Assembly (NCBI GenBank): GCA_963815115.1 | Contig: CAWFFN010000009.1 | Coordinates: 1,280,001 to 1,344,000 of the forward strand | Reading direction: 5' to 3' | Length of the DNA: 64,000 nucleotides | Origin: an uncultured delta proteobacterium | Lineage (GTDB): Bacteria; Desulfobacterota; Binatia; DP-6 | In this document: piece by piece, positions 1 to 64,000 of the stretch | Numbering within the stretch: position 1 is the first letter of the stretch | Layout: each line of letters begins with the position of its first letter | Notes under the pieces: model-generated | The model's input: only the letters and a program-made list of their open reading frames with translations | Database searches by the model: none | What the model was told of the DNA's origin: nothing | Made by a program: the position numbers and the translations under genes

Positions 1-1
1 C

Positions 2-421
2 GCGCCAGCGCGGGCACCGGGCCCGGAGGAGCTGCTGGTCGAGCTGATGGCCGCCGACGCCGACGTCGCCCGGCGCGTCGAGCAGGCCGACGTGCTCGGT
101 GCATTCGAGGATCCCACCTGGCGCGCGACGGCCGAGCGCCTCGTCTCCCAGTCGGAGGACGACCGCAGCGCGGTGCTGCAAACGCTGCCGCGCGAGCTGC
201 GCGACCGGGTGGCGCGGCGCCTGTTCGACGAGGAGGTGGACGAGGAGCGCGAGCGCATGCTCGCCGATTGCATCGCGGCGATCCAGCGGCGCCGGGAGCG
301 CCGCGCGCGCGGTCGCCTGGTGACGGAGCTGCGCGCGGCCGAGGCGCGCGGTGACGCGCCCGCGGCCGAGGCGGCCCAGCGCCAGCTGCACGAGTACCTG
401 ACGGAGAAACCCCGCACGTGA
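2..421 (+). CDS. dnaG: DNA primase, C-terminal part (truncated by window start)
   Basis: Helical acidic/basic C-terminal segment, open from the window edge, whose stop overlaps the rpoD start (GTGA); standard dnaG-rpoD synteny. Catalytic domains are not in the window. Confidence 0.7.
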
Positions 422-2025
422 GGAGCATGACCGTGAGAACGACCACCGCTACCCAGGACGTCCTCGCTGACGAGTCCCTTCGCTTGCCCGCCGACGCCGT
501 TCCCGACGCCCCGGAGGAGGCCGCCGACCTCCTCGTCCCGCTCGAGGACGCGGACGAACTCGAGGCCGACGCCGCGGACGGTGCCGAGGAGGACGATGCG
601 CCTCCCGACCTCGTCGAGGAGACCCCGATCGGCGGCGATCCCGTGCGTCTCTACCTTCGTCAGATGGGGCAGGCCACCTTGCTCAGTCGCGAAGGCGAGG
701 TCGTGATCGCCAAGCGCATCGAAGAAGGCGAGCACGCCGCCGTGCGCGCCGCGCTGATGACGCCGGTCGGGCTGCGCCAGGTTCTCGGCTTCGCCGAGCG
801 CCTGCGGGCGGGCGAGGTCCGGCTGCGCGAGCTGGTGCGGGACGAACCCGACGAGGACGGTGAGCAGGGCGAGGACGACATGCGCCAGCGCCGCCGCTTC
901 CTCGCCCAGCTCGCGCGTGTCCGCGGGCTGGTCGCGGAGCGCGAGGCGCTGAGCCGCGGCGCCAAGGTCGGCCGCGCGGCGCGTGCGCGCCGCGCGGCGA
1001 GCCTCGCCCGCGTCGAGGAGCGTCTGGTCGCGACCCTGTTCGGCCTCGGCCTCTGCCGGCGCCAGGTGATGCCGGTGATGGACGAGCTGTCGCGCGCGGC
1101 CCAGCGCCTCGCCCAGCTGAAGGAGTGTGCCCGGCGGCTCGCGCTCGACCGCCCGCGCGGCCGCGAGCGCATCCGCGACGCCGCGGCCGAGCGACGCGCC
1201 GCCGAGCGCGAGTCGCGCGAGCTCGAGCGCGGCATCGGGATGCGGTCGGCGGTCCTGGCGCATGTCGTCGAGGAGATCGACGCGGCGCGCACGCGCGCTC
1301 ACGTCGCCAAGCAGGAGCTCATCGAGGCCAACCTCCGCCTCGTGGTGTCGATCGCGAAGCGCTACCTCCACCGCGGACTTCAGTTCCTCGACCTGATCCA
1401 GGAAGGGAACGTGGGTCTGATGCGGGCCGTCGAGAAGTTCGAGTACCGGCGCGGGTACAAGTTCTCGACCTACGCCACGTGGTGGATCCGTCAGGCGATC
1501 ACCCGCGCGATCGCGGACCAGGCGCGTACCATCCGCATCCCGGTGCACATGGTCGAGACCATCAACAAACTGATGCGGGTGTCGCGCGCGCTGGTGCAGG
1601 AGCTGGGCCGCGAGCCGGCGCCGGAGGAGATCGGCGTGCGCATGGAGCTGTCGGCAGACAAGGTCCGCCGCGTGCTGCGCGTCACCCGCGAGCCGATCTC
1701 GCTGGAGACTCCGGTGGGCGAGGAGGACGACAGCCATCTGGGCGACTTCATCGAGGACGAGCGCGCCGTGGCGCCGATCGACGCCGCGCTGGCGAGCAAC
1801 CTGCGCAGCCAGACCCGCAAGGTCCTGGGCACGCTCACGCCGCGCGAGGAGCAGGTACTGCGCCTGCGCTTCGGCATCGGGGAGACGGCGGATCTGACGC
1901 TGGAGGAGGTCGGGCTGCGCTTCGCCGTCACCCGGGAGCGCATCCGGCAGATCGAAGCGAAGGCCCTGCGCAAGCTCCGTCACCCGACCCGCGCGCGCCA
2001 GCTGCGGAGCTTCTACGAGCAGTGA
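418..2025 (+). CDS. rpoD: RNA polymerase sigma-70 factor
   Basis: Region 1.2 [11 protein letters not shown]; region 2 [13 protein letters not shown]...DLIQEGN...[31 protein letters not shown]; region 4 [20 protein letters not shown]. Start may be ATG 427. Confidence 0.96.
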
Positions 2026-2075
2026 CCGGTCCCTTGCAGAGTGCGCCGTTCAATGGTCTTGTGCGGACGCCCTCC

Positions 2076-2152
2076 GGGCCCATAGCTCAGGTGGTTAGAG
2101 CTGCCGGCTCATAACCGGCGGGTCGTGTGTTCGAGTCACACTGGGCCCACCA
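2076..2152 (+). tRNA. tRNA with CAT anticodon, most likely tRNA-Ile2 (lysidine-modified)
   Basis: Full cloverleaf: acceptor GGGCCCA/TGGGCCC, D-arm GCTC/GAGC, anticodon arm GCCGG-CTCATAA-CCGGC, T-arm GTGTG-TTCGAGT-CACAC, encoded ACCA end. C4-G69/C5-G68 pairs and position after rpoD favour Ile2 over Met. Confidence 0.93.
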
Positions 2153-2211
2153 TCGTGGCGGGCCGCAGCGAAAACAACGAGGCAGACCAACCAAGGAGCG
2201 GAGGCGACACC

Positions 2212-2937
2212 TTGCGAGCACAGATCGAGGCCCTCGCCGCACTGCAACGCGTCGACCAGAGCCTGCGGGAGAACACGCAGGCGCTGCAGGCGGGCGAGAG
2301 CCGGGTCGCGGCGCTCGAGCAGGCGGTGCATGCCCACCAAACGGCCGTCGCGGCCATCCAGAGCGAGTTGTCCGGGCTCGGGGTCCGGCAACGGGATCTC
2401 GAAGGACGGCTGACGGCGAGTGAGACCAAGATGAAGGACCGCCGGATGCGGATCACGCGCATCCGCAACGACAAGGAGCTCGGGCTGGCGAAGCGCGAAG
2501 TCGAGCTGCTGAAGGAGGAGGCGAGCGGTCTCGAGATCGAGCTGATCGGGGTCCTCGAGCAGGTCGACGCCGTGACCAAGCGCCTCGAGGCGGCGCAGAC
2601 GGAGCTGGCCTCGCTCACCACCGCGCGTGACACCGAGGCGACGCAGCTGCGTGACACGATCGATCGCCTCGGCGCCGAGATCGAGCGCGACCGGGGCCGG
2701 CGCGGCGAGCTGGTCCAGGCGGTCGACGGTGATCTGAGACGGCGCTACGAGATGATCTTCTCGCGCCGCGGCGGTGTCGCGGTCGTGCCGGTGCGCGGCG
2801 GGACCTGCCAGGGCTGCCACATGCACGTGCCGCCGCAGCTCTACAACCTCATCCAGCGCAACGAGCAGGTGATCCTGTGCCCGAACTGCCAGCGCATGCT
2901 CTTCTGGCAGCCGGAGGGCGAGGAGGCCAACGGGTGA
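2212..2937 (+). CDS. Coiled-coil protein with C4 zinc ribbon (DUF164 / CT398 / HP0958-like)
   Basis: Long coiled coil then CQGCHM...CPNCQRML. TTG start at 2212 follows GGAGG; the ORF-track start 2125 overlaps the tRNA. Confidence 0.85.
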   Translation: MRAQIEALAALQRVDQSLRENTQALQAGESRVAALEQAVHAHQTAVAAIQSELSGLGVRQRDLEGRLTASETKMKDRRMRITRIRNDKELGLAKREVELLKEEASGLEIELIGVLEQVDAVTKRLEAAQTELASLTTARDTEATQLRDTIDRLGAEIERDRGRRGELVQAVDGDLRRRYEMIFSRRGGVAVVPVRGGTCQGCHMHVPPQLYNLIQRNEQVILCPNCQRMLFWQPEGEEANG

Positions 2938-2960
2938 GCAACGCCGGCGCGTACGGCGCG

Positions 2961-3344
2961 CCGGAGGAGGTCGAGCAGCCGCTCGCCGACGAGGCGGGAG
3001 GAAAGTCCGGACTCCACAGGGCAGGGTGGCCGCTAACGGCGGCCCCGGGAAACCGGGGGAAAGTGCCACAGAGAGTAGACCGCCCCGGGCCTCGTGCCCG
3101 GAGCAAGGGTGAAAGGGCGAGGTAAGAGCTCGCCAGGTCCGCTCGTGAGGGCGGACGCTCGGTAAACCCCACCCGGAGCAAGACCGCGTAGGAGGGAGCC
3201 CGTCTTCCGGACGGGTACGGGTGGCCCGCCCGCTTCCCTCGGGTCGGTCGCTCGATCCCTCGGGCAACCGGGGGACCAGACGAATGGCTGCTGCTCCCGC
3301 TTCCTGGGCGGGGGGACAGAATCCGGCTTACAGACCTCCTCCGG
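2961..3344 (+). ncRNA. rnpB: RNase P RNA, bacterial type A
   Basis: GAGGAAAGTCCGGACTC, GAAAGTGCCACAGA, GGGTGAAA..GGTAAGAGC, GGTAAACCCC, ACAGAATCCGGCTTA; P1 helix CCGGAGGAGGTC/GACCTCCTCCGG. Confidence 0.97.
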
Positions 3345-3406
3345 CGGGCCGCACGCGCGGTTTCGCCGGCCCTGCCCGACGCGTCCCGGGCCTCGGAAAA
3401 TCTTGC

Positions 3407-3436
3407 TTGACAAGTACGATCCCCGGGGTGTACTCC
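3407..3436 (+). promoter_or_regulatory. Putative sigma70 promoter of the dcw cluster
   Basis: Perfect TTGACA at 3407-3412 and a weaker -10-like TGTACTCC about 17 nt downstream, upstream of mraZ. Confidence 0.55.
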
Positions 3437-3445
3437 GGCGCTGCT

Positions 3446-3480
3446 GTGGGGCTAGGTGGGGTGAGGTGGAGCCTAGTGTG
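3446..3480 (+). promoter_or_regulatory. MraZ-binding direct repeats
   Basis: GTGGG (3446), GTGGG (3456), GTGGA (3466), GTGTG (3476) at exact 10-bp periodicity just upstream of mraZ, matching known MraZ operator architecture. Confidence 0.8.
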
Positions 3481-3507
3481 GGGCGATGATCCCCTACAGC
3501 CGGTGGA

Positions 3508-3960
3508 ATGTTCCGAGGCCACTTCGAGCATGCGGTCGATGACAAGGGTCGGGTGGCCATCCCGATCCAGTTCCGCGAGGCGCTCTCCGGGCTCCAGGAG
3601 GAGCGCCTCGTGGCCACCAAGTTCCGCATCGGCGCCCATCGCTGCCTCGACGTCTACCCGTTCTCGGCGTGGCGCCGGCTCGAGGGCAGCCTGCTCGCCA
3701 AGAACCGTTTCGATCCGCGTTACGTCCGCTTCCGCAACGTCTACGTCTCGGGCGCGCACGAGCTGGTACTCGACGGGCAGGGCCGGGTGCTGCTCCCGCC
3801 GCTGCTGCGTGACTACGCCGGGATCTCGCGCGGCGTCATGATCACCGGCGATGTCGACAAGTTCCGCATCTGGGACCAGGAGGTCTGGCAGCGGGCATTC
3901 GGTGAGCACGAGGACAAGGTCCTGGACGACGAGGAATTCCTCGCCGGACTCGACCTCTGA
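3508..3960 (+). CDS. mraZ: Division/cell-wall cluster transcriptional repressor MraZ
   Basis: MFRGHFEHAVDDKGRVAIP and LDGQGRVLLP repeats. Confidence 0.96.
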   Translation: MFRGHFEHAVDDKGRVAIPIQFREALSGLQEERLVATKFRIGAHRCLDVYPFSAWRRLEGSLLAKNRFDPRYVRFRNVYVSGAHELVLDGQGRVLLPPLLRDYAGISRGVMITGDVDKFRIWDQEVWQRAFGEHEDKVLDDEEFLAGLDL

Positions 3961-4062
3961 AGCAGCAAGCGAGGAAGCCAGCGACCGCCTCGGCGGCGAG
4001 CGAGAAAGGGGTGCGGGGTGACGGCGGGGAGCGCTGCGGCGAGGCGTGGCGACGAACCGCCG

Positions 4063-5028
4063 ATGACGAGCAAGGAGACGGACACCGGGCCGGTGGGCGC
4101 CGCCCATGTGGCGGTGATGGTGGGGCAGGTCGTGCGGGGGCTGCGCCCCCGGCCGGGTGCCCGTCTCGTGGATGCTACCGTCGGTCTCGGCGGGCATGCC
4201 GCGGCGATGCTCGCCGCCGCGCCGGACACCTCGCTGCTCGGGATCGACCGCGACCCCCACGCCCTCGACCTCGCGCGCCAGCGGCTCGCCGGCTTCGGCG
4301 ATCGGGTGCGTCTCCGTGCCGGCTCCTTCGCCGACCTGGCCGCGCCGCTCGCCGCCGAAGGCTGGGACGGAGCCGATGCGCTGCTGCTCGACCTGGGGGT
4401 GAGCTCCCTCCAGCTCGACACCGCCGCGCGCGGCTTCAGCTTCCGCCATACAGGTCCGCTCGACATGCGCATGGATCCGGCGAGCGAGCTGACCGCCGCC
4501 ACGATCGTCAACGCGTGGGACGAAGACGCGCTGGCCAACGCCGTCGCCGAGCTGGGGGAGGAGCCGCGCGCACGCGCCGTGGCGCGCGCCATCGTGCGCG
4601 CCCGGCCCCTCGCGTCCACCGAGGCCCTCGCCGCGGTCGTGGCCGGCGCGGCCGGACGTGGGCGCGGGCGGCTTCATCCCGCCACGCGGACCTTCCAGGC
4701 GCTGCGCATCGTGGTCAACGACGAGCTCGGAGCGCTCGACCGCTTCCTCGCCGACGGCTGGAGGTTCCTCCGGCCCGGCGGGCGCCTCGCCGTCCTCGCC
4801 TACCATTCGCTCGAGGATCGGCGCGTGAAGGAAGCGATGCGGCGCTGGGCGGCCTCCTGCGTGTGTCCGCCGGGACTGCCGCAGTGTGCGTGCGGCTGGA
4901 GCGCCAAGGTGCGGCTGCTGACGACGCGGCCGTTGCGGCCCGAGGACGACGAGGTGGCGCGCAACCCGCGTGCGCGCAGCGCGCGCCTGCGCCTCGCCGA
5001 GCGCCTCGGCGGCGGGGAGGCCAACTGA
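4063..5028 (+). CDS. rsmH: 16S rRNA m4C1402 methyltransferase
   Basis: HVAVM, DATVGLGGHA, DLGVSSLQLD...RGFSF, PLDMRM, HPATRTFQALRI, HSLEDR, NPRARSARLR. Start could be GTG 4018. Confidence 0.95.
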   Translation: MTSKETDTGPVGAAHVAVMVGQVVRGLRPRPGARLVDATVGLGGHAAAMLAAAPDTSLLGIDRDPHALDLARQRLAGFGDRVRLRAGSFADLAAPLAAEGWDGADALLLDLGVSSLQLDTAARGFSFRHTGPLDMRMDPASELTAATIVNAWDEDALANAVAELGEEPRARAVARAIVRARPLASTEALAAVVAGAAGRGRGRLHPATRTFQALRIVVNDELGALDRFLADGWRFLRPGGRLAVLAYHSLEDRRVKEAMRRWAASCVCPPGLPQCACGWSAKVRLLTTRPLRPEDDEVARNPRARSARLRLAERLGGGEAN

Positions 5029-5138
5029 GCCCCCCGCTGAGCGCGCCGCTCGCGCAGGCGGCGGGAGCGCAACGGCTGCTGGCCGTCCGTCGGCCGCTGG
5101 TGCGCCCGACGAGCGACCCGCGACGGCTCGTGCGCGCG

Positions 5139-5408
5139 ATGCGCGGCCGCCTGACGCGTCGGGTGGCTGCCTTCGGGGCGGTGCTGCTCCTGCTCTGCCT
5201 GGTGCAGGTCTGGCTCCGCCTGCAGGTGGTCGACATCGGCTACCAGCTCTCCGCCGCCCGCAAGATGGAGCAGCGCCTCGATCACGAGCGCCGGCAGCTG
5301 CGCGCCGAGCTGGCCACGCTGCAGGACACGGCGGCGCTCGGCGACACGGCACGGTCGAAGCTCGGCCTGGTCGAGCCGCAGAAGGGGCAAGTGGTCGATC
5401 TGCGATGA
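5139..5408 (+). CDS. ftsL: Cell division protein FtsL (start uncertain, possibly CTG 5025)
   Basis: One TM segment, a coiled coil and the ending ARSKLGLVEP..QVV; lies between rsmH and ftsI with an ATGA overlap. Confidence 0.85.
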   Translation: MRGRLTRRVAAFGAVLLLLCLVQVWLRLQVVDIGYQLSAARKMEQRLDHERRQLRAELATLQDTAALGDTARSKLGLVEPQKGQVVDLR

Positions 5409-7465
5409 GGCTGCCGCGCGGCCGCCGCGCGCGCGTGGTCGTGATCGCCGCGCTCCTCACGCTCTGCTTCCTGCTGCTGCTCGGCCGAGCCGTCGATCTC
5501 GCCGTGCTGCGTGGCGCGGAGCTCGCGCGTCAGGCGGCCCGGCAGCACCACGAGGAGGTGGCGCTGGTGCCGCATCGCGGCGAGATCGTCGATCGCAACG
5601 GCGATCTGCTCGCGCTCTCGCTCGACGTCCCCTCGATCTACGTGCGACCGAAGGAGCTCGGTGAGGATCGCGCGCGCCTGCCCGACGTGGCGCGCGCGCT
5701 GCGCGTGGCCATGACCCGGCTGCAACCGCGGCTCGCGACCGAGCCCTTCGTCTGGCTGAAGCGCCAGGCGCTCCCGCGCGAGCTGTCCTCCGTCCTCGAC
5801 CTGCGCGTCGCGGGCGTCGGCCATCTCGACGAGCCGCGACGGGTGTACCCGCACGGCGATCTGGCCGCACACGTGCTGGGCTTCGTCGGCATGGACGCGC
5901 AGGGGCTCTCCGGCCTCGAACGCCGGTTCGACCGCGAGATCCGCGGCGAGCCCGTCGTGTTCGCGGTGGACCGCGACGCCCGGGGGCGGGAGTTCATGCG
6001 AGCCGCGTTCACCGACGCGCCCACGCAGGGCAGCCGCGTCGAGCTCACGCTGGACGAGAAGATCCAGGCGGTCACCGAGCGCGAGCTCGCTGCTGGCGTG
6101 GCCAACGCGAAGGCCGCCGGCGGGGCGGCGGTCGTGCTCGATCCGACGACCGGCGAGATCCTCGCGCTCGCCAACGTGCCCTCCTTCAATCCCAACGACC
6201 GCGGCGACTGGGGCAATCCGAGGCACAAGGACCGCGTCCGCAACCACGCCATCTCCGACCCGTACGAGCCCGGCTCGACGTTCAAGGCCATCCTCGCGGC
6301 GAGCGCGCTCGAGGAACACGTGGTCACGCCGACGGAGCGCTTCTTCTGCGAGAACGGCGCCTATCACGTCGGGAAATGGACGATCCACGACTCCCATCCC
6401 CACGGCTGGCTCTCGTTCGCGGAGGTGATCCAGTTCTCCAGCAACATCGGCGCGTCCAAGGTCGGTGACCGTCTCGGCCGCGAGCGCTACTACACCTGGC
6501 TGCGCCGCTTCGGCTTCGGCCAGCGCTCCGGCGTCGAGCTGCCGGACGAATCGCCGGGCATCCTGCGCGACGGGAAGTCGTGGGCGCGCATCGACCTGCT
6601 CACCCACAGCTTCGGGCAGGGCGTCTCCGTGACGCCGGTGCAGATGGTGGCGGCGTACGCTGCCATCGCCAACGGCGGCATGCTGATGCGTCCGTTCCTG
6701 GTGCGGCGCATCCTCTCGGCGAACGGGGAGGCCAGCCTGGAGCGCGAGCCGGAGGCCGTCCGACGCGTGATCAGCCTGCGCACCTCGGAGGTCGCGACCG
6801 AGCTGCTGCGACGGGTGGTGGAGGAGAAGGGCGGCACCGGCTCGCAGGCGCGGCTCGACGACTTCATGGTTGCAGGCAAGACGGGAACGGCGCAGAAGGT
6901 GGACGCCCGTACCCATGGCTACTCAGCGAAACGCATCGGCTCCTTCGTCGGATTCGTGCCGGCGGACCATCCGCGCGCCGTCATCCTCGTGCTGATCGAC
7001 GAACCCGGGACCTCGAGCTACGGCGGCGTGGTGGCCGCGCCCGTCTTCCGGAACATCGCCGCCGCGACGATGGCCCTGATGCGCGTCCAGCCCACCCCGC
7101 GCACGTCCCCCCCGTCCGCCGGGAAGGTGCAGCAGGCATCCGCGGGACGGGGGCAGTCGACGCCTGCCGGACGCAAGCAGCAGCAGGCCGCCGAGCGCAA
7201 GCAGCCGGAGCCACCCGCGCCGCCTCGGGTCGAGGTGGCGGCGGTGCCGCCGGTCGACGGCCCGACGCTCGAGCCGGGCACGCCGAGCTTTCTCGGTCTC
7301 TCGCTGCGCGAGGCGCTGACCCGTGCGCATGCCGACGGCTGGACGGTCGACGTGCGCGGCACCGGCTGGGTGGCCGAGCAGTCCCCGCCTCCCGGAACGC
7401 CCTTCGGCGGCGATCGCCGTCTGGCGCTCGAGCTCCGATCCGACCAGCCGACGGCACGTCCCTGA
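5405..7465 (+). CDS. ftsI: Divisome transpeptidase PBP3 with C-terminal PASTA-like domain
   Basis: RGEIVDRNG, EPGSTFK (SxxK), SSN, KTGTAQK; Pro/Gln linker then a PASTA-like tail. Confidence 0.95.
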   Translation: MRLPRGRRARVVVIAALLTLCFLLLLGRAVDLAVLRGAELARQAARQHHEEVALVPHRGEIVDRNGDLLALSLDVPSIYVRPKELGEDRARLPDVARALRVAMTRLQPRLATEPFVWLKRQALPRELSSVLDLRVAGVGHLDEPRRVYPHGDLAAHVLGFVGMDAQGLSGLERRFDREIRGEPVVFAVDRDARGREFMRAAFTDAPTQGSRVELTLDEKIQAVTERELAAGVANAKAAGGAAVVLDPTTGEILALANVPSFNPNDRGDWGNPRHKDRVRNHAISDPYEPGSTFKAILAASALEEHVVTPTERFFCENGAYHVGKWTIHDSHPHGWLSFAEVIQFSSNIGASKVGDRLGRERYYTWLRRFGFGQRSGVELPDESPGILRDGKSWARIDLLTHSFGQGVSVTPVQMVAAYAAIANGGMLMRPFLVRRILSANGEASLEREPEAVRRVISLRTSEVATELLRRVVEEKGGTGSQARLDDFMVAGKTGTAQKVDARTHGYSAKRIGSFVGFVPADHPRAVILVLIDEPGTSSYGGVVAAPVFRNIAAATMALMRVQPTPRTSPPSAGKVQQASAGRGQSTPAGRKQQQAAERKQPEPPAPPRVEVAAVPPVDGPTLEPGTPSFLGLSLREALTRAHADGWTVDVRGTGWVAEQSPPPGTPFGGDRRLALELRSDQPTARP

Positions 7466-8964
7466 TGCGTCTCGGCGCGCTGCTCGACGGCCTCGGCACC
7501 GTCGCCGTGGAGGGAACGGCCGACGTCGAGGTCACCGGCGTCGCGGCAGACTCGCGCCGCGTGCGCCCGGGCGACGTCTTCTTCGCGCTCGCCGGCCGGG
7601 CCACGGACGGGCGGCGCCACGTCGCCGAGGCCCTCGCGCGCGGCGCTTCGGCGGTCGTCGCCGATGGCGAGGTCGAGGCACCGGGCGTGACGCGGGTGTG
7701 CTGCCACGAGCCGCGCCGGCTCCTCGGCCCGGTGGCGGCTCGGCTGGCTGGTGATCCGAGCGTCGGGCTCACGCTGGTCGGTGTCACCGGCACGAACGGC
7801 AAGACCACGACGACGTACCTGCTGGAGGGCATCTGGCGCGCGGCCGGCAGACGTCCCGGCGTCATCGGGACCATCGCCTACCGCTTCGCGGGCACGAGCC
7901 AGCCGGCGCCGTTCACCACGCCGGAGGCGCCCGAGCTGCACGCCATCCTCGCCGACATGCGCCGCGCCGGCGTGACCCATGTCGCCATCGAGGTGTCGTC
8001 GCACGCGCTCGCGCAGCATCGCGCCGACGGACTGCGCTTCGATGCCGCCGCCTTCACCAACCTCACGCGCGACCATCTCGATTTCCATGGCGACCTCGAG
8101 GCGTACTACGCGGCGAAGGCGAGACTCTTCCACGAGCTGCTGCCCGCGTCCGGCAAGGTGGGGCCCGTGGCGGTCGTGAACGTGGACGATCCGGGCGGGG
8201 CGCGGCTCGCCGGCGAGGTGGCGGTGCGCTGCGTGCGCGTCGGCCGCGCCGAGGGCGCCGACGTGCGTCCGGTGGACGTCGAGAGCACGCTCGCGGGCAC
8301 TCGCGGCGTCCTGCTCCTCGGCGGCGAGCGCGTCGAGTTCACCAGTCCGCTGGTGGGGGCCCCGCATGCGGAGAACATCGCGCTCGCCGCCGCCACGGCG
8401 TGGGCCCTCGGCGTCGACACGACGGCCATCGCCGCCGGCATCGCCGCCACGGCGCCGCCGCCTGGCCGGGTGGAGCGCATCCCGGGCCCGGGCTTCACGG
8501 TGGTGGTCGACTACGCCCACACTCCCGATGCCCTGGAACGCCTGCTCGCCGCGCTCCGGCCGCTGACGCCCGGGACCCTCATCACGGTCTTCGGCTGTGG
8601 CGGCGACCGCGACCGCGGCAAGCGGCCGCTGATGGGCGCTGCCGCGGCACGCGCGAGCGATCTCGTCGTGATCACCTCCGACAACCCGCGCACGGAAGAT
8701 CCGGGCCGCATCCTCGCCGACATCGAGCCGGGCGTGCGCGAGGCGGGACTCGCCCCGCTGCGGCGGAGCGCTCCGGGTGGGCGAGGCTACCTGGTCGAGC
8801 CCGATCGGCCGGCGGCCATCGCGCTCGCCGTCGGGCTCGCGCGGCCGGGCGATCTGGTGGTCGTCGCGGGCAAGGGGCACGAGGACTACCAGATCGTCGG
8901 CACCGAGAAGCGCCACCTCGACGACCGCGAGGAGGTGAGGCGCGTGCTGGAGCAGCACGCGTGA
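7465..8964 (+). CDS. murE: UDP-MurNAc-tripeptide synthetase (meso-DAP type)
   Basis: GVTGTNGKTTT, FTNLTRDHLDFH, DYAHTPD, SDNPR, GKGHEDYQ. Confidence 0.96.
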   Translation: MRLGALLDGLGTVAVEGTADVEVTGVAADSRRVRPGDVFFALAGRATDGRRHVAEALARGASAVVADGEVEAPGVTRVCCHEPRRLLGPVAARLAGDPSVGLTLVGVTGTNGKTTTTYLLEGIWRAAGRRPGVIGTIAYRFAGTSQPAPFTTPEAPELHAILADMRRAGVTHVAIEVSSHALAQHRADGLRFDAAAFTNLTRDHLDFHGDLEAYYAAKARLFHELLPASGKVGPVAVVNVDDPGGARLAGEVAVRCVRVGRAEGADVRPVDVESTLAGTRGVLLLGGERVEFTSPLVGAPHAENIALAAATAWALGVDTTAIAAGIAATAPPPGRVERIPGPGFTVVVDYAHTPDALERLLAALRPLTPGTLITVFGCGGDRDRGKRPLMGAAAARASDLVVITSDNPRTEDPGRILADIEPGVREAGLAPLRRSAPGGRGYLVEPDRPAAIALAVGLARPGDLVVVAGKGHEDYQIVGTEKRHLDDREEVRRVLEQHA

Positions 8965-10382
8965 CCGGAACGGCCGAGCGCCTGGGTGCCGAGGTCGCCT
9001 TCGGACTGGACGAGGTGCTGGCGGCCACGCGCGGCGAGCTGGTCCGGCTCGGCGACCGCGTCGCCTTCCCCGGGGTCACGACCGATACGCGCGCGATCCG
9101 TGCCGGCGAGCTGTTCGTCGCCATCCGCGGCGCCACGCACGACGGCCATCGCTACCTCGCCGAGGCGGCGCGCCGCGGTGCGGGCGCGGTCGTGAGCGAG
9201 CGCGCCGAGGCCGAGGAGCCGCTTGCCTGCACCGTCGTGGCGGTGCGCGACACGCTCGCCGCGCTCGGCGATCTCGCGGCGTTCCATCGCCGGCGCCAGC
9301 GCGCGCGCGTGCTCGCCGTCGCCGGCAGCAACGGCAAGACGACCACCAAGGAGATGGCGGCGGCCATCCTCCGCCACGCGCTCGGGCCGGACGCCGTCCT
9401 CCACACCCGGGGGACGCAGAACAATCTCGTCGGCCTGCCCCTCACGCTGCTGCGGCTGGGACCCGCCCACGCCGTCGCGGTGCTGGAGCTCGGCATGAAC
9501 GGTCCGGGCGAGGTGTGGCGGCTCGCCGAGATCGCCGAGCCCGACGCCGGCGTGATCACCTGTGTCGCACCCGAGCACCTGGAGGGCGTCGGCTCGCTGC
9601 ACGGGGCCGCCGAGGCCGAGGCGGAGCTCTTCCGGCGGCTACGGCCCTCGGCGACGGCGGTGGTGAACGCCGACGATCCCCTGGTGGTTGCCGGCGCGAC
9701 CGGCTTCCCGGGCCGCGTGCTGCGCTTCGGCAGCGGAGCCGAGGTGCGGGCGGACGACGTCGTCGATCTCGGGCTCGACGGCAGCACGTTCCGTCTCTGC
9801 GTCGGGACGGAGGCGATACCGGTGCGGCTCCCGATCCCCGGGCGCCACAACGTCGGCAACGCGCTCGCCGCAACGGCGCTGACTTCCCTCGCGGGCGCCT
9901 CGCTGACCGACGTGCGGGACGCCCTGGCGACCTTCGAGGGGCCCAGCATGCGCATGCAGGTCGAGCGGCTCGCGAGTGGAGTGACCGTGATCAACGACGC
10001 CTACAACGCGAATCCCGCCTCCATGGCGGCGGCGCTCCAGACCCTCGCCGCCAGCGCGGCGGAGCGCCGGCTGGCGGTGCTGGGAGAGATGCGCGAGCTC
10101 GGCGACGAGACCGAGGCGGCACACGAGCAGCTCGGGCGGACCGCGGCGGCAGCCGGCCTCGACGCCCTGCTGGTCGTCGGCTCCCATGCCGGTCTGGTGC
10201 GGCAGGGGGCGATCGCGGCCGGGATGCCCGCCGACCGGATCACCATCGCCGCCGATCAGGGCGAGGCGGCGGAGCGCCTGAAGACGGAGTGCCGCGCCGG
10301 CGACCTCGTGCTCCTGAAGGCGTCGCGTGGCGCGGCGCTCGAATCCGTGCTGCGCCATCTCGCCGGCGAGGGCGCGGCGTGA
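8961..10382 (+). CDS. murF: UDP-MurNAc-pentapeptide synthetase
   Basis: GSNGKTTTKEM, NNLVGLPLTLL, ELGMN, INDAYNANPASM, LGEMRELG, KASRG. Confidence 0.95.
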   Translation: MTGTAERLGAEVAFGLDEVLAATRGELVRLGDRVAFPGVTTDTRAIRAGELFVAIRGATHDGHRYLAEAARRGAGAVVSERAEAEEPLACTVVAVRDTLAALGDLAAFHRRRQRARVLAVAGSNGKTTTKEMAAAILRHALGPDAVLHTRGTQNNLVGLPLTLLRLGPAHAVAVLELGMNGPGEVWRLAEIAEPDAGVITCVAPEHLEGVGSLHGAAEAEAELFRRLRPSATAVVNADDPLVVAGATGFPGRVLRFGSGAEVRADDVVDLGLDGSTFRLCVGTEAIPVRLPIPGRHNVGNALAATALTSLAGASLTDVRDALATFEGPSMRMQVERLASGVTVINDAYNANPASMAAALQTLAASAAERRLAVLGEMRELGDETEAAHEQLGRTAAAAGLDALLVVGSHAGLVRQGAIAAGMPADRITIAADQGEAAERLKTECRAGDLVLLKASRGAALESVLRHLAGEGAA

Positions 10383-11458
10383 TGCTCGCCATGCTCCTGT
10401 ACGACCTTCGCGCCCAGTGGGCGCCGCTTCACGTCTTCAAGTACATCACCTTCCGCACCCTGGTGGCCGGGCTCGTGGCGCTCTGCCTGTCGCTGCTCCT
10501 GGGGCCGCCCATGATTCGCCGGCTGGCGGCCCTGCAGATCGGGCAGTCGATCCGCGACGACGGTCCGGCCGCGCACCAGAGCAAGCGCGGCACGCCGACC
10601 ATGGGCGGCATGCTGATCCTCTTCGCCCTCGCCCTCACCACGCTGCTCCTGGCCGACGTGGGGGAGATCTACGTCTGGATCGCGCTCGGAGTGACGCTCC
10701 TGCACGGGCTGATCGGCTTTCTCGACGACTGGGCCAAGGTCCGGCGGCGGAGCTCGAAGGGGGTGCCCGGCCGCGTTCGGCTCGGCAGCGAGCTGCTCAT
10801 CGGCGCGGTCGCCGCGGCCGTGATCTACGCCTGGTCGGAGCAGGGCGGGCACCTCACGATGCCGTTCTTCAAGAACCTACGGCCGGATCTCGGGCTCTGG
10901 TACATCCCGTTCGGCGCCGTGGTCATCGCCGGTACCGCCAACGCCGTGAACCTCACCGACGGGCTCGACGGCCTGGCCATCGGCCCGGTGATGATCGCGG
11001 CCGCGACCTACGCCATCTTCTCCTACGCCGCCGGCAACGTGCGCTTCGCGGAGTACCTGCAGATTCCCTACGTGCGCGGTGCGGGCGAGCTGGCCGTCTT
11101 CTGCGGAGCGCTGGTTGCGGCCGGCCTCGGGTTCCTCTGGTTCAACGCCTATCCGGCCCAGATGTTCATGGGCGACGTGGGCTCCCTCGCGCTCGGCGCC
11201 GCGCTCGGCACGGTGGCGCTGATCACCCGGCAGGAGCTGGTGCTGTTCATCGCGGGCGGCGTCTTCGTGGTCGAGACCCTGTCGGTGATCGGACAGGTGG
11301 TGTCCTTCCGGCTGCGTCGCAAGCGAATCTTCCGCATGGCGCCGATCCACCACCACTTCGAGCTCCTCGGCTGGCCGGAGCCGCAGATCATCGTCCGCTT
11401 CTGGATCGTGGCCATCGTGTGCGCGCTCCTGGCGCTGTCCACCTTGAAGCTCCGCTGA
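10382..11458 (+). CDS. mraY: Phospho-MurNAc-pentapeptide transferase
   Basis: KRGTPTMGG, NAVNLTDGLDGLA, PAQMFMGDVGSL, MAPIHHHFE. Confidence 0.97.
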   Translation: MLAMLLYDLRAQWAPLHVFKYITFRTLVAGLVALCLSLLLGPPMIRRLAALQIGQSIRDDGPAAHQSKRGTPTMGGMLILFALALTTLLLADVGEIYVWIALGVTLLHGLIGFLDDWAKVRRRSSKGVPGRVRLGSELLIGAVAAAVIYAWSEQGGHLTMPFFKNLRPDLGLWYIPFGAVVIAGTANAVNLTDGLDGLAIGPVMIAAATYAIFSYAAGNVRFAEYLQIPYVRGAGELAVFCGALVAAGLGFLWFNAYPAQMFMGDVGSLALGAALGTVALITRQELVLFIAGGVFVVETLSVIGQVVSFRLRRKRIFRMAPIHHHFELLGWPEPQIIVRFWIVAIVCALLALSTLKLR

Positions 11459-12792
11459 TGGATCTGCCGCGACGCGCTCTCGTGATCGGGTTCGGCCGGA
11501 CGGGCAAGGCGGTGGCCCGCCTGCTCGCCGATCGCGGCGTGGCGCTCCGGGTCGCCGATGGCCGGGCCGCCGCCGAGCTCGGGATCGACCCGGCCGACTG
11601 GCCGGGAGTCGATCTCCGCCTCGGCGACGAGTCGCCCGCGCTGCTCGACGGCGTCGAGCTCGTGGTGCCGAGTCCGGGCGTTCCTCGCGCGGCGCCGCTG
11701 CTGGCCGAGGCGGTGCGCCGCGGGATCGCCGTGCGTGCCGAGGTCGAGGTGGCCTTCCGCCTCCTCGATTGCCCGCTGATCGGCATCACCGGGACCAACG
11801 GCAAGAGCACGACGACGACCCTCGTCGGCCATGCGCTCGCCCGCGCGGGCCGGCGCATCTTCGTCGGCGGCAACCTCGGCAAACCGCTCGTGCTCGCGGT
11901 CGCCGATGCGCCGGAGATCGCCGTGGCGGAGGTGTCGTCGTTTCAGCTCGAGTGGGTCGAGCGCTTCCGGCCGCACATCGGGTGCCTGCTGAACGTGACC
12001 CCCGATCATCTCGACCGGCACGCCGATTTCGCCGAGTACCGCGAGGCGAAGGCCCGTCTGTTCGCCGTCCAGGGTCCGGAAGACTGGGCGGTGCTGAACC
12101 GCGACGACCCCGAGTGCGCCGGGCTCGCCCCACGTCTGGCGGCACGGGTCGTGACGGTCGGCACGAGGGCGGTGGAGACGGGAGCCATGCTCGACGGCGG
12201 CGTCGTCGTGCTGCGCCTGCCCGGCGCCGCCGAGGAGCGCTATCCCCTGGCCCGCACCCACCTCGCCGGCCGGCACAACGTCGACAACATCCTGGCGGCG
12301 GTCGCGGTCGCGCGGCTCGCCGGCGCCCCGCCGGCCGCGGTGCAGGACGCCATCGACGAGGTCGAGCCGCTGCCGCATCGACTCGCGCTGGTGGCGGAGC
12401 GGCACGGCGTCCGCTGGTACGACGATTCGAAGGCGACCAACGTCGGCGCCACCGTGAAGAGCCTCGAGTCGTTCATGGGGCCCGTGGTGCTGCTGGCGGG
12501 AGGGATCGACAAGGGCGGCGACTACGCACCGCTCGCCCGGGCGGCGCGCGGCCGGGTGCGTCGGGCGCTGGTCTTCGGGGTGGGGCGCGAGCGGCTGGCC
12601 AGCGCGCTCGAGGCGGGTGACGTGGCCGTCGAGCGCGTGGCGGATCTCTCCGCCGCCGTGGCGACGGCGGCGACGACGGCGCGGCCGGGCGACGTGGTGC
12701 TGCTCGCCCCGGCCTGTGCGAGCTTCGACATGTTCACCGACTACGCGGCCCGAGGCCGGGCGTTCCGCGCCGCGGTGGAGGCACTCCGATGA
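11458..12792 (+). CDS. murD: UDP-MurNAc-L-Ala:D-Glu ligase
   Basis: SPGVP, GITGTNGKSTTT, EVSSFQLE, DHLDRH, DDSKATN, PACASFDMF. Confidence 0.96.
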   Translation: MDLPRRALVIGFGRTGKAVARLLADRGVALRVADGRAAAELGIDPADWPGVDLRLGDESPALLDGVELVVPSPGVPRAAPLLAEAVRRGIAVRAEVEVAFRLLDCPLIGITGTNGKSTTTTLVGHALARAGRRIFVGGNLGKPLVLAVADAPEIAVAEVSSFQLEWVERFRPHIGCLLNVTPDHLDRHADFAEYREAKARLFAVQGPEDWAVLNRDDPECAGLAPRLAARVVTVGTRAVETGAMLDGGVVVLRLPGAAEERYPLARTHLAGRHNVDNILAAVAVARLAGAPPAAVQDAIDEVEPLPHRLALVAERHGVRWYDDSKATNVGATVKSLESFMGPVVLLAGGIDKGGDYAPLARAARGRVRRALVFGVGRERLASALEAGDVAVERVADLSAAVATAATTARPGDVVLLAPACASFDMFTDYAARGRAFRAAVEALR

Positions 12793-13964
12793 CGGGCAGC
12801 GAGGCGCTCGACGCCGCTCTCGAGCCGCGGCCGCTGTTCCGCGGCCCGCTCACCAACCAGCGGCCGCGCATCGTGCGCTCCTTCGGGAGCGATCCCTGGC
12901 TGGTCCTGGCGGTCGGAGCGCTCGTCTCGCTCGGTACGGTGATGGTCTTCAACGTCAGCTATTTCCCCGGTGGCGACGACTTCGGCGACCCGCTGCACTT
13001 CTTCCGCAAGCACCTGGTGTCGATCGCCATCGGCTTCGGGCTCTGTCTCCTCACCACACGGCTCGGCTCCGAGCGCTACCGCGCGCTCGCCTACCCGCTC
13101 CTCGCCGTCGCCGTGCTCGCCATGGCGGTGGTCCTGATCCCCGGCATCGGTGTCACCCGCAGCGGCGCGCGGCGCTGGCTCGCCCTGGGAGGCCTCACCT
13201 TCCAGCCCAGCGAGCTCGGCAAGTTCGCGCTCGTGCTCTACCTGGCGCGCTCCCTGGCGAAGCGCGGGGAACGCGTGCGCGAGCTCTGGCACGGCATGAT
13301 CCCGCACTGCCTGGTGGTGGGGCTGATCGCGCTGCTCTGCCTGCGCGAGCCCGATTTCGGGACGGCCGCGCTGAGCGGCGTCATCCTGGTGATGATGCTC
13401 TTCGCCGCCGGCGGACGGCTGGCGCACCTCGCCATCTTCGCCGCCGCCGCCGCGCCCGGCCTCGTCGCCCTCGCGGTGATGGCTCCGTACCGCTTCAGGC
13501 GGCTGAGCTCCTTCCTCGATTGCACGCGCGATGCGCTGGGCGACGGCTTCCAGCTCTGCCAGGCACTGATCGCCTTCGGCTCGGGTGGCGTGTCCGGGGT
13601 GGGGCTCGGGCAGGGCCAGCAGAAGATGTATTTCCTGCCGGCCGCGCACACCGACTTCATCTTCTCGGTCATCGGCGAGGAGCTCGGCCTGGTCGGCGCG
13701 GCGGCAGTGCTGACGCTGTTCGCCGTGGTCGCGGCCCGCGGGCTGCGCATCGCCGCCCGGCACCCCGACGCGTTCGGCGGTCTGCTCGCCTTCGGACTCA
13801 CCGTGCTCATCGTGGTGCAGGGGCTGCTCAACTTCGGGGTCGCCCTGGGCGTGCTGCCCACCAAGGGGCTCACGCTTCCCTTCGTCTCCTACGGCGGCTC
13901 GGCGATGATGGTGTCGCTCGCCGAGCTCGGCGTGCTCCTGGCGCTCGCCCGCGAATCGGGATGA
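12789..13964 (+). CDS. ftsW: SEDS peptidoglycan polymerase FtsW
   Basis: GARRW, FQPSELGK, PDFGT, LPAAHTDFIFSVIGEELG, KGLTLPFVSYGGS. Confidence 0.95.
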   Translation: MTGSEALDAALEPRPLFRGPLTNQRPRIVRSFGSDPWLVLAVGALVSLGTVMVFNVSYFPGGDDFGDPLHFFRKHLVSIAIGFGLCLLTTRLGSERYRALAYPLLAVAVLAMAVVLIPGIGVTRSGARRWLALGGLTFQPSELGKFALVLYLARSLAKRGERVRELWHGMIPHCLVVGLIALLCLREPDFGTAALSGVILVMMLFAAGGRLAHLAIFAAAAAPGLVALAVMAPYRFRRLSSFLDCTRDALGDGFQLCQALIAFGSGGVSGVGLGQGQQKMYFLPAAHTDFIFSVIGEELGLVGAAAVLTLFAVVAARGLRIAARHPDAFGGLLAFGLTVLIVVQGLLNFGVALGVLPTKGLTLPFVSYGGSAMMVSLAELGVLLALARESG

Positions 13965-15052
13965 ACGATGCGGGCGTCGACGTCCTGATCGCCGGCGGCG
14001 GGACCGGCGGGCACGTCTTCCCCGCCCTCGCCCTGGGCACCGAGCTGGCCGCGAGGGGGCTCGGCATCGCCTTCGTCGGCAGCCCGGGTGGCCTCGAGGC
14101 GCGCCTGGTGCCCGCGGCCGGCCAGCCGCTCCACCTGATCCCGGGCCGTCAGGTGCGGGGCGGCGGGATGCGCGGCGCCGCGGCGGGAGCCGTCGCGCTC
14201 TCCCGCGGACTCGGCAGCGCGCTCCGGGTGCTGCGGCGGCTGCGCCCGCGCCTCGTCGTCGGGGTCGGCGGCTACGCATCGGTCGCCGGCGTGCTGGCGG
14301 CCCGCCTCCGCCGCGTGCCGGTCGTACTCCTCGAGCAGAATGCCATCCCCGGAGCGGCCAACCGGGCGCTCGGGCGCATCGCCGAACGGATCTGCGTGGG
14401 CTTCGCCGACGCCTGCGGGTACTTTCCCGGGGGCAGGGCCGTGTACACCGGAAACCCGGTGCGGCCGGCCGTGCTGGCGGCACCCGCCCAGGTCCGTCGG
14501 GAGGGCGCCGGCCTCCTGGTGTTCGGTGGCAGCCAGGGGGCGCATCATCTGAACGAGGCCGCGGTCGCCGCCCTGGAGGACCTCGGGCCGGCGTCCCGGA
14601 CGCTTCGCATCACCCACCAGACCGGGGAGGCCGATCGGGCGTGGGTCGCCGACGCCTACGGCCGGCTCGGCCTCGATGCCCGGGTCGAGGCGTTCGTGGA
14701 CGACATGGGGTCGGCCTATGCCGCCGCCGACCTGGTGATCGCCCGGGCGGGCGCCATGAGCTGCGCCGAGATCACCGCCGTCGGGTTGCCGGCCGTGCTG
14801 GTCCCGTATCCCTTCGCCGCCGACGACCACCAGCGCCGCAACGGCGAGATCCTCGCCGCGGCCGGTGCCGCCCGCCTGATCCTCGATCGGGAGCTCGATG
14901 GGCCGCGGCTCGCCTCGGTGCTCCGTCCCCTCTTGGACGACCCCGCCACACGGGCCGAGATGGCCGCGCGCTCGCGTGCGTTCGGCCGGCCGCAGGCCGC
15001 GGCGCACGTCGCCCGGGTCTGCGCGGAGGTTCTCGAGCGCAGGTCTACTTGA
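13961..15052 (+). CDS. murG: Lipid II GlcNAc transferase
   Basis: GGGTGGHVFPALA, GGYAS, EQNAIPG, TGNPVR, GGSQGA, DHQRRN. Confidence 0.96.
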   Translation: MNDAGVDVLIAGGGTGGHVFPALALGTELAARGLGIAFVGSPGGLEARLVPAAGQPLHLIPGRQVRGGGMRGAAAGAVALSRGLGSALRVLRRLRPRLVVGVGGYASVAGVLAARLRRVPVVLLEQNAIPGAANRALGRIAERICVGFADACGYFPGGRAVYTGNPVRPAVLAAPAQVRREGAGLLVFGGSQGAHHLNEAAVAALEDLGPASRTLRITHQTGEADRAWVADAYGRLGLDARVEAFVDDMGSAYAAADLVIARAGAMSCAEITAVGLPAVLVPYPFAADDHQRRNGEILAAAGAARLILDRELDGPRLASVLRPLLDDPATRAEMAARSRAFGRPQAAAHVARVCAEVLERRST

Positions 15053-15146
15053 AGATCGCACGCTGCTTCTGTAAGTCCATCGCATTGTGGCTGGGCAGGT
15101 TGGGTGGACCGGATGGCCGCTCAGAGCGCTGCACGGAGTCACCGCT

Positions 15147-16547
15147 GTGAACGGACCGAAGCGGCGGGTGCACTTCGTCGGAATCGGCGGCATCGGAATG
15201 AGCGGCATCGCCGAGGTGCTGCTCACGCTCGGCTACAGCGTGTCGGGCTCCGACGTTCTGGAGAGCGAGACCGCGCGGCGACTCGAACGACTCGGCGCGC
15301 GCCTCCACATCGGCATCCACCACGCGGACAACGTCGACGAGAGCGTCGACGTCATCGTCATCTCCTCCGCGGTGACGTTCTCGAACCCGGAGGTGGTGCG
15401 GGCGCGCGATCTGAAGATCCCGGTGATTCCGCGCGCCGAGATGCTGGCCGAGCTGATGCGCATGAAGCACGGCATCGCCATCGCCGGCACCCACGGCAAG
15501 ACCACGACGACGTCCCTCGTCGGCACCGTGCTGCGCGAAGCCGGACGCGATCCCACCGTGGTGGTGGGCGGCAAGCTGCGCGCGCTCGGCACCAACGCGC
15601 GACTCGGACAGGGCGAGTACCTGGTCGCCGAGGCCGACGAGAGCGACGGCTCGTTCCTGCTCCTGTCGCCGATCATCGCCGTCGTCACCAACATCGATCC
15701 CGAGCATCTCGATCACTTCGGTGACATGGAGAAGGTGCGCGCGGCGTATCTCCAGTTCATCCAGCGTGTTCCCTTCTACGGTCTCGCCGTGCTGTGCGTC
15801 GACAACGTCAACGTGCGCGCGCTGCTGCCGTACGTGAACAAGCGCTTCGTCACCTACGGCACGTCGGCCGACGCCGACTGGCAGGCGCGCGAGCTGCGGG
15901 TGGAAGAGCTGGAAACCGTCTTCGAGGTCTGGCGCGCCGGGGAGCGCCTCGGTGTCGTGCGGCTGCACATGCCGGGCCGGCACCACGCCCTGAACGCGCT
16001 CGCCGCCATCGCGGTGGCCGACGACCTCGGCATTCCGTGGCGGCTCGCGGCGCATGCCCTCGAGGACTTCGGCGGCATCCATCGTCGCTTCGAGGTCCGC
16101 GGCGAGGAGCATGGCATCCTCGTGGTCGACGACTACGGCCATCACCCGGTGGAGATCCGGGCCACGCTGCGCGCCGCCCGCGAGGGCTTTGCGCGCCGGC
16201 TCGTGGTGGCATTCCAGCCGCACCGGTTCTCCCGCACGCGCGACCTCTTCGACGACTTCCTCGGCGCCTTCGACGACGCGGACCTCCTGCTGCTCACGGA
16301 GATCTACCCGGCCGGCGAGACGCCGGTCCCCGGCGTGACCGGCGACGCGCTCCACCAGGCGCTCAAGCGCCGCGGCCACCTCGACGTGCGCTGGGTGGCG
16401 GGGCGGGAGCGCCTCGCCGACGCCCTCCTCGAGCTCGTCCGTCCCGGCGACCTCGTGATCGTGCTCGGCGCCGGCGACATCTCCCGCACGGCGGACGAGT
16501 TCCTCGCCATGCTCCGGACCGGCGTCGGCATCCCGCAGATCCACTGA
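15147..16547 (+). CDS. murC: UDP-MurNAc:L-Ala ligase
   Basis: HFVGIGGIGMSGIA, GTHGKTTTTS, EADESDGSF, DDYGHHP, FQPHRFSRT; GTG start after GGAG. Confidence 0.96.
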   Translation: MNGPKRRVHFVGIGGIGMSGIAEVLLTLGYSVSGSDVLESETARRLERLGARLHIGIHHADNVDESVDVIVISSAVTFSNPEVVRARDLKIPVIPRAEMLAELMRMKHGIAIAGTHGKTTTTSLVGTVLREAGRDPTVVVGGKLRALGTNARLGQGEYLVAEADESDGSFLLLSPIIAVVTNIDPEHLDHFGDMEKVRAAYLQFIQRVPFYGLAVLCVDNVNVRALLPYVNKRFVTYGTSADADWQARELRVEELETVFEVWRAGERLGVVRLHMPGRHHALNALAAIAVADDLGIPWRLAAHALEDFGGIHRRFEVRGEEHGILVVDDYGHHPVEIRATLRAAREGFARRLVVAFQPHRFSRTRDLFDDFLGAFDDADLLLLTEIYPAGETPVPGVTGDALHQALKRRGHLDVRWVAGRERLADALLELVRPGDLVIVLGAGDISRTADEFLAMLRTGVGIPQIH

Positions 16548-16548
16548 C

Positions 16549-17457
16549 ATGTCGGTCGCCACCCTGCACCAGCGCCTCATCCGCGTCCTCGGCGACCGGG
16601 TGCGGGCCGGCGAGCCGCTCGCGCGCCATACCTCGTATCGCATCGGGGGCCCGGCCGATCTGCTGGCGCGTCCCGACTCGGTCGAGGAGCTCGGCAGCGT
16701 GCTGCGCGAGGCGAGCGCGGCCGGAGTGCGCGTCACGCTCCTCGGCGGCGGCTCGAACGTGCTCGTCGGCGACGGCGGCATGCGAGGCGTGGTGGTGAAG
16801 CTCGGTCGCGGCTTCCGCCGCGTCGAATGGAAGCCGGACGCGGTCCGCGCCGGCGCCGCCGTCCAGCTCGGCAGGCTCGCGCGCGAGAGCACGGCGCGCG
16901 GGCTCGCAGGTCTCGAGCACGCCGAGGGCATCCCGGGCACGGTGGGCGGAGCGCTCTTCATGAACGCCGGCGCCTACGGCGGGGAGGTGGCGAACGTCGC
17001 GGAAGCCGTCGACGGGCTCGACGCGAACGGCGACCCGCTGCGGCTGGGACGGGACGCTCTCGCGTTCACCTATCGCCGCGCCCACCTGCCCGCGGGCTTC
17101 GTGGTGACGGCGGTGACGTTCGGGCTGCGGCCCGATCAGCCGGACGCGGTGCGTGTGCGCCTGGAGGCGGTCCGCGCCCGGCGCGTCTCGAGTCAGCCCC
17201 AGGGACAGCCGAACGCCGGCTCGATCTTCAAGAACCCACCCGGCGCTCACGCCGGACGGCTGATCGAGGACGCCGGGCTGAAGGGCCGGCGGGTGGGCGG
17301 AGCGCGCTTCTCGGAGCGGCACGCGAACTTCATCGTGAACGACGGCCGGGCACGTGCGACGGACGTGCAGGTCCTGATGGCGATCGCCCAGCGGGCGGTG
17401 TGGGAGCGGAGCGGGGTATGGCTGGAGCCCGAGGTGCGGCTCGTCGGAAGCTGGTAG
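16549..17457 (+). CDS. murB: UDP-GlcNAc-enolpyruvate reductase
   Basis: RIGGPAD, GGGSNVL, GIPGTVGGALFMNAGAYG, AGSIFKNP, HANFIVN, LEPEV. Confidence 0.96.
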   Translation: MSVATLHQRLIRVLGDRVRAGEPLARHTSYRIGGPADLLARPDSVEELGSVLREASAAGVRVTLLGGGSNVLVGDGGMRGVVVKLGRGFRRVEWKPDAVRAGAAVQLGRLARESTARGLAGLEHAEGIPGTVGGALFMNAGAYGGEVANVAEAVDGLDANGDPLRLGRDALAFTYRRAHLPAGFVVTAVTFGLRPDQPDAVRVRLEAVRARRVSSQPQGQPNAGSIFKNPPGAHAGRLIEDAGLKGRRVGGARFSERHANFIVNDGRARATDVQVLMAIAQRAVWERSGVWLEPEVRLVGSW

Positions 17458-18314
17458 GCCGCCGCTTCCGCCGCCGTAATCGGGCCCGTCGGACGCGCCG
17501 GCTGCCGCGGGTGCCGTGGAAGGCGCTGCGGCTCGTCGGGTTGCTCGTCGCCCTGGCCGTCGCCGTGCCGCCGCTCCTGCGGACGGTGCGCAGCCACCCG
17601 TACTTCGCGCTGCGCGACGTCGTCATCCGCCACCACGGGCGGCTGCCGACGGCGGACCTGCGCGCCGCGCTCGGCTTCGCACCGGGGGACAACATCTGGA
17701 CGATCGATCTCGGGGCCGCCGAGGGGCGCCTGCGGTCGCTCGCGTGGGTGCGCTCCGTTTCCCTGCGCCGCGAGCTGCCCGACCGCGTCGTGGTGCGCGT
17801 GCGCGAGTACCGGCCGGCGGCGATCGTCGCCGTCGACGATCAGCCGCCCGAGCTCTTCTACGTCGCGGCCAACGGGCGCATCTTCGCGCCCGTCGGCGTC
17901 ACCGACGGGCGCGACCTGCCATACATCACGGGCCTCACGCGGGCGGATCTCGATGGCCGGCAGGGCTTCGGTCCCCGCGGCGTGCACCGGGCCCTGGGAT
18001 TGCTCCGTCTCGTCGGGCGCGAGCCGGGCGGGATCGGCCCCGTGTCCGAGGTGCACGTCTCCAACGACCACGGCATGACGCTCCTTCCGGTGCGACCGCC
18101 CATTCCCATCGTGCTCGGGTGGGGTGGGCTGCCCCGAAAGCTGGATCGGCTCGGCCGGGTGCTGCCGCTGTGGACCGGACGGGCGGCCGACGTGCGAGAG
18201 GTGAGCTGCATCTTCGAGGACCAGGTGATCGTGCGGATGCGCGCACCGCTGGCCCCGGAGACCCCCAAACCCGGGGGGACTCCGGGACGCCGCAAGCGCG
18301 CAGCGAGGGCGTGA
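17451..18314 (+). CDS. ftsQ: Cell division protein FtsQ/DivIB (start uncertain)
   Basis: Basic N-tail, one TM segment, POTRA-like WVRSVSLRRELPDRVVVRVRE, and LPYITG; lies between murB and ftsA. Confidence 0.85.
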   Translation: MVGRRFRRRNRARRTRRLPRVPWKALRLVGLLVALAVAVPPLLRTVRSHPYFALRDVVIRHHGRLPTADLRAALGFAPGDNIWTIDLGAAEGRLRSLAWVRSVSLRRELPDRVVVRVREYRPAAIVAVDDQPPELFYVAANGRIFAPVGVTDGRDLPYITGLTRADLDGRQGFGPRGVHRALGLLRLVGREPGGIGPVSEVHVSNDHGMTLLPVRPPIPIVLGWGGLPRKLDRLGRVLPLWTGRAADVREVSCIFEDQVIVRMRAPLAPETPKPGGTPGRRKRAARA

Positions 18315-18318
18315 GAGA

Positions 18319-19551
18319 ATGGCCAGGCGAAATCCGCTCGTGGTGGGCCTCGACGTGGGCACCTTCAAGGTCGGTGTCGTCGTTGCCGAGGTCGGCGAGC
18401 ACGGCATCGAGATCACGGGCATCGGCACCCAGGCTTCGACGGGACTCAAGAAGGGGACGGTGATCAACATCGACGCCACCGTGACGGCCATCCGCAAGGC
18501 CGTCGACGAGGCGGAGCTGATGGCCGGATGCGAGATACGCAGCGTCGTGGCAGGCTCGGCCGGCAGTCACATCAAGGGCTTCAACAGCCACGGGGTGGTC
18601 GCCGTGAAGAGCCGCGAGGTGGCGCAGGGCGACGTCGAGCGGGTGCACGAGGCCGCGCGGGCGATCGCGCTCCCCGTGGACCGCGAGGTCCTCCATGTCC
18701 TGGCGCAGGAGTTCATCGTCGACGATCAGGGCGGGGTGAAGGAGCCCATCGGGATGGCCGGGGTGCGGCTCGAGGCGCGCGTGCACATCGTGACCGGCTC
18801 CATCAGCTCGGGGCAGAACCTGATCAAGTGCTGCAACCGTGCCGGCCTGCACGTCCTGGACGTCCTCGGGAGTCCGCTCGCCGCCGCCGAGGCGGTGCTC
18901 ACGCCCGAGGAGCGCGAGCTGGGAGTGGCGCTGGTCGAGATCGGGGCGGGGACGACGTCCATGGTGGTCTTCCAGGGCGGCTCCATCCGTCACACCGCGG
19001 TCCTGCCGGTCGGCGGGGGCCACGTGACCAACGACCTCGCGGCCGCGCTGCGCACGCCGTTCGCCGAGGCCGAGCGCCTCAAGCAGCGGTGCGGCTCGGC
19101 GCTGGCGTTCGCCGCCGCCGCCGACCTCTCCGTGGAGGTCGCGGGCATCGGCGGGCGGCCGCCGCACAAGCTGTCGCAGCGTGCGCTCGCCGAGGTGATC
19201 GAGCCGCGATGCGAGGAGGTCCTCGCGCTGGTGCGCAGCGAGATCGAGCGGGCGGGAATGGCGGGTCATCTCACCTCCGGCGTCGTGCTCACCGGCGGCG
19301 GCGCGGTGCTCGGCGGCATGACGGACCTCGCGGAGCGCGTGTTTCGCACTCCGGCGCGCCTCGGTCTGCCGCTTCATCTCAGCGGTTTGGTTGACGTCGT
19401 TGCGAGTCCCATGTATTCGACTGCTGTCGGCCTCGTGCTGCACGGACTCAAGCGGCACGGACGCATGACGGCGCAAGAAGATTGGTCGGGGCTCGGCCCG
19501 CTCGAACGGGCACGGCACCGGGTGGTGAGCTGGCTGCGGGAGTTCTTCTGA
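18319..19551 (+). CDS. ftsA: Cell division protein FtsA
   Basis: [39 protein letters not shown]-terminal amphipathic WLREFF. Confidence 0.96.
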
Positions 19552-19612
19552 CCGTGTAGCGTCAGAGCGGGGCGGACGCCGGAAGGCAGAAGGCCGGAAG
19601 GTAGGTGGTGCG

Positions 19613-20833
19613 ATGGGCGAGGTGGTGGAGGCCGTCGAGGGTGCCCGGATCAAGGTGATCGGGGTCGGAGGTGGCGGAAGCAACGCGGTCAACACCATGA
19701 TCGCGGCCGGATTGCCGGGGGTCGACTTCCTCGCTGCCAACACCGACGCCCAGGCGCTGCGAACCAACCTCGCGCCGGTGAAGCTCCAGCTCGGCGAGAA
19801 GCTCACCCGCGGCCTCGGCGCCGGAGGCAATCCCGAGGTCGGCAAGCGCGCGGCCCTCGAGGACGTCGAGCGTATCGCCGAGCACCTCGGCGGCGCCGAC
19901 ATGATCTTCGTCACGGCGGGGATGGGCGGTGGTACGGGCACCGGAGCGGCCCCCGTGGTCGCGCGGGTGGGCAAGGAGCTCGGCTGCCTCACCGTGGGCG
20001 TGGTCACCAAGCCCTTCATGTTCGAGGGCAAACGGCGCTCGCGACAGGCCGATGACGGCCTGCGGGAGCTGAAAGCCAGCGTCGACACCCTCATCACCAT
20101 CCCCAACCAGCGCCTGCTCGGGATCGCCGGACGCAATTCGTCCATCATCGACACGTTCAAGAAGGCCGACGACGTGCTCCTCCAGGCGGTGCGCGGCATC
20201 GCCGACCTGATCACGGTGCACGGCCTCATCAACCTCGACTTTGCCGACGTGCGGGCGATCATGGCGGAGATGGGCATGGCCATGATGGGGGCGGCCGTCG
20301 CCACCGGCGACAACCGTGCGCTCGAGGCGGCACAGAAGGCAATCTCGAGCCCGCTGCTCGAGGAGGTCGCCATCAAGGGCGCCCGTGGAGTCCTCATCAA
20401 CATCACGGGTGGGCCCGACCTGACGCTGCACGAGGTGAACGAGGCGGCCACCTGCATCCAGGAGGAGGCCGACGAGGACGCCAACATCATCTTCGGCGCC
20501 GTGATCGACGAGTCGATGGGCGACGAGGTGCGCATCACGGTCATCGCGACCGGCTTCGGCGAGTCGGTAACGACCCGCCTGGTGCCGCCGCCCGTCGAGG
20601 CGAGCGACGAGTTGCGCGGGCGCGAGGTCGCGTCCGACGGCCGGCCGATCCGCCGCCTGGGCTTGCACGAGGTCGACGAGTACGAGCTCGACGTCCCCAC
20701 CTGGCAGCGCCGTCAGGCGGCCGCGAGCGCTCAGGCCGAGCGCGCGGCCAGCGGCAGGCGCACGCCAGCGAACGGCGCGGACGACGACCCGGACTTCGAC
20801 GTCCCCACCTTCCTGCGCCGCGGCGCGGAATAG
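19613..20833 (+). CDS. ftsZ: Cell division GTPase FtsZ
   Basis: [33 protein letters not shown]-terminal FDVPTFLRR. Confidence 0.98.
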
Positions 20834-20837
20834 TCGG

Positions 20838-20873
20838 GGCGGCGGCGTCCGTCATCGCGCGAACGCCGCCGCC
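20838..20873. terminator. GC-rich hairpin between convergent ftsZ and aldehyde dehydrogenase
   Basis: GGCGGCGGCGT (20838-20848) / ACGCCGCCGCC (20863-20873); no U-tract. Confidence 0.5.
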
Positions 20874-20885
20874 ACGCCGGAGTCC

Positions 20886-22316
20886 TCAGCGCGGAGCCCA
20901 GCCGAGGACGGCCTTCAGCTCGAGGAACTCCTCGAAACCGGGCTCGCCCCACTCCCGTCCGTTTCCCGACTGCTTGTAGCCGCCGAAGCAGGAGTGGAAG
21001 TCGATCTGGGCGCCGTTCAGGTGCACGTTGCCCGATCGGATGCGCTTGGCGATCCCCTTGGCGCGCTCGAGGTTCCCCGACGAGACGTAGCCGGAGAGAC
21101 CGTAGGGGGTGTCGTTGGCGATCTGGACGGCTTCCTCGTCGCCCTCGTAGGGCAGGATGGAGAGGACCGGGCCGAAGATCTCCTCGCGCGCGATCGTCAT
21201 GTCGTTGCGCACGTTGCCGAAGACGGTCGGCTTCACGTAGTAGCCGCGGTCGAGACCCGCGGGACGCCCCGGACCGCCGACGGCCAGCCGGGCCCCCTCG
21301 TCGATGCCGGCCTTGATCAGGCGCTGGATCTTGTCGAACTGCGCCTGGCTCACCACCGGCCCGAGCATGGTGCTGTCCCCGAAGGGATCGCCGACGCGCA
21401 TCGACTCGGCGGTCGCCTTGGCGATGTCGAGCGCGGCGTCGTGCTGGCGGCGTGACACCAGCATGCGGGTGGGCGCGTTGCAGGACTGCCCGCTGTTGAG
21501 GAAGCAGCCCCGCACGCCGGCGCTCACGACGCCTTCCAGATCGGCGTCGTCGAGGACGATGTTGGCCGACTTGCCGCCGAGCTCCTGGGTGACGCGCTTC
21601 ACGCTCGCCGCGGCCGCGATCGCCACCGCCACGCCGGCGCGGGTCGAGCCGGTGAACGACACCATGTCGACGCCGGGATGCGAGGCGATGGCCTCGCCGA
21701 CGGTCGGTCCGTCGCCGTTCACCAGGTTGAAGACGCCCGCCGGGACGCCGGCCTCGTCCAGGATCTGGGCCCACAGGAGCGCGCTCAGCGGCGCGATCTC
21801 GCTCGGCTTGAGCACCATCGTGCACCCGGCGGCCAGCGCGGGCAGCACCTTGCAGGCGATCTGGTTCACCGGCCAGTTCCACGGCGTGATCAGGCCGCAG
21901 ACGCCGATCGGCTCGCGGCGCATCAGCGTGGAGCCGCGCTCGTGCTCGAACCGGTACTCCTTCAGCACGTCCATGATGGTGGCCAGATGTCCCATCGGCG
22001 CGGCCGCCTGCGCGGTCTTCGACAGGCCGAGCGGTGCGCCCATCTCGCGCGAAATGGTCTCGGCCATCTCGTCGTAGTGCTTCTGGTAGGCGCCCATGAT
22101 GGCGCCCAGCAGCGCCAGGCGCTCCTCGCGGGTCGTCGAGGAGAACGACGGGAAGGCGCGCCGCGCGGCGGCGACCGCGTCGTCGACGTCGGCCTTCGCG
22201 CCCAGCGAGATGGTGGCGACGGGCTCCTCGGTGGCGGGGTTCAGGACGGGGAGGTCGTGTGCCTTTCTCGGCTTGACCCACTGCCCGTCGATGTAGAATT
22301 CGCGGCTCTCCGGCAT
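20886..22316 (-). CDS. Aldehyde dehydrogenase family protein
   Basis: ITPWNWP, LKPSE, SFTGST, ELGGKS, catalytic NSGQSCNAP, EEIFGPV, FGGYKQSGNGRE; GGAGGAG SD before the ATG. Confidence 0.95.
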   Translation of the reverse strand: MPESREFYIDGQWVKPRKAHDLPVLNPATEEPVATISLGAKADVDDAVAAARRAFPSFSSTTREERLALLGAIMGAYQKHYDEMAETISREMGAPLGLSKTAQAAAPMGHLATIMDVLKEYRFEHERGSTLMRREPIGVCGLITPWNWPVNQIACKVLPALAAGCTMVLKPSEIAPLSALLWAQILDEAGVPAGVFNLVNGDGPTVGEAIASHPGVDMVSFTGSTRAGVAVAIAAAASVKRVTQELGGKSANIVLDDADLEGVVSAGVRGCFLNSGQSCNAPTRMLVSRRQHDAALDIAKATAESMRVGDPFGDSTMLGPVVSQAQFDKIQRLIKAGIDEGARLAVGGPGRPAGLDRGYYVKPTVFGNVRNDMTIAREEIFGPVLSILPYEGDEEAVQIANDTPYGLSGYVSSGNLERAKGIAKRIRSGNVHLNGAQIDFHSCFGGYKQSGNGREWGEPGFEEFLELKAVLGWAPR

Positions 22317-22393
22317 GGTGCTCCTCCTCGGCTCGGGTGCTCCCGTTCGATTAGGAGAGGCGCGGGCCAGAAGCAACCGTCGCGCAGGATTGG

Positions 22394-23155
22394 TCAGGCG
22401 ACGGGCGGGGGGGACGGCTCCGGCTCCGGCCCCGCATAGAGGCCCTTGCGGTCGGCCTGCCGGATCCGCAGCAGGTCGACCAGCATGCGCCACGCGTCGG
22501 CGACGGGACGCACCTTGCTGTCGGGGTCGTCCACCCAGGTCACCGGAACCTCCGCCACCCGGAGGCCGAGCCTGCGCGCGATCCAGAGTACCTCGACGTC
22601 GAAGCCGAACTGCTCGATGCGCTGGCGGAGGAAGATGCGCTCCGCCGCGCCCGCCGAGAACAGCTTGAAGCCGCACTGGGTGTCGGCGATGCCGGGAACG
22701 GCCAGGCGGCGCACGCACCAGTTGAAGCCCCGACCCATCGCCTGCCGCCACCAGGGCTGCGGGACGTCGACCCGGGAGCCCGGGAGTCGGCGCGACCCGA
22801 TGGCGACGTCGTGTCCGGCTGCGATCGCCGCCATCAGGCGTTCGACCTCCTCGATCGGGGTCGACAGGTCGGCATCCGAGAACAGCCGCAGGTCGCCGCG
22901 CGCGGCCAGCATGCCGCGGCGGACGCAGTGGCCCTTGCCGCGGTTCTTGGGGTCGTCGAGCACGTGCAGCACCGTCCGCCCGGTCCGGACTTCTCCGATC
23001 ACCTCGACGGTGCGATCGCGCGAGCCGTCGACGACGACCAGTATCTCGGACGTCCACGGGCGGGTCCCGAGGTACGCGACGATGCGCTCGAGCGTCGGGC
23101 CGATCCGGCGTTCCTCGTCGTACGCCGGGATGACCACGCTCAGGTCGATCGGCAC
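22394..23155 (-). CDS. GT2 polyprenyl-phosphate glycosyltransferase (Dol-P-Glc synthase-like)
   Basis: LSVVIPAYDEERRI, VDGSRD, NRGKG, DADLST, DTQCGFKLF, FDVEVL. Confidence 0.9.
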   Translation of the reverse strand: MPIDLSVVIPAYDEERRIGPTLERIVAYLGTRPWTSEILVVVDGSRDRTVEVIGEVRTGRTVLHVLDDPKNRGKGHCVRRGMLAARGDLRLFSDADLSTPIEEVERLMAAIAAGHDVAIGSRRLPGSRVDVPQPWWRQAMGRGFNWCVRRLAVPGIADTQCGFKLFSAGAAERIFLRQRIEQFGFDVEVLWIARRLGLRVAEVPVTWVDDPDSKVRPVADAWRMLVDLLRIRQADRKGLYAGPEPEPSPPPVA

Positions 23156-23242
23156 GACGGCCCTGCGGATCGCGTTCGCCTCATCTCGCCGACACGACGT
23201 AGCCGAGAATCGGGCCGCTGTCAGCGGCGAACGCGCCGATCG

Positions 23243-23917
23243 TCACCAGGGGCGGGTCCGGCCGTCGTAGCCCAGGAACTTGCCGGAATCGGCCACCTTC
23301 AGCCCTTCCAGCAGCGCGACCATTCCCCCGACCGTCTCCTTCGGGTCGAGCGGCGCCTGCTCACCGCCCATGTCGGTGCGGTTCCAGCCCGGGTCGAGCG
23401 AGACGACCGTGAAGCCGTCGCCGGCCAGCTCCTCGTGCATGAGCACCGTCAGCATGTTCAGGGCCGCCTTGCTGCAGCAGTAGGCGTAGGAGAACCCTCC
23501 CGGCGTGCCGGCGAGGCTTCCGAGTCCGCTGGACACGTTGGCGATCGTCTTCCGCTTGCCGCGACCGAGCACGGGCAGCAGCGCCCTGGTCAGCAGAGCC
23601 AGCCCGAAGACGTTGGTGCGAAACACGTGCTCGAAGGTGTCGGAGGTGATCGACCGCACGGAGGCATCCCTGGCGCCGACCCCGGCATTGTTGATCAGCA
23701 GGTCGATGGGTTCGTCGAGCGAGCGCGCGAAGGCCTCGAACGTCTCGGGGCGTGTGACGTCGAGCCGCACCACCTTCGCCCCGGCCCGTGCAGCGGATGC
23801 GGCGCCGTCCGGATCGCGTACCGCCGCGATCACGGTGTGGCCGCGCCGCAGAAGCTGCTGCACGAACTCCGCCCCGAGCCCTCGCGATGCTCCGGTCACC
23901 AGGTATCCGTCGCCCAT
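23243..23917 (-). CDS. Short-chain dehydrogenase/reductase (CsgA/C-factor-like subfamily)
   Basis: VTGASRGLG, LINNAG, SSGLGS, YCCSKAALNM (YxxxK), PGWNRTDMGG. Confidence 0.88.
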   Translation of the reverse strand: MGDGYLVTGASRGLGAEFVQQLLRRGHTVIAAVRDPDGAASAARAGAKVVRLDVTRPETFEAFARSLDEPIDLLINNAGVGARDASVRSITSDTFEHVFRTNVFGLALLTRALLPVLGRGKRKTIANVSSGLGSLAGTPGGFSYAYCCSKAALNMLTVLMHEELAGDGFTVVSLDPGWNRTDMGGEQAPLDPKETVGGMVALLEGLKVADSGKFLGYDGRTRPW

Positions 23918-24096
23918 GACGATCCGGGTATCGAGGCAGGCGAGCTGGAACAAGCGGCGCCCGGCCGGGATGCTCGCGTCTCGGCCGCTCGACGGCGAAC
24001 CCTCCGGCCCGCTACATCCGGGACCGGCCGTTTCCATGTACCGGCATCTGCGCGTCGTTTGACGTTGCGGCACGACGCCGGCCGCTGCCCCGCGCG

Positions 24097-24651
24097 CTAC
24101 TTCGCGGGCGCGACGAAGAGACCGGGTCGCGCGATCGCCTTGCCGCCCTCCAGGGTCGGCGCGTCGAGCACCTCGAGGATGCGGAGCTCGGTGGTGATCG
24201 GCACGTCCGCACACTCGCGCGGCAGGCAGGCGGCCGGCAGCACGGACCCCTTGCAGCGTCCGCCCCTGCAGGCGAGCGTCCCGTTCAGCGACGGCGTCTC
24301 GATCTGGAGCCCGTCGAGCGGGCAGTCGCCCGCGTCCGAGCCGAAGGTGGTGAGATTGGTGACCTCGACGGCGAGGCTGCCGCCGTACGGCGCGCCGTCC
24401 CGGGTGACGCCGACGAGCTTCACCGTGCCGCCCGAGGTCTCCGACGGCTTGCCGGTCTTCGGGCAGGTGGGCGCCGGCTCGCGGGCGCTGGTCAGCTGGG
24501 CCACGCCGCTGCGAAATGCGAACGCGGGCTGGCATGCGACCGCACCCGCGCACTGCGCCTGGACCAGCGCAAGCACCAGGCCGGCCGGCTTCGCGCTCGC
24601 CGTTCCCGGGAGCGCCGCCAGCACCAGCACGATCGGCAGTCCGTGTCGCAT
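24097..24651 (-). CDS. Secreted cysteine-rich protein of unknown function (184 aa, 8 Cys)
   Basis: GAGGAGGG SD, signal peptide MRHGLPIVLVLAALPGTASA-K, GC3-rich codons; starts 17 nt after the lysyl oxidase stop. Confidence 0.75.
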   Translation of the reverse strand: MRHGLPIVLVLAALPGTASAKPAGLVLALVQAQCAGAVACQPAFAFRSGVAQLTSAREPAPTCPKTGKPSETSGGTVKLVGVTRDGAPYGGSLAVEVTNLTTFGSDAGDCPLDGLQIETPSLNGTLACRGGRCKGSVLPAACLPRECADVPITTELRILEVLDAPTLEGGKAIARPGLFVAPAK

Positions 24652-24668
24652 GCTTCCCTCCTCGCGTC

Positions 24669-25700
24669 TCATGGCACGATCCGGAACGGCGCGCTGTCGC
24701 GCGCGGTGCGCGCGAAGGCGCCGGCGTCGGTGTCGGGCGCCCCCTTCACCTGTGCCCAGAGCACCACCCGGAGCCGGGCCTCGTCCGTGACGGCGTCGGC
24801 GGGGACGGTCCAGACGAAGGCGTGCTGCTTCGGACCCGATGTCGCGCCGACGTATTGCCAGCTCTGTCCGCGGTCGCGCGAGAACTGCACCTCGACGAAT
24901 CGGACGTCGCCCTTGACGCGCTTTCGCCAGGCGATCTTCAGGCGCTTGCCGGCGCGCACCTTCTTGCGATGCGGCGCGAGCAGCGTGAGCTTGGGGGTGG
25001 CGTTCGCCGGAGTCCCGGTCATGGTCACGGGGACGCAGCCCTGGTCGTTCGTGGGATCGCCATCGGGCAGCAGGCGTGCCGTGTTGATGAAGACGCACAG
25101 GTCGTAGTCGCCGGTCGCCGGCAGGTCGGTGATGTCGATCCACTGGCAGGCGAGGTTGCTGGGGTAGAGGTCGCCCCAGCCCACCTGGACTCCTTGCGTG
25201 TTGAGGCCGTTCGGGTTGCATCCGTAGCGGCGCGCGTCGGGGGCGCTGTCCACCGCCTTCTTCGTGTCCTCGATGCAGAAGGAGCGCTTCTGCCCGAGCA
25301 GCAGGACGTCCGCCGCTCCGCGCTGGCGAAGCTCGTAGCGGGCGAAGGTCTCGAAGTGGAAGTGCTTGTGGCAGGCGCTGTAGACCCACTTGGGGGTGCC
25401 GTCCGGGAGGAGCTCGTTCGGATCGGGCGTGCCGACCACCAGATCCGCCGTGCCCTGGTTGATCGCGAACACGCTGAAGCGCAGCAGCTTGCGCACTCCG
25501 GGTCCAGTCACGCAGAGGTCGGCGGGCTTGAGCTCACATGCCAGGGGGTCGTTCGGATCGAACAGCTGCACGTCGTACTGCACGGACGACGCCAGGAGGT
25601 CGGTATCGAGGCGCAGGTCGGGCAGCCCCTGCGCGGCGGCGGGAGTCCGCAGCCCGAACGCGCACAGCACGGCGAGGAGGCCGCCAGCAGTGACCTTCAT
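24669..25700 (-). CDS. Secreted lysyl oxidase-family copper/LTQ amine oxidase with a C-terminal basic beta-rich domain
   Basis: Signal peptide; GLPDL, LLRF...NQGTAD, WVYSACHKHFH, GQKRSFCIEDT, TQG...DLY, CQWIDITDL, all colinear with the LOX catalytic domain. Confidence 0.92.
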   Translation of the reverse strand: MKVTAGGLLAVLCAFGLRTPAAAQGLPDLRLDTDLLASSVQYDVQLFDPNDPLACELKPADLCVTGPGVRKLLRFSVFAINQGTADLVVGTPDPNELLPDGTPKWVYSACHKHFHFETFARYELRQRGAADVLLLGQKRSFCIEDTKKAVDSAPDARRYGCNPNGLNTQGVQVGWGDLYPSNLACQWIDITDLPATGDYDLCVFINTARLLPDGDPTNDQGCVPVTMTGTPANATPKLTLLAPHRKKVRAGKRLKIAWRKRVKGDVRFVEVQFSRDRGQSWQYVGATSGPKQHAFVWTVPADAVTDEARLRVVLWAQVKGAPDTDAGAFARTARDSAPFRIVP

Positions 25701-25818
25701 CCGGTGCTCGACCTAGCCGACCGGGGCCTCGCGGAGCAAGCGTTTCCACCGTCTCCGGAGCGATTCGGGTCCGCCTTGAGGATGCGGGAGGCGGCGAGTA
25801 AGGTCCGAGCCGTCCTCC

Positions 25819-27540
25819 ATGCCCAATCCAGCCGATCGCCTCGCCCGCCTCGCCGCCGAACGCCGGCTCTTCGTGCCCGGGCCGCGCGGCCCGCTCGCGG
25901 TGTGCCTCGTCTATCCCAACACCTATGCCGTCGGCATGGGCAACCTGGGTTTCCAGGCCGTGCTCCGCATCCTGTCGGACGATCCACACGTCACCGTCGA
26001 CCGCGCTTTCCTGCCCGACGGGCCGCGCTCCGGGTGGCCGCGTACGCTGCGCGCGCTGGAGAGCGAGCGCGCGGTGGGCGACTTCGACGTCCTCGCCTTC
26101 TCGATCTCGTTCGAGACCGACTACCTGCACGTGCTCGACGTCCTCGCCCTCGCCGGCATGCCGCTGCGCCGGGAGGCGCGCGGACCGGGTGCACCGCTCG
26201 TGGTCGCGGGCGGTCCCGCGACGTTCCTCAATCCCGAGCCGCTGGCCGAGTTCGTCGATCTGTTCCTCGTCGGCGAAGCCGAGGAGATGCTGCCGGAGTT
26301 CCTCGCTCGAGCCGCCGCGGGGTCGCCGGGACGCGATGCGCTCCTCGAGCGCACCGAGGACGTCGTCGGCGCCTATCGGCCGGATCGCTTCCATCCCCGC
26401 TACGACGGCGATGGCACGCTCGCGGCGGTCGAGTACGATGGACCGTTCGAGCCCCGGGTCGTGCGGCGCTACCTGGCGCAGCTCGATCGTCGCGAGACCG
26501 CCTCGCAGATCCTGAGCCCCGACGCCGTCTTCGGGGACATGTTCCTGGTCGAGGGCAGCCGCGGCTGCGAGTGGGGCTGCCGCTTCTGCGCCGCCGGCTT
26601 CATGTACCGTCCGGTGCGCTATCGCAGCCCGGCCAGCCTGCGCCGGAGCGTCGCGCGCGGGCTGGGCGAGCGGCGCACCATCGGGCTGGTGGGCGCCGAG
26701 ATGGCGAGCCAGCCGGGCATCGCCGGGCTCTGCCAGGAGATCGCGGCGGCGGGCGGACGCGGCTCGCCCTCGTCCTTGAAGGCCGATCTCATCACCCCCG
26801 CGCTCGCGCAGGCGTTGGGGAGCGGGGGCAACCGCTCGGTCACCGTCGCACCCGAGGCCGGATCGGAGCGCCTGCGCCGGGTGATCAACAAGAACCTCAC
26901 CGAGGGCGACGTGCTGCGTGCCGCCGAGTGGCTGGTCGGCGGCGGTGTCGAGGCGCTCAAGCTCTACGTCATGGTGGGCCTCCCGACGGAGACCGAGGCC
27001 GACGTCGACGCCATCACCGAGCTGGTACGAGCGGTCCGCGGGCGCCTGATGGGGGGCGGGCGGCCGAAGGTCGGACGTATCCTGGTCTCGATCAACCCGT
27101 TCGTGCCGAAGCCGTGGACGCCGTTCCAGTGGGAGCCGATGGAAGACCTCGCGTCGCTCAAGCGAAAGCTCGTGCGCGTGCGCCGGCAGCTGAGCGCCGT
27201 CCCCGCCGTCCAGGTCGAGACCGAGAGCCCCCGCGAGGGATACCTGCAGACCCTGCTGTCGCGCGGAGACCGGCGCGTGGCCGAGCTGCTCGAGCGCATC
27301 CACCTGGACCCGAAGGGGTGGTGGCCCCTGATGCGCGCGCTGCGCGGCGGGCGCGAGGACCTCGTCGACCCCGACCGCTTCGTGCACCGCGCCTACGCCA
27401 CCGGCGAGCTGCTGCCGTGGGATTTCATCGACAACCTCGTCGAGAAGCGCTACCTCGCGGCGGAGCGGCGGAAGGCGTACGTCGAGCTCCAGACGCCGCC
27501 CTGCGACACCCACACCTGCCACACCTGCGGGGCGTGCTGA
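25819..27540 (+). CDS. Radical SAM protein with B12-binding-like N-terminus (TIGR03960-like)
   Basis: YPNTYAVGMGNLG, RGCEWGCRFC (CxxxCxxC), APEAGSERLRRVINK, FVPKPWTPFQW, LPWDFID, terminal CxxxxCxxCGAC. Confidence 0.88.
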   Translation: MPNPADRLARLAAERRLFVPGPRGPLAVCLVYPNTYAVGMGNLGFQAVLRILSDDPHVTVDRAFLPDGPRSGWPRTLRALESERAVGDFDVLAFSISFETDYLHVLDVLALAGMPLRREARGPGAPLVVAGGPATFLNPEPLAEFVDLFLVGEAEEMLPEFLARAAAGSPGRDALLERTEDVVGAYRPDRFHPRYDGDGTLAAVEYDGPFEPRVVRRYLAQLDRRETASQILSPDAVFGDMFLVEGSRGCEWGCRFCAAGFMYRPVRYRSPASLRRSVARGLGERRTIGLVGAEMASQPGIAGLCQEIAAAGGRGSPSSLKADLITPALAQALGSGGNRSVTVAPEAGSERLRRVINKNLTEGDVLRAAEWLVGGGVEALKLYVMVGLPTETEADVDAITELVRAVRGRLMGGGRPKVGRILVSINPFVPKPWTPFQWEPMEDLASLKRKLVRVRRQLSAVPAVQVETESPREGYLQTLLSRGDRRVAELLERIHLDPKGWWPLMRALRGGREDLVDPDRFVHRAYATGELLPWDFIDNLVEKRYLAAERRKAYVELQTPPCDTHTCHTCGAC

Positions 27541-27556
27541 TGGCGGTCGCGACCCT

Positions 27557-28030
27557 GTGATCGCCGGCATCGGCGTCGACGTCTGCGAGGTGGAACGCAT
27601 CCGGCACGCGCTCGAAGCGGCGCATGGCGTGCGCTTCCGCAACCGTGTCTTCACGGACGCGGAGCAGGCCTACTGCGAGGGGCGCCGGCGAGGACGTTTC
27701 GAGAGCTACGCGGCGCGCTTCGCGGCCAAGGAAGCCGCGATGAAGGTGCTCGGCACGGGCTGGGGGCAGGGCGTCGGCTGGCGGGACATCGAGGTCGCGC
27801 GCGAGCGCGGCCGGCCGCCGACGCTGCGGCTCCACGGGCACGCGGCGGTCACCGCGCGCCGGCTCGGCATGTCGCGCTGGCTCGTCAGCCTGACGCACAG
27901 CAAGACCAGCGCGTTCGCCTGGGTGGTGGCGGAGCGCGGCAGGGTCAGCGGCTCGGGGCGGCCGCGGGCGGCTCGCCGCGACGCCGGGGCAGGAGAAGGA
28001 GCAGCACGACGGCCCAGAGGCCGCCGATGA
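27557..28030 (+). CDS. acpS: Holo-[acyl-carrier-protein] synthase
   Basis: GIGVDVCEVERI, FTDAEQAYC, AARFAAKEAAMK, VSLTHS; about 30 extra C-terminal residues overlap the convergent gene. Confidence 0.92.
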   Translation: MIAGIGVDVCEVERIRHALEAAHGVRFRNRVFTDAEQAYCEGRRRGRFESYAARFAAKEAAMKVLGTGWGQGVGWRDIEVARERGRPPTLRLHGHAAVTARRLGMSRWLVSLTHSKTSAFAWVVAERGRVSGSGRPRAARRDAGAGEGAARRPRGRR

Positions 28031-28205
28031 AGCCGAGCACCGTCCAGGCGGTCTTCGGATACCCGCTGTTGTGGGCGAAGAGCCGGCACATGATCGCGTC
28101 ACAGATGTGCATTCCGATCGCCGTGCCGACGAGCGTCGGCCAGGGCAGCGCCGGAGCGACGAAGGCCAGCCCGGACCAGTACGAGAGGAACGTCGCCAGC
28201 GTCAT
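27945..28205 (-). CDS. Small membrane protein (86 aa)
   Basis: Two or three hydrophobic segments ending LWAVVLLLLLPRRR; coding-like codon usage. Confidence 0.6.
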   Translation of the reverse strand: MTLATFLSYWSGLAFVAPALPWPTLVGTAIGMHICDAIMCRLFAHNSGYPKTAWTVLGFIGGLWAVVLLLLLPRRRGEPPAAAPSR

Positions 28206-28274
28206 GCCGCTTTTCCCAGCTCCCGACCCCCTCTATACTCCGCCGCGCATGCGCGCACCGGGGGCCTCCTCATT

Positions 28275-28574
28275 CTGAGCCGCGAGCATCTCGCCCGTCT
28301 CGCCGAGGACCTGCTCAGCCGTCCGCTCTTCGCGCAGGCGTTCGCCGGCGCGCTGAAGAGGGGCCTCGAGACCAAGGGAACGATCGATCGCAACGTGCAG
28401 ACCGTGCTGTCCCTGCTCAACCTGCCGTCGCGCGCCGACCTGAACCGGCTGCTCACCAAGCTCGAGATCATCCAGGGCAATCTCACCAACCTGAGCCTCA
28501 AGGTCGACCGGCTGGAGGCTGCGCAACGTCGGGCGACCAAGCGCCCGCGCAGGCCGCGCGGCGGCTCGGCCTAG
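28275..28574 (+). CDS. Small amphipathic coiled-coil protein, phasin/PHA-granule-associated-like (start unclear)
   Basis: LSLLNLPSRADLNRLLTKLE..LSLKVDRL motif and a basic tail; no in-frame ATG/GTG nearby. Confidence 0.6.
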   Translation: MSREHLARLAEDLLSRPLFAQAFAGALKRGLETKGTIDRNVQTVLSLLNLPSRADLNRLLTKLEIIQGNLTNLSLKVDRLEAAQRRATKRPRRPRGGSA

Positions 28575-28587
28575 CACGCCCGCCTCG

Positions 28588-29718
28588 CTACGTCCCCAGG
28601 CCGCGGACGGCGACGGGCGCCGCGCCGGGCTCCGGCAGGAGGTAGGTCGCGAGCGACTCGAGGTCGGCCAGCGACCCGGGCGGCGTCGCGAGCAGGGGCA
28701 CCGTGGCGAGGAGCGGTGCGGCCGCCGTCCGCAGCAGCGGCGCGAGGGTGGCTTCCTGGCGTGCGGCGAGGGTCCGGAGATCCGCGACCGCGCGCGCGAG
28801 CCGCCCGGCGAGCGCGTCCGAGACGCCGGGAATCGGCGCCGTCTCCGCTGCCTCGGAGCCGTAGAGGTTTCGCGGGAGGACGCGGTTGACGAGCACCCCG
28901 TGCACGCGCAGGTGCACGGCGGCGAGCGCGCGCGCCAGCTCCTCGGTCTCGTCGGTGAGGCGCGGCTCGGGAGCCGTCACCAGGAGCAGCGAGGTCGCGT
29001 CGCTCTTGAGCAGCGTGTCGACCTCCTGCACGCGGATGCGCAACGCCCCGGTCAGGTCCTCGATGACGCGGACGAACTCACCGATCTCGCGCACCAGGCC
29101 GATGCCGGTGAAGCGCTCGAGGCCCCGCAGCACACCACCGAGGACGAGATGCGCGAGGCGCGAACCCGCGCCCGGCAGGATGCTGGTCGGATCCTTCAGG
29201 ATGGAGAAAGCGCGCGAGTCGAGCAGCCGCAGCAGGCGGCGTGGGGCGTCGAGAAAATCGACCGCGTGGCGCGCCGGCGGCGTGTCGACGACCAGGAGAT
29301 CGTAGTCGCCGGTCTCGGCGAGTCGGAGCACGGTCTCGACCGCCATGTACTCGGCGCTGCCGGCCAGGGTGCCCGAGAGGTTCTGGTACAGGCGATTGTC
29401 GAGGACGCGGCGCGCCTGCTCCGGTGTCGAGGCGAGGCCGACGACGAGCTCGTCGAAGGTCCGCTTCACGTCGAGCAGCATGGCGTCGAGCCGGGCGTGG
29501 CTTCCCGGCAGGGGAACGCGCCGCGGGCGGCCGTCGAGCTCGTCCAGGCCGAGCGCGTCGCGCAGGCGCCGGGCCGGGTCGACGGTCAGCACGGCCGTGC
29601 GCCGGCCCCGGCGGGCGGCGGCGACGGCGAGCGCCGAGGCCGTCGTGGTCTTGCCGACGCCCCCGCTGCCGACGCAGAGCACCAGCCGGCGGCCGTCGAG
29701 AATCTCGGAGAGGGTCAT
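28588..29718 (-). CDS. ArsA/Get3-family ATPase (Rv3680/BagB-like)
   Basis: CVGSGGVGKTTT, TVDPARRL, AMLLDVKRTFD, NRLYQNLS, EYMA, VDTPPARHAVDFLDAP. Confidence 0.9.
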   Translation of the reverse strand: MTLSEILDGRRLVLCVGSGGVGKTTTASALAVAAARRGRRTAVLTVDPARRLRDALGLDELDGRPRRVPLPGSHARLDAMLLDVKRTFDELVVGLASTPEQARRVLDNRLYQNLSGTLAGSAEYMAVETVLRLAETGDYDLLVVDTPPARHAVDFLDAPRRLLRLLDSRAFSILKDPTSILPGAGSRLAHLVLGGVLRGLERFTGIGLVREIGEFVRVIEDLTGALRIRVQEVDTLLKSDATSLLLVTAPEPRLTDETEELARALAAVHLRVHGVLVNRVLPRNLYGSEAAETAPIPGVSDALAGRLARAVADLRTLAARQEATLAPLLRTAAAPLLATVPLLATPPGSLADLESLATYLLPEPGAAPVAVRGLGT

Positions 29719-30650
29719 GCCGCGAGCCGGGCCGCCTGTGTCAGCTCGCGCGCGAGCGTCTCGATGCCGCCGTCGGCCTCCGGACCGGCGAAGAGGAACG
29801 GCAGCCGCACCGGCGCCGCCCCCAGTGCGCGCCGGAGCGCCTTCACCTGGGCGGCGGCTTCGCGCCGGCGCTCGAGCAGGAAGCGCGCGGCCGCGATCTG
29901 GGGATGATGCTCCGCGCTCGCCTCGAGGCGTGCGATCGCCGCCTCGTCCGCGCGCGTGAAGTGCCGCGCCGGCATCGCGTTGACGATGGCCGGCGCAACC
30001 GGCAACCCCAGCCGTCGCACCAGCTCGCGGTGAAGCTCGATGGTCTCGCGCACCGCCAGCTCCTCGGGTGTGGTCACCAGGCAGACGAGCGTCGTCGCCG
30101 GATCGGCGAGCCGGGCCCCCATGGTGCGTAACGTCTCTGCGACCGGCCCGAGATGCGCGAGGGCTCCGAGCGTCTTCGGCGCGGCGAGGAGCGGAAGCGA
30201 GTGGCCGGATGCCGGCGCGTCCACCACGATGACGTCGTACACACGCCGCCCGAGGCGGCGCGCGTCGAGCCACGCCGTGAGCTGCTGCAGCACGAGAAAC
30301 TCGGGCAGCCCCGGCGCGGCCGCGGCAAGCACCTGGAAGCTGGTGCTCTCGAGCAGGCGCCGGCTGAGCATGCGAAGCCGGAGTACGCGATGGACGAACG
30401 CCTCGAGGGCGGCCTCGGGCTCCACCGCGGCAGCGGAGAGTCCCGGCATCACCGTGCGCGGCTCCAGGCCCAGGCGTCCGGCGCCGAGGAGGGAGCCCAG
30501 CCGCCCGGCGCCGACCTCGACGGCGAGGACCCGCCGGTGCGCCGCGACGCTCGCTCTCGCCAGGGCGGCCGCGACGGCGCTTTTTCCCACTCCGCCCTTG
30601 CCGGTCACCACGACCAGCCGCTGCGAGCCGAGAGGCAGACGCGCGGGCAC
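29715..30650 (-). CDS. ArsA/Get3-family ATPase (Rv3679/BagA-like)
   Basis: VTGKGGVGKS, AVEV in place of DPA, AAPGLPE, VDAPASGH, TTPEELAVRET; ATGA overlap with the partner gene. Confidence 0.88.
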   Translation of the reverse strand: MPARLPLGSQRLVVVTGKGGVGKSAVAAALARASVAAHRRVLAVEVGAGRLGSLLGAGRLGLEPRTVMPGLSAAAVEPEAALEAFVHRVLRLRMLSRRLLESTSFQVLAAAAPGLPEFLVLQQLTAWLDARRLGRRVYDVIVVDAPASGHSLPLLAAPKTLGALAHLGPVAETLRTMGARLADPATTLVCLVTTPEELAVRETIELHRELVRRLGLPVAPAIVNAMPARHFTRADEAAIARLEASAEHHPQIAAARFLLERRREAAAQVKALRRALGAAPVRLPFLFAGPEADGGIETLARELTQAARLAA

Positions 30651-30655
30651 GGCGC

Positions 30656-30685
30656 CTCATAGCCGCGGGGCGCGCGGAGTGTCAA
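30656..30685 (-). promoter_or_regulatory. Putative sigma70 promoter giving a near-leaderless mRNA for the ArsA pair
   Basis: Minus strand TTGACA-N18-TATGAG, then 5 nt to the GTG start; no SD. Confidence 0.4.
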
Positions 30686-30768
30686 TTTCGGCGCATCGCT
30701 TGCAGCGGCGGATTCGGGGCGGTACGCATGCCGGACTCGCGAAGCGCAACACGGAGGATGCGATCTGC

Positions 30769-31660
<892 letters not shown>

Positions 31661-31673
31661 ACGGGAGCCCCGC

Positions 31674-32864
31674 GTGTTCCTCGATCTCTTCACCGGGCTG
31701 CGCGACGAGGGCGTACCGGTCGCCATCCAGGAATGGCAGGCCTTCCTCTCCGCGCTCGAGCAGGGGCTGCACGGCTCGAGCCTGCTGCGCTTCTACCATC
31801 TCGGCCGCGCCTGCCTGGTGAAGAGCGAGACCTACTTCGACGCCTACGACAAGGTGTTCGCGCGCGTGATGAAGGGCGTCGAGGGTGCCCTGGGCGACGA
31901 CGTGACCGAGAAGCTGCTCGACTGGCTCCGCGATCCGAAGAACTTTCCCGAGCTCACCCCCGAGCAGCTCGCCGCGCTCGAGCGGCTGTCGAGCGACGAG
32001 CTCATGCGAAAGTTTCTCGAGACCCTGGCCGAGCAGAGCGAACGGCACGACGGCGGCGATCGCTGGGTGGGGACGGGCGGCCGCTCCCCGTACGGTCACG
32101 GTGGTACCCATCCGACCGGCATCCGCGTCGGCGGTCCCGGGCGCAGCACATCCGCGATGAAGGTGGCGGAGGAGCGGCGGTTCCGCGACTACCGCACCGA
32201 CGTGGTCCTCGACTCGCGCCAGCTCCGCGTGGCGCTGCGCCGGCTGCGCCAGCTCACCCGCGCCGGCGTCCAGACGGAGCTCGACCTGGACGAGACCGTC
32301 GACGAGACCTGCCGCAACGCGGGCGAGATCGAGCTGGTGTTCCGCGCGCCGCGGCGCAATGACGTGCGGCTCCTCCTCCTGATGGACGTCGGCGGCACGA
32401 TGGATCCCCACTTCGAGCCCGTCAGCCAGCTGCTCACCGCGCTGCACGAGGAGCGCGGCCTGCGGGACTTCCAGGCCTACTACTTCCACAACACGGTCTA
32501 CGACCACCTCTACACCAGTGGCCGCATGCTGCGGGCGGACGAGATCGCCACCGGCGACGTGCTCCGCCGGCTCGACGGCCGCTGGAAGCTGGCCATCGTC
32601 GGCGACGCCGCGATGCATCCCGCCGAGCTGCTGGAGCCGAACGGTAACATCGATCCGCGGCGCACCGCCGGGACGCCGAGCATCCAGTGGCTGCACCGCA
32701 TCGCCACCCACTTCGACCGCTCGGCGTGGATCAATCCCGAGCAGCCCGGCGAGTGGGACTACTCGCAGACCACGCGCGCCATCCGCCGGCTCTTCCCGAT
32801 GTTCCACCTGAGCGTGGACGGGATCACGGAAGCGGTGCAGGCGCTGGTGGGATCGCGGGCGTAG
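31674..32864 (+). CDS. VWA-domain protein (CoxE-like MoxR partner)
   Basis: [42 protein letters not shown]-like [23 protein letters not shown]. Confidence 0.88.
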
Positions 32865-32896
32865 AGCCCGCGTCGACGAGCTTCCGCCCGAGCGAG

Positions 32897-32924
32897 CGCG
32901 CGGCGCCGGTGGGGGCGCCGCGCG
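32897..32924. terminator. Hairpin between convergent VWA and Hsp20 genes
   Basis: CGCGCGGCGCC-GGTGGG-GGCGCCGCGCG, a perfect 11-bp stem. Confidence 0.5.
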
Positions 32925-32943
32925 GTGTGCCGGGAAATGCGGG

Positions 32944-33345
32944 TCAGGCGGTGACGGGGATGCGGCGGGGCTTGGCCTGTTCGGCCTTGGGGAGCTTCAC
33001 CTCGAGGACACCGTTCACCAGACGGGCGGCGATGTGCTCGCGGTCGAAGTGCTGCGGGTTGTTCAGCGTGAAGCGGCGGAAGTAGTTGCCGACATTGTAC
33101 TCGGTGTGGGCGGGCGTGAGTCCCTGGTAGTCCTCCAGGGAGACCCGACCCTCCAGGCGCAGCACGCCATCGTGCAACTCGACCTCGACCTGGTTCTGCT
33201 CGACACCCGGCATGTCGACGAGGAACCACAGCGCGTGCTCGTCCTCGCGGATGTCGACGTCGGGAAGGTAGGTCCGGCCCGGACGGGTGGGCTCCCTCTC
33301 CTTCACTTCCTGCTTCTCCTTGGGAGCGAGATCCTGTGCAGTCAT
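32944..33345 (-). CDS. Hsp20/alpha-crystallin small heat shock protein
   Basis: PDVDIRE, DMPGV, NGVLEVKLPK, C-terminal IPV; AAGGAGG SD. Confidence 0.93.
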   Translation of the reverse strand: MTAQDLAPKEKQEVKEREPTRPGRTYLPDVDIREDEHALWFLVDMPGVEQNQVEVELHDGVLRLEGRVSLEDYQGLTPAHTEYNVGNYFRRFTLNNPQHFDREHIAARLVNGVLEVKLPKAEQAKPRRIPVTA

Positions 33346-33354
33346 CGTTCCTCC

Positions 33355-33792
33355 TTACGCGGCCTGTACGGTGATCTGGCGCGGCTTGGCCGCCTGCGCG
33401 CGCGGGATGCGAAGGGTCATCACCCCGTTCTCGAAGCGCGCCTCGGCGTGCTCGATGTCGAGATCGGCCGGCAGGTGAATGGCGCGCGAGAACTTGCCCT
33501 GGGGACGCTCGCGCCGGTGGTACGCGTTGTTGTCGCCGGACTCGGCCTTGCGCTCGCCATTGATGGTGAGACGCCGGGCCTCGCAGCTCACCTCGATGTC
33601 CTCCGGCTTCAGACCGGGAAGCTCGGCACGGATCACCAGGTCACCCTGGCGGTCGCGGAAGACGTTGACTGGCGGAAAGACGCCCGCGCTGGAAGGCCCG
33701 AAGGACACGTCGGACGTCGGTCGATCGAGCAGGCTCTCCAGGTTCTGCTGGAGACGCAGCAACTCGTTGAACGGATCGCGGTACACGGTCAT
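33355..33792 (-). CDS. Hsp20/alpha-crystallin small heat shock protein
   Basis: FPPVNV, AELPGL, GERK, RRER..GKFSR, NGVMTLRIP, ITV. Confidence 0.93.
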   Translation of the reverse strand: MTVYRDPFNELLRLQQNLESLLDRPTSDVSFGPSSAGVFPPVNVFRDRQGDLVIRAELPGLKPEDIEVSCEARRLTINGERKAESGDNNAYHRRERPQGKFSRAIHLPADLDIEHAEARFENGVMTLRIPRAQAAKPRQITVQAA

Positions 33793-33882
33793 TGGACGAA
33801 TCTCCTCTCTCGCGTCTCCTCCGACGCGGCGAACGGGTGGGATTTGCGGGAAGCGCCGCGACGCCGGTCGCGACACCTCGGG

Positions 33883-34338
33883 TCACGCGGTGGTGACGGG
33901 GATGCGTGTGGGCTGGCTGCCTGCGGGGGCCGTCATGCTGATCTCGAGAACGCCATCGCGGTAGCTCGCCGTGACGCTGTCCGGATCGATCGGACCCGGG
34001 AGCTGCACGCTGCGTTCAAAGCGGCCGTAGCGCACCTCGCGATACGAGTGCCCGGCCTCGTTCTCCTCGCGCTCAGCCTTGCGCTCGCCCTGGATGGTCA
34101 GCCGATTGCCGTGCACGGAAACGTCGACCGCCTTGGGGTCGATCCCCGGCAGGTCGGCCGTCACGACCAGCTTGCCGTCCCGCACCCCCGTGTCGATGGC
34201 GGGCATGAACAGCTCGCTCGACACCGGGTTCCTCGACTCGCCGCCTTCGGTTCCGAAGAAGCGGGAGAAGAGGTCGTCGAACTCGTCGCGCAGGGTCGTC
34301 AGGGCCCGCGCGGGGCGCCACGGGGTGAGAGCCCTCAT
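33883..34338 (-). CDS. Hsp20/alpha-crystallin small heat shock protein
   Basis: LTPWRP, DLPGI, GERK, YGRFERSVQLP, YRDGVLEI, IPV. Confidence 0.93.
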   Translation of the reverse strand: MRALTPWRPARALTTLRDEFDDLFSRFFGTEGGESRNPVSSELFMPAIDTGVRDGKLVVTADLPGIDPKAVDVSVHGNRLTIQGERKAEREENEAGHSYREVRYGRFERSVQLPGPIDPDSVTASYRDGVLEISMTAPAGSQPTRIPVTTA

Positions 34339-34435
34339 GAGCCGTACCTCCTTTCCCTCATATGCTGGACGGGAGGTAAGGCCGATCGGTGCCGAGTCAA
34401 CCCCGGACGGCCCGTTTCGGAGCGGGGCGGGGAGG

Positions 34436-35482
34436 TCAGTACGCTCCGCGCAGGGATGGATGCGGCTGGAGCGCTCGCTGGCGCCCCTCGTTCACGAATC
34501 CGCGGTCGATTGCCCAGGCGACGGTCCGCCGCACGGTCTCGCGGGCGTCGCGGAACGTGAAGCCGAGGTCACGCTGCGCCTTGCCGGAATCGAAATAGCT
34601 GTAGGTCCCGGCGAACTCGTCCACCTGGCTGCGGTCGAGCATCGGGCGCCACCCGGTGACCCAGCTGACGGCCTCCATGCCCGTCGCGATCGCGCGCAGC
34701 ACCGGCACCGGCAGCCTCCACTGGGGCGCCGAGATCCCGGCGAGCTCCGCCACGAGGTCGAGGAGCTGCTTCACGGTGACGTTCTCCCCCGAGACGATGT
34801 AGCGCTCGCCGTTGCCTCCCTTGTCCATGGCCAGCACCGCGCCGTTGGCGACGTCCTCGACGTCGACCACGCCGAAGCCCCCGTCGAAGTAGACCGGCGT
34901 GCCCTGGTTCAGGAAATCCACCACCTGCCGGGTCGACTCGCTGGCTTTCCAGAAGCGCGGCCCGAGGATGAAGCCCGGGTTGATCGCCGTCACTGCGACG
35001 TGCTCGCGCTCGCCGATCGCGAAGGCTTCCTTCTCGGCGGCGATCTTGCCGATGAAGTACGGCGTGTGGGGCTTCGTGTTGTAGTCGGCCTCCGTCCGGC
35101 AGACGTCCGGGGTGCTCGCGAAGCCGATCGTGCCGCCCGTGCTCACGTAGAGCACCTTGTCGACGCCGGCCTTGGCCGCCGCCTTCATCAGGTTGCGCGT
35201 GCCGTCGACGCTGGGCCGGACGATGGCGTGCTCGGGGTCCTTCGCCCACATGAGGAAGCCGGCCGCGGTGTGGTACGCGCGCGCGCAGCCATCGACGGCG
35301 CGCGCCACGGCGTCGGCGTCCAGGATGTCGCCGTGCACGATCTCGACGTCGAGGCCACGGAGCGGCGCCGGATCGGCGCTCTCGCGGATCATGGCTCGGA
35401 CGGGCTCGCCGCGCTGCGCCAGCAAGCGACAGATGTTGTTACCCACGTGGCCATTGGCACCGGTAACCAGAGTCGGACGCAT
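34436..35482 (-). CDS. NAD-dependent epimerase/dehydratase (DFR/HpnA-like extended SDR)
   Basis: LVTGANGHVG, HGDILD, PYFIGKIAAE (YxxxK), VVDVEDVA, GERYI. Confidence 0.88.
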   Translation of the reverse strand: MRPTLVTGANGHVGNNICRLLAQRGEPVRAMIRESADPAPLRGLDVEIVHGDILDADAVARAVDGCARAYHTAAGFLMWAKDPEHAIVRPSVDGTRNLMKAAAKAGVDKVLYVSTGGTIGFASTPDVCRTEADYNTKPHTPYFIGKIAAEKEAFAIGEREHVAVTAINPGFILGPRFWKASESTRQVVDFLNQGTPVYFDGGFGVVDVEDVANGAVLAMDKGGNGERYIVSGENVTVKQLLDLVAELAGISAPQWRLPVPVLRAIATGMEAVSWVTGWRPMLDRSQVDEFAGTYSYFDSGKAQRDLGFTFRDARETVRRTVAWAIDRGFVNEGRQRALQPHPSLRGAY

Positions 35483-35551
35483 GCAGACCCCTCCCGAGCC
35501 GGATTTCGGTCCCACATAGGCGAGACGGCACGCGCCGCGCAACCCTTTTCC

Positions 35552-36700
35552 TCACGCCTCGACGCGCGCGAAGCAGGCGACGGTCTCGACGTGGGCGGTG
35601 TGCGGGAAGAGCGCGAACGGCATCACGGCCTCCAGCCGGAGGCGGCCGCCTCCGAGCAGCGCGCGTGCCTCGCGGAGGAAGGCGTCGAGGCTGCAGCTCA
35701 CCGCGATCAGCCGGGCCGGCGGGCGTCGCACCAGCGCGTCGAGCAGCACCTCGTCCAGGCCGCGCCGGGGAGGATCGACGATCACCACGTCGGCGTCCCG
35801 GGTGGCGGCGGCGAAATCGGCTGCCGGTCCGGGCAGCATCGACGTGCGGGCGCGGATGGCGGTGGGCAGTGCGGCGAGGCCGAGCGCGAGCCCGTCGAGC
35901 GCCGCGGGGACGGCCTCGTTGAAGGCGATGTGCGCGATCCGGGGGGCCAGGCCGAGCCCGATCGCCCCGCAGCCGGCGTGGAACTCGACCACCCGTGCGC
36001 CGTCGGGAACCCAGGAGGCCACCTGGGCCACGATGCGCTCGAAGAGCGGCAGGTTCGCCTGCCCGAAGGCGCCGGGCGGGAAGAACACCCGAGCTCCGCC
36101 CAGGTCCTCGCAGACCGCTTCGGGACCGGACCAGTGGTGCCAGCGTGGACCGAGGATGGCATTGGTGCGCGCGGTGTTGCCGTTCCACCACAGGCTGTGA
36201 AGCCTCGGGCCGAGTGTGGTCCGGATCGCGCCGGCCAGCGGATCGAGGACCTCGGGATCGTCGGAGTTCGCCACCAGCACGACCTGCGCGCTCCCGCTGC
36301 TGCGTTCCACGACCACCTGCACGTAGCGCAGGAGACCGCGGTGGACGCGCTCCGCGTACGGGGCGACCCCCGCCTGCCGAACGGCATCCTTCAGCGCGGC
36401 CGCCACGTCGTTGACCAGCGGGTGATGGACCAGGCACCGGGGCACGTCCACGATGCGGTGCGTGCCCTCCTGGAACACGCCCATCTTCGGAGATGCGGCG
36501 CGTCCGCGTACGGCGAGGCGGGCGCGGTGACGGTAGCCGAAGGCTGGCCCTTCCCCGACGACGGGCGCCGGAAGCCCCGCCTCCGCGCACAGCGCCGCCA
36601 GCGCGACGCTCGCCTCGCGAGGAATGCCCCGCTCGCCGAAGCGCGGGCAGCCTGGACAGGGCGGGCGGTGCGGGCACCGCGGCCGGGCGGGAGACCGCAT
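35552..36700 (-). CDS. m5U RNA methyltransferase, RlmD/TrmA family (no TRAM domain)
   Basis: CPH..CPGC Fe-S motif, YRHRARL, AFGQAN, GCGAIGL, VDPPRRGL, VSC, FPHTAHVE. Confidence 0.88.
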   Translation of the reverse strand: MRSPARPRCPHRPPCPGCPRFGERGIPREASVALAALCAEAGLPAPVVGEGPAFGYRHRARLAVRGRAASPKMGVFQEGTHRIVDVPRCLVHHPLVNDVAAALKDAVRQAGVAPYAERVHRGLLRYVQVVVERSSGSAQVVLVANSDDPEVLDPLAGAIRTTLGPRLHSLWWNGNTARTNAILGPRWHHWSGPEAVCEDLGGARVFFPPGAFGQANLPLFERIVAQVASWVPDGARVVEFHAGCGAIGLGLAPRIAHIAFNEAVPAALDGLALGLAALPTAIRARTSMLPGPAADFAAATRDADVVIVDPPRRGLDEVLLDALVRRPPARLIAVSCSLDAFLREARALLGGGRLRLEAVMPFALFPHTAHVETVACFARVEA

Positions 36701-36786
36701 GGACGGAGCATGCAGGCGGCGTCCGCGCGCGGTCAAATCGGTCCGCACGCGTTGACTTCCCGGCGGCGTCCCCCTACCTAGCATCG

Positions 36787-37755
36787 ATGGCTGGATCCGA
36801 CGCGCCGCCGAGGATCGTTTCCGTGTCGAGCGTCCGGCGGGCCCGCCGCTTCCTGCCGCTGGCGTCCCCCGTCGAGGTTGCACGTCGGCTCACCGCCCTC
36901 GAGCGCCAGGTCGAGGAAGCCCTGGCCTCGGCGCAGCCGCGCGCGAGGTCGTGGGCGGGGCTGGAGCAGGCGCTCGCACGCGGGCTCGACGGCTACGGTC
37001 TCCTGCGACGCGCGCTCTCGGGCGAGAGCACGGCGGCGGCGGAGGTCGCCGAGGGACCGCTCGACGTCCTGTATCGCTGGTGGTGGCGCGTCGAGGTGAT
37101 CGGCCGCGAGCGCCTGCCGCGGCGCGGCCCCGTTCTCGTCGTCGCCAACCGGGGCAGCTCGTTGATCCCGTACGAGGCCTTCATGCTGGCCCGGGCACTG
37201 GGTCCGGAGCAGCCCGACGGTCGCGTCGCCCGACCGCTCGTCGACGAGTGGCTGTTGCGCCTGCCCATCGTCGGGGCGATGCTCGCGTCGCTCGGCGCGC
37301 TGCCGGCGACGACGGCGGGCGCGCGCACCGCTCTCGCCGGCGCCATGGCGATCGCCTTTCCGGAGGGCACGGACGCGGTCGCCAAGCCGCTCGACCGCCG
37401 CTATCGGCTGGCGCCCTTCACGCGCGGCGCGCTCCTCCGCGTCGCTGCCGAGGCCGGCGCGCCGATCGTCCCGGCGGCGGTCATCGGCGCCGAGGAGGTC
37501 CATCCCGTGCTGTGGCGGTTCGAGGGACTCGGCCGCCTGATCGGGATTCCCGCGCTTCCGGTGACGCCCGCGCTGATCCCATTGCCGACCAAGTGGACGG
37601 TGCACGTCGGCGAGCCCCTCGAGGTGCCGCGGCGCACCGCCGCCGGCCTGGCACGTGACGCCCGGGCGATGCGCGCCCTGCGCATCCAGGTCCGCGAGCG
37701 CCTCCAGGGGCTGGTGAGCGACGGCGTACGGCGGCGGCGCGGCCTGTTCGCGTGA
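36787..37755 (+). CDS. Lysophospholipid acyltransferase-family protein with substituted catalytic motif
   Basis: LYRWWWRVEVIG, LVVANR (normally NH), FPEG, RYRL..F.RG, PIVPAAVIGAEE, PLPTKW. Confidence 0.8.
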   Translation: MAGSDAPPRIVSVSSVRRARRFLPLASPVEVARRLTALERQVEEALASAQPRARSWAGLEQALARGLDGYGLLRRALSGESTAAAEVAEGPLDVLYRWWWRVEVIGRERLPRRGPVLVVANRGSSLIPYEAFMLARALGPEQPDGRVARPLVDEWLLRLPIVGAMLASLGALPATTAGARTALAGAMAIAFPEGTDAVAKPLDRRYRLAPFTRGALLRVAAEAGAPIVPAAVIGAEEVHPVLWRFEGLGRLIGIPALPVTPALIPLPTKWTVHVGEPLEVPRRTAAGLARDARAMRALRIQVRERLQGLVSDGVRRRRGLFA

Positions 37756-37767
37756 GCGGACGCGGCG

Positions 37768-39255
37768 ATGCGCTTCGTCGTCGCCATCGATCAGGGGACC
37801 ACGGGTACGACCGTGCTCGTCCTCGACCGCCGCGGCCGGGTGGCCGGTCGGGCGTACCGGGAGTTCACCCAGCACTTCCCGAAGCCCGGCTGGGTCGAGC
37901 ACGACGCGGAGGAGATCTGGCGCGTCACCCTCGGCGTGCTGCGCCGGGCGTGCCGCCTGGCTCGCGCTCGCGGGCGCGACATCGCGGCGATCGGGATCAC
38001 CAATCAACGCGAGACCACGCTCCTCTGGGATCGTCGCACCGGGCGTCCCGTGCATCGCGCCATCGTGTGGCAGGACCGCCGCACCGCCGAGCACTGCGAG
38101 GCGTTGCGCGCCGCTGGCGCCGAGGAGCTGGTGCGGCGCAAGACGGGGCTCGTCCTCGACCCCTACTTCAGCGCCACCAAGCTGGGCTGGGTGCTCGGAC
38201 ACGTGCGTCGCGCCGCCGAGCGCGCGGCACGCGGCGAGCTGTGCTTCGGGACCATCGACGCGTGGCTGGTCTGGAAGCTCACCGGGGGCGCCGTGCACGC
38301 CACCGATCCGACGAACGCCTCGCGCACGCTGCTCTACGACATCAACGACCGGGCATGGGACCCGGAGCTGTGCCGTCTGTTCGCGGTGCCGGAGTCCGTG
38401 CTCCCCGAGGTGCGGCCGTCGAGCGGGACCTTCGGTGACACCACCCCGGACGTCCTCGGCGAGCCGGTGCCGATCGCGGGGATCGCCGGCGACCAGCAAT
38501 CCGCGCTCTTCGGCCAGGGCTGCACCGAGCCGGGCATGGCGAAGAATACCTACGGCACGGGGTGCTTCCTGCTCCTGCACACCGGAGCACGTCCGGTGAG
38601 CTCGACGCACGGCCTGCTCACCACGGTCGCGTGCGACGCACGCGGCGGCCCGGCGTACGCCCTCGAGGGCGCCGTGTTCATCGCCGGTGCGGCCATCCAG
38701 TGGCTGCGTGACGGCCTCCGGCTCCTCGGCACGGCGGCGGAATCGGAGCGCCATGCGCGCAGCGTCGACGACTCGCTCGGCGTGCACGTGGTGCCGGCGT
38801 TCGTCGGGCTCGGCGCCCCCTACTGGGATCCCGAGGCACGCGGAGCCGTGCTCGGCCTCACGCGCGGCGTGACGCGCGCGCATCTGGTGAGAGCGACCCT
38901 CGAGTCGCTCGCCTTCCAGACCCGCGACGTCGCGGACGCCATGGCCGCCGACGCCGGCGGTCCGCTGCACGCGTTGCGCGTCGACGGCGGCGCGTCCGCC
39001 AACGACTTCCTGATGCAGTTCCAGGCCGATCTGCTCGGCGTCCCGGTGGAGCGTCCGGCGCTGATCGAGACCACGGCGATCGGCGCGGCCCAGCTCGCGG
39101 GCCTCGCGGTGGGATTCTGGCGCACGCCGAAGGAGCTGGCGGCCATGCGCCGCAAGGACCGGCGCTTCCGGCCGCGCATGCCCGTCCTGCGTCGCGAGGC
39201 GCTCTACCGGGGCTGGCAGGACGCCGTGCGCCGCGTGCGCAGCCGCCTCGCCTGA
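37768..39255 (+). CDS. glpK: Glycerol kinase
   Basis: [60 protein letters not shown]. Confidence 0.97.
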
Positions 39256-39330
39256 GGCCGTCCAACAGCCCCTGGATTGGCCCCCCACATTGCGCCTGCC
39301 CGGAGCTCCTGTTAAAAGCGTCGCTTCGCC

Positions 39331-39567
39331 ATGAAGGAAGGCATTCATCCGCGCTACGAGAAGTCCAGCATCGTCTGCGCCTGCGGCAATGTCGTCGAGA
39401 CCCGATCCACGAAGGAGAGCATCCACGTCGAGATCTGCTCGGCGTGCCATCCCTTCTTCACCGGCAAGCAGAAGCTGGTCGACACCGCGGGACGGGTCGA
39501 GCGCTTCAATCGCAAGTACGGCAAGAAGGCCGCGGACGACAGCGGCACGACCCCCGCGGCCGGCTGA
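39331..39567 (+). CDS. rpmE: 50S ribosomal protein L31 (zinc-binding type)
   Basis: [37 protein letters not shown]. Confidence 0.97.
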
Positions 39568-39610
39568 CGGCGTGCGGGTCCCCTCCCGCCGGCGGGGGGC
39601 GTGACGGGCC

Positions 39611-40675
39611 ATGCTCGAGCGTCTCGCGGAGGTCGAGCGGCGGTACGAAGAGCTGGAGCGGCTCGTCGCCGACCCGGCGGTGATCGCCAACCGCCGGGAG
39701 TACGCGAGGCTGGCCCGCGAGCGCGCGCAGCTGGCGGAGACCGTCGCCGGCTACCGCGAGCGGCAGCGCATCGAGCGTGAGATCGCCGAGCACCGGGAGC
39801 TCCTCCAGGACGCCGATGCCGGAATGCGCGAGCTGGCGCGCAGCGAGCTCCCCACCCTCGAGTCGGACCTGTCGGCTCTCGACGAGCGCCTGAAAGAGTT
39901 GCTCCTGCCCCGCGATCCCAACGACGAGCGCAACACCGTGCTCGAGATCCGTGCGGGAACCGGCGGCGACGAGGCAGGCCTCTTCGCCGCCGAGCTGTTC
40001 CGCATGTACTCCCGGTACGCCGAGCGGCACGGCTGGCGCGTCGAGGTGCTGTCGTCGAGCCCGACCGGGATCGGTGGCTTGAAGGAAGTGATCGCCCTCG
40101 TCCAGGGTGAAGGCGCCTTCAGCCGGCTCAAGTTCGAGGGTGGCGTGCACCGCGTGCAGCGCGTGCCCGTCACCGAGACGCAGGGACGCATCCACACCTC
40201 GGCGGTCACGGTCGCGGTCCTGCCCGAAGCCGAGGACGTCGAGATCGACCTGCCCGAGAAGGAGCTGCGCATCGACGTCTTCCGCTCCTCGGGTCCGGGC
40301 GGGCAGAGCGTCAACACCACCGATTCCGCCGTGCGCGTGACCCATCTGCCGACGGGCCTGGTGGTGACCTGTCAGGACGAGAAGTCGCAGCACAAGAACA
40401 AGTCGAAGGCGCTCAAGATCCTGCGCGCCCGGCTCCTCGACCGCGCCCGCCAGGATCAGCAGGCGAGCATCGCCGCCAACCGGCGCGCCATGGTGGGAAG
40501 CGGCGATCGCTCGGAGAAGATCCGCACCTACAATTTTCCGCAGAGCCGGATCACCGACCACCGCGTCAACCTCACCCTGCACCAGCTCGACCGTGTGCTC
40601 GACGGCGACCTCGACCAGCTCGTCGACGCGCTCGCCACGAAGGCGCGGAGCGACGCCCTCGAGGCCGCGCCGTGA
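39611..40675 (+). CDS. prfA: Peptide chain release factor 1
   Basis: [14 protein letters not shown] tripeptide, [15 protein letters not shown]. Confidence 0.97.
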
Positions 40676-41562
40676 GGCTCGCGCCGGAGCAGGCCGCGGC
40701 CCCGACGGTCGGAGCGGCGCTGGGCGCTGCGGTTGCGCGGCTGCGGGCGGCGGGGGTGCCGGAGCCCGAGGCCGACGCGCAGGTGGTGTTCGCGTACGCG
40801 CTCGGGACGAGCCGGGCCGGCGTCGTCGCCAGCGCGCGCGATCCGCTGCCGCCGGCGCTCGCCGCCCGGCTCGAGCCGCTGCTGCGGCGGCGCACGGCAC
40901 GCGAGCCCGTGGCTCACATCGTCGGCGAGCGCGAGTTCTGGTCCCTGTCGCTGGCGGTCGACCGGCGCGTGCTCGTGCCGCGTCCCGAGACGGAGCTGCT
41001 CGTCGAGGCGGCGCTGCGCCGCAGCCCGCTGGCGCGACGCGTGCTCGACTGCGGCACCGGCAGCGGCGCCGTCGCCGCCGCGCTCGCCCGCGAGCTCCCG
41101 CACGCGACGGTGTGGGCCTGCGACCGCTCCCTCGCGGCGCTCGCGGTCGCGCGCGAGAACTGCGCGCGCCATGCGCCGGACGTTCGATTGCTCGCGGGAG
41201 ACCTGCTCGCGGCGGTACGCGCCGCCGCCGTCGACCTGGTGGTGTCGAACCCCCCCTACCTGAGCGAGAGCGCGCTGGCGGCGGTCGCTCCGGAGGTGCG
41301 CGAGTTCGAGCCGCGCGAGGCGCTCGCCGCCGGTCCCGAGGGGCTCGACGTGCTGCGGCGCCTGATCGCCGATGCGACCCGCGTGCTCGCGCCAGGCGGC
41401 TGGCTGCTGGTGGAGATCGGCGCGGGGCAGGACGTGGCGGTGCGGCGCCTCTTCGAGGCGACCGGGTGCTACACCGACCTGGTGATCGAGGACGATCATG
41501 CCGGCATCCCGCGGGTGGTGGGGGCGCGGCGGAGGAGGGACGGGGGATGGACAGCATCGTGA
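40672..41562 (+). CDS. prmC: Release factor glutamine methyltransferase
   Basis: [23 protein letters not shown]. Confidence 0.95.
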
Positions 41563-42812
41563 TCGAGGGCGGGACCGTGCTGGAGGGCGAGGTCGAGGTG
41601 AGCGGGGCGAAGAACGCCGCGCTGCCCTTGCTGTTCGCGACGCTGCTGACGCCGGAACGCTGCGTCCTGCGCCACGTGCCCGCGCTCGCCGACATCCGCA
41701 CCGCGCTCGCCGTGCTCCGGCATCTCGGCGCCGAGGTCACGCAGGGCGAGGGCGGCCACGAGGTCACCGTCGAGGCGGCGGTGATCGGGTGCACCGAGGC
41801 GCCGTACGAGCTCGTCAAGACGATGCGGGCGTCGTTCCTGGCCCTCGGACCGTTGCTGGCCCGCTTCGGGACCGCGCGCGTGTCGACCCCGGGCGGCTGC
41901 GCCATCGGTGCGCGTCCGGTCGATCTGCATCTCTCCGGGCTCGAGAAGATGGGCGCTCGCATCACGGTGCGGGAAGGCTACGTCGAGGCCGCGGCGGACC
42001 GCCTGCGCGGCGCCAGCATCGTGCTCGACTTCCCCTCGGTCGGTGCGACGCAGCAGCTCATGATGGCGGCGGCCCTCGCCGACGGTGCCACCGTCATCGA
42101 GAACGCCGCACGCGAGCCGGAGATCGAGTGCCTCGCCGTCCTCCTCGAGCGCATGGGGGTGTGGGTCGAGGGCGCCGGAACGTCGCGCGTGACGGTGGAG
42201 GGGAGGCGGGACCCGCGCGGCGCCGAGATCTCCGTCATTCCCGATCGCATCGAGGCGGGCACGTTCATGGTGGCGGCCGCCATCACCGGCGGCTGCGTGC
42301 GGGTGAACGGCGCCCGCCACGACCACCTGGAGGCATTCGTCACGAAGCTCGGCGAGACCGGTGTGGCGATCACGGAGTACGACGGCGGGTTGCAGGTGGA
42401 AGCCAACGGCCATCTCGCCGCCATCGACATCCGCACCATGCCGTATCCGGGGTTCCCCACCGACCTGCAGGCGCAGATGATGGCGCTGGTGACCCGCGCC
42501 GGGGGCACCAGCCGGTTCACGGAGACCGTGTTCGAGAACCGCATGCTGCACGCCGGCGAGCTGGTTCGGCTCGGCGCACAGGTCCGGGTCGAAGGCAACA
42601 CCGCCGTGGTGCGCGGCCCGACGCCGCTGTCGGGCGCCCCCGTGATGGCCACCGACCTGCGCGCCAGCGTGTCGCTGGTGCTGGCCGGCCTCGCGGCACG
42701 CGGCGAGACCACCGTGTCGCGCGTCTACCATCTCGACCGCGGCTACGAGCGGCTCGAGGCCAAGCTCGGCGCGCTCGGCGCGCGCATCACCCGGGTGAAG
42801 GGCACGGCGTGA
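41547..42812 (+). CDS. murA: UDP-GlcNAc enolpyruvyl transferase
   Basis: [43 protein letters not shown]. Confidence 0.97.
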
Positions 42813-44137
42813 TCGCCACCGACCTGATCGTGCGGGCCGGTACGCCAGCGGCACGCCGCCGGCTCGCGCGGCTCGAGGCTCGCGGTGCGGAGGGCGGCGC
42901 GCGCGTCGAGCGCGAGGTGCAGCGCATCCTCCGCGCCGTGCGGGACGGCGGGGATCGGGCGCTCCTCGCCTTCACGCGCCGCTTCGACGGCGTCGTGCTG
43001 CGGCCGGCCACCCTGCGCGTCCCGACCCCCGACCTCGCCGCGGCATACCGCGATCAGCCCGCCACGGTCCGGCGCGATCTCGCACTCGCCGCCCGCCGCA
43101 TCCGCGCGTTCCATCTCCGGCAGCGAGAGCGCTCGTGGTCCTTCCGCGACGCGACCGGCGCGCGCCTCGGACAGATCATCCAGCCGCTCGAACGCGTCGG
43201 TCTGTACGTCCCGGGCGGGCGTGCTGCCTACCCGTCGACGGTGCTCATGACGGCGCTGCCGGCGCGCGTCGCCGGGGTCGCCGAGGTCGTCGCCGTATCG
43301 CCTGCGGGGCCGGGGGGACATCCGCCGATCATCCTCGCGGCGTGCCACGTCGCCGGTGTCGATGCGCTCTACCGCGTCGGCGGCGCGCAGGCCGTGGCGG
43401 CGCTGGCCTACGGCACGGCGACCATCCCGCGGGTCGACAAGATCGTCGGGCCGGGGAACGTCTACGTCGCGACGGCGAAGCGCCTGGTGTACGGGCAGGT
43501 CGACATCGATTCCATCGCGGGGCCGAGCGAGGTGCTGATCCTCGCCGACCGCTCGGCGTCGTCCGACGTCGTCGCAGCCGACATGCTGGCGCAGGCGGAG
43601 CACGACCCGGAGGCGGCCGCGATCTGCGTGACGCCGAACTTCCGGGTGGCCGAGCGTGTGGCCGCGGCGCTCGCCGAGCAGCTCGCGGCGTTGCCTCGGC
43701 GGGCGATCGCGGCGCGCTCGCTGGCGCGCTTCGGCGCGGTCGTGGTGACGGCATCGCTCGCCGAGGCCGTCGCGCTCGCCAACCGCCTGGCGCCGGAGCA
43801 CCTCGAGCTGCTGGTCCGGTCTCCGCGGCGCTGGGTGCCGCGCATTCGCCACGCCGGAGCGGTGTTCGTCGGGCCGCACGCGCCGGAGGCGTTCGGCGAT
43901 TATCTCGCCGGCCCCAATCACGTGCTGCCGACCGGTGGCACGGCGCGCTTCGCCTCCCCGCTCGGGGTGTACGACTTCGTCAAACGCACCAGCCTGATCG
44001 AGGCGGGTCCGCGGACGCTCGCCCGTCTCGGACCGGCGGTCGCAAGGCTGGCGCGGCTCGAGGGGCTCGACGCGCACGCGCGCGCGATCGAGCGGCGACT
44101 CGCGCCGCGGCGCCGCATCGTGGGAGGATCGCGCTGA
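42809..44137 (+). CDS. hisD: Histidinol dehydrogenase
   Basis: [53 protein letters not shown]. Confidence 0.96.
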
Positions 44138-44766
44138 TGGCACTCCAGGCTCGCCGCGCCCCGGCGCGGCACAAGGGTCGATCTGCGGTGGTGGCGCGCA
44201 AGACCAAGGAGACCGACATCCGGCTCGATCTCCAGCTCGACGGCAGCGGCCGCTACGCGGTGAAGACGGGGATCCCGTTCCTCGATCACATGCTCGAGCT
44301 GTTCACGAAGCACGGGGTCTTCGACCTCACCGTGCAGGCGCGCGGCGATCTCGAGGTGGACTACCACCACACCGTCGAGGACGTCGGGCTGGTGCTGGGC
44401 CAGGCGGTGCGCGAGGCGCTCGGCGACAAGGCGGGCATCCGGCGCTTCGGCGAGGCCACGGTTCCCCTCGACGAGGCGCTCGTGCAGACCGTGGTGGACC
44501 TCTCCGGGCGGCCGTTTCTCGCCTACGACGTCCGCATCAAGCAGGCGAAGATCGGCAGCTTCGACGTCGAGCTGATCCACGACTTCCTGCTCGCGCTGAC
44601 CAACCAGGCGGGCATGAACCTGCACGTGCGCATGCTGGCGGGGCGGAACCCGCACCACATCGTCGAGGCCGCCTTCAAGGGGCTCGCCCGCGCCCTCGAC
44701 GTGGCGACGCAACGCGACCCGCGCGTGCGCGGCGTGCTCTCCACCAAGGGAACGCTCGACGGATGA
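44137..44766 (+). CDS. hisB: Imidazoleglycerol-phosphate dehydratase (monofunctional)
   Basis: [32 protein letters not shown]. Confidence 0.96.
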
Positions 44767-45392
44767 CGCGACCGCTCGCCATCGTCGACTACGGCGTCGG
44801 CAACCTGCGCAGCGCGCAGAAGGCGTTCGAGCGCCTCGGCCAGGCGGCCGAGATCACCAGCGACGCCGACCGCATCGCCGGCGCGCCGGCGGTCGTGCTG
44901 CCGGGGCAGGGCGCCTTCGGCACGTGCATGCAGAACCTCGCCGCGGCCGGCCTGGTCGAGCCCGTACAGGCGGCGGCACGGTCGGGACGGCCGTTTCTCG
45001 GCATCTGCGTCGGGATGCAGATTCTCTTCGACGAGAGCGAGGAGTCGCCCGGCGTGCGCGGGCTCGGCATCTTCGGCGGCCGCGTGGTGCGCTTCCCGCG
45101 CGATCCCGACCGCAAGGTCCCGCACATGGGCTGGAACCGGCTGGATCTGGTTCGGCGCGTGCCGGCGCTGGCGGAGGTGGAGGACGGCGCCTACGTCTAT
45201 TTCGTGCACTCCTACCACCCCGTTCCGGCCGACCCGAGCGTGGTGGCGACCACCACCTCGTACGGTCTCGACTTCGTCTCCAGCGTCGGACGCGACAACG
45301 TCTACGCCGGCGTCTTTCATCCCGAGAAGAGCCAGCGCGTCGGGCTGGCGCTGCTCGCGGGGTTCGTGCGCACGCTCGCGGGGCGGGGATGA
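44763..45392 (+). CDS. hisH: IGP synthase glutaminase subunit
   Basis: [35 protein letters not shown]. Confidence 0.96.
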
Positions 45393-46114
45393 TCGTCTAT
45401 CCCGCCATCGATCTCCGCGGTGGCCGCTGCGTGCGTCTCACCCAGGGCGACTTCGCCCGCGAGACGGTCTACGGCGACGACCCGGTCACGGTCGCGCGGC
45501 GCTGGGCGGCGCTGGGCGCGCGCTGGCTCCACGTCGTCGATCTCGACGGCGCCCGGGCGGGCCGCCCGGTGCAGTCGGCGCTCGTCGCCGCCATCTGCGC
45601 CGCGGTTCGCATCCCCGTGCAGGTGGGTGGTGGCATGCGCGACGCGGCGGCGGTGGAGACGGTGCTGGACGGCGGCGCGGCGCGGGTCGTGCTGGGAACG
45701 GTCGCGGTGCGCGAGCCGGCGCTGTGCGCGCGGCTCTGCCGTACCTGGCCGGGTCGCGTGGCGGTCGGCATCGACGCGCGCGACGGCCTGGTTCGCGTCG
45801 CCGGCTGGCTCGAGGGAGCCGCGGTGCAGGCGACCGTGCTGGCGCGCGAGGCGGCCGGGAACGGAGCGGCGGCGCTCGTCTACACCGACATCGGGCGCGA
45901 CGGCACCCAGCAGGGGCCCGACCTCGCGGGAACGCGCGCCGTGGCGCACGCTGCCGGCATCCCGGTGATCGCGTCGGGCGGCGTCGGCGCGATCGATCAC
46001 GTGCGCGCGGTGGCCGGGCTGGCCGACGACGGCGTCGCCGGCGTGATCGTCGGCCGCGCGCTCTACACCGGAGCGGTCGACCTCCCCGAGGCGCTGGCGA
46101 CCGGGGCCGCCTGA
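45389..46114 (+). CDS. hisA: ProFAR isomerase
   Basis: [45 protein letters not shown]. Confidence 0.96.
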
Positions 46115-46899
46115 TGCTGGCGCGGCGGATCATCCCCTGTCTCGACGTGAAGGCGGGGCGCGTGGTGAAGGGCGTCCGCTTCGTCGACCTGGTCGACGCC
46201 GGAGACCCCGTCCAAGTGGCGGCGCGCTACGATGCCGCGGGCGCCGACGAGCTCTGCTTCCTCGACATCACGGCGTCGCACGAGGACCGGCCGATCCTCC
46301 TCGACGTCGTGTCGCGCACGGCCGAGCGCTGCTTCATGCCGCTCACGGTCGGGGGTGGCGTTCGCACCCTCGACGACGTCCGCGCGCTCTTGAACGCCGG
46401 TGCCGACAAGGTGTCGATCAACACGGCGGCCGTGTCCGACCCCGAGTTCGTGCGCGCGGCGTCCGGGCGCTACGGCGCGCAGTGCGTGGTCGTCGCGGTC
46501 GACGCACGACGGCGGGCGGCCGACGATCCGGGACGCGGATGGGAGGTCTTCACCCACGGCGGGCGGCGGCCGACGGGCCTCGATGCCCTCGAGTGGGTCG
46601 CTCGCATGCAGGCCGCCGGTGCCGGGGAGATCCTCCTGACCAGCATGGACCGTGACGGGACCAGGGAGGGCTACGACCTCGAGCTGACGCGCGCGGTGGC
46701 CGATCGCGTCGACATCCCCGTGATCGCGTCCGGCGGCGCCGGAACGCTGCAGCACCTGGTGGACGGCCTCACCACGGGCGGCGCGAGCGCTGCGCTGGTG
46801 GCATCGATCTTCCACGACGGGACCCACACCGTCGCGGAGGCCAAGGCCTATCTGGCAGGCCACGGCGTGCCGGTGCGGCGGGAGCAGGGCGTCGGCTGA
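46114..46899 (+). CDS. hisF: IGP synthase cyclase subunit
   Basis: [39 protein letters not shown]. Confidence 0.97.
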
Positions 46900-47582
46900 T
46901 GGGCGGCTGGCTCGGCGACACGCTGGCGATGTACGGGCGGGTCTTCCGGCGCGCCGCGGAGCTGCTGCGACGCAACTGGCAGGTCGCGCTCCTCGCCGCC
47001 GCGTACGTGCTGGCGCTCGGGATGCTGGGCGGCGTCCTGGTGCCGTTCGGGCTGGTCGGGGGCATCATCTGGACGACCGCGCGGGCCGCTGCCTGCGGCT
47101 CGTGGCTGGTCTTCGTGGAGCAGGTGGTGCGCAGCGGGCGCGCCAATCTGCGTGATCTGCCGTCGAGCTTCGGCACCTACTTCGGCGACATGCTGAACAT
47201 CTTCTTCCTGCTCTTCCTCGGGCAGTTCGCGCTCCTCCAGTTCCCCTTTCTGTTCATCCTCTTCCTGCTCGCCGCGCTCGTCTTCCTGAACGCCGTGCCC
47301 GAGATCGTCTACCTGGGCCGCTCCTCGACCATGGAGCTGCTCGCGGAGAGCTACCGGTTCATCGGCTCGAACTGGATCGAATGGTTCCCGCCCAACCTCG
47401 CCCTGATCGTCGTGCTCGCGGCCGTCCATGCCCTGCTGCCGCCTTCGCCCTTCGGAGTCGTGCGCGCGGTCGGCATCGGGGTCGTGCTGGCGTATCTGTT
47501 CTTCATGCGCGGGCTGCTCTTCCTCGAGCTGACCACCTCGAGCCGGCGCACGCGCGAGTTCCGGCGTCGAGCGGCCGGGTGA
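46899..47582 (+). CDS. Uncharacterised multi-pass membrane protein
   Basis: About five or six hydrophobic segments, NAVPEIVY and NWIEWFPPN motifs; TGATG-coupled to hisF. Confidence 0.75.
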   Translation: MGGWLGDTLAMYGRVFRRAAELLRRNWQVALLAAAYVLALGMLGGVLVPFGLVGGIIWTTARAAACGSWLVFVEQVVRSGRANLRDLPSSFGTYFGDMLNIFFLLFLGQFALLQFPFLFILFLLAALVFLNAVPEIVYLGRSSTMELLAESYRFIGSNWIEWFPPNLALIVVLAAVHALLPPSPFGVVRAVGIGVVLAYLFFMRGLLFLELTTSSRRTREFRRRAAG

Positions 47583-47604
47583 CGGGAACGGAGGCGAACT
47601 CCTC

Positions 47605-48354
47605 ATGGCAGACACGGTCCGCGTCATCGGCAACTATCTCTCCCCCTACGTCCGTAAGGTGCTCGTCGTGCTCGACCTGAAGGGCGTGCCGTACGAGATC
47701 GATCCCATCATTCCCTTCATGGGTGACGATCGGTTCTCCGCCCTGAGCCCGCTGCGGCGCATCCCCGTGCTGATCGACGACCAGGTGACGCTGAGCGATT
47801 CCTCGGTGATCTGCGAGTACCTCGAGGACCGCCATCCGACGCCGCGCCTCTATCCCGCCGAGGTGGTGGCTCGGGCGCGCGCGCGCTGGCTGGAGGAGTT
47901 TGCCGACACCCGGATGGGCGAGGTCATCATCTGGCGCCTCTTCAACGAGGTCGCCGTCAAGCCCTTCGTGTGGGGCGAGCCGACCGACCGGGAGATGCTC
48001 GCGCGGACGCTCGAGCAGGACGTGCCCGACGTCCTGGGCTACCTCGAGGGGCTGCTGCCCGCCGACGGCTTCGCGTTCGGCGACCTGTCCGTCGCGGACG
48101 TCGCGATCGCCTGCTTCTTCCGCAACGCCGCTTTCGCACGTTTCCGGGTCGATGCCGCGCGCTGGCCGATCACCGCGGCCTTCGTCGAGCGGGTGCTCGG
48201 CATCCCCGCGTTCCAGCGCCTCGTGCCGTTCGAGGACCGGACGCTCCGGACGCCCATCGCCGAGCATCGCGAGGCGCTCGCCCGGATGGGGGCGCCGATC
48301 ATGGCGGAGACGTACGGGACCGCGTCGCCGCGCCGCGGGATCATGCGGATCTGA
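47605..48354 (+). CDS. Glutathione S-transferase family protein
   Basis: SPYVRKV, PLRRIPVL, DSSVICEYLED, LSVADVAI. Confidence 0.9.
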   Translation: MADTVRVIGNYLSPYVRKVLVVLDLKGVPYEIDPIIPFMGDDRFSALSPLRRIPVLIDDQVTLSDSSVICEYLEDRHPTPRLYPAEVVARARARWLEEFADTRMGEVIIWRLFNEVAVKPFVWGEPTDREMLARTLEQDVPDVLGYLEGLLPADGFAFGDLSVADVAIACFFRNAAFARFRVDAARWPITAAFVERVLGIPAFQRLVPFEDRTLRTPIAEHREALARMGAPIMAETYGTASPRRGIMRI

Positions 48355-48369
48355 GCGGGTGCGTCTCGC

Positions 48370-49323
48370 TCAGCCGTGCTGGGCTTCGAGCCAGCGCTCC
48401 GCGTCGATCGCGGCCATGCAGCCCGAGCCCGCGGCCGTGACCGCCTGCCGGTAGGTCGGATCCTGGGCGTCGCCGCACGCGAACACGCCCGGCACGCTGG
48501 TGTAGGTGGTGCGCGGCTCGGTCACGATGTAGCCGCGCTCGTCCATCCGGATCTGCCCGGCGAAGAGGCTCGTATTCGGCTCGTGGCCGATGGCGATGAA
48601 GAGTCCCTCGAGCGGCATCTCGCGGCATGCCTTGGTCTTGGTGTCCTCGAGCACGACGGCCGTGATGCCGCCGTCCTTGGGATCGCCCAGCACGTCCACC
48701 GGGACCACGTTCCACACGAACTCGACCTTCGGGTTCTTCCGGGCGCGATCCTGCATGATCTTCGAGGCGCGCAGCTCGTCGCGCCGATGGAGCACGGACA
48801 CCTTGGCGGCGAACTTGGTGAGGAAGATCGCCTCCTCCATGGCGGTGTCGCCGCCGCCCACCACCGCCACGTTCTTGCCCTTGAAGAAGAAGCCGTCGCA
48901 GGTGGCGCATGCCGACACGCCGTATCCCATGAGCCGCTGCTCGCCCGGGAGGCCGAGCAGCTTGGCGCTGGCGCCGGTGGCGATCACCAGGCTGTCGCAC
49001 AGGTGCTCCTCGCCGGAAAGCGTCACCCCGAACGGCCGCCGGGAGAGATCGACGGCGGTGACGTCGCCGTAGAAGAACTCGGTGCCGAAGCGCGCCGCCT
49101 GCTTCTTGAAGATCTCCATCATCTCCGGCCCGAGCACGCCCTCGGCGAAGCCCGGATAGTTCTCGACGTCGGTCGTGATGGTGAGCTGGCCACCCGGCTG
49201 CGAGCCCTCGACGACCGCCGGCGCCAGGTTGGCGCGCGCTGCATAGATGGCGGCGGTGAGCCCGGCGGGGCCGGAGCCGAGGATCAGTACGCGGTGGCGA
49301 TTGGCGCCCGTGGCGGCAGTCAT
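48370..49323 (-). CDS. trxB: Thioredoxin reductase
   Basis: [52 protein letters not shown]. Confidence 0.97.
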
Positions 49324-49408
49324 CGTCCGCGCACTGTAAGGCTGCGCCCGCGGCACGGCAACCCTCGGCGGCTTGAGCGGGGCGCGCGGTTGGGATAGCC
49401 GGCGCCTC

Positions 49409-49903
49409 GTGGCGCGCGCTCGACGTCTCTCCCACCTCGACCGTCGCGGGCGGGCTCGCATGGTCGACGTGTCGGCGAAGCGGGTGACGGCGCGCGAAGC
49501 GGTCGCCCGGGGCGAGGTCGTCATGCGTCCCGAGACGCTCGCCGCGATCGCCGCGGGTGAGCTGCCCAAGGGCGATGTCCTCGCCGTCGCGCGGCTTGCG
49601 GGCATCATGGCGGCGAAGCGCACCGCGGACCTGATCCCGCTCTGCCATCCGCTCCCCCTGTCGCACGTCGACGTCGAGCTGACGCCCGACCCTGGCGCCG
49701 CCCGCGTCCGGATCGAGGGCCGCGTGCGGGTCGAGGCGCGCACCGGCGTCGAGATGGAGGCGCTCACGGCGGTGGCGGTGGCGGGTCTCACCCTCTACGA
49801 CATGTGCAAGGCGATCGATCGTGACATGAGCATCGGCGCCGTCCGCCTGGTCGCGAAGCGGGGCGGCCGCAGCGGCGAGTATCGCCGCGCGGGCGAGCGC
49901 TAG
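49409..49903 (+). CDS. moaC: Cyclic pyranopterin monophosphate synthase
   Basis: [43 protein letters not shown]. Confidence 0.95.
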
Positions 49904-49925
49904 CGCTCCGGCGCCGGGAACGCTG

Positions 49926-51095
49926 GTGCGCGCGCTCACCCTCAAGCCCGGACGCGAGATGCCCGTCCGCGCGGGACATCCGTGGATCTTCTCGCGCGCC
50001 GTCGCCGTCGGCCTCGACGGCGCGGAGCCGGGCGAGCCGGTCCGCGTCCTCGCCGCAGACGGCGGGTTCGTCGCCGCCGGCTATTGCAACCCGCGCACCG
50101 CGATCGCGGTCCGCGTGCTCACGCTCGAGGACGAGCCGGTCGATGGCGCGCTCGTGGCGCGCCGTCTCGACGAGGCGCTGGCGCTGCGCCACGCGACGCT
50201 GCCCGAGGGCCTCACCGGCTACCGGATCGTCAACGGCGAGGGCGATCGGCTCCCCGGAGTGGTCGTCGATCGCTACGGCGATTTCCTGGTCTGCCAGCTC
50301 TTCACGGCAGGCGCCGTCCGGCTCGCCGGCGCGGTCGTCGACGCCCTCCAGGCGCGACTCGCGCCGCGGGGCGTCTACGAGCGCAGCGAGGGTGGCGTGC
50401 GCGCCGAGGAGGGACTCGGCGGCGCTCGCGGCGTGCTCGCGGGCGAGGAGCCGCCGGCACGGATCACGATCGTGGAGAACGGCATGCGCCTCGTGGCCGA
50501 CGTGCTGCACGGGCAGAAGACCGGGCTCTTTCTCGACCAGCGCGACAACCGCGCCCGCGTCCGCGGGCTGGCGAGCGGCCGGCGCGTCCTCAACGCCTTC
50601 GCCTACAGCGGCGGCTTCGCGATCGCCGCCGCGCTGGGTGGCGCCCGGCACGTCGTCTCCGTCGACACCTCACGCCTGGCGCTCGGGCTGGGGGAGGCGG
50701 CGTGGCCCGACAACGGCCTCGATCCGGCGCTCGCGGAATGGATCGAGGGCGACGTGTTCGAGTACCTGCGCGCCGTGCGCGAGCGCTTCGACCTGATCGT
50801 GCTCGATCCGCCGCCGTTCGTGCGCCGCCGCCGCGACCTGTCATCCGGGCTGCGCGGCTACAAGGACGTCAACCTGCAGGCGCTGCGCCGGCTCGCGCCG
50901 GGGGGATGGCTGCTCACCTGCTCCTGCTCGCAGCACCTCGACCGCACCGCCTTCCGGCAGGTGGTGGCGGCAGCGGCAGCCGACGCGGGCCGCTCCGCGC
51001 AGGTGGTCGCGGAGCTCGGCCATCCCGCCGACCATCCCACCGCGCTCGGCCACGCCGAGGGCGAGTACCTGAAGGCGCTGCTGCTGCGCGCGTGA
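49926..51095 (+). CDS. rlmI: RlmI-family SAM-dependent rRNA methyltransferase
   Basis: PUA-domain GHPWIF, EGDRLPGVVVDRY, GQKTGLFLDQRDNR, LDPPPF, CSCS, EYLK. Confidence 0.85.
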   Translation: MRALTLKPGREMPVRAGHPWIFSRAVAVGLDGAEPGEPVRVLAADGGFVAAGYCNPRTAIAVRVLTLEDEPVDGALVARRLDEALALRHATLPEGLTGYRIVNGEGDRLPGVVVDRYGDFLVCQLFTAGAVRLAGAVVDALQARLAPRGVYERSEGGVRAEEGLGGARGVLAGEEPPARITIVENGMRLVADVLHGQKTGLFLDQRDNRARVRGLASGRRVLNAFAYSGGFAIAAALGGARHVVSVDTSRLALGLGEAAWPDNGLDPALAEWIEGDVFEYLRAVRERFDLIVLDPPPFVRRRRDLSSGLRGYKDVNLQALRRLAPGGWLLTCSCSQHLDRTAFRQVVAAAAADAGRSAQVVAELGHPADHPTALGHAEGEYLKALLLRA

Positions 51096-51185
51096 CGCCG
51101 GACGGCTCCGTCGCGACCCCTGTGGCCCCGGCACCGTCCACGGCCAGCGATTCCGCCGTCTCCCGGGGTTCCGTATCGGAGACCG

Positions 51186-51863
51186 GTGCACTCGAGCATC
51201 GAGCAGACGCGGCCGGCGGGTGTCCGACGGCACCTGCTCGCCGCCGGCGCCGCCGCGTGCGGTGACGTCGAGCTGCTCGGCGTTTTGCTCGACGGCGGAG
51301 CCGGGAGTCCGTCGACGCACGCGGTCGCCGAGGAGCTGCTGCGTGCGAGCGGCGGCATCGTGCGGCTCGGGCGCGACGCGGCGCAGTTCGCGGCGCTCCT
51401 CGGACCGCGCTGGCGCCGCCGCCTGGCGCTGGTGCGCGCAGGGCTCGAGCTGGGTCGGCGCGCGGCGGCGACGCCGCTGGTTCTCGGCGAGGCGCTGCGC
51501 GACGCCGGCGCGGTGTACGGTCACCTCGGCGGCCGCCTGGCGCAGCTCGAGCGCGAGGTGTTTCTCGTGCTGCTGCTCGATGGCCGCAACCGCCTGCTCG
51601 GCGAGCTTCGCATCTCCGAGGGCACGCTCACGGCGGCCCTCGTGCACCCGCGGGAGGTCTTCGCGCCGGCGATCCGGCTCACCGCCGCGGCCATCGTCCT
51701 GGTCCACAACCACCCGAGCGGCGATCCGACGCCGTCGCCGGAGGATGCCGCGCTGACCGACCGCCTGCGACGCGCCGGCGAGCTGATCGGCATCAAGATT
51801 CTCGATCACGTCGTCGTCGGCCAGGGACGATTCGTCAGCATGGCCGAGGCGGGGCGCTGGTGA
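51186..51863 (+). CDS. radC: RadC/JAB-domain protein
   Basis: EVF, VHPREVF, HNHPSGDPTPSPED, LDHVVVG; degenerate N-terminal HhH region. Confidence 0.9.
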   Translation: MHSSIEQTRPAGVRRHLLAAGAAACGDVELLGVLLDGGAGSPSTHAVAEELLRASGGIVRLGRDAAQFAALLGPRWRRRLALVRAGLELGRRAAATPLVLGEALRDAGAVYGHLGGRLAQLEREVFLVLLLDGRNRLLGELRISEGTLTAALVHPREVFAPAIRLTAAAIVLVHNHPSGDPTPSPEDAALTDRLRRAGELIGIKILDHVVVGQGRFVSMAEAGRW

Positions 51864-51872
51864 GGCGGTGGC

Positions 51873-52289
51873 TCAGAACGGGATGTCGTCGTCCTCGGGC
51901 ACGGGGGCCGGCGGCACGTCCTCGGCGCCGCTCCCGGACGCGCCGCCCCGCGGGCCTTCGCCGCGGCCGCCGAGGAACTGCACGCGCTGGGCGATCACCT
52001 CGGTGATGTAGCGCTTGTTGCCGTCCTTGTCGTCGTACTGCCGCGTACGGATGGAGCCCTCGATGTACACCTGACGGCCCTTGGCGAGATACTGGCCGCA
52101 GGTCTCTCCCTGCTTCCCCCACACGACCACGTTGTGCCACTCGGTGCGCTCCTGGCGCTGCCCCTCGCGATCGTTCCAGACCTCGCTGGTCGCGACCGGG
52201 AAGCGCGCCACGGCCTGGCCGCCGCCGGTGAACCGCACCTCCGGATCCTTGCCGAGATTGCCGATCAGCAGCACCTTGTTCACCGACAT
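51873..52289 (-). CDS. ssb: Single-stranded DNA-binding protein
   Basis: [27 protein letters not shown]-terminal DDDIPF. Confidence 0.97.
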
Positions 52290-52310
52290 CGCCACGCCCT
52301 CCGTGGCCGG

Positions 52311-52339
52311 ACGATAGACGCAGGTTCCCGGACCGTCAA
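52311..52339 (-). promoter_or_regulatory. Putative sigma70 promoter of ssb
   Basis: Minus strand TTGACG-N17-TATCGT, about 20 nt upstream of the ATG. Confidence 0.6.
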
Positions 52340-52409
52340 TGCGATGGCGCCGAATCGTTGGGTCGAGGTGCTCTGCAACCAGGCGTGCGGGCAGGCGAGA
52401 GACCGTGCG

Positions 52410-52439
52410 TTGACTTCGCGCGCCGGCGCCCGCTATCGT
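52410..52439 (+). promoter_or_regulatory. Putative sigma70 promoter of the plsC-rnj-ftsK operon
   Basis: TTGACT-N18-TATCGT, divergent from the ssb promoter and sharing the same -10 hexamer. Confidence 0.55.
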
Positions 52440-52495
52440 CGGCGCTGGACGACTTGAAACAGTGGGGGCTTGCATCGGCGGTTGGTGAGGGTCCA

Positions 52496-53236
52496 GTGGT
52501 TGTTGTCTCGGTCCTCAAGCTGCTCGGCATCGCGCTGAACACGGCGCTCCTCGCGCCCCTGTGCGTCGGTCTGGGGATGATCGACGGACGCTGGGCCTAC
52601 CGGGTGGCGCAGCTCTGGGTGCGGATCAACCTCCTGCTCACCGGCGTTCGCATCCGCACCCGGCGGGAGGCGCCGCTCGACCGGCACGCTCCGTTCGTCT
52701 TCATGGCAAATCACCAGAGTCATTTCGACGTCCTCGCGGTGGTCGCGGCCCTGCCCGAGTTCCAGCTGCGCTGGGTCGCCAAGAAGGAGCTCACGCGCAT
52801 TCCCGTCTTCGGCTGGGCGCTGCGCCACTCGGACCACATCATCATCGACCGCAGCGACCACGCGCAGGCCATGGCCAGCGTGCGCGCCGCCAGCGAGAGG
52901 ATGCGCCGGGGGCTCTGCGTCATCATCTTCCCCGAGGGCACGCGCGGCCCGGGCGGCGGCACGCTGCTCCCGCTGAAGAAGGGTGGCTTCGTGCTCGCCA
53001 CGGAGGCGGGCGTCCCGGTGGTGCCCATCGCCGTCCGGGGCAGTGCGGCGGTGCTGGGACCGCACGCGTGGCAGATTCACGGTGGCGAGATCGACGTCCT
53101 GGTCGGTACGCCGATCCCGGTCGCGAGGCTCGCGCGCGACCAGGTCATGCGGCAGGTCCGCGAGCGGCTGGAGGCCATGGTGTCGACCGAGCACGTGCGG
53201 GCCCCCGTGCGGGTGCGGCTGGCGGAGGCGCGATGA
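52496..53236 (+). CDS. plsC: 1-acyl-sn-glycerol-3-phosphate acyltransferase
   Basis: Intact NHQSHFD (HxxxxD), AKKEL, IDR, FPEGTR, KKGGF; start approximate. Confidence 0.88.
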
Positions 53237-54888
53237 CGAGGGGAGTGCCATCGCTGCGGGTGATCCCGCTCGGCGGGCTCGGCGAGATCGGTCTCAATCT
53301 GCTGGTGCTCGAGTGCGGCGAGACGGCGATCGCCATCGACTGCGGGGTCATGTTTCCCGACGAGCAGATGCTCGGCATCGACGTCGTCATCCCGGACGTC
53401 ACGCATCTGCGCGCGCTGGGGCGCCGCCTGCAGGCGATCTTTCTCACGCACGGTCACGAGGACCACATCGGTGCGCTGCCCTACGTCCTGGGCGAGTTCG
53501 ACGTCCCGGTCTACGGCACGCCGCTCACCATCGGCTTCGTGCGCTCGCGCCTGCGCGAGCACGGCATCCCGGCCACCCTCGCGTGCTACCGCAGCGATCC
53601 GATCGAGGTCGGCGCGTTCACCGTCGAGCCGTTCGCGGTCACCCATTCCATCCCCGACTCGGTCGGCCTCGCGGTCCGGACGCCGGTCGGGACGGTGATC
53701 CACACCGGCGACTTCAAGCTCGACCAGACGCCGCTCGACGGCCGGCTGCCCGATCTCGGGCGCCTCGCCGAGCTGGGAGCCGAGGGCGTGCTGCTGCTGA
53801 TGTCCGACTCGACCAACGTCGAGCATCCCGGCGTGACGCCGTCGGAACGCTCGGTGGGCGCGCACCTCGAGCACATCTTCCGGGAGGCCGAGGGCCGCGT
53901 CGTCGTCACCACGTTCTCCTCGCACATCCACCGCATGCAGCAGGTGATCGACGTCGCGGTGCGCTTCGGGCGAAAGCTGGCGCTGGTCGGGCGCAGCCTC
54001 ACGTCGCACGTCGCCACCGCCCGCGATCTCGGGCTGCTCCACGTGCGGGACGACGCACTGGTCGATCTCGCGGTCGCCCGCGAGCTGCCGCGGCGCGAGG
54101 TGGCGCTCATCACGGCGGGCAGCCAGGCCGAGGCGGCCTCGGCCCTGGTGCGGATCGCGATGAACGACCACAAGCAGATCGCCCTCACGCCCGGCGACGT
54201 GGTCGTGCTCTCGTCGCGCGTCATCCCGGGAAACGAACGCGCCATCTCGAGCCTCGTGAACCACCTCTACCGGCGCGGCGCCATCGTTCACTACGGCCGC
54301 AACACCCCGATCCACGTCTCGGGGCACGCCTCGCAGGAAGAGCTGAAGCTCGTCCTGAACCTCGTCCGGCCGCAGCACTTCGTGCCCGTCCACGGCGAGT
54401 ACCGCCACCTCGTGCGCCACCTCCAGCTCGCGCGCGAGGTCGGCGTCCCCGCCGCCGGCTGCCATCTGCTCGAGGACGGCGACGTGCTCGCCCTCGGTCC
54501 CGGGGGCGCGACGCGACCCGAGCGGGTGCCGGCGGGCCGGGTGTTCGTCGACGGCAAGGGCATCGGGGAAGTCGGTGACGTGGTCCTGCGCGATCGGCGG
54601 CATCTCTCCGAGGACGGCCTCGTGCTCGCCGTCCTGGCCATTGCCCAGCAGTCGGGAGAGATCGTGGCCGGCCCCGACCTGGTGTCGCGCGGGGTGGTCG
54701 CGGAGGAGGCCCAAACCGAGGTCTTCGAGCGTGCCCGCGGCGAGGTGCTGGAGGCCCTGGGCTCGATCAACCCCGAATCGCGCACCGATCCGGCCGAGGT
54801 CCAGGAAGAGGTCCGCAAGGCTTTACGCAGGTATTTCAAGCGTCTGGACCGCCGCCCGGTCATCCTCCCCTTCGTCCTCGAGATGTAG
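53233..54888 (+). CDS. rnj: Ribonuclease J
   Basis: PLGGLGEIG, THGHEDHIG, HSIPD, HTGDFK, DSTN, HVSGHAS, PVHGE. Confidence 0.95.
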   Translation: MTRGVPSLRVIPLGGLGEIGLNLLVLECGETAIAIDCGVMFPDEQMLGIDVVIPDVTHLRALGRRLQAIFLTHGHEDHIGALPYVLGEFDVPVYGTPLTIGFVRSRLREHGIPATLACYRSDPIEVGAFTVEPFAVTHSIPDSVGLAVRTPVGTVIHTGDFKLDQTPLDGRLPDLGRLAELGAEGVLLLMSDSTNVEHPGVTPSERSVGAHLEHIFREAEGRVVVTTFSSHIHRMQQVIDVAVRFGRKLALVGRSLTSHVATARDLGLLHVRDDALVDLAVARELPRREVALITAGSQAEAASALVRIAMNDHKQIALTPGDVVVLSSRVIPGNERAISSLVNHLYRRGAIVHYGRNTPIHVSGHASQEELKLVLNLVRPQHFVPVHGEYRHLVRHLQLAREVGVPAAGCHLLEDGDVLALGPGGATRPERVPAGRVFVDGKGIGEVGDVVLRDRRHLSEDGLVLAVLAIAQQSGEIVAGPDLVSRGVVAEEAQTEVFERARGEVLEALGSINPESRTDPAEVQEEVRKALRRYFKRLDRRPVILPFVLEM

Positions 54889-54913
54889 TACACGAGGGCG
54901 CGGTGGTGGGGTG

Positions 54914-57247
54914 ATGGCGGCGCGGAAGCCGGCAGCGGCCGTCCCGGCGGGGCGGCACCTCTTGCGGGAGGCGGAAGCCCTCACGGGCGGCGCCGTCGCG
55001 GTGTTCGTGGCGCTCAGCCTGGTGTCGTACGCGCCCGATCTGCCGCGCCAGAACCTCGGGGGCCCTGTCGGGCATCTCCTCGCCGACACGGCGCTCCGCG
55101 CCCTCGGCATCGCGTCGTATCTCTTCCCGCTCTACCTGGGCTTCGTGGCGATCGCCCTGCTGCGGCGCAACGGCGACGACCTGGGCGGCATGCGACTGGG
55201 CGGAGCGGTGCTGCTGGTCTGCGCGGTGGCCGCCCTGGCGGGCCTGATCGGCGGGGGACGCGGGTCGGCGCGCGGCGGCGGCTGGCTGGGAGGATTTCTC
55301 GGCACGGCGCTGCACCAGCTGGTGGGTGGCCCGGGCGCCTACCTGACGCTCGCGGTGGTCATGATCACGTCGTTGGTGCTCGCCACCGGTGTCTCGGCCT
55401 TCGAGGTCACCGAGCGCTTCGCGCGCTGGGGGTTCGCGCGCGTCGGTGCCGGCGTGCGCTGGGGCGTCGGCCGGTTGCGCCGGCGTGCGCCGGCCGAGGA
55501 GGCGGAGCCGGCGGCGGTGCGCGCCCTGCGCCCGGCCGCTCGTCTGCCGATCTCGCTCGACGAGCCCGTCGACGAACTGCCCGAGCGCCGCAAGGCCCAG
55601 CCCCAGGGCCCGCGCGGCGACGATCCGCCACCGATCATCCGCGAGCCGGAGCGCAGGCCGGAGCCGCCCAAGCGCGAGCGGCCGCGACGGCTCGAGAGCC
55701 AGCAGGAGCTCTTCGGTGAGGACACCTATCGGCTGCCGCCGCCGAGCCTCCTCGATCCGCCGCCGAAGAGCAGCCAGCCCATCGACGAGGCCGCGCTCCT
55801 CACCAGCTCCCGCATCCTCGAGAACAAGCTCGCCGACTTCGGTGTCGCCGGCAAGGTGGTCGCCGTCCGTCCCGGCCCGGTCATCACCACCTTCGAGTTC
55901 GAGCCGGCGCCCGGCGTCAAGGTGAGCCGGATCGTCAACCTGGCCGACGATCTCACCATGGCGCTGCGCGCGGCGTCGGTGCGCATCCTGGCGCCCATTC
56001 CCGGCAAGCCCGTGGTCGGCGTCGAGGTGTCCAATCCGCGCCGCGAGACGGTCTTCATCAGGGAGCTGCTGCAGGGAGACGCCTACCGCCACGCGGAGTC
56101 GAAGCTCACCCTCGCCATCGGCAAGGACACCACCGGCAACGTCTGCGTGCACGACCTCGCCCGCATGCCGCACCTGCTGATCGCGGGCGCCACCGGGACG
56201 GGCAAGTCGGTATCGATGAACGCCATGATCCTGAGCATTCTCTTCAAGGCGTCGCCGCGGGACGTCCGCATGATCATGATCGACCCCAAGATGCTCGAGC
56301 TGTCGGTCTTCGAGCACATTCCGCATCTCCTCGTGCCCGTCGTGACCAACCCGAAGAAAGCGTCGGCGGCGCTCGCGAACATGGTGAAGGAGATGGAGGA
56401 GCGCTACCGCCTGCTGCACGACAAGGGCGTGCGTAACGTCGACGGCTACAACCGCCTGGTGGCGCAGGCGGCCGAGGCCGCGGGCGAGGTGCAAGAGGAC
56501 GACAGCGCCGAATCCGAGCCGGCCGAGGACCTGGAAGAGGTCGCCGTGCCCGAGACCGGCAACGGTGCGGAGGGCGGCCCGCTCGTGCACCGGCATCTCC
56601 CGCGGGTGGTGGTGATCATCGACGAGCTGGCCGACCTGATGCTCACGGTCGGTCACGAGATCGAGGAGTCGATCACGCGCCTGGCGCAGAAGGCGCGGGC
56701 CGCGGGCATCCACCTCATTCTCGCCACGCAACGCCCGTCGGTCGACGTGATCACCGGACTCATCAAGGCCAACTTCCCGGCTCGCATCTCCTTCCAGGTG
56801 ACGTCCGGCACCAACTCGCGCACCATCCTCGACTGCGTGGGCGCCGAGCGCTTGCTCGGGGAGGGCGACATGCTCTTCCTGCCACCCGGCACGGCCCGCG
56901 TGACGCGGCTGCACGGAGCCTTCGTCTCCGACCAGGACGTTCACCGGGTCGTCGACTTCATCAAGCGCCAGGAGCAGCCGCGCTACGAGCTCCAGCTCCT
57001 CGAGGGCGAGGACGAGGACGAGGCCGGAGGGGACGACGTCGAGGACTTCTCCGACGAGCTCTACGACCTCGCCGTGCAGCAGGTGACGGAGCACCGCCAG
57101 GCGTCGATCTCGTGGCTCCAGCGGCGGCTGCGCGTCGGCTACAACCGCGCGGCGCGCATGATCGAGCGCATGGAACGCGAGGGCGTGGTCTCCGCACCGT
57201 CCGGAGCGAAGGGCCGCGAGGTCGTTGCCCGCCGCGTCGACGGCTGA
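54914..57247 (+). CDS. ftsK: DNA translocase FtsK
   Basis: N-terminal TM domain, PHLLIAGATGTGKS, IDELADLM, ATQRPSVDVITG, gamma-domain LQRRLRVGYNRAAR. Confidence 0.96.
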   Translation: MAARKPAAAVPAGRHLLREAEALTGGAVAVFVALSLVSYAPDLPRQNLGGPVGHLLADTALRALGIASYLFPLYLGFVAIALLRRNGDDLGGMRLGGAVLLVCAVAALAGLIGGGRGSARGGGWLGGFLGTALHQLVGGPGAYLTLAVVMITSLVLATGVSAFEVTERFARWGFARVGAGVRWGVGRLRRRAPAEEAEPAAVRALRPAARLPISLDEPVDELPERRKAQPQGPRGDDPPPIIREPERRPEPPKRERPRRLESQQELFGEDTYRLPPPSLLDPPPKSSQPIDEAALLTSSRILENKLADFGVAGKVVAVRPGPVITTFEFEPAPGVKVSRIVNLADDLTMALRAASVRILAPIPGKPVVGVEVSNPRRETVFIRELLQGDAYRHAESKLTLAIGKDTTGNVCVHDLARMPHLLIAGATGTGKSVSMNAMILSILFKASPRDVRMIMIDPKMLELSVFEHIPHLLVPVVTNPKKASAALANMVKEMEERYRLLHDKGVRNVDGYNRLVAQAAEAAGEVQEDDSAESEPAEDLEEVAVPETGNGAEGGPLVHRHLPRVVVIIDELADLMLTVGHEIEESITRLAQKARAAGIHLILATQRPSVDVITGLIKANFPARISFQVTSGTNSRTILDCVGAERLLGEGDMLFLPPGTARVTRLHGAFVSDQDVHRVVDFIKRQEQPRYELQLLEGEDEDEAGGDDVEDFSDELYDLAVQQVTEHRQASISWLQRRLRVGYNRAARMIERMEREGVVSAPSGAKGREVVARRVDG

Positions 57248-58427
57248 GGCGCTGCCGCCGCTCTACACGCGCGCCTTCTGGACGGCGTGCGCCGTGCATC
57301 TGACGGGGGCCCTCAGCCTCGCCATGTTCGTGCTGATCCCGCTGCTGGTGCGGGCGCTCGGCGGCAGCGATCTCACCATCGGGCTGGTGCTGGGCGTCTC
57401 CAGCGCCGCCAGCGTGGCGACGCGGCCGCTGGTGGGGATGTTGCTCGACGCCGCCGGCCGCCGTCCCGTGCTGCTCGCCGCGGGGGCGCTGAACGTGCTC
57501 TCCTGGCTGCCGTTCCTCGCGCTCCGAACCCCCGGTGCGTGGCTGTTTGCCTGCGCCACGGCGCACGCGATCGTCTGGGGCGCGCTCTTCGCGGCCTACT
57601 TCACCTACGCCGCCGACCTGACGCCACCGACCCGGCGCGCGGAGGGCATCGCCGTGTTCGGCGTCTTCGGGATGGCGGCAAACGGACTCGGGCCGATGCT
57701 GGGCGAGGGCATCATCGCGGGCCGGGGCTTCCCGGCCTTCTTTTTCACCGCAGCTGCCTTCGGCCTCGCGTCCCTCGCGCTGACGACGCTGGTGCCGTCG
57801 CGGCCCGCGGCGCTGCGCGCGTCCGACGCCGTGCCGCACGCGGGCAGACGATCGCTGCTCGCCGCCGCCACGCAGCCGGGCATGCCGCGCGTGCTGGCGG
57901 TCACCGTGGTCCTCGGGGTGGCCATCAACGCGGCGTTCTTCTTCGTGGCCCCGTTCACCCGTGACGTCGGGCTCACGCGCAGCGGTCCGTTCTACGCGTC
58001 CTACGCCGCCACGAGCATCGTGATCCGGCTGCTCGGACGGCGCGCGCTCGACGCCCTCGGCCCGCACCTCGTCTCCTATCCGGCGTTCGCCATCTTCGGC
58101 CTCGGTCTCGCCGGGCTGGTGCGGCTGCCCGCACCCGGCGTGCTCGTGCTGTGCGGCGCCGCCTGCGGCCTGGGGCACGGCACGCTCTTCCCCGTGCTCA
58201 ATGCGCTCGCCATCACCCGAGCGCCGGGCCGCCTCCAGGGCACGGTGGTGAGCCTCCACACCGCGGCGCTCGACCTGGGCGCCGTGGTGGGAACGCCGCT
58301 CTGCGGGCTCCTCGCCGAGCGCGCCGGCTTCCCGGTGATGTTCCAGATCATGGGTGCCGCGTGCCTGCTCGGCGCCGGCCTGATGGCGATGGATCCCGCA
58401 CGCTCGGGGCGGAGGCGGATGCCCTGA
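57225..58427 (+). CDS. MFS transporter
   Basis: About 12 hydrophobic segments, motif A-like GMLLDAAGRR, PPTRRAEG; start uncertain. Confidence 0.88.
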   Translation: MPAASTAEALPPLYTRAFWTACAVHLTGALSLAMFVLIPLLVRALGGSDLTIGLVLGVSSAASVATRPLVGMLLDAAGRRPVLLAAGALNVLSWLPFLALRTPGAWLFACATAHAIVWGALFAAYFTYAADLTPPTRRAEGIAVFGVFGMAANGLGPMLGEGIIAGRGFPAFFFTAAAFGLASLALTTLVPSRPAALRASDAVPHAGRRSLLAAATQPGMPRVLAVTVVLGVAINAAFFFVAPFTRDVGLTRSGPFYASYAATSIVIRLLGRRALDALGPHLVSYPAFAIFGLGLAGLVRLPAPGVLVLCGAACGLGHGTLFPVLNALAITRAPGRLQGTVVSLHTAALDLGAVVGTPLCGLLAERAGFPVMFQIMGAACLLGAGLMAMDPARSGRRRMP

Positions 58428-58508
58428 GCCGCGGTGGTGGCACCGGCCTGCGCCGCAGGCCACCGTCCGCCCTTGCGCTGCTCGGGGTCGACCTGTAGCG
58501 GTCCCTCC

Positions 58509-59153
58509 ATGCGACCCAGAGCCGGGGTGGCCCTTGCCATCCTCGTCCTCGCCGTGCCCGCCCACGCCGACGCCCTCAGGAACGTGCTGGCCCGCCTCCA
58601 GGCGCGCTACGACGGCACCGACACGATGCAGGCCGATTTTCGCCAGACCGTCGAGTCGAAGACGCTGGCCGGGACGCTCGAGAGCAAGGGGAAAGTGGCC
58701 TTCTCGAAGCCGAACCGCATGCGCTGGGACTACGATCCGCCCGACGCGCAGACCATCGTCGGCGACGGCGACACGCTCTGGATCTACCAGCCCGATCTGA
58801 AACAGGTGATCAAGGCGCCGCTCTCCCAGGCGTTCCAGTCGAGCACGCCGGTGAGCTTCCTGGCCGGGCTCGGGCGGGTCGAGCGCGACTTCGATGCGAC
58901 TCTCGAGCGGGAGGACCCCGAGCAGTGGCTGCTGAAGCTCGTCCCGAAGCAGAAGCAGGCGGGCGTGGGTCTCCTCGAGCTGGGGGTACGGAAGTCCGAC
59001 GCCAGCGTGGCGGAGGCGAGGGTGACCGACGCGGCCGGCACCACCACGCGCATCTTCTTCACGGACGAGCGCCGCAACGTGACCCTCGAGCCGGACCTGT
59101 TCCGCTTCTCGCCGCCGCCAGGGGTTGACGTGGTGAAGCCCCCGACCTATTGA
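58509..59153 (+). CDS. lolA: Outer-membrane lipoprotein carrier LolA
   Basis: Signal peptide, ADFRQ, KPNRMRWDY, IVGDGDTLWIYQPDLKQV, FRFSPPPGVDVV; follows ftsK. Confidence 0.9.
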   Translation: MRPRAGVALAILVLAVPAHADALRNVLARLQARYDGTDTMQADFRQTVESKTLAGTLESKGKVAFSKPNRMRWDYDPPDAQTIVGDGDTLWIYQPDLKQVIKAPLSQAFQSSTPVSFLAGLGRVERDFDATLEREDPEQWLLKLVPKQKQAGVGLLELGVRKSDASVAEARVTDAAGTTTRIFFTDERRNVTLEPDLFRFSPPPGVDVVKPPTY

Positions 59154-59162
59154 GCGCGCCCC

Positions 59163-59648
59163 ATGCCGTCGTTCGACGTGGTGTGCAAGCTCGACCTGCA
59201 GGAGGTCGACAACGCCATCAACCAGACGCTGAAGGAGGTCGGGCAGCGCTTCGACTTCAAGGGAACGCCCACCGAGGTGCGGCGTGAGGAGTTCGCCCTC
59301 CAGCTGCGCTCGGCCGACGATTTCAAGGTCCGTGCGCTCGCCGACATCCTGCGCGAGAAGCTCGCGCGCCGGCAGGTGCCGCTGCGGGCGTTGCAGGACG
59401 GACCCCTCGAGCCCGGTCCCGCGGGTTCGTCGAAGCAGCGCCTCGATCTCCAGCAGGGAATCGCGATCGACAAGGCACGCGAGATCGTCAAGCTGGTGAA
59501 GGAGGCGAAGCTGAAGGTGCAGGTCGCGATCCAGGGCGATCAGGTGCGCGTCACGGGCAAGAAGCGCGACGACCTGCAGGCCGTGATGAAGCTGCTGCGC
59601 GAGGGTGACCTCGGCATCGCCATGCAGTTCGTCAACTTCCGGGACTGA
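59163..59648 (+). CDS. yajQ: YajQ-family nucleotide-binding protein
   Basis: MPSFDVV, RFDFKG, IQGDQVRVTGKKRDDLQ, NFRD. Confidence 0.95.
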   Translation: MPSFDVVCKLDLQEVDNAINQTLKEVGQRFDFKGTPTEVRREEFALQLRSADDFKVRALADILREKLARRQVPLRALQDGPLEPGPAGSSKQRLDLQQGIAIDKAREIVKLVKEAKLKVQVAIQGDQVRVTGKKRDDLQAVMKLLREGDLGIAMQFVNFRD

Positions 59649-59652
59649 CGGC

Positions 59653-61023
59653 GTGGAACCGCGCCGCCGCATCCACGTCACCACGCTGGGGTGCCCCAAG
59701 AACCAGGTGGACAGCGAGGTCATGCTCGGCGTGCTGACGCGCGCCGGTCACGAGATCGTGCTCGATCCGGACGCCGCCGACGTGCTGGTGGTGAACACGT
59801 GCGCCTTCATCGGACCGGCGAAGGAGGAGTCGATCGACGCCGTCCTGGAGGCGGCGCGGGTCAAGGCCGCGCGCGAGGGCCGCCGCCTGGTGGTCACCGG
59901 CTGCCTGGCCCAGCGCTACGCCGACGACCTCGCGCGCGAGCTGCCCGAGGTCGATGCCCTGGTCGGCACCGGCGGGCTGACGCGCATCGCCGAGGCGGTG
60001 ACGGGCCCGGCGGCCGCTGCCCCCGTCGTCTATCGCGGTGCCCAGCACGAGCTGCCGGCCCACGGCGTGTCGCCGCGCGTGCGGGCGGGTGCCTGGTGGA
60101 CGGCGTACCTGAAGGTCTCCGAGGGCTGCGATCACCGCTGTAGCTTCTGCATCATCCCGAAGATCCGGGGCCGGCACGAGAGCCGTTCCCTGGCGGACGT
60201 CGTCCAGGAAGCCGAGCATCTGGCGGCCGACGGTGCGCTCGAGCTCAACCTCATCGCCCAGGACCTGACCGCCTATGGGCGCGACCTGCGCGACGGGACG
60301 ACGCTTGCCATGCTGCTGCGCGCGCTCGCGGTACGGGTGCCGGGGGTGCGCTGGTTGCGGCTCCTGTACGCCTACCCGTCGTCGGTGACCGACGACCTGC
60401 TCGAGGTGATCGGGGACGAGCCCGCGGTGTGCACGTACCTCGACATGCCGCTGCAGCACGTCGCGGACGGCATGCTGCGGGCGATGCGACGCGAGCGCAC
60501 GGGAGCCGCGCTGCGGGCGCTCGTGCGTCGCATCCGGCGAGCCGTTCCCGGCATCACCCTGCGCTCGTCGTTCATCGTCGGCTTCCCGGGAGAGCGCGAG
60601 GCGGACGTCGACGAGCTGTGCGCGTTCCTGGAGGAGTTCGAGCTCGACCGGGTCGGGGTGTTCCGATACTCGCGCGAGGAGGGTACGGCGGCTGCGACCC
60701 ACGCCGAGCAGATCCCGGAGCGCGTCAAGCGTCGCCGCTGGGAACGCGTCATGGCCATTCAGGCGCGGGTGGCCGCCGCCCGGTCGCGGGCACAGATCGG
60801 CCGCGAGCTGGAAGTGCTCATCGAGGGCGACGGCGCGCGTCCCGGTACGCTCGTCGGGCGCACCCGGGACCAGGCGCCGGAGATCGACGGCATCGTGACG
60901 GTGCACGGGGAAGGGTCTCCGGGAGACCTCGTCCGGGTCCGCATCACGGGCGCCGACACCTACGATCTCGTCGGCTCCATGCTCGAGACGACCGGCGTTG
61001 ACTTGGGTGGTACGAGGCTCTAG
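59653..61023 (+). CDS. rimO: Ribosomal protein S12 methylthiotransferase
   Basis: LGCPKNQVDSE, NTCAFI, AYLKVSEGCDHRCSFCIIP, YLDMPLQH, APEIDG (TRAM). Confidence 0.95.
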   Translation: MEPRRRIHVTTLGCPKNQVDSEVMLGVLTRAGHEIVLDPDAADVLVVNTCAFIGPAKEESIDAVLEAARVKAAREGRRLVVTGCLAQRYADDLARELPEVDALVGTGGLTRIAEAVTGPAAAAPVVYRGAQHELPAHGVSPRVRAGAWWTAYLKVSEGCDHRCSFCIIPKIRGRHESRSLADVVQEAEHLAADGALELNLIAQDLTAYGRDLRDGTTLAMLLRALAVRVPGVRWLRLLYAYPSSVTDDLLEVIGDEPAVCTYLDMPLQHVADGMLRAMRRERTGAALRALVRRIRRAVPGITLRSSFIVGFPGEREADVDELCAFLEEFELDRVGVFRYSREEGTAAATHAEQIPERVKRRRWERVMAIQARVAAARSRAQIGRELEVLIEGDGARPGTLVGRTRDQAPEIDGIVTVHGEGSPGDLVRVRITGADTYDLVGSMLETTGVDLGGTRL

Positions 61024-61026
61024 ATT
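60998..61026 (+). promoter_or_regulatory. Putative sigma70 promoter of dksA overlapping the rimO 3' end
   Basis: TTGACT-N17-TAGATT followed by GC-rich CCCGCCC and then GAGGAGG. Confidence 0.6.
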
Positions 61027-61056
61027 CCCGCCCCCTCGAGGAGGGGGGGTAGGACG

Positions 61057-61482
61057 ATGCGCAAGGCGTTTCTCAAGAAAGCGCGGGACACGCTCGAAGA
61101 GATGCGCGCACAGCTCCTCCGGAGCGTCCAGCAGGACCTGAACGAGGTCCGCGATCAGAGCAAGGACGAGGGGATGGATACCTACGACCTTGCCAGCGAC
61201 GCTCGCGACAAGGAGATCAACCTCATCCTGGGCGACCGCGACCGTGAGAAGGTCCAGGCCATCGACGAGGCGTTCGGCCGCATCGATGACGGTAGCTATG
61301 GCATCTGCGAGAGCTGCGAGGGCGAGATCGCCGAGGCGCGGCTGCAGGCCCTGCCCTTCACTCGCCTGTGCGTCAACTGCCAGGCCGAGCGGGAGCGTGA
61401 GCTGAAGCTGAACCGCCGGTTCGAGGAGAACCGCGGCGTGCGCCACCTCGGCACCAGCGACGGCGAGGACGAGGGCACCTAG
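61057..61482 (+). CDS. dksA: DksA/TraR-family C4 zinc-finger RNAP-binding protein
   Basis: Coiled-coil tip DTYDLA (DxxDxA), YGICESC...RLQALP...CVNC. Confidence 0.88.
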   Translation: MRKAFLKKARDTLEEMRAQLLRSVQQDLNEVRDQSKDEGMDTYDLASDARDKEINLILGDRDREKVQAIDEAFGRIDDGSYGICESCEGEIAEARLQALPFTRLCVNCQAERERELKLNRRFEENRGVRHLGTSDGEDEGT

Positions 61483-61490
61483 GCCGTTTC

Positions 61491-61534
61491 CGCTCGGGCG
61501 ATGGCGAGCGTCGCGCCTCCGATGGTCGGAGGCG
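61491..61534. terminator. Two adjacent hairpins between convergent dksA and YIP1-like genes
   Basis: CGCTCG/CGAGCG (61491-61510) and CGCCTCCGA/TCGGAGGCG (61514-61534). Confidence 0.45.
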
Positions 61535-61539
61535 GCAGG

Positions 61540-62058
61540 CTAGGGGTGCCAGCCGCGTAGCCCGATGGCCAGGACGAGCAGCGCCGCGCTCTTCACCCCC
61601 ACCGCGAGCACGGCGCGGGTCGTGTCGAACTGCTGCACCCGCTCGACACCGCGCACCTGGAGATACCAGGAGTAGAGGAGGGCGAGCACCCAGACCCTGG
61701 GGATCCAGAGGAAGGCGACGGGTGCCGCGGCGTACGCCACGACCCGGAACATCGGCTCGAAGCCGGCCCGGCCGTCGAACAGGTTCTGCGCCACCAGGGT
61801 GAGCGCCGCGGCCGCCACGAAGGCGGCTGCCATCACGGCGACGAAGGTCCCGACCACGGCGCCGATCCTCCACGAGAAGAGGAGGGTGCCGACGGCGTCC
61901 ACGGCCGCACAGACGGCCAGGAAGGCGAGCGGCTCCTGGAGGCCGCCGGCCTGCGCCATATCGGCGAAGAAGCTCCGCGGGTCGCTCATCACGCGACGCC
62001 AGGTGTCGACGAAGCCGGTCGCGGGCGGCGGTAGGGCCTCGAAGCTCGGCGTGGACAT
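61540..62058 (-). CDS. YIP1-family membrane protein
   Basis: TWRRVMSDPRSFF, FEPMFRVVAYA and several TM segments. Confidence 0.75.
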   Translation of the reverse strand: MSTPSFEALPPPATGFVDTWRRVMSDPRSFFADMAQAGGLQEPLAFLAVCAAVDAVGTLLFSWRIGAVVGTFVAVMAAAFVAAAALTLVAQNLFDGRAGFEPMFRVVAYAAAPVAFLWIPRVWVLALLYSWYLQVRGVERVQQFDTTRAVLAVGVKSAALLVLAIGLRGWHP

Positions 62059-62094
62059 GGTTCGGTGGTATAGCGACGACGGTTGCGCGCGTCC

Positions 62095-63411
62095 ATGAGC
62101 ACGACCGCGCTGCGCGCAGCGGCGCACGCCTGCTTCGATGCCGCCCTGGCGGCCGTGGAGCCGGGACGGCTCGTGACGGCGGCGCTCGCGCGCGACGGCG
62201 GCCGGCTCGAGCTCCGGCTCGGGGCCACCGTCGCCGTCCACCGCGGCCCGGTGCTCCTGGCCGGCGCTGGCAAGGCGGCACGGTCGATGGCGTGCGCGGC
62301 GGCGACGGTGGTGCGGCCGCGAGGGGGGATCGTGATCGTGCCCCACGCGCAGACCGGCGCGCTCCCCGGCGCGGTGGAGATTCTCGGCGGCGCTCATCCG
62401 ATACCGGACTCCGCCGGGGAGGCCGGCACGGCGAAGCTGCTGGAGCTGGTCAAATCTGCTGGCGCCGACACCCTGGTGGTGGTGCTCCTCAGCGGCGGCG
62501 CCTCGGCGCTCCTGGTTGCGCCCGCGCCGGGGATCGTCCTTGCCGACAAGCAGGCCGTCACCACGGCGCTGCTCGAGTCGGGAGCGGACGTGTCGGCGAT
62601 GAACGTCGTTCGACGGCACTGCTCGCGAGTGAAGGGAGGCGGCCTGCTGCGGGCCGCGCGCCGCGCCCGCGCGGTCTGGACGCTGCTGCTCTCCGACGTC
62701 GTCGGCGACGATCCGGCGACGATCGGGTCCGGTCCGACCGCGGCCGATCCGACGACCTTCGCCGATGCGCTCGCCGTGCTCCGGCGATGGCTTGCGCCGG
62801 ACGTCGTCCCGCCGCGGATACGCGCACGCCTCGAGGCCGGCGCCGCCGGCACCGCTCCGGAAACGCTCAAGCCGGGCGATCCGATCCTGGCGCGCGCGAG
62901 ACTCGAGATGCTGGCCGACAACCGGACCGCGGTGGCGGCGGCGGCGGATGCCGCGCGCATGCGCGGCTTCGAGCCACGCGTGCTCTCCGAGCCGCTCGTC
63001 GGGGATGCCGCGTCCGCGGGCCACCTCATCGTGGCCCGCCTCATGGAGGGGCCCTCGACTCGCCCCGTCGCCGTCATCGCCGGTGGCGAGACCACGGTCC
63101 GCGTCGTGCGTGGCGGCAGCGGCGGTCGTTCGCAGCATCTGGCGCTGGCCGCGGCCGTGGTCCTCGAGGGTCTCCAGGGGGTGGTGCTGGCGGCGGGGAC
63201 GGATGGTGTCGACGGGCCGACCGGTGCCGCCGGGGCATGCGTCGACGGTGGGACGGTGACGCGCGCCCGCGCCCGCGGGTTCGATCCGCTTGCGGCGCTC
63301 GCTGCGACCGCGAGCCACCCCGTCCTCGACGCCGCGGGGGATCTGCTGCGGACCGGCGCCACCGGCACCAACGTGGCCGACCTGGTGGTTGCCCTGCGGC
63401 CCGCGTGCTAA
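62095..63411 (+). CDS. Glycerate 2-kinase (MOFRL / DUF4147 family)
   Basis: GAGKAA, HPIPD, LSGGASAL, VKGGGL, SDVVGDD..TIGSGPT, GGETTV, GTDGVDGPT, TGTNVADL. Confidence 0.92.
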   Translation: MSTTALRAAAHACFDAALAAVEPGRLVTAALARDGGRLELRLGATVAVHRGPVLLAGAGKAARSMACAAATVVRPRGGIVIVPHAQTGALPGAVEILGGAHPIPDSAGEAGTAKLLELVKSAGADTLVVVLLSGGASALLVAPAPGIVLADKQAVTTALLESGADVSAMNVVRRHCSRVKGGGLLRAARRARAVWTLLLSDVVGDDPATIGSGPTAADPTTFADALAVLRRWLAPDVVPPRIRARLEAGAAGTAPETLKPGDPILARARLEMLADNRTAVAAAADAARMRGFEPRVLSEPLVGDAASAGHLIVARLMEGPSTRPVAVIAGGETTVRVVRGGSGGRSQHLALAAAVVLEGLQGVVLAAGTDGVDGPTGAAGACVDGGTVTRARARGFDPLAALAATASHPVLDAAGDLLRTGATGTNVADLVVALRPAC

Positions 63412-63423
63412 GCGGAGGCGGCG

Positions 63424-64000
63424 ATGCCAGCAGGGGCCGCGAACGTCTCCGAGCTGTTCGTCTCGTTCCAGGGCGAGGGGGCGCACGTCGGCCGCCGTCA
63501 GCTGTTCGTACGCTTTGCGGGGTGTCCGCTGCGCTGCCGCTGGTGCGACACGCCGGGGAGTCTGCTCCCGGTCGCCGAGTGCCGCGTGCTCGGCGTCGAC
63601 GGCGAGCGCCACCTGCCGAATCCGCTCTCGGCCGAGGCGCTGGACGCCCAGGTCGAGGCGCTGCGCACGTCCGCTCCGCCGCTACATGCGGTGGCCGTCA
63701 CCGGAGGCGAGCCGCTGGCCCAGGTCGAGTTCCTCGCAACCTGGCTCGAGCGACGACGGGACGATCTCCCGGTCCTGCTGGAGACCGCCGGCATCCTGCC
63801 TGCCCGTCTGGAGCGCGTCCTGCCATACGTCGCCATCGTGAGCCTCGACTTCAAGTGTCCGAGCAACACCGGCGAGCGGGCGTGCTGGGACGAGCACGAG
63901 GCCTGCCTGCGGCTTGCGGTCGCCGCCGGACGCGACGTCTACGTCAAGATGCCCGTCGACGAGACGACGGCCCCCGAGGACGTGGAGCGCGGCGCGCGGC
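63424..64000 (+). CDS. queE: 7-carboxy-7-deazaguanine synthase (truncated by window end)
   Basis: ELFVSFQGEG, FVRFAGCPLRCRWCDT, VTGGEPL, LETAG. Confidence 0.88.
   Translation, partial: MPAGAANVSELFVSFQGEGAHVGRRQLFVRFAGCPLRCRWCDTPGSLLPVAECRVLGVDGERHLPNPLSAEALDAQVEALRTSAPPLHAVAVTGGEPLAQVEFLATWLERRRDDLPVLLETAGILPARLERVLPYVAIVSLDFKCPSNTGERACWDEHEACLRLAVAAGRDVYVKMPVDETTAPEDVERGAR

Follow-up and report, generated by a model that had tools for sequence, protein, structure and literature searches.

Here, we describe a lysyl oxidase (LOX) gene and its downstream neighbour in the window, by which we mean the whole 64,000-nucleotide stretch of DNA that was analysed, from an uncultured Binatia-type soil bacterium. 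The two genes form a conserved cassette that has relocated jointly, and the best explanation, at a probability of about 70%, is that the LOX is a Sec-exported, catalytically competent copper and lysine tyrosylquinone (Cu/LTQ) enzyme acting as a functional pair with the protein encoded downstream, which carries eight invariant cysteines and which we refer to as the partner. By itself, the LOX gene is a typical representative of an annotated family, and prokaryotic LOX have been published since 2015 (PMC4448552). Two features are new: the basic Fn3-like C-terminal domain of this LOX and the downstream eight-cysteine partner gene.

Identity and catalytic framework of the LOX

The LOX product matched the Pfam profile PF01186 (Lysyl_oxidase) with an E value of 9.2e-26 and a score of 91.2 bits (cut-off 20.4), over residues 68-228 (profile positions 50-195 of 204), and a phmmer search of the PDB retrieved human LOXL2 (5ZE3; E 2e-18, match residues 23-218); together, these matches place the identity far beyond chance. 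The open reading frame starts with ATG, has an in-frame stop four codons upstream, and is present as a single copy in its own genome, as judged by a six-frame genome search with the same PF01186 match. The predicted model (pLDDT 92, pTM 0.87) superposed on 5ZE3 in VIA with Z 20.8 and an rmsd of 2.3 Å over 187 aligned residues at 30% identity, and Foldseek likewise placed 5ZE3 at the top (E 5.9e-14). The LOX fold, a beta-sandwich core with extra segments, is thus present, since 5ZE3 came first in both structure searches; the next VIA row fell on the C-terminal domain instead. The profile search and the superposition on LOXL2 had both been proposed in the original prediction, and its assignment to the lysyl oxidases stands on each of them. 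A Pfam scan at E<=1 returned no copper amine oxidase (topaquinone) family and, besides Lysyl_oxidase, three sub-threshold beta-sandwich/repeat families, and none of the NCBIfam families matched LOX.

Every motif quoted in the original prediction was found in the open reading frame: GLPDL at residues 25-29, LLRF at 72-75, NQGTAD at 81-86, WVYSACHKHFH at 105-115, GQKRSFCIEDT at 136-146 and DLYPSNLACQWIDITDL at 177-193. Counting codons from the start at 25700 reproduces its coordinates exactly (H111..H115, 25370..25356; K138, 25289..25287; Y179, 25166..25164), and the LOXL2 equivalents in the 5ZE3 alignment agree in pattern with the human LOX motifs that it had quoted. It had also described the catalytic determinants as intact, and indeed H111, H113, H115, K138 and Y179 are invariant in an alignment of 38 relatives with identity down to 45%, the same alignment from which all invariance counts for LOX are taken. 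The LOXL2 residue numbering and ligand identities follow the LOXL2 structure report, which describes the LTQ precursor tyrosine, Tyr689 (Tyr179 in the window LOX), as the fourth metal ligand in the precursor state (PMC5899467). The features of the locus are collected in Table 1.

Table 1. Features of the LOX-partner locus, in window coordinates
Feature	Coordinates	Strand	Basis or description
LOX-family gene (P0001)	24669..25700	-	ORF, 343 aa + stop; PF01186 match
LOX signal-peptide-like N-terminus, residues 1-23	25632..25700	-	inspection: MK, hydrophobic core, AAA/QG
Catalytic LOX domain, residues 24-231	25008..25631	-	Pfam, 5ZE3 phmmer and VIA matches; acidic, pI 4.6
Copper-binding histidines H111-x-H113-x-H115 (LOXL2 His626/628/630)	25356..25370	-	5ZE3 alignment; invariant in 38/38 relatives
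Lys138, LTQ precursor lysine (LOXL2 Lys653)	25287..25289	-	5ZE3 alignment; invariant in 38/38
Tyr179, LTQ precursor tyrosine (LOXL2 Tyr689)	25164..25166	-	5ZE3 alignment; invariant in 38/38
C-terminal Fn3/PKD/CBM-like beta-sandwich, residues 232-343	24672..25007	-	pLDDT 94-98; pI 11.4; no cysteine
Asp-box-like motif S274-R-D276-R-G278-Q-S-W281 in C-terminal domain	24858..24881	-	BNR/Asp-box sub-threshold match at 272-282
Divergent intergenic region, 118 bp, LOX / radical-SAM gene	25701..25818		gene coordinates; presumed promoter region
Ribosome-binding site AGGAGG	24657..24662	-	5 nt ahead of partner ATG, within 17-nt gap after LOX stop
Partner gene (P0122), 184 aa + stop	24097..24651	-	translation; exported (predicted) all-beta protein, 8 invariant Cys
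Partner signal-peptide-like N-terminus, residues 1-20 (MRHGLPIVLVLAALPGTASA/KP)	24592..24651	-	inspection

The framework around these residues is retained as well. The calcium site of LOXL2 consists of Asp549, Leu550, Glu722, Asp724, Asn727 and Asn728 (PMC5899467), and the equivalents in the window LOX, D28, L29, D213, D215, N218 and D219, are all present. Among the 38 relatives, position 28 is D in 34 and N in four, L29 is L in all 38, position 213 is D in 11 and E in 27, position 215 is D in 22, N in eight and another residue in eight, N218 is kept in 30, and position 219 is D in 24 and N in 14. Cysteines 55, 63, 110, 142, 161 and 185 each occur in 38/38. The original prediction had placed several cysteines at the positions of LOX disulfides, which holds for three of the five disulfides in the LOXL2 catalytic domain, with both Cys positions kept in every relative: residues 110, 142, 161 and 185 align exactly with LOXL2, and 55 and 63 lie within 2-6 columns of Cys573 and Cys579. 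It does not hold for the 663-685 disulfide, whose positions are non-Cys in all 38, and the 732-746 pair falls outside the alignment with LOX. A clade-specific 202-222 pair covaries perfectly, both cysteines being present in 25 relatives, both missing in 13 and never single; the number of disulfides is described as variable within the LOX family (PMC6452851).

Conservation of the catalytic residues, calcium site and disulfides across the 38 relatives is the pattern expected of selection on catalysis. It argues strongly against a LOX-like protein that merely binds a ligand without turning it over, a reading that we regard as very improbable given that the five catalytic residues and the surrounding framework are invariant or conservative down to 45% identity. 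Based on the Lysyl_oxidase match, the superposition on LOXL2 and the invariant Cu/LTQ residues, a catalytically competent LOX-family amine oxidase is well supported by the sequence. The original prediction had also proposed that Lys and Tyr residues modelled far from the Cu site would count against such an enzyme; this is not a valid test, as the LOXL2 crystal structure itself has Lys653 16.6 Å from Tyr689 (PMC5899467).

Domain architecture and bacterial descent

The N-terminus of LOX contains, by inspection, neither a lipobox nor a twin-arginine motif. Residues 1-20 were modelled at pLDDT 55-60 with a single helix at 7-16, and a variable hydrophobic N-terminus lies ahead of a conserved xLPDL in 37 of the 38 aligned relatives, with the remaining sequence (P0028) beginning at MPDL. 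A Sec-type signal, predicted here by inspection, would indicate export from the cytoplasm only, and the enzyme that was originally called extracellular may therefore be located in the periplasm, on the surface or in the medium.

The C-terminal domain gave VIA matches of Z 11.6 to 9kvu_A and 11.3 to 3pe9_A, with many Fn3/PKD/CBM rows at Z 8.5-10.4, and its Pfam matches were sub-threshold only (GEVED, Reelin_subrepeat-B and BNR). A charge split between the two domains was found in 38/38 relatives, the catalytic domain having a pI of 4.3-5.0 and the C-terminal domain a pI of 10.3-12.0. In the Asp-box-like motif, S274 is conserved in 37 of 38 relatives and D276 and G278 in all 38, and position 281 is W, Y or F.

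The GC3 of LOX is 0.91, like that of the other real genes of the window, and 11 of 24 genomes of the same family carry this LOX type; LOX is taken to be a real host gene on account of this GC3 and of its occurrence among related genomes. Its identity is 28-30% to LOXL2 and 33-44% (best tblastn segment) to LOX domains of Burkholderiales, Verrucomicrobiota and Myxococcota, and 13 copies of this LOX type group together among bacterial LOX domains (tree, support 92/91). These sequence comparisons place the gene in a bacterial clade, and its codon bias is that of its host. The LOX family is best known in animals, and between-kingdom LOX transfers have been proposed (PMC4448552; PMC6452851), which would be in keeping with a recent horizontal transfer from an animal or other eukaryote. 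Such a transfer is already contradicted, and we give it almost no credence: the GC3, the low identity to LOXL2, the spread among same-family genomes and the bacterial grouping all stand against it, as does an un-animal architecture that has no SRCR domain or propeptide and that includes a bacterial Fn3-like domain and an operon partner. The original description of the enzyme as animal-like is misleading in view of the closer bacterial LOX, the host GC3 and the occurrence in the family.

The window LOX resembles LOXL2 and the animal LOX/LOXL proteins in its fold, HxHxH motif, LTQ Lys and Tyr, calcium-site positions, cysteine positions of three of five disulfides and export (predicted here). In contrast, it lacks SRCR domains, the propeptide and the 663-685 cysteines, and adds the 202-222 pair, the basic Fn3-like C-terminal domain and a two-gene bacterial cassette; collagen and elastin are not expected as its substrates. 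The LOX of Haloterrigena turkmenica (HTU-LOX) is similar in being prokaryotic and in having a hydrophobic N-terminal signal and conserved Cu/LTQ residues (PMC6452851), a likeness drawn from its published description. HTU-LOX has an N-terminal autoinhibitory stretch, whereas the catalytic domain of the window LOX comes right after the signal peptide and is followed by the C-terminal domain; the abstract and Discussion of the HTU-LOX report make no mention of a partner gene (PMC6452851). The other bacterial LOX-domain proteins (Sphaerotilus and other Burkholderiales, Verrucomicrobiota, Myxococcota, Nocardioides and Binatia paralogues) have the same catalytic domain at 27-44% best-segment identity. 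LOX has been reported from five bacterial phyla, mostly in simple architectures (Grau-Bove et al. 2015; PMC4448552).

A two-gene cassette that moved as a unit

Among distinct loci whose LOX is of the type with the C-terminal domain, the partner lies immediately downstream in 11 of 13. Where the LOX is without this basic domain, as in the other bacterial LOX-domain proteins, the partner was found in the flanks retrieved in 0 of 39 distinct loci. Strong partner matches were found in 11 of the 41 genomes searched; in each of these 11, the best LOX match is directly upstream and has the C-terminal domain, and the searched genomes without this LOX type gave no strong partner match. Both the partner gene and the C-terminal domain were absent from the original prediction.

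The neighbours of the pair differ among loci and include phospholipase C, a LuxR-type regulator, DUF1329, TetR and SDR/P450 genes. In relatives, LOX and partner are carried between an SDR gene and a P450 gene; this site is empty on another contig of the window's genome, and LOX and partner have therefore moved as a unit, since the genome keeps the syntenic empty site elsewhere. A search for flanking repeats that would point to a mobile element found none bracketing the cassette; the only matches were short, at 12-23 nt, and lay within coding DNA. Some lineages can do without the partner. One genome (G007, 99% complete; locus L029, identical to L009) keeps the SDR-LOX-P450 order but cleanly lacks the partner, for which it gave no match genome-wide, and another LOX (L014, genome G038) is likewise without a partner. 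A third genome (G013) has a second LOX copy (C8, query residues 12-318) without a partner match nearby, as its only partner match is on C79.

Judging solely from their spacing, LOX and partner may be co-transcribed, and in most of the related loci a GGAGG-like site precedes the start of the orthologous partner. When positions 23800-25900 were scanned for promoter and terminator consensus sequences, none of either turned up, including no sigma-70 site, and shuffled sequences gave about as few; in this 71% GC DNA the scan is uninformative, as the base composition leaves no sigma-70 consensus to be expected upstream of LOX. No RNA was listed among the sequence datasets matching window positions 24097-25820. 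These were metagenomic DNA from soil and freshwater, and half or more of the sampled words were present in just one of them. A prediction of the complex of mature LOX (25-343) and mature partner (21-184), supplied as alignments, scored 0.00 in both runs, which were made without controls, and speaks neither for nor against binding.

The SDR, GT2 and aldehyde dehydrogenase genes of the window were considered as further members of a functional operon with LOX, a reading that was rejected, as none of the three is beside LOX in 12 related loci. The SDR genes upstream of LOX in six loci are orthologous to each other (59-93% identity) and share 30-36% identity with the SDR of the window; their orthologue in the window's genome is on another contig, away from LOX. 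An apparent SDR-LOX fusion of 578 aa (P0015) was also rejected because its middle looks out-of-frame; at its locus (L006, identical to L025), SDR and LOX are encoded by separate genes, and the reading frame is broken within the LOX C-terminal domain.

The partner has no known family or fold. Nothing was matched in Pfam at E<=10, including Sod_Cu, and none of 48 homologues carries a Pfam domain or a name beyond 'hypothetical protein'; a search of 1.84 billion proteins placed its relatives in 45 representative clusters. With the partner model as query, Foldseek retrieved nothing from the PDB at E<=0.001, the Atlas search returned unnamed clusters only, below 0.9, and the partner profile had only a chance match among PDB sequences (E 4.3). 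In the model, residues 1-5 and 10-22 have pLDDT below 50, and this type of N-terminus is conserved across orthologues. VIA matches were weak, with Z 5.0-5.8 and an rmsd of 3.5-4.3 Å, where Z <8 can mean a common arrangement only; 10 of the 11 top rows were Cu,Zn SODs (SOD3, SOD1 and SodC), SOD-like proteins, the SOD1-CCS complex and CrdA. As an all-beta Greek-key-like sandwich of similar size, the partner may resemble these Cu,Zn SOD-like barrels, CrdA and CCS, the copper chaperone of SOD1, but it has no sequence relation to them and no metal-binding His, having eight invariant Cys instead. These are more simply explained as four disulfides of an exported protein. Neither His nor Met is invariant in the partner family, and both are absent from the mature partner encoded in the window. 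Nor is any Lys invariant: in each Lys column, Arg or another residue takes its place in some sequences, and the most conserved are K65 (29/35) and K134 (27/35). Distant relatives of the partner domain occur behind DUF11 and long Pro/Thr linkers, or in tandem, which suggests that the domain serves as a surface module; partner-like genes of this distant kind also occur apart from any LOX, as in a tandem pair between unrelated genes in G037.

Proposed mechanism and competing explanations

By homology, the acidic catalytic domain would take up Cu(II) after export through His111, His113 and His115; Tyr179 would be oxidised by copper and O2, and the side chain of Lys138 would add to it, giving LTQ. 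The mature LOX would then deaminate primary amines, either a protein lysine side chain or free or polymeric amines, to aldehydes, NH3 and H2O2, and its role may be either protein cross-linking or small-amine oxidation. The fold would be stabilised by the calcium site and by four disulfides (55-110, 63-185, 142-161 and 202-222), and the very basic Fn3-like domain most likely holds LOX on an anionic polymer or surface. LOX would be co-transcribed with the co-exported eight-cysteine beta-sandwich protein, and both would act as a functional pair. For the partner, our leading guess, a tentative one, is that it is the protein substrate or scaffold of LOX. More specifically, it is possible, if somewhat doubtful, that the partner is the native substrate or scaffold, cross-linked through its lysines by the Fn3-anchored LOX into a covalent envelope or matrix layer; the lack of an invariant partner Lys weakens any model with a fixed substrate site. 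That the partner inhibits LOX in trans appears improbable, and it may also have some other role altogether.

LOX could instead be an exported amine oxidase of broad specificity whose targets are small or polymeric amines and which serves to scavenge nitrogen or to inactivate amine-bearing compounds, without cross-linking any protein and without the partner as its substrate. We see this as a minority possibility. HTU-LOX, the one prokaryotic (archaeal) LOX found to have been assayed in the literature searched, has relaxed specificity, with glycine, taurine, aminoglycosides and polymyxin among the many primary amines that it oxidises (PMC6452851); the partner lysines are variable, LOX persists alone in G007 and G038, and an aldehyde dehydrogenase and SDRs are near LOX in the window, with an orthologous SDR upstream in six loci. 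However, LOX at other loci is not accompanied by the aldehyde dehydrogenase, GT2 or SDR of the window, and the position of the orthologous SDR, away from LOX in the window's genome, means that no aldehyde-handling gene is consistently linked. Moreover, the tight, jointly relocating pairing with the partner and the basic Fn3-like domain would be left unexplained.

The partner may also be considered as a maturation factor of LOX that delivers copper or helps folding, for which tyrosinase caddie proteins provide a comparable idea. LOX has no propeptide and would be exported unfolded by Sec, in which case it must gain its copper outside the cytoplasm; the best structural matches of the partner, weak as they are, are nearly all copper-handling Greek-key barrels, and in animals the transfer of copper to LOX is promoted by fibulin-4 (PMC7688322). 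Yet such a factor is unlikely. The absence of an invariant His or Met weakens a copper chaperone, the eight cysteines have their simpler explanation in disulfides, structural matches at this Z level can reflect a common arrangement only, and sequence searches linked the partner neither to Sod_Cu nor to a PDB chain. Two genomes, furthermore, retain LOX without it.

An exported LOX acting as a pair with its partner remains our preferred reading, and it bears on a wider question, as the native roles of prokaryotic LOX have been called 'enigmatic' or 'cryptic' (PMC4448552; PMC6452851). This LOX clade keeps one specific, predicted co-exported protein while all of its other neighbours change, which could reveal such a role. 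Among the papers surfaced by a literature search, none deals with a partner gene or an operon of LOX. If the partner is indeed a substrate, it would be the first defined native substrate of any prokaryotic LOX, and its cross-linking would be a bacterial parallel to that of collagen and elastin. According to the LOXL2 report, no active-state LOX structure was available (PMC5899467). HTU-LOX refolded with Cu2+ is active and is inhibited by 3-aminopropionitrile (PMC6452851), and the compact window LOX, of ~35 kDa and free of propeptide and glycosylation, might be a tractable model for LTQ formation.

Identity of the lysyl oxidase

The lysyl oxidase (LOX) gene has a third-position GC content of 0.91, equal to that of other real genes in this window of 71–75% GC, and is present as a single copy in its own 6.9-Mb genome. 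The original prediction described a secreted, animal-like LOX with all of its catalytic determinants intact. Every motif that it quoted is found in the open reading frame, and its codon coordinates are exact: counted from the start at 25700, His111–His115 lie at 25370..25356, Lys138 at 25289..25287 and Tyr179 at 25166..25164. The protein matches the Pfam family PF01186 (Lysyl_oxidase; E = 9.2e-26, 91.2 bits versus a gathering cut-off of 20.4), while NCBIfam holds no model for it. Human LOXL2 (crystal structure 5ZE3) is the sole match among all PDB sequences (E = 2e-18, residues 23–218); in this alignment His111, His113 and His115 correspond to His626, His628 and His630, Lys138 to Lys653 and Tyr179 to Tyr689, with the chain-index offset of 317 verified against the residue numbers in PMC5899467.

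Coordinates of the features in the window (residue numbers for the protein domain)
Feature	Position	Strand	Remarks
LOX ORF (P0001)	24669..25700	-	343 aa, ATG start, in-frame stop four codons upstream
C-terminal domain of LOX	residues 232–343		beta-sandwich, pLDDT 94–98
Partner (P0122)	24097..24651	-	184-aa ORF, ATG at 24651
Short-chain dehydrogenase (SDR)	23243 to ~23917	-	downstream of cassette, same strand
Family-2 glycosyltransferase (GT2)	22394–23155	-	downstream of cassette
Aldehyde dehydrogenase	20886 to ~22340	-	downstream of cassette
Radical-SAM protein	25819–27540	+	Radical_SAM_N2 N-terminal domain; divergent from LOX, 118 bp apart
Division and cell-wall (dcw) cluster	12621–20833	+	LOX cassette just past its end
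Mur ligase	15075–16547	+	dcw cluster
MurB	16459–17457	+	dcw cluster
FtsA	18229–19551	+	dcw cluster
FtsZ	19529–20833	+	dcw cluster

An AlphaFold2 model, calculated from an input alignment of 38 sequences, has a mean pLDDT of 92 and a pTM of 0.87. The proposed superposition on LOXL2 was borne out twice: a Foldseek search of the PDB placed 5ZE3 at the top (E = 5.9e-14, 211 columns, r.m.s.d. 3.4 Å), and an independent structural search of 48,161 chains ranked it first (Z = 20.8, r.m.s.d. 2.3 Å, 187 residues, 30% identity), the following row dropping to Z = 11.6 and lying on the other domain. Very probably, then, the protein belongs genuinely to the LOX family and its active site is intact.

The protein collection contained 339 LOX matches at E ≤ 0.001; the best 120 of these 339 all carry PF01186, and most are 315–361 residues long. 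In a conservation alignment of 38 of the listed relatives (45–77% identity to the query), His111, His113, His115, Lys138 and Tyr179 are invariant, as are Cys55, Cys63, Cys110, Cys142, Cys161 and Cys185 (38/38 in each case). The calcium ligands of LOXL2 given in PMC5899467 (Asp549, Leu550, Glu722, Asp724, Asn727 and Asn728) have as equivalents Asp28, Leu29, Asp213, Asp215, Asn218 and Asp219, which are retained or conservatively substituted in the same alignment. The same source describes five disulfides in the LOXL2 catalytic domain, three of which keep both cysteine positions in the window LOX and would be paired likewise: Cys625, Cys657, Cys673 and Cys695 map exactly onto Cys110, Cys142, Cys161 and Cys185, and Cys573 and Cys579 only approximately onto Cys55 and Cys63. 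The 663–685 pair, in contrast, is replaced by non-cysteine residues at both positions in 38/38 sequences, and the 732–746 pair falls outside the alignment. Cys202 and Cys222 are clade-specific and covary perfectly, with both present in 25 of the 38 relatives, neither in 13 and a single one in none; we infer their pairing, like the other disulfide pairings of this protein, from sequence.

Whereas PF01186, the LOXL2 comparisons and the active-site residues uphold the predicted enzyme identity, the attributes 'animal-like', 'extracellular' and 'cross-linking' go beyond the evidence. Among named genomes, the highest identities (74–77%) come from metagenome-assembled ones that carry the label 'uncultured delta proteobacterium' or Thermodesulfobacteriota, followed at 44–56% by genomes under the label Candidatus Binatia or Binatus; one homologue (P0091) already bears the name 'lysyl oxidase family protein [Candidatus Binatia bacterium]'. 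Measured over the best segment, the catalytic domains from Sphaerotilus and other Burkholderiales, Verrucomicrobiota, Myxococcota and others share 33–44% identity, and those from Anaerolineales and actinobacteria 27–34%, compared with 28–30% for human LOXL2. Bacterial LOX is not new as a class. LOX, mostly as a lone LOX domain, has been reported from five phyla of bacteria and two groups of archaea (Grau-Bove et al., 2015, PMC4448552). After refolding in the presence of Cu2+, an archaeal LOX was active, was inhibited by 3-aminopropionitrile and showed relaxed substrate specificity, and its native role was termed cryptic (Pestov et al., 2019, PMC6452851). Viewed in isolation, the present gene falls unremarkably within an already known and annotated family.

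Probable export and the C-terminal domain

On inspection, residues 1–23 of LOX (MK, a hydrophobic core and AAA|QG) have the look of a Sec signal peptide with a signal peptidase I site, and no lipobox or twin-arginine motif was seen at this N-terminus, which is a lone helix of low confidence in the model. A hydrophobic, variable N-terminus precedes the conserved LPDL in 37/38 relatives, P0028 beginning at MPDL. Export from the cytoplasm is therefore probable, with no further compartment implied.

The C-terminal domain resembles Fn3, PKD and carbohydrate-binding modules (Z = 11.6 for 9kvu_A and 11.3 for 3pe9_A, with many rows at 8.5–10.4), and its Pfam matches are sub-threshold only (GEVED, Reelin subrepeat B and BNR). 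It contains an Asp-box-like S-x-D-x-G-x-x-W motif, of which Asp276 and Gly278 are present in 38/38 relatives. All 38 also share a charge split, the catalytic domain having a pI of 4.3–5.0 versus 10.3–12.0 for the C-terminal domain, which may be a putative tether to an anionic polymer or surface.

The partner gene, its linkage to LOX and relocation of the cassette

The LOX stop codon (24671..24669) is followed by 17 nt containing AGGAGG and then by the start codon of a second gene, the partner. Its product has a signal-peptide-like N-terminus (…TASA|KP), and relaxing the Pfam threshold to E ≤ 10 still gave no family match. All 35 aligned relatives (35/35) share eight invariant cysteines, and this alignment contains no invariant His, Met or Lys. 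The family is small (48 proteins at E ≤ 0.001 in a word-indexed collection), and the source names given for its members are all 'hypothetical protein'. In an exhaustive search of 1.84 billion representatives with the partner profile, the number of clusters recovered was 45 at E ≤ 0.001, falling to 34 at 1e-10 and to 14 at 1e-30. Eight of the longer distant matches were scanned against Pfam: two combine DUF11, a Pro/Thr-rich linker and the partner domain, two have the linker and partner domain, and two others are tandem duplications, architectures which indicate that the partner domain serves as a module for export or display at the surface.

Separate profile HMMs of the two LOX domains (catalytic and C-terminal) and of the partner were run on six-frame ORFs of 72 loci, and same-place duplicates were removed. 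Thirteen distinct loci, including the window, have a LOX with this C-terminal domain, and in 11 of them the partner lies directly downstream on the same strand; the exceptions are L009 (identical to L029, genome G007) and L014 (G038). Where the LOX is without this domain (39 distinct loci), no partner match occurs within the fetched sequence (1.5–4 kb flanks, shorter at contig ends). Genome-wide, strong partner matches (E ≤ 1e-72) were found in 11 of 41 genomes, with LOX adjacent in 11/11 and none in a genome without this LOX type; one of the 11 is the window's own genome (G000), and the other ten belong to the 24 same-family genomes. The matches in G037 (1.5e-12) and G029 (5e-4) are weak and marginal, respectively. 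G013 has a second LOX copy (contig 8, 48645–49526; 44% identity over query residues 12–318), whereas its one partner match lies on a different contig; this copy probably adds a third LOX lacking the partner. In a maximum-likelihood tree of 52 distinct catalytic domains (20 rows dropped: 12 duplicates and eight matches of under 140 profile positions), which has several long branches and a midpoint root for drawing only, the 13 LOXs cluster together (support 92/91). L014 branches first, and the other 12 share the starred branch (97/94); L009 falls within the partner-bearing rows, pointing to secondary loss of its partner.

The flanking genes vary, comprising phospholipase C (L022), a LuxR-type response regulator (L023), DUF1329 (L024), TetR and SDR (L026) or SDR and P450 (L028, L029). 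In the window, the cassette has the divergent radical-SAM gene on one side and the SDR, GT2 and aldehyde dehydrogenase genes on the other, near the dcw cluster; none of these neighbours, the radical-SAM gene included, stands next to LOX in any of the 12 related loci tested. The adjoining of aldehyde-handling enzymes to an aldehyde-forming oxidase is suggestive, but this pairing is not conserved in those loci. An ArsA/ParA-like ATPase gene (29715–30650, minus strand) has no apparent connection to LOX.

Six loci (L013, L025 and L028–L031) have in common an orthologous SDR upstream of LOX, with 59–93% identity among themselves and 30–36% to the window SDR. A P450 query applied to L025 and L028–L030 located the gene on the other side of LOX, inside the fetched flank, in L025, L028 and L029; the match in L030 is partial and at the locus edge. 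The window's own genome contains, on another contig (contig 5, ~261544–263600, L079), an orthologue of this SDR (68% identity), and the P450 orthologue comes directly after it. Because no gene intervenes, this pair is an empty site and shows that the cassette relocated. L029 has the order SDR–LOX–P450, with a 38-nt gap at the partner's expected place. The varying neighbours, the empty site and L029 together indicate that LOX and partner were gained, kept and relocated together, with the partner occasionally lost. Repeats enclosing the cassette are absent from the window. At L025 (the same locus as L006, genome G010, scored only 58% complete), the LOX C-terminal domain has a frame break at ~4673–5010, seen as two overlapping HMM pieces in different frames; P0015 (578 aa), from the contig of this LOX, reads as an SDR–LOX 'fusion' with an out-of-frame-looking middle. 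The cause is a frameshift or, alternatively, a mistake in the assembly.

Possible role of the pair

Judged by its sequences, this LOX represents a subtype of its own, marked by a basic Fn3-like domain and by a dedicated, predicted co-exported partner that relocates with LOX, and we found no description of it in the literature searched (supplements excluded). We favour, with a probability of about 0.7, an exported active Cu/LTQ (lysine tyrosylquinone) amine oxidase working together with its co-encoded partner. Its chemistry is modelled on accounts of LOXL2 (PMC5899467) and the Haloterrigena turkmenica enzyme HTU-LOX (PMC6452851): His111, His113 and His115 would bind copper, Tyr179 would be oxidized and Lys138 would add to it to form LTQ, and the enzyme would convert an amine to an aldehyde with release of NH3 and H2O2.

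The partner may be a substrate or scaffold of LOX, a tentative reading to which we give somewhat less than even odds; a fixed-site substrate is disfavoured because no Lys is invariant (the best columns are Lys65 in 29/35 and Lys134 in 27/35) and most Lys columns alternate with Arg. The all-beta partner model (pLDDT 80) has no Foldseek match in the PDB at E ≤ 0.001, and the best rows of an exhaustive structural search are weak (Z = 5.0–5.8); ten of the top 11 are Cu,Zn-SOD-like barrels, SOD1 in complex with the copper chaperone CCS, or CrdA. This modelled likeness to copper-handling barrels is a lead only, and a maturation or copper factor seems unlikely, the lack of any conserved His or Met speaking against a copper chaperone. 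We consider an inhibitor improbable, and the remaining probability goes to another role or none. Any obligate role is opposed by the retention of LOX without the partner in two or three lineages, and by a tandem partner-like pair in G037 that lies away from any LOX. The latter genes (L081:3311–4588, minus strand), located between a carboxyltransferase gene and DUF1214 and acyl-CoA-synthetase-like genes, encode distant partner-domain relatives of 207 and 216 residues, each with a signal-peptide-like N-terminus, a Lys/Arg-rich stretch and a C-terminal ...SPDCxSGGxGCP motif.
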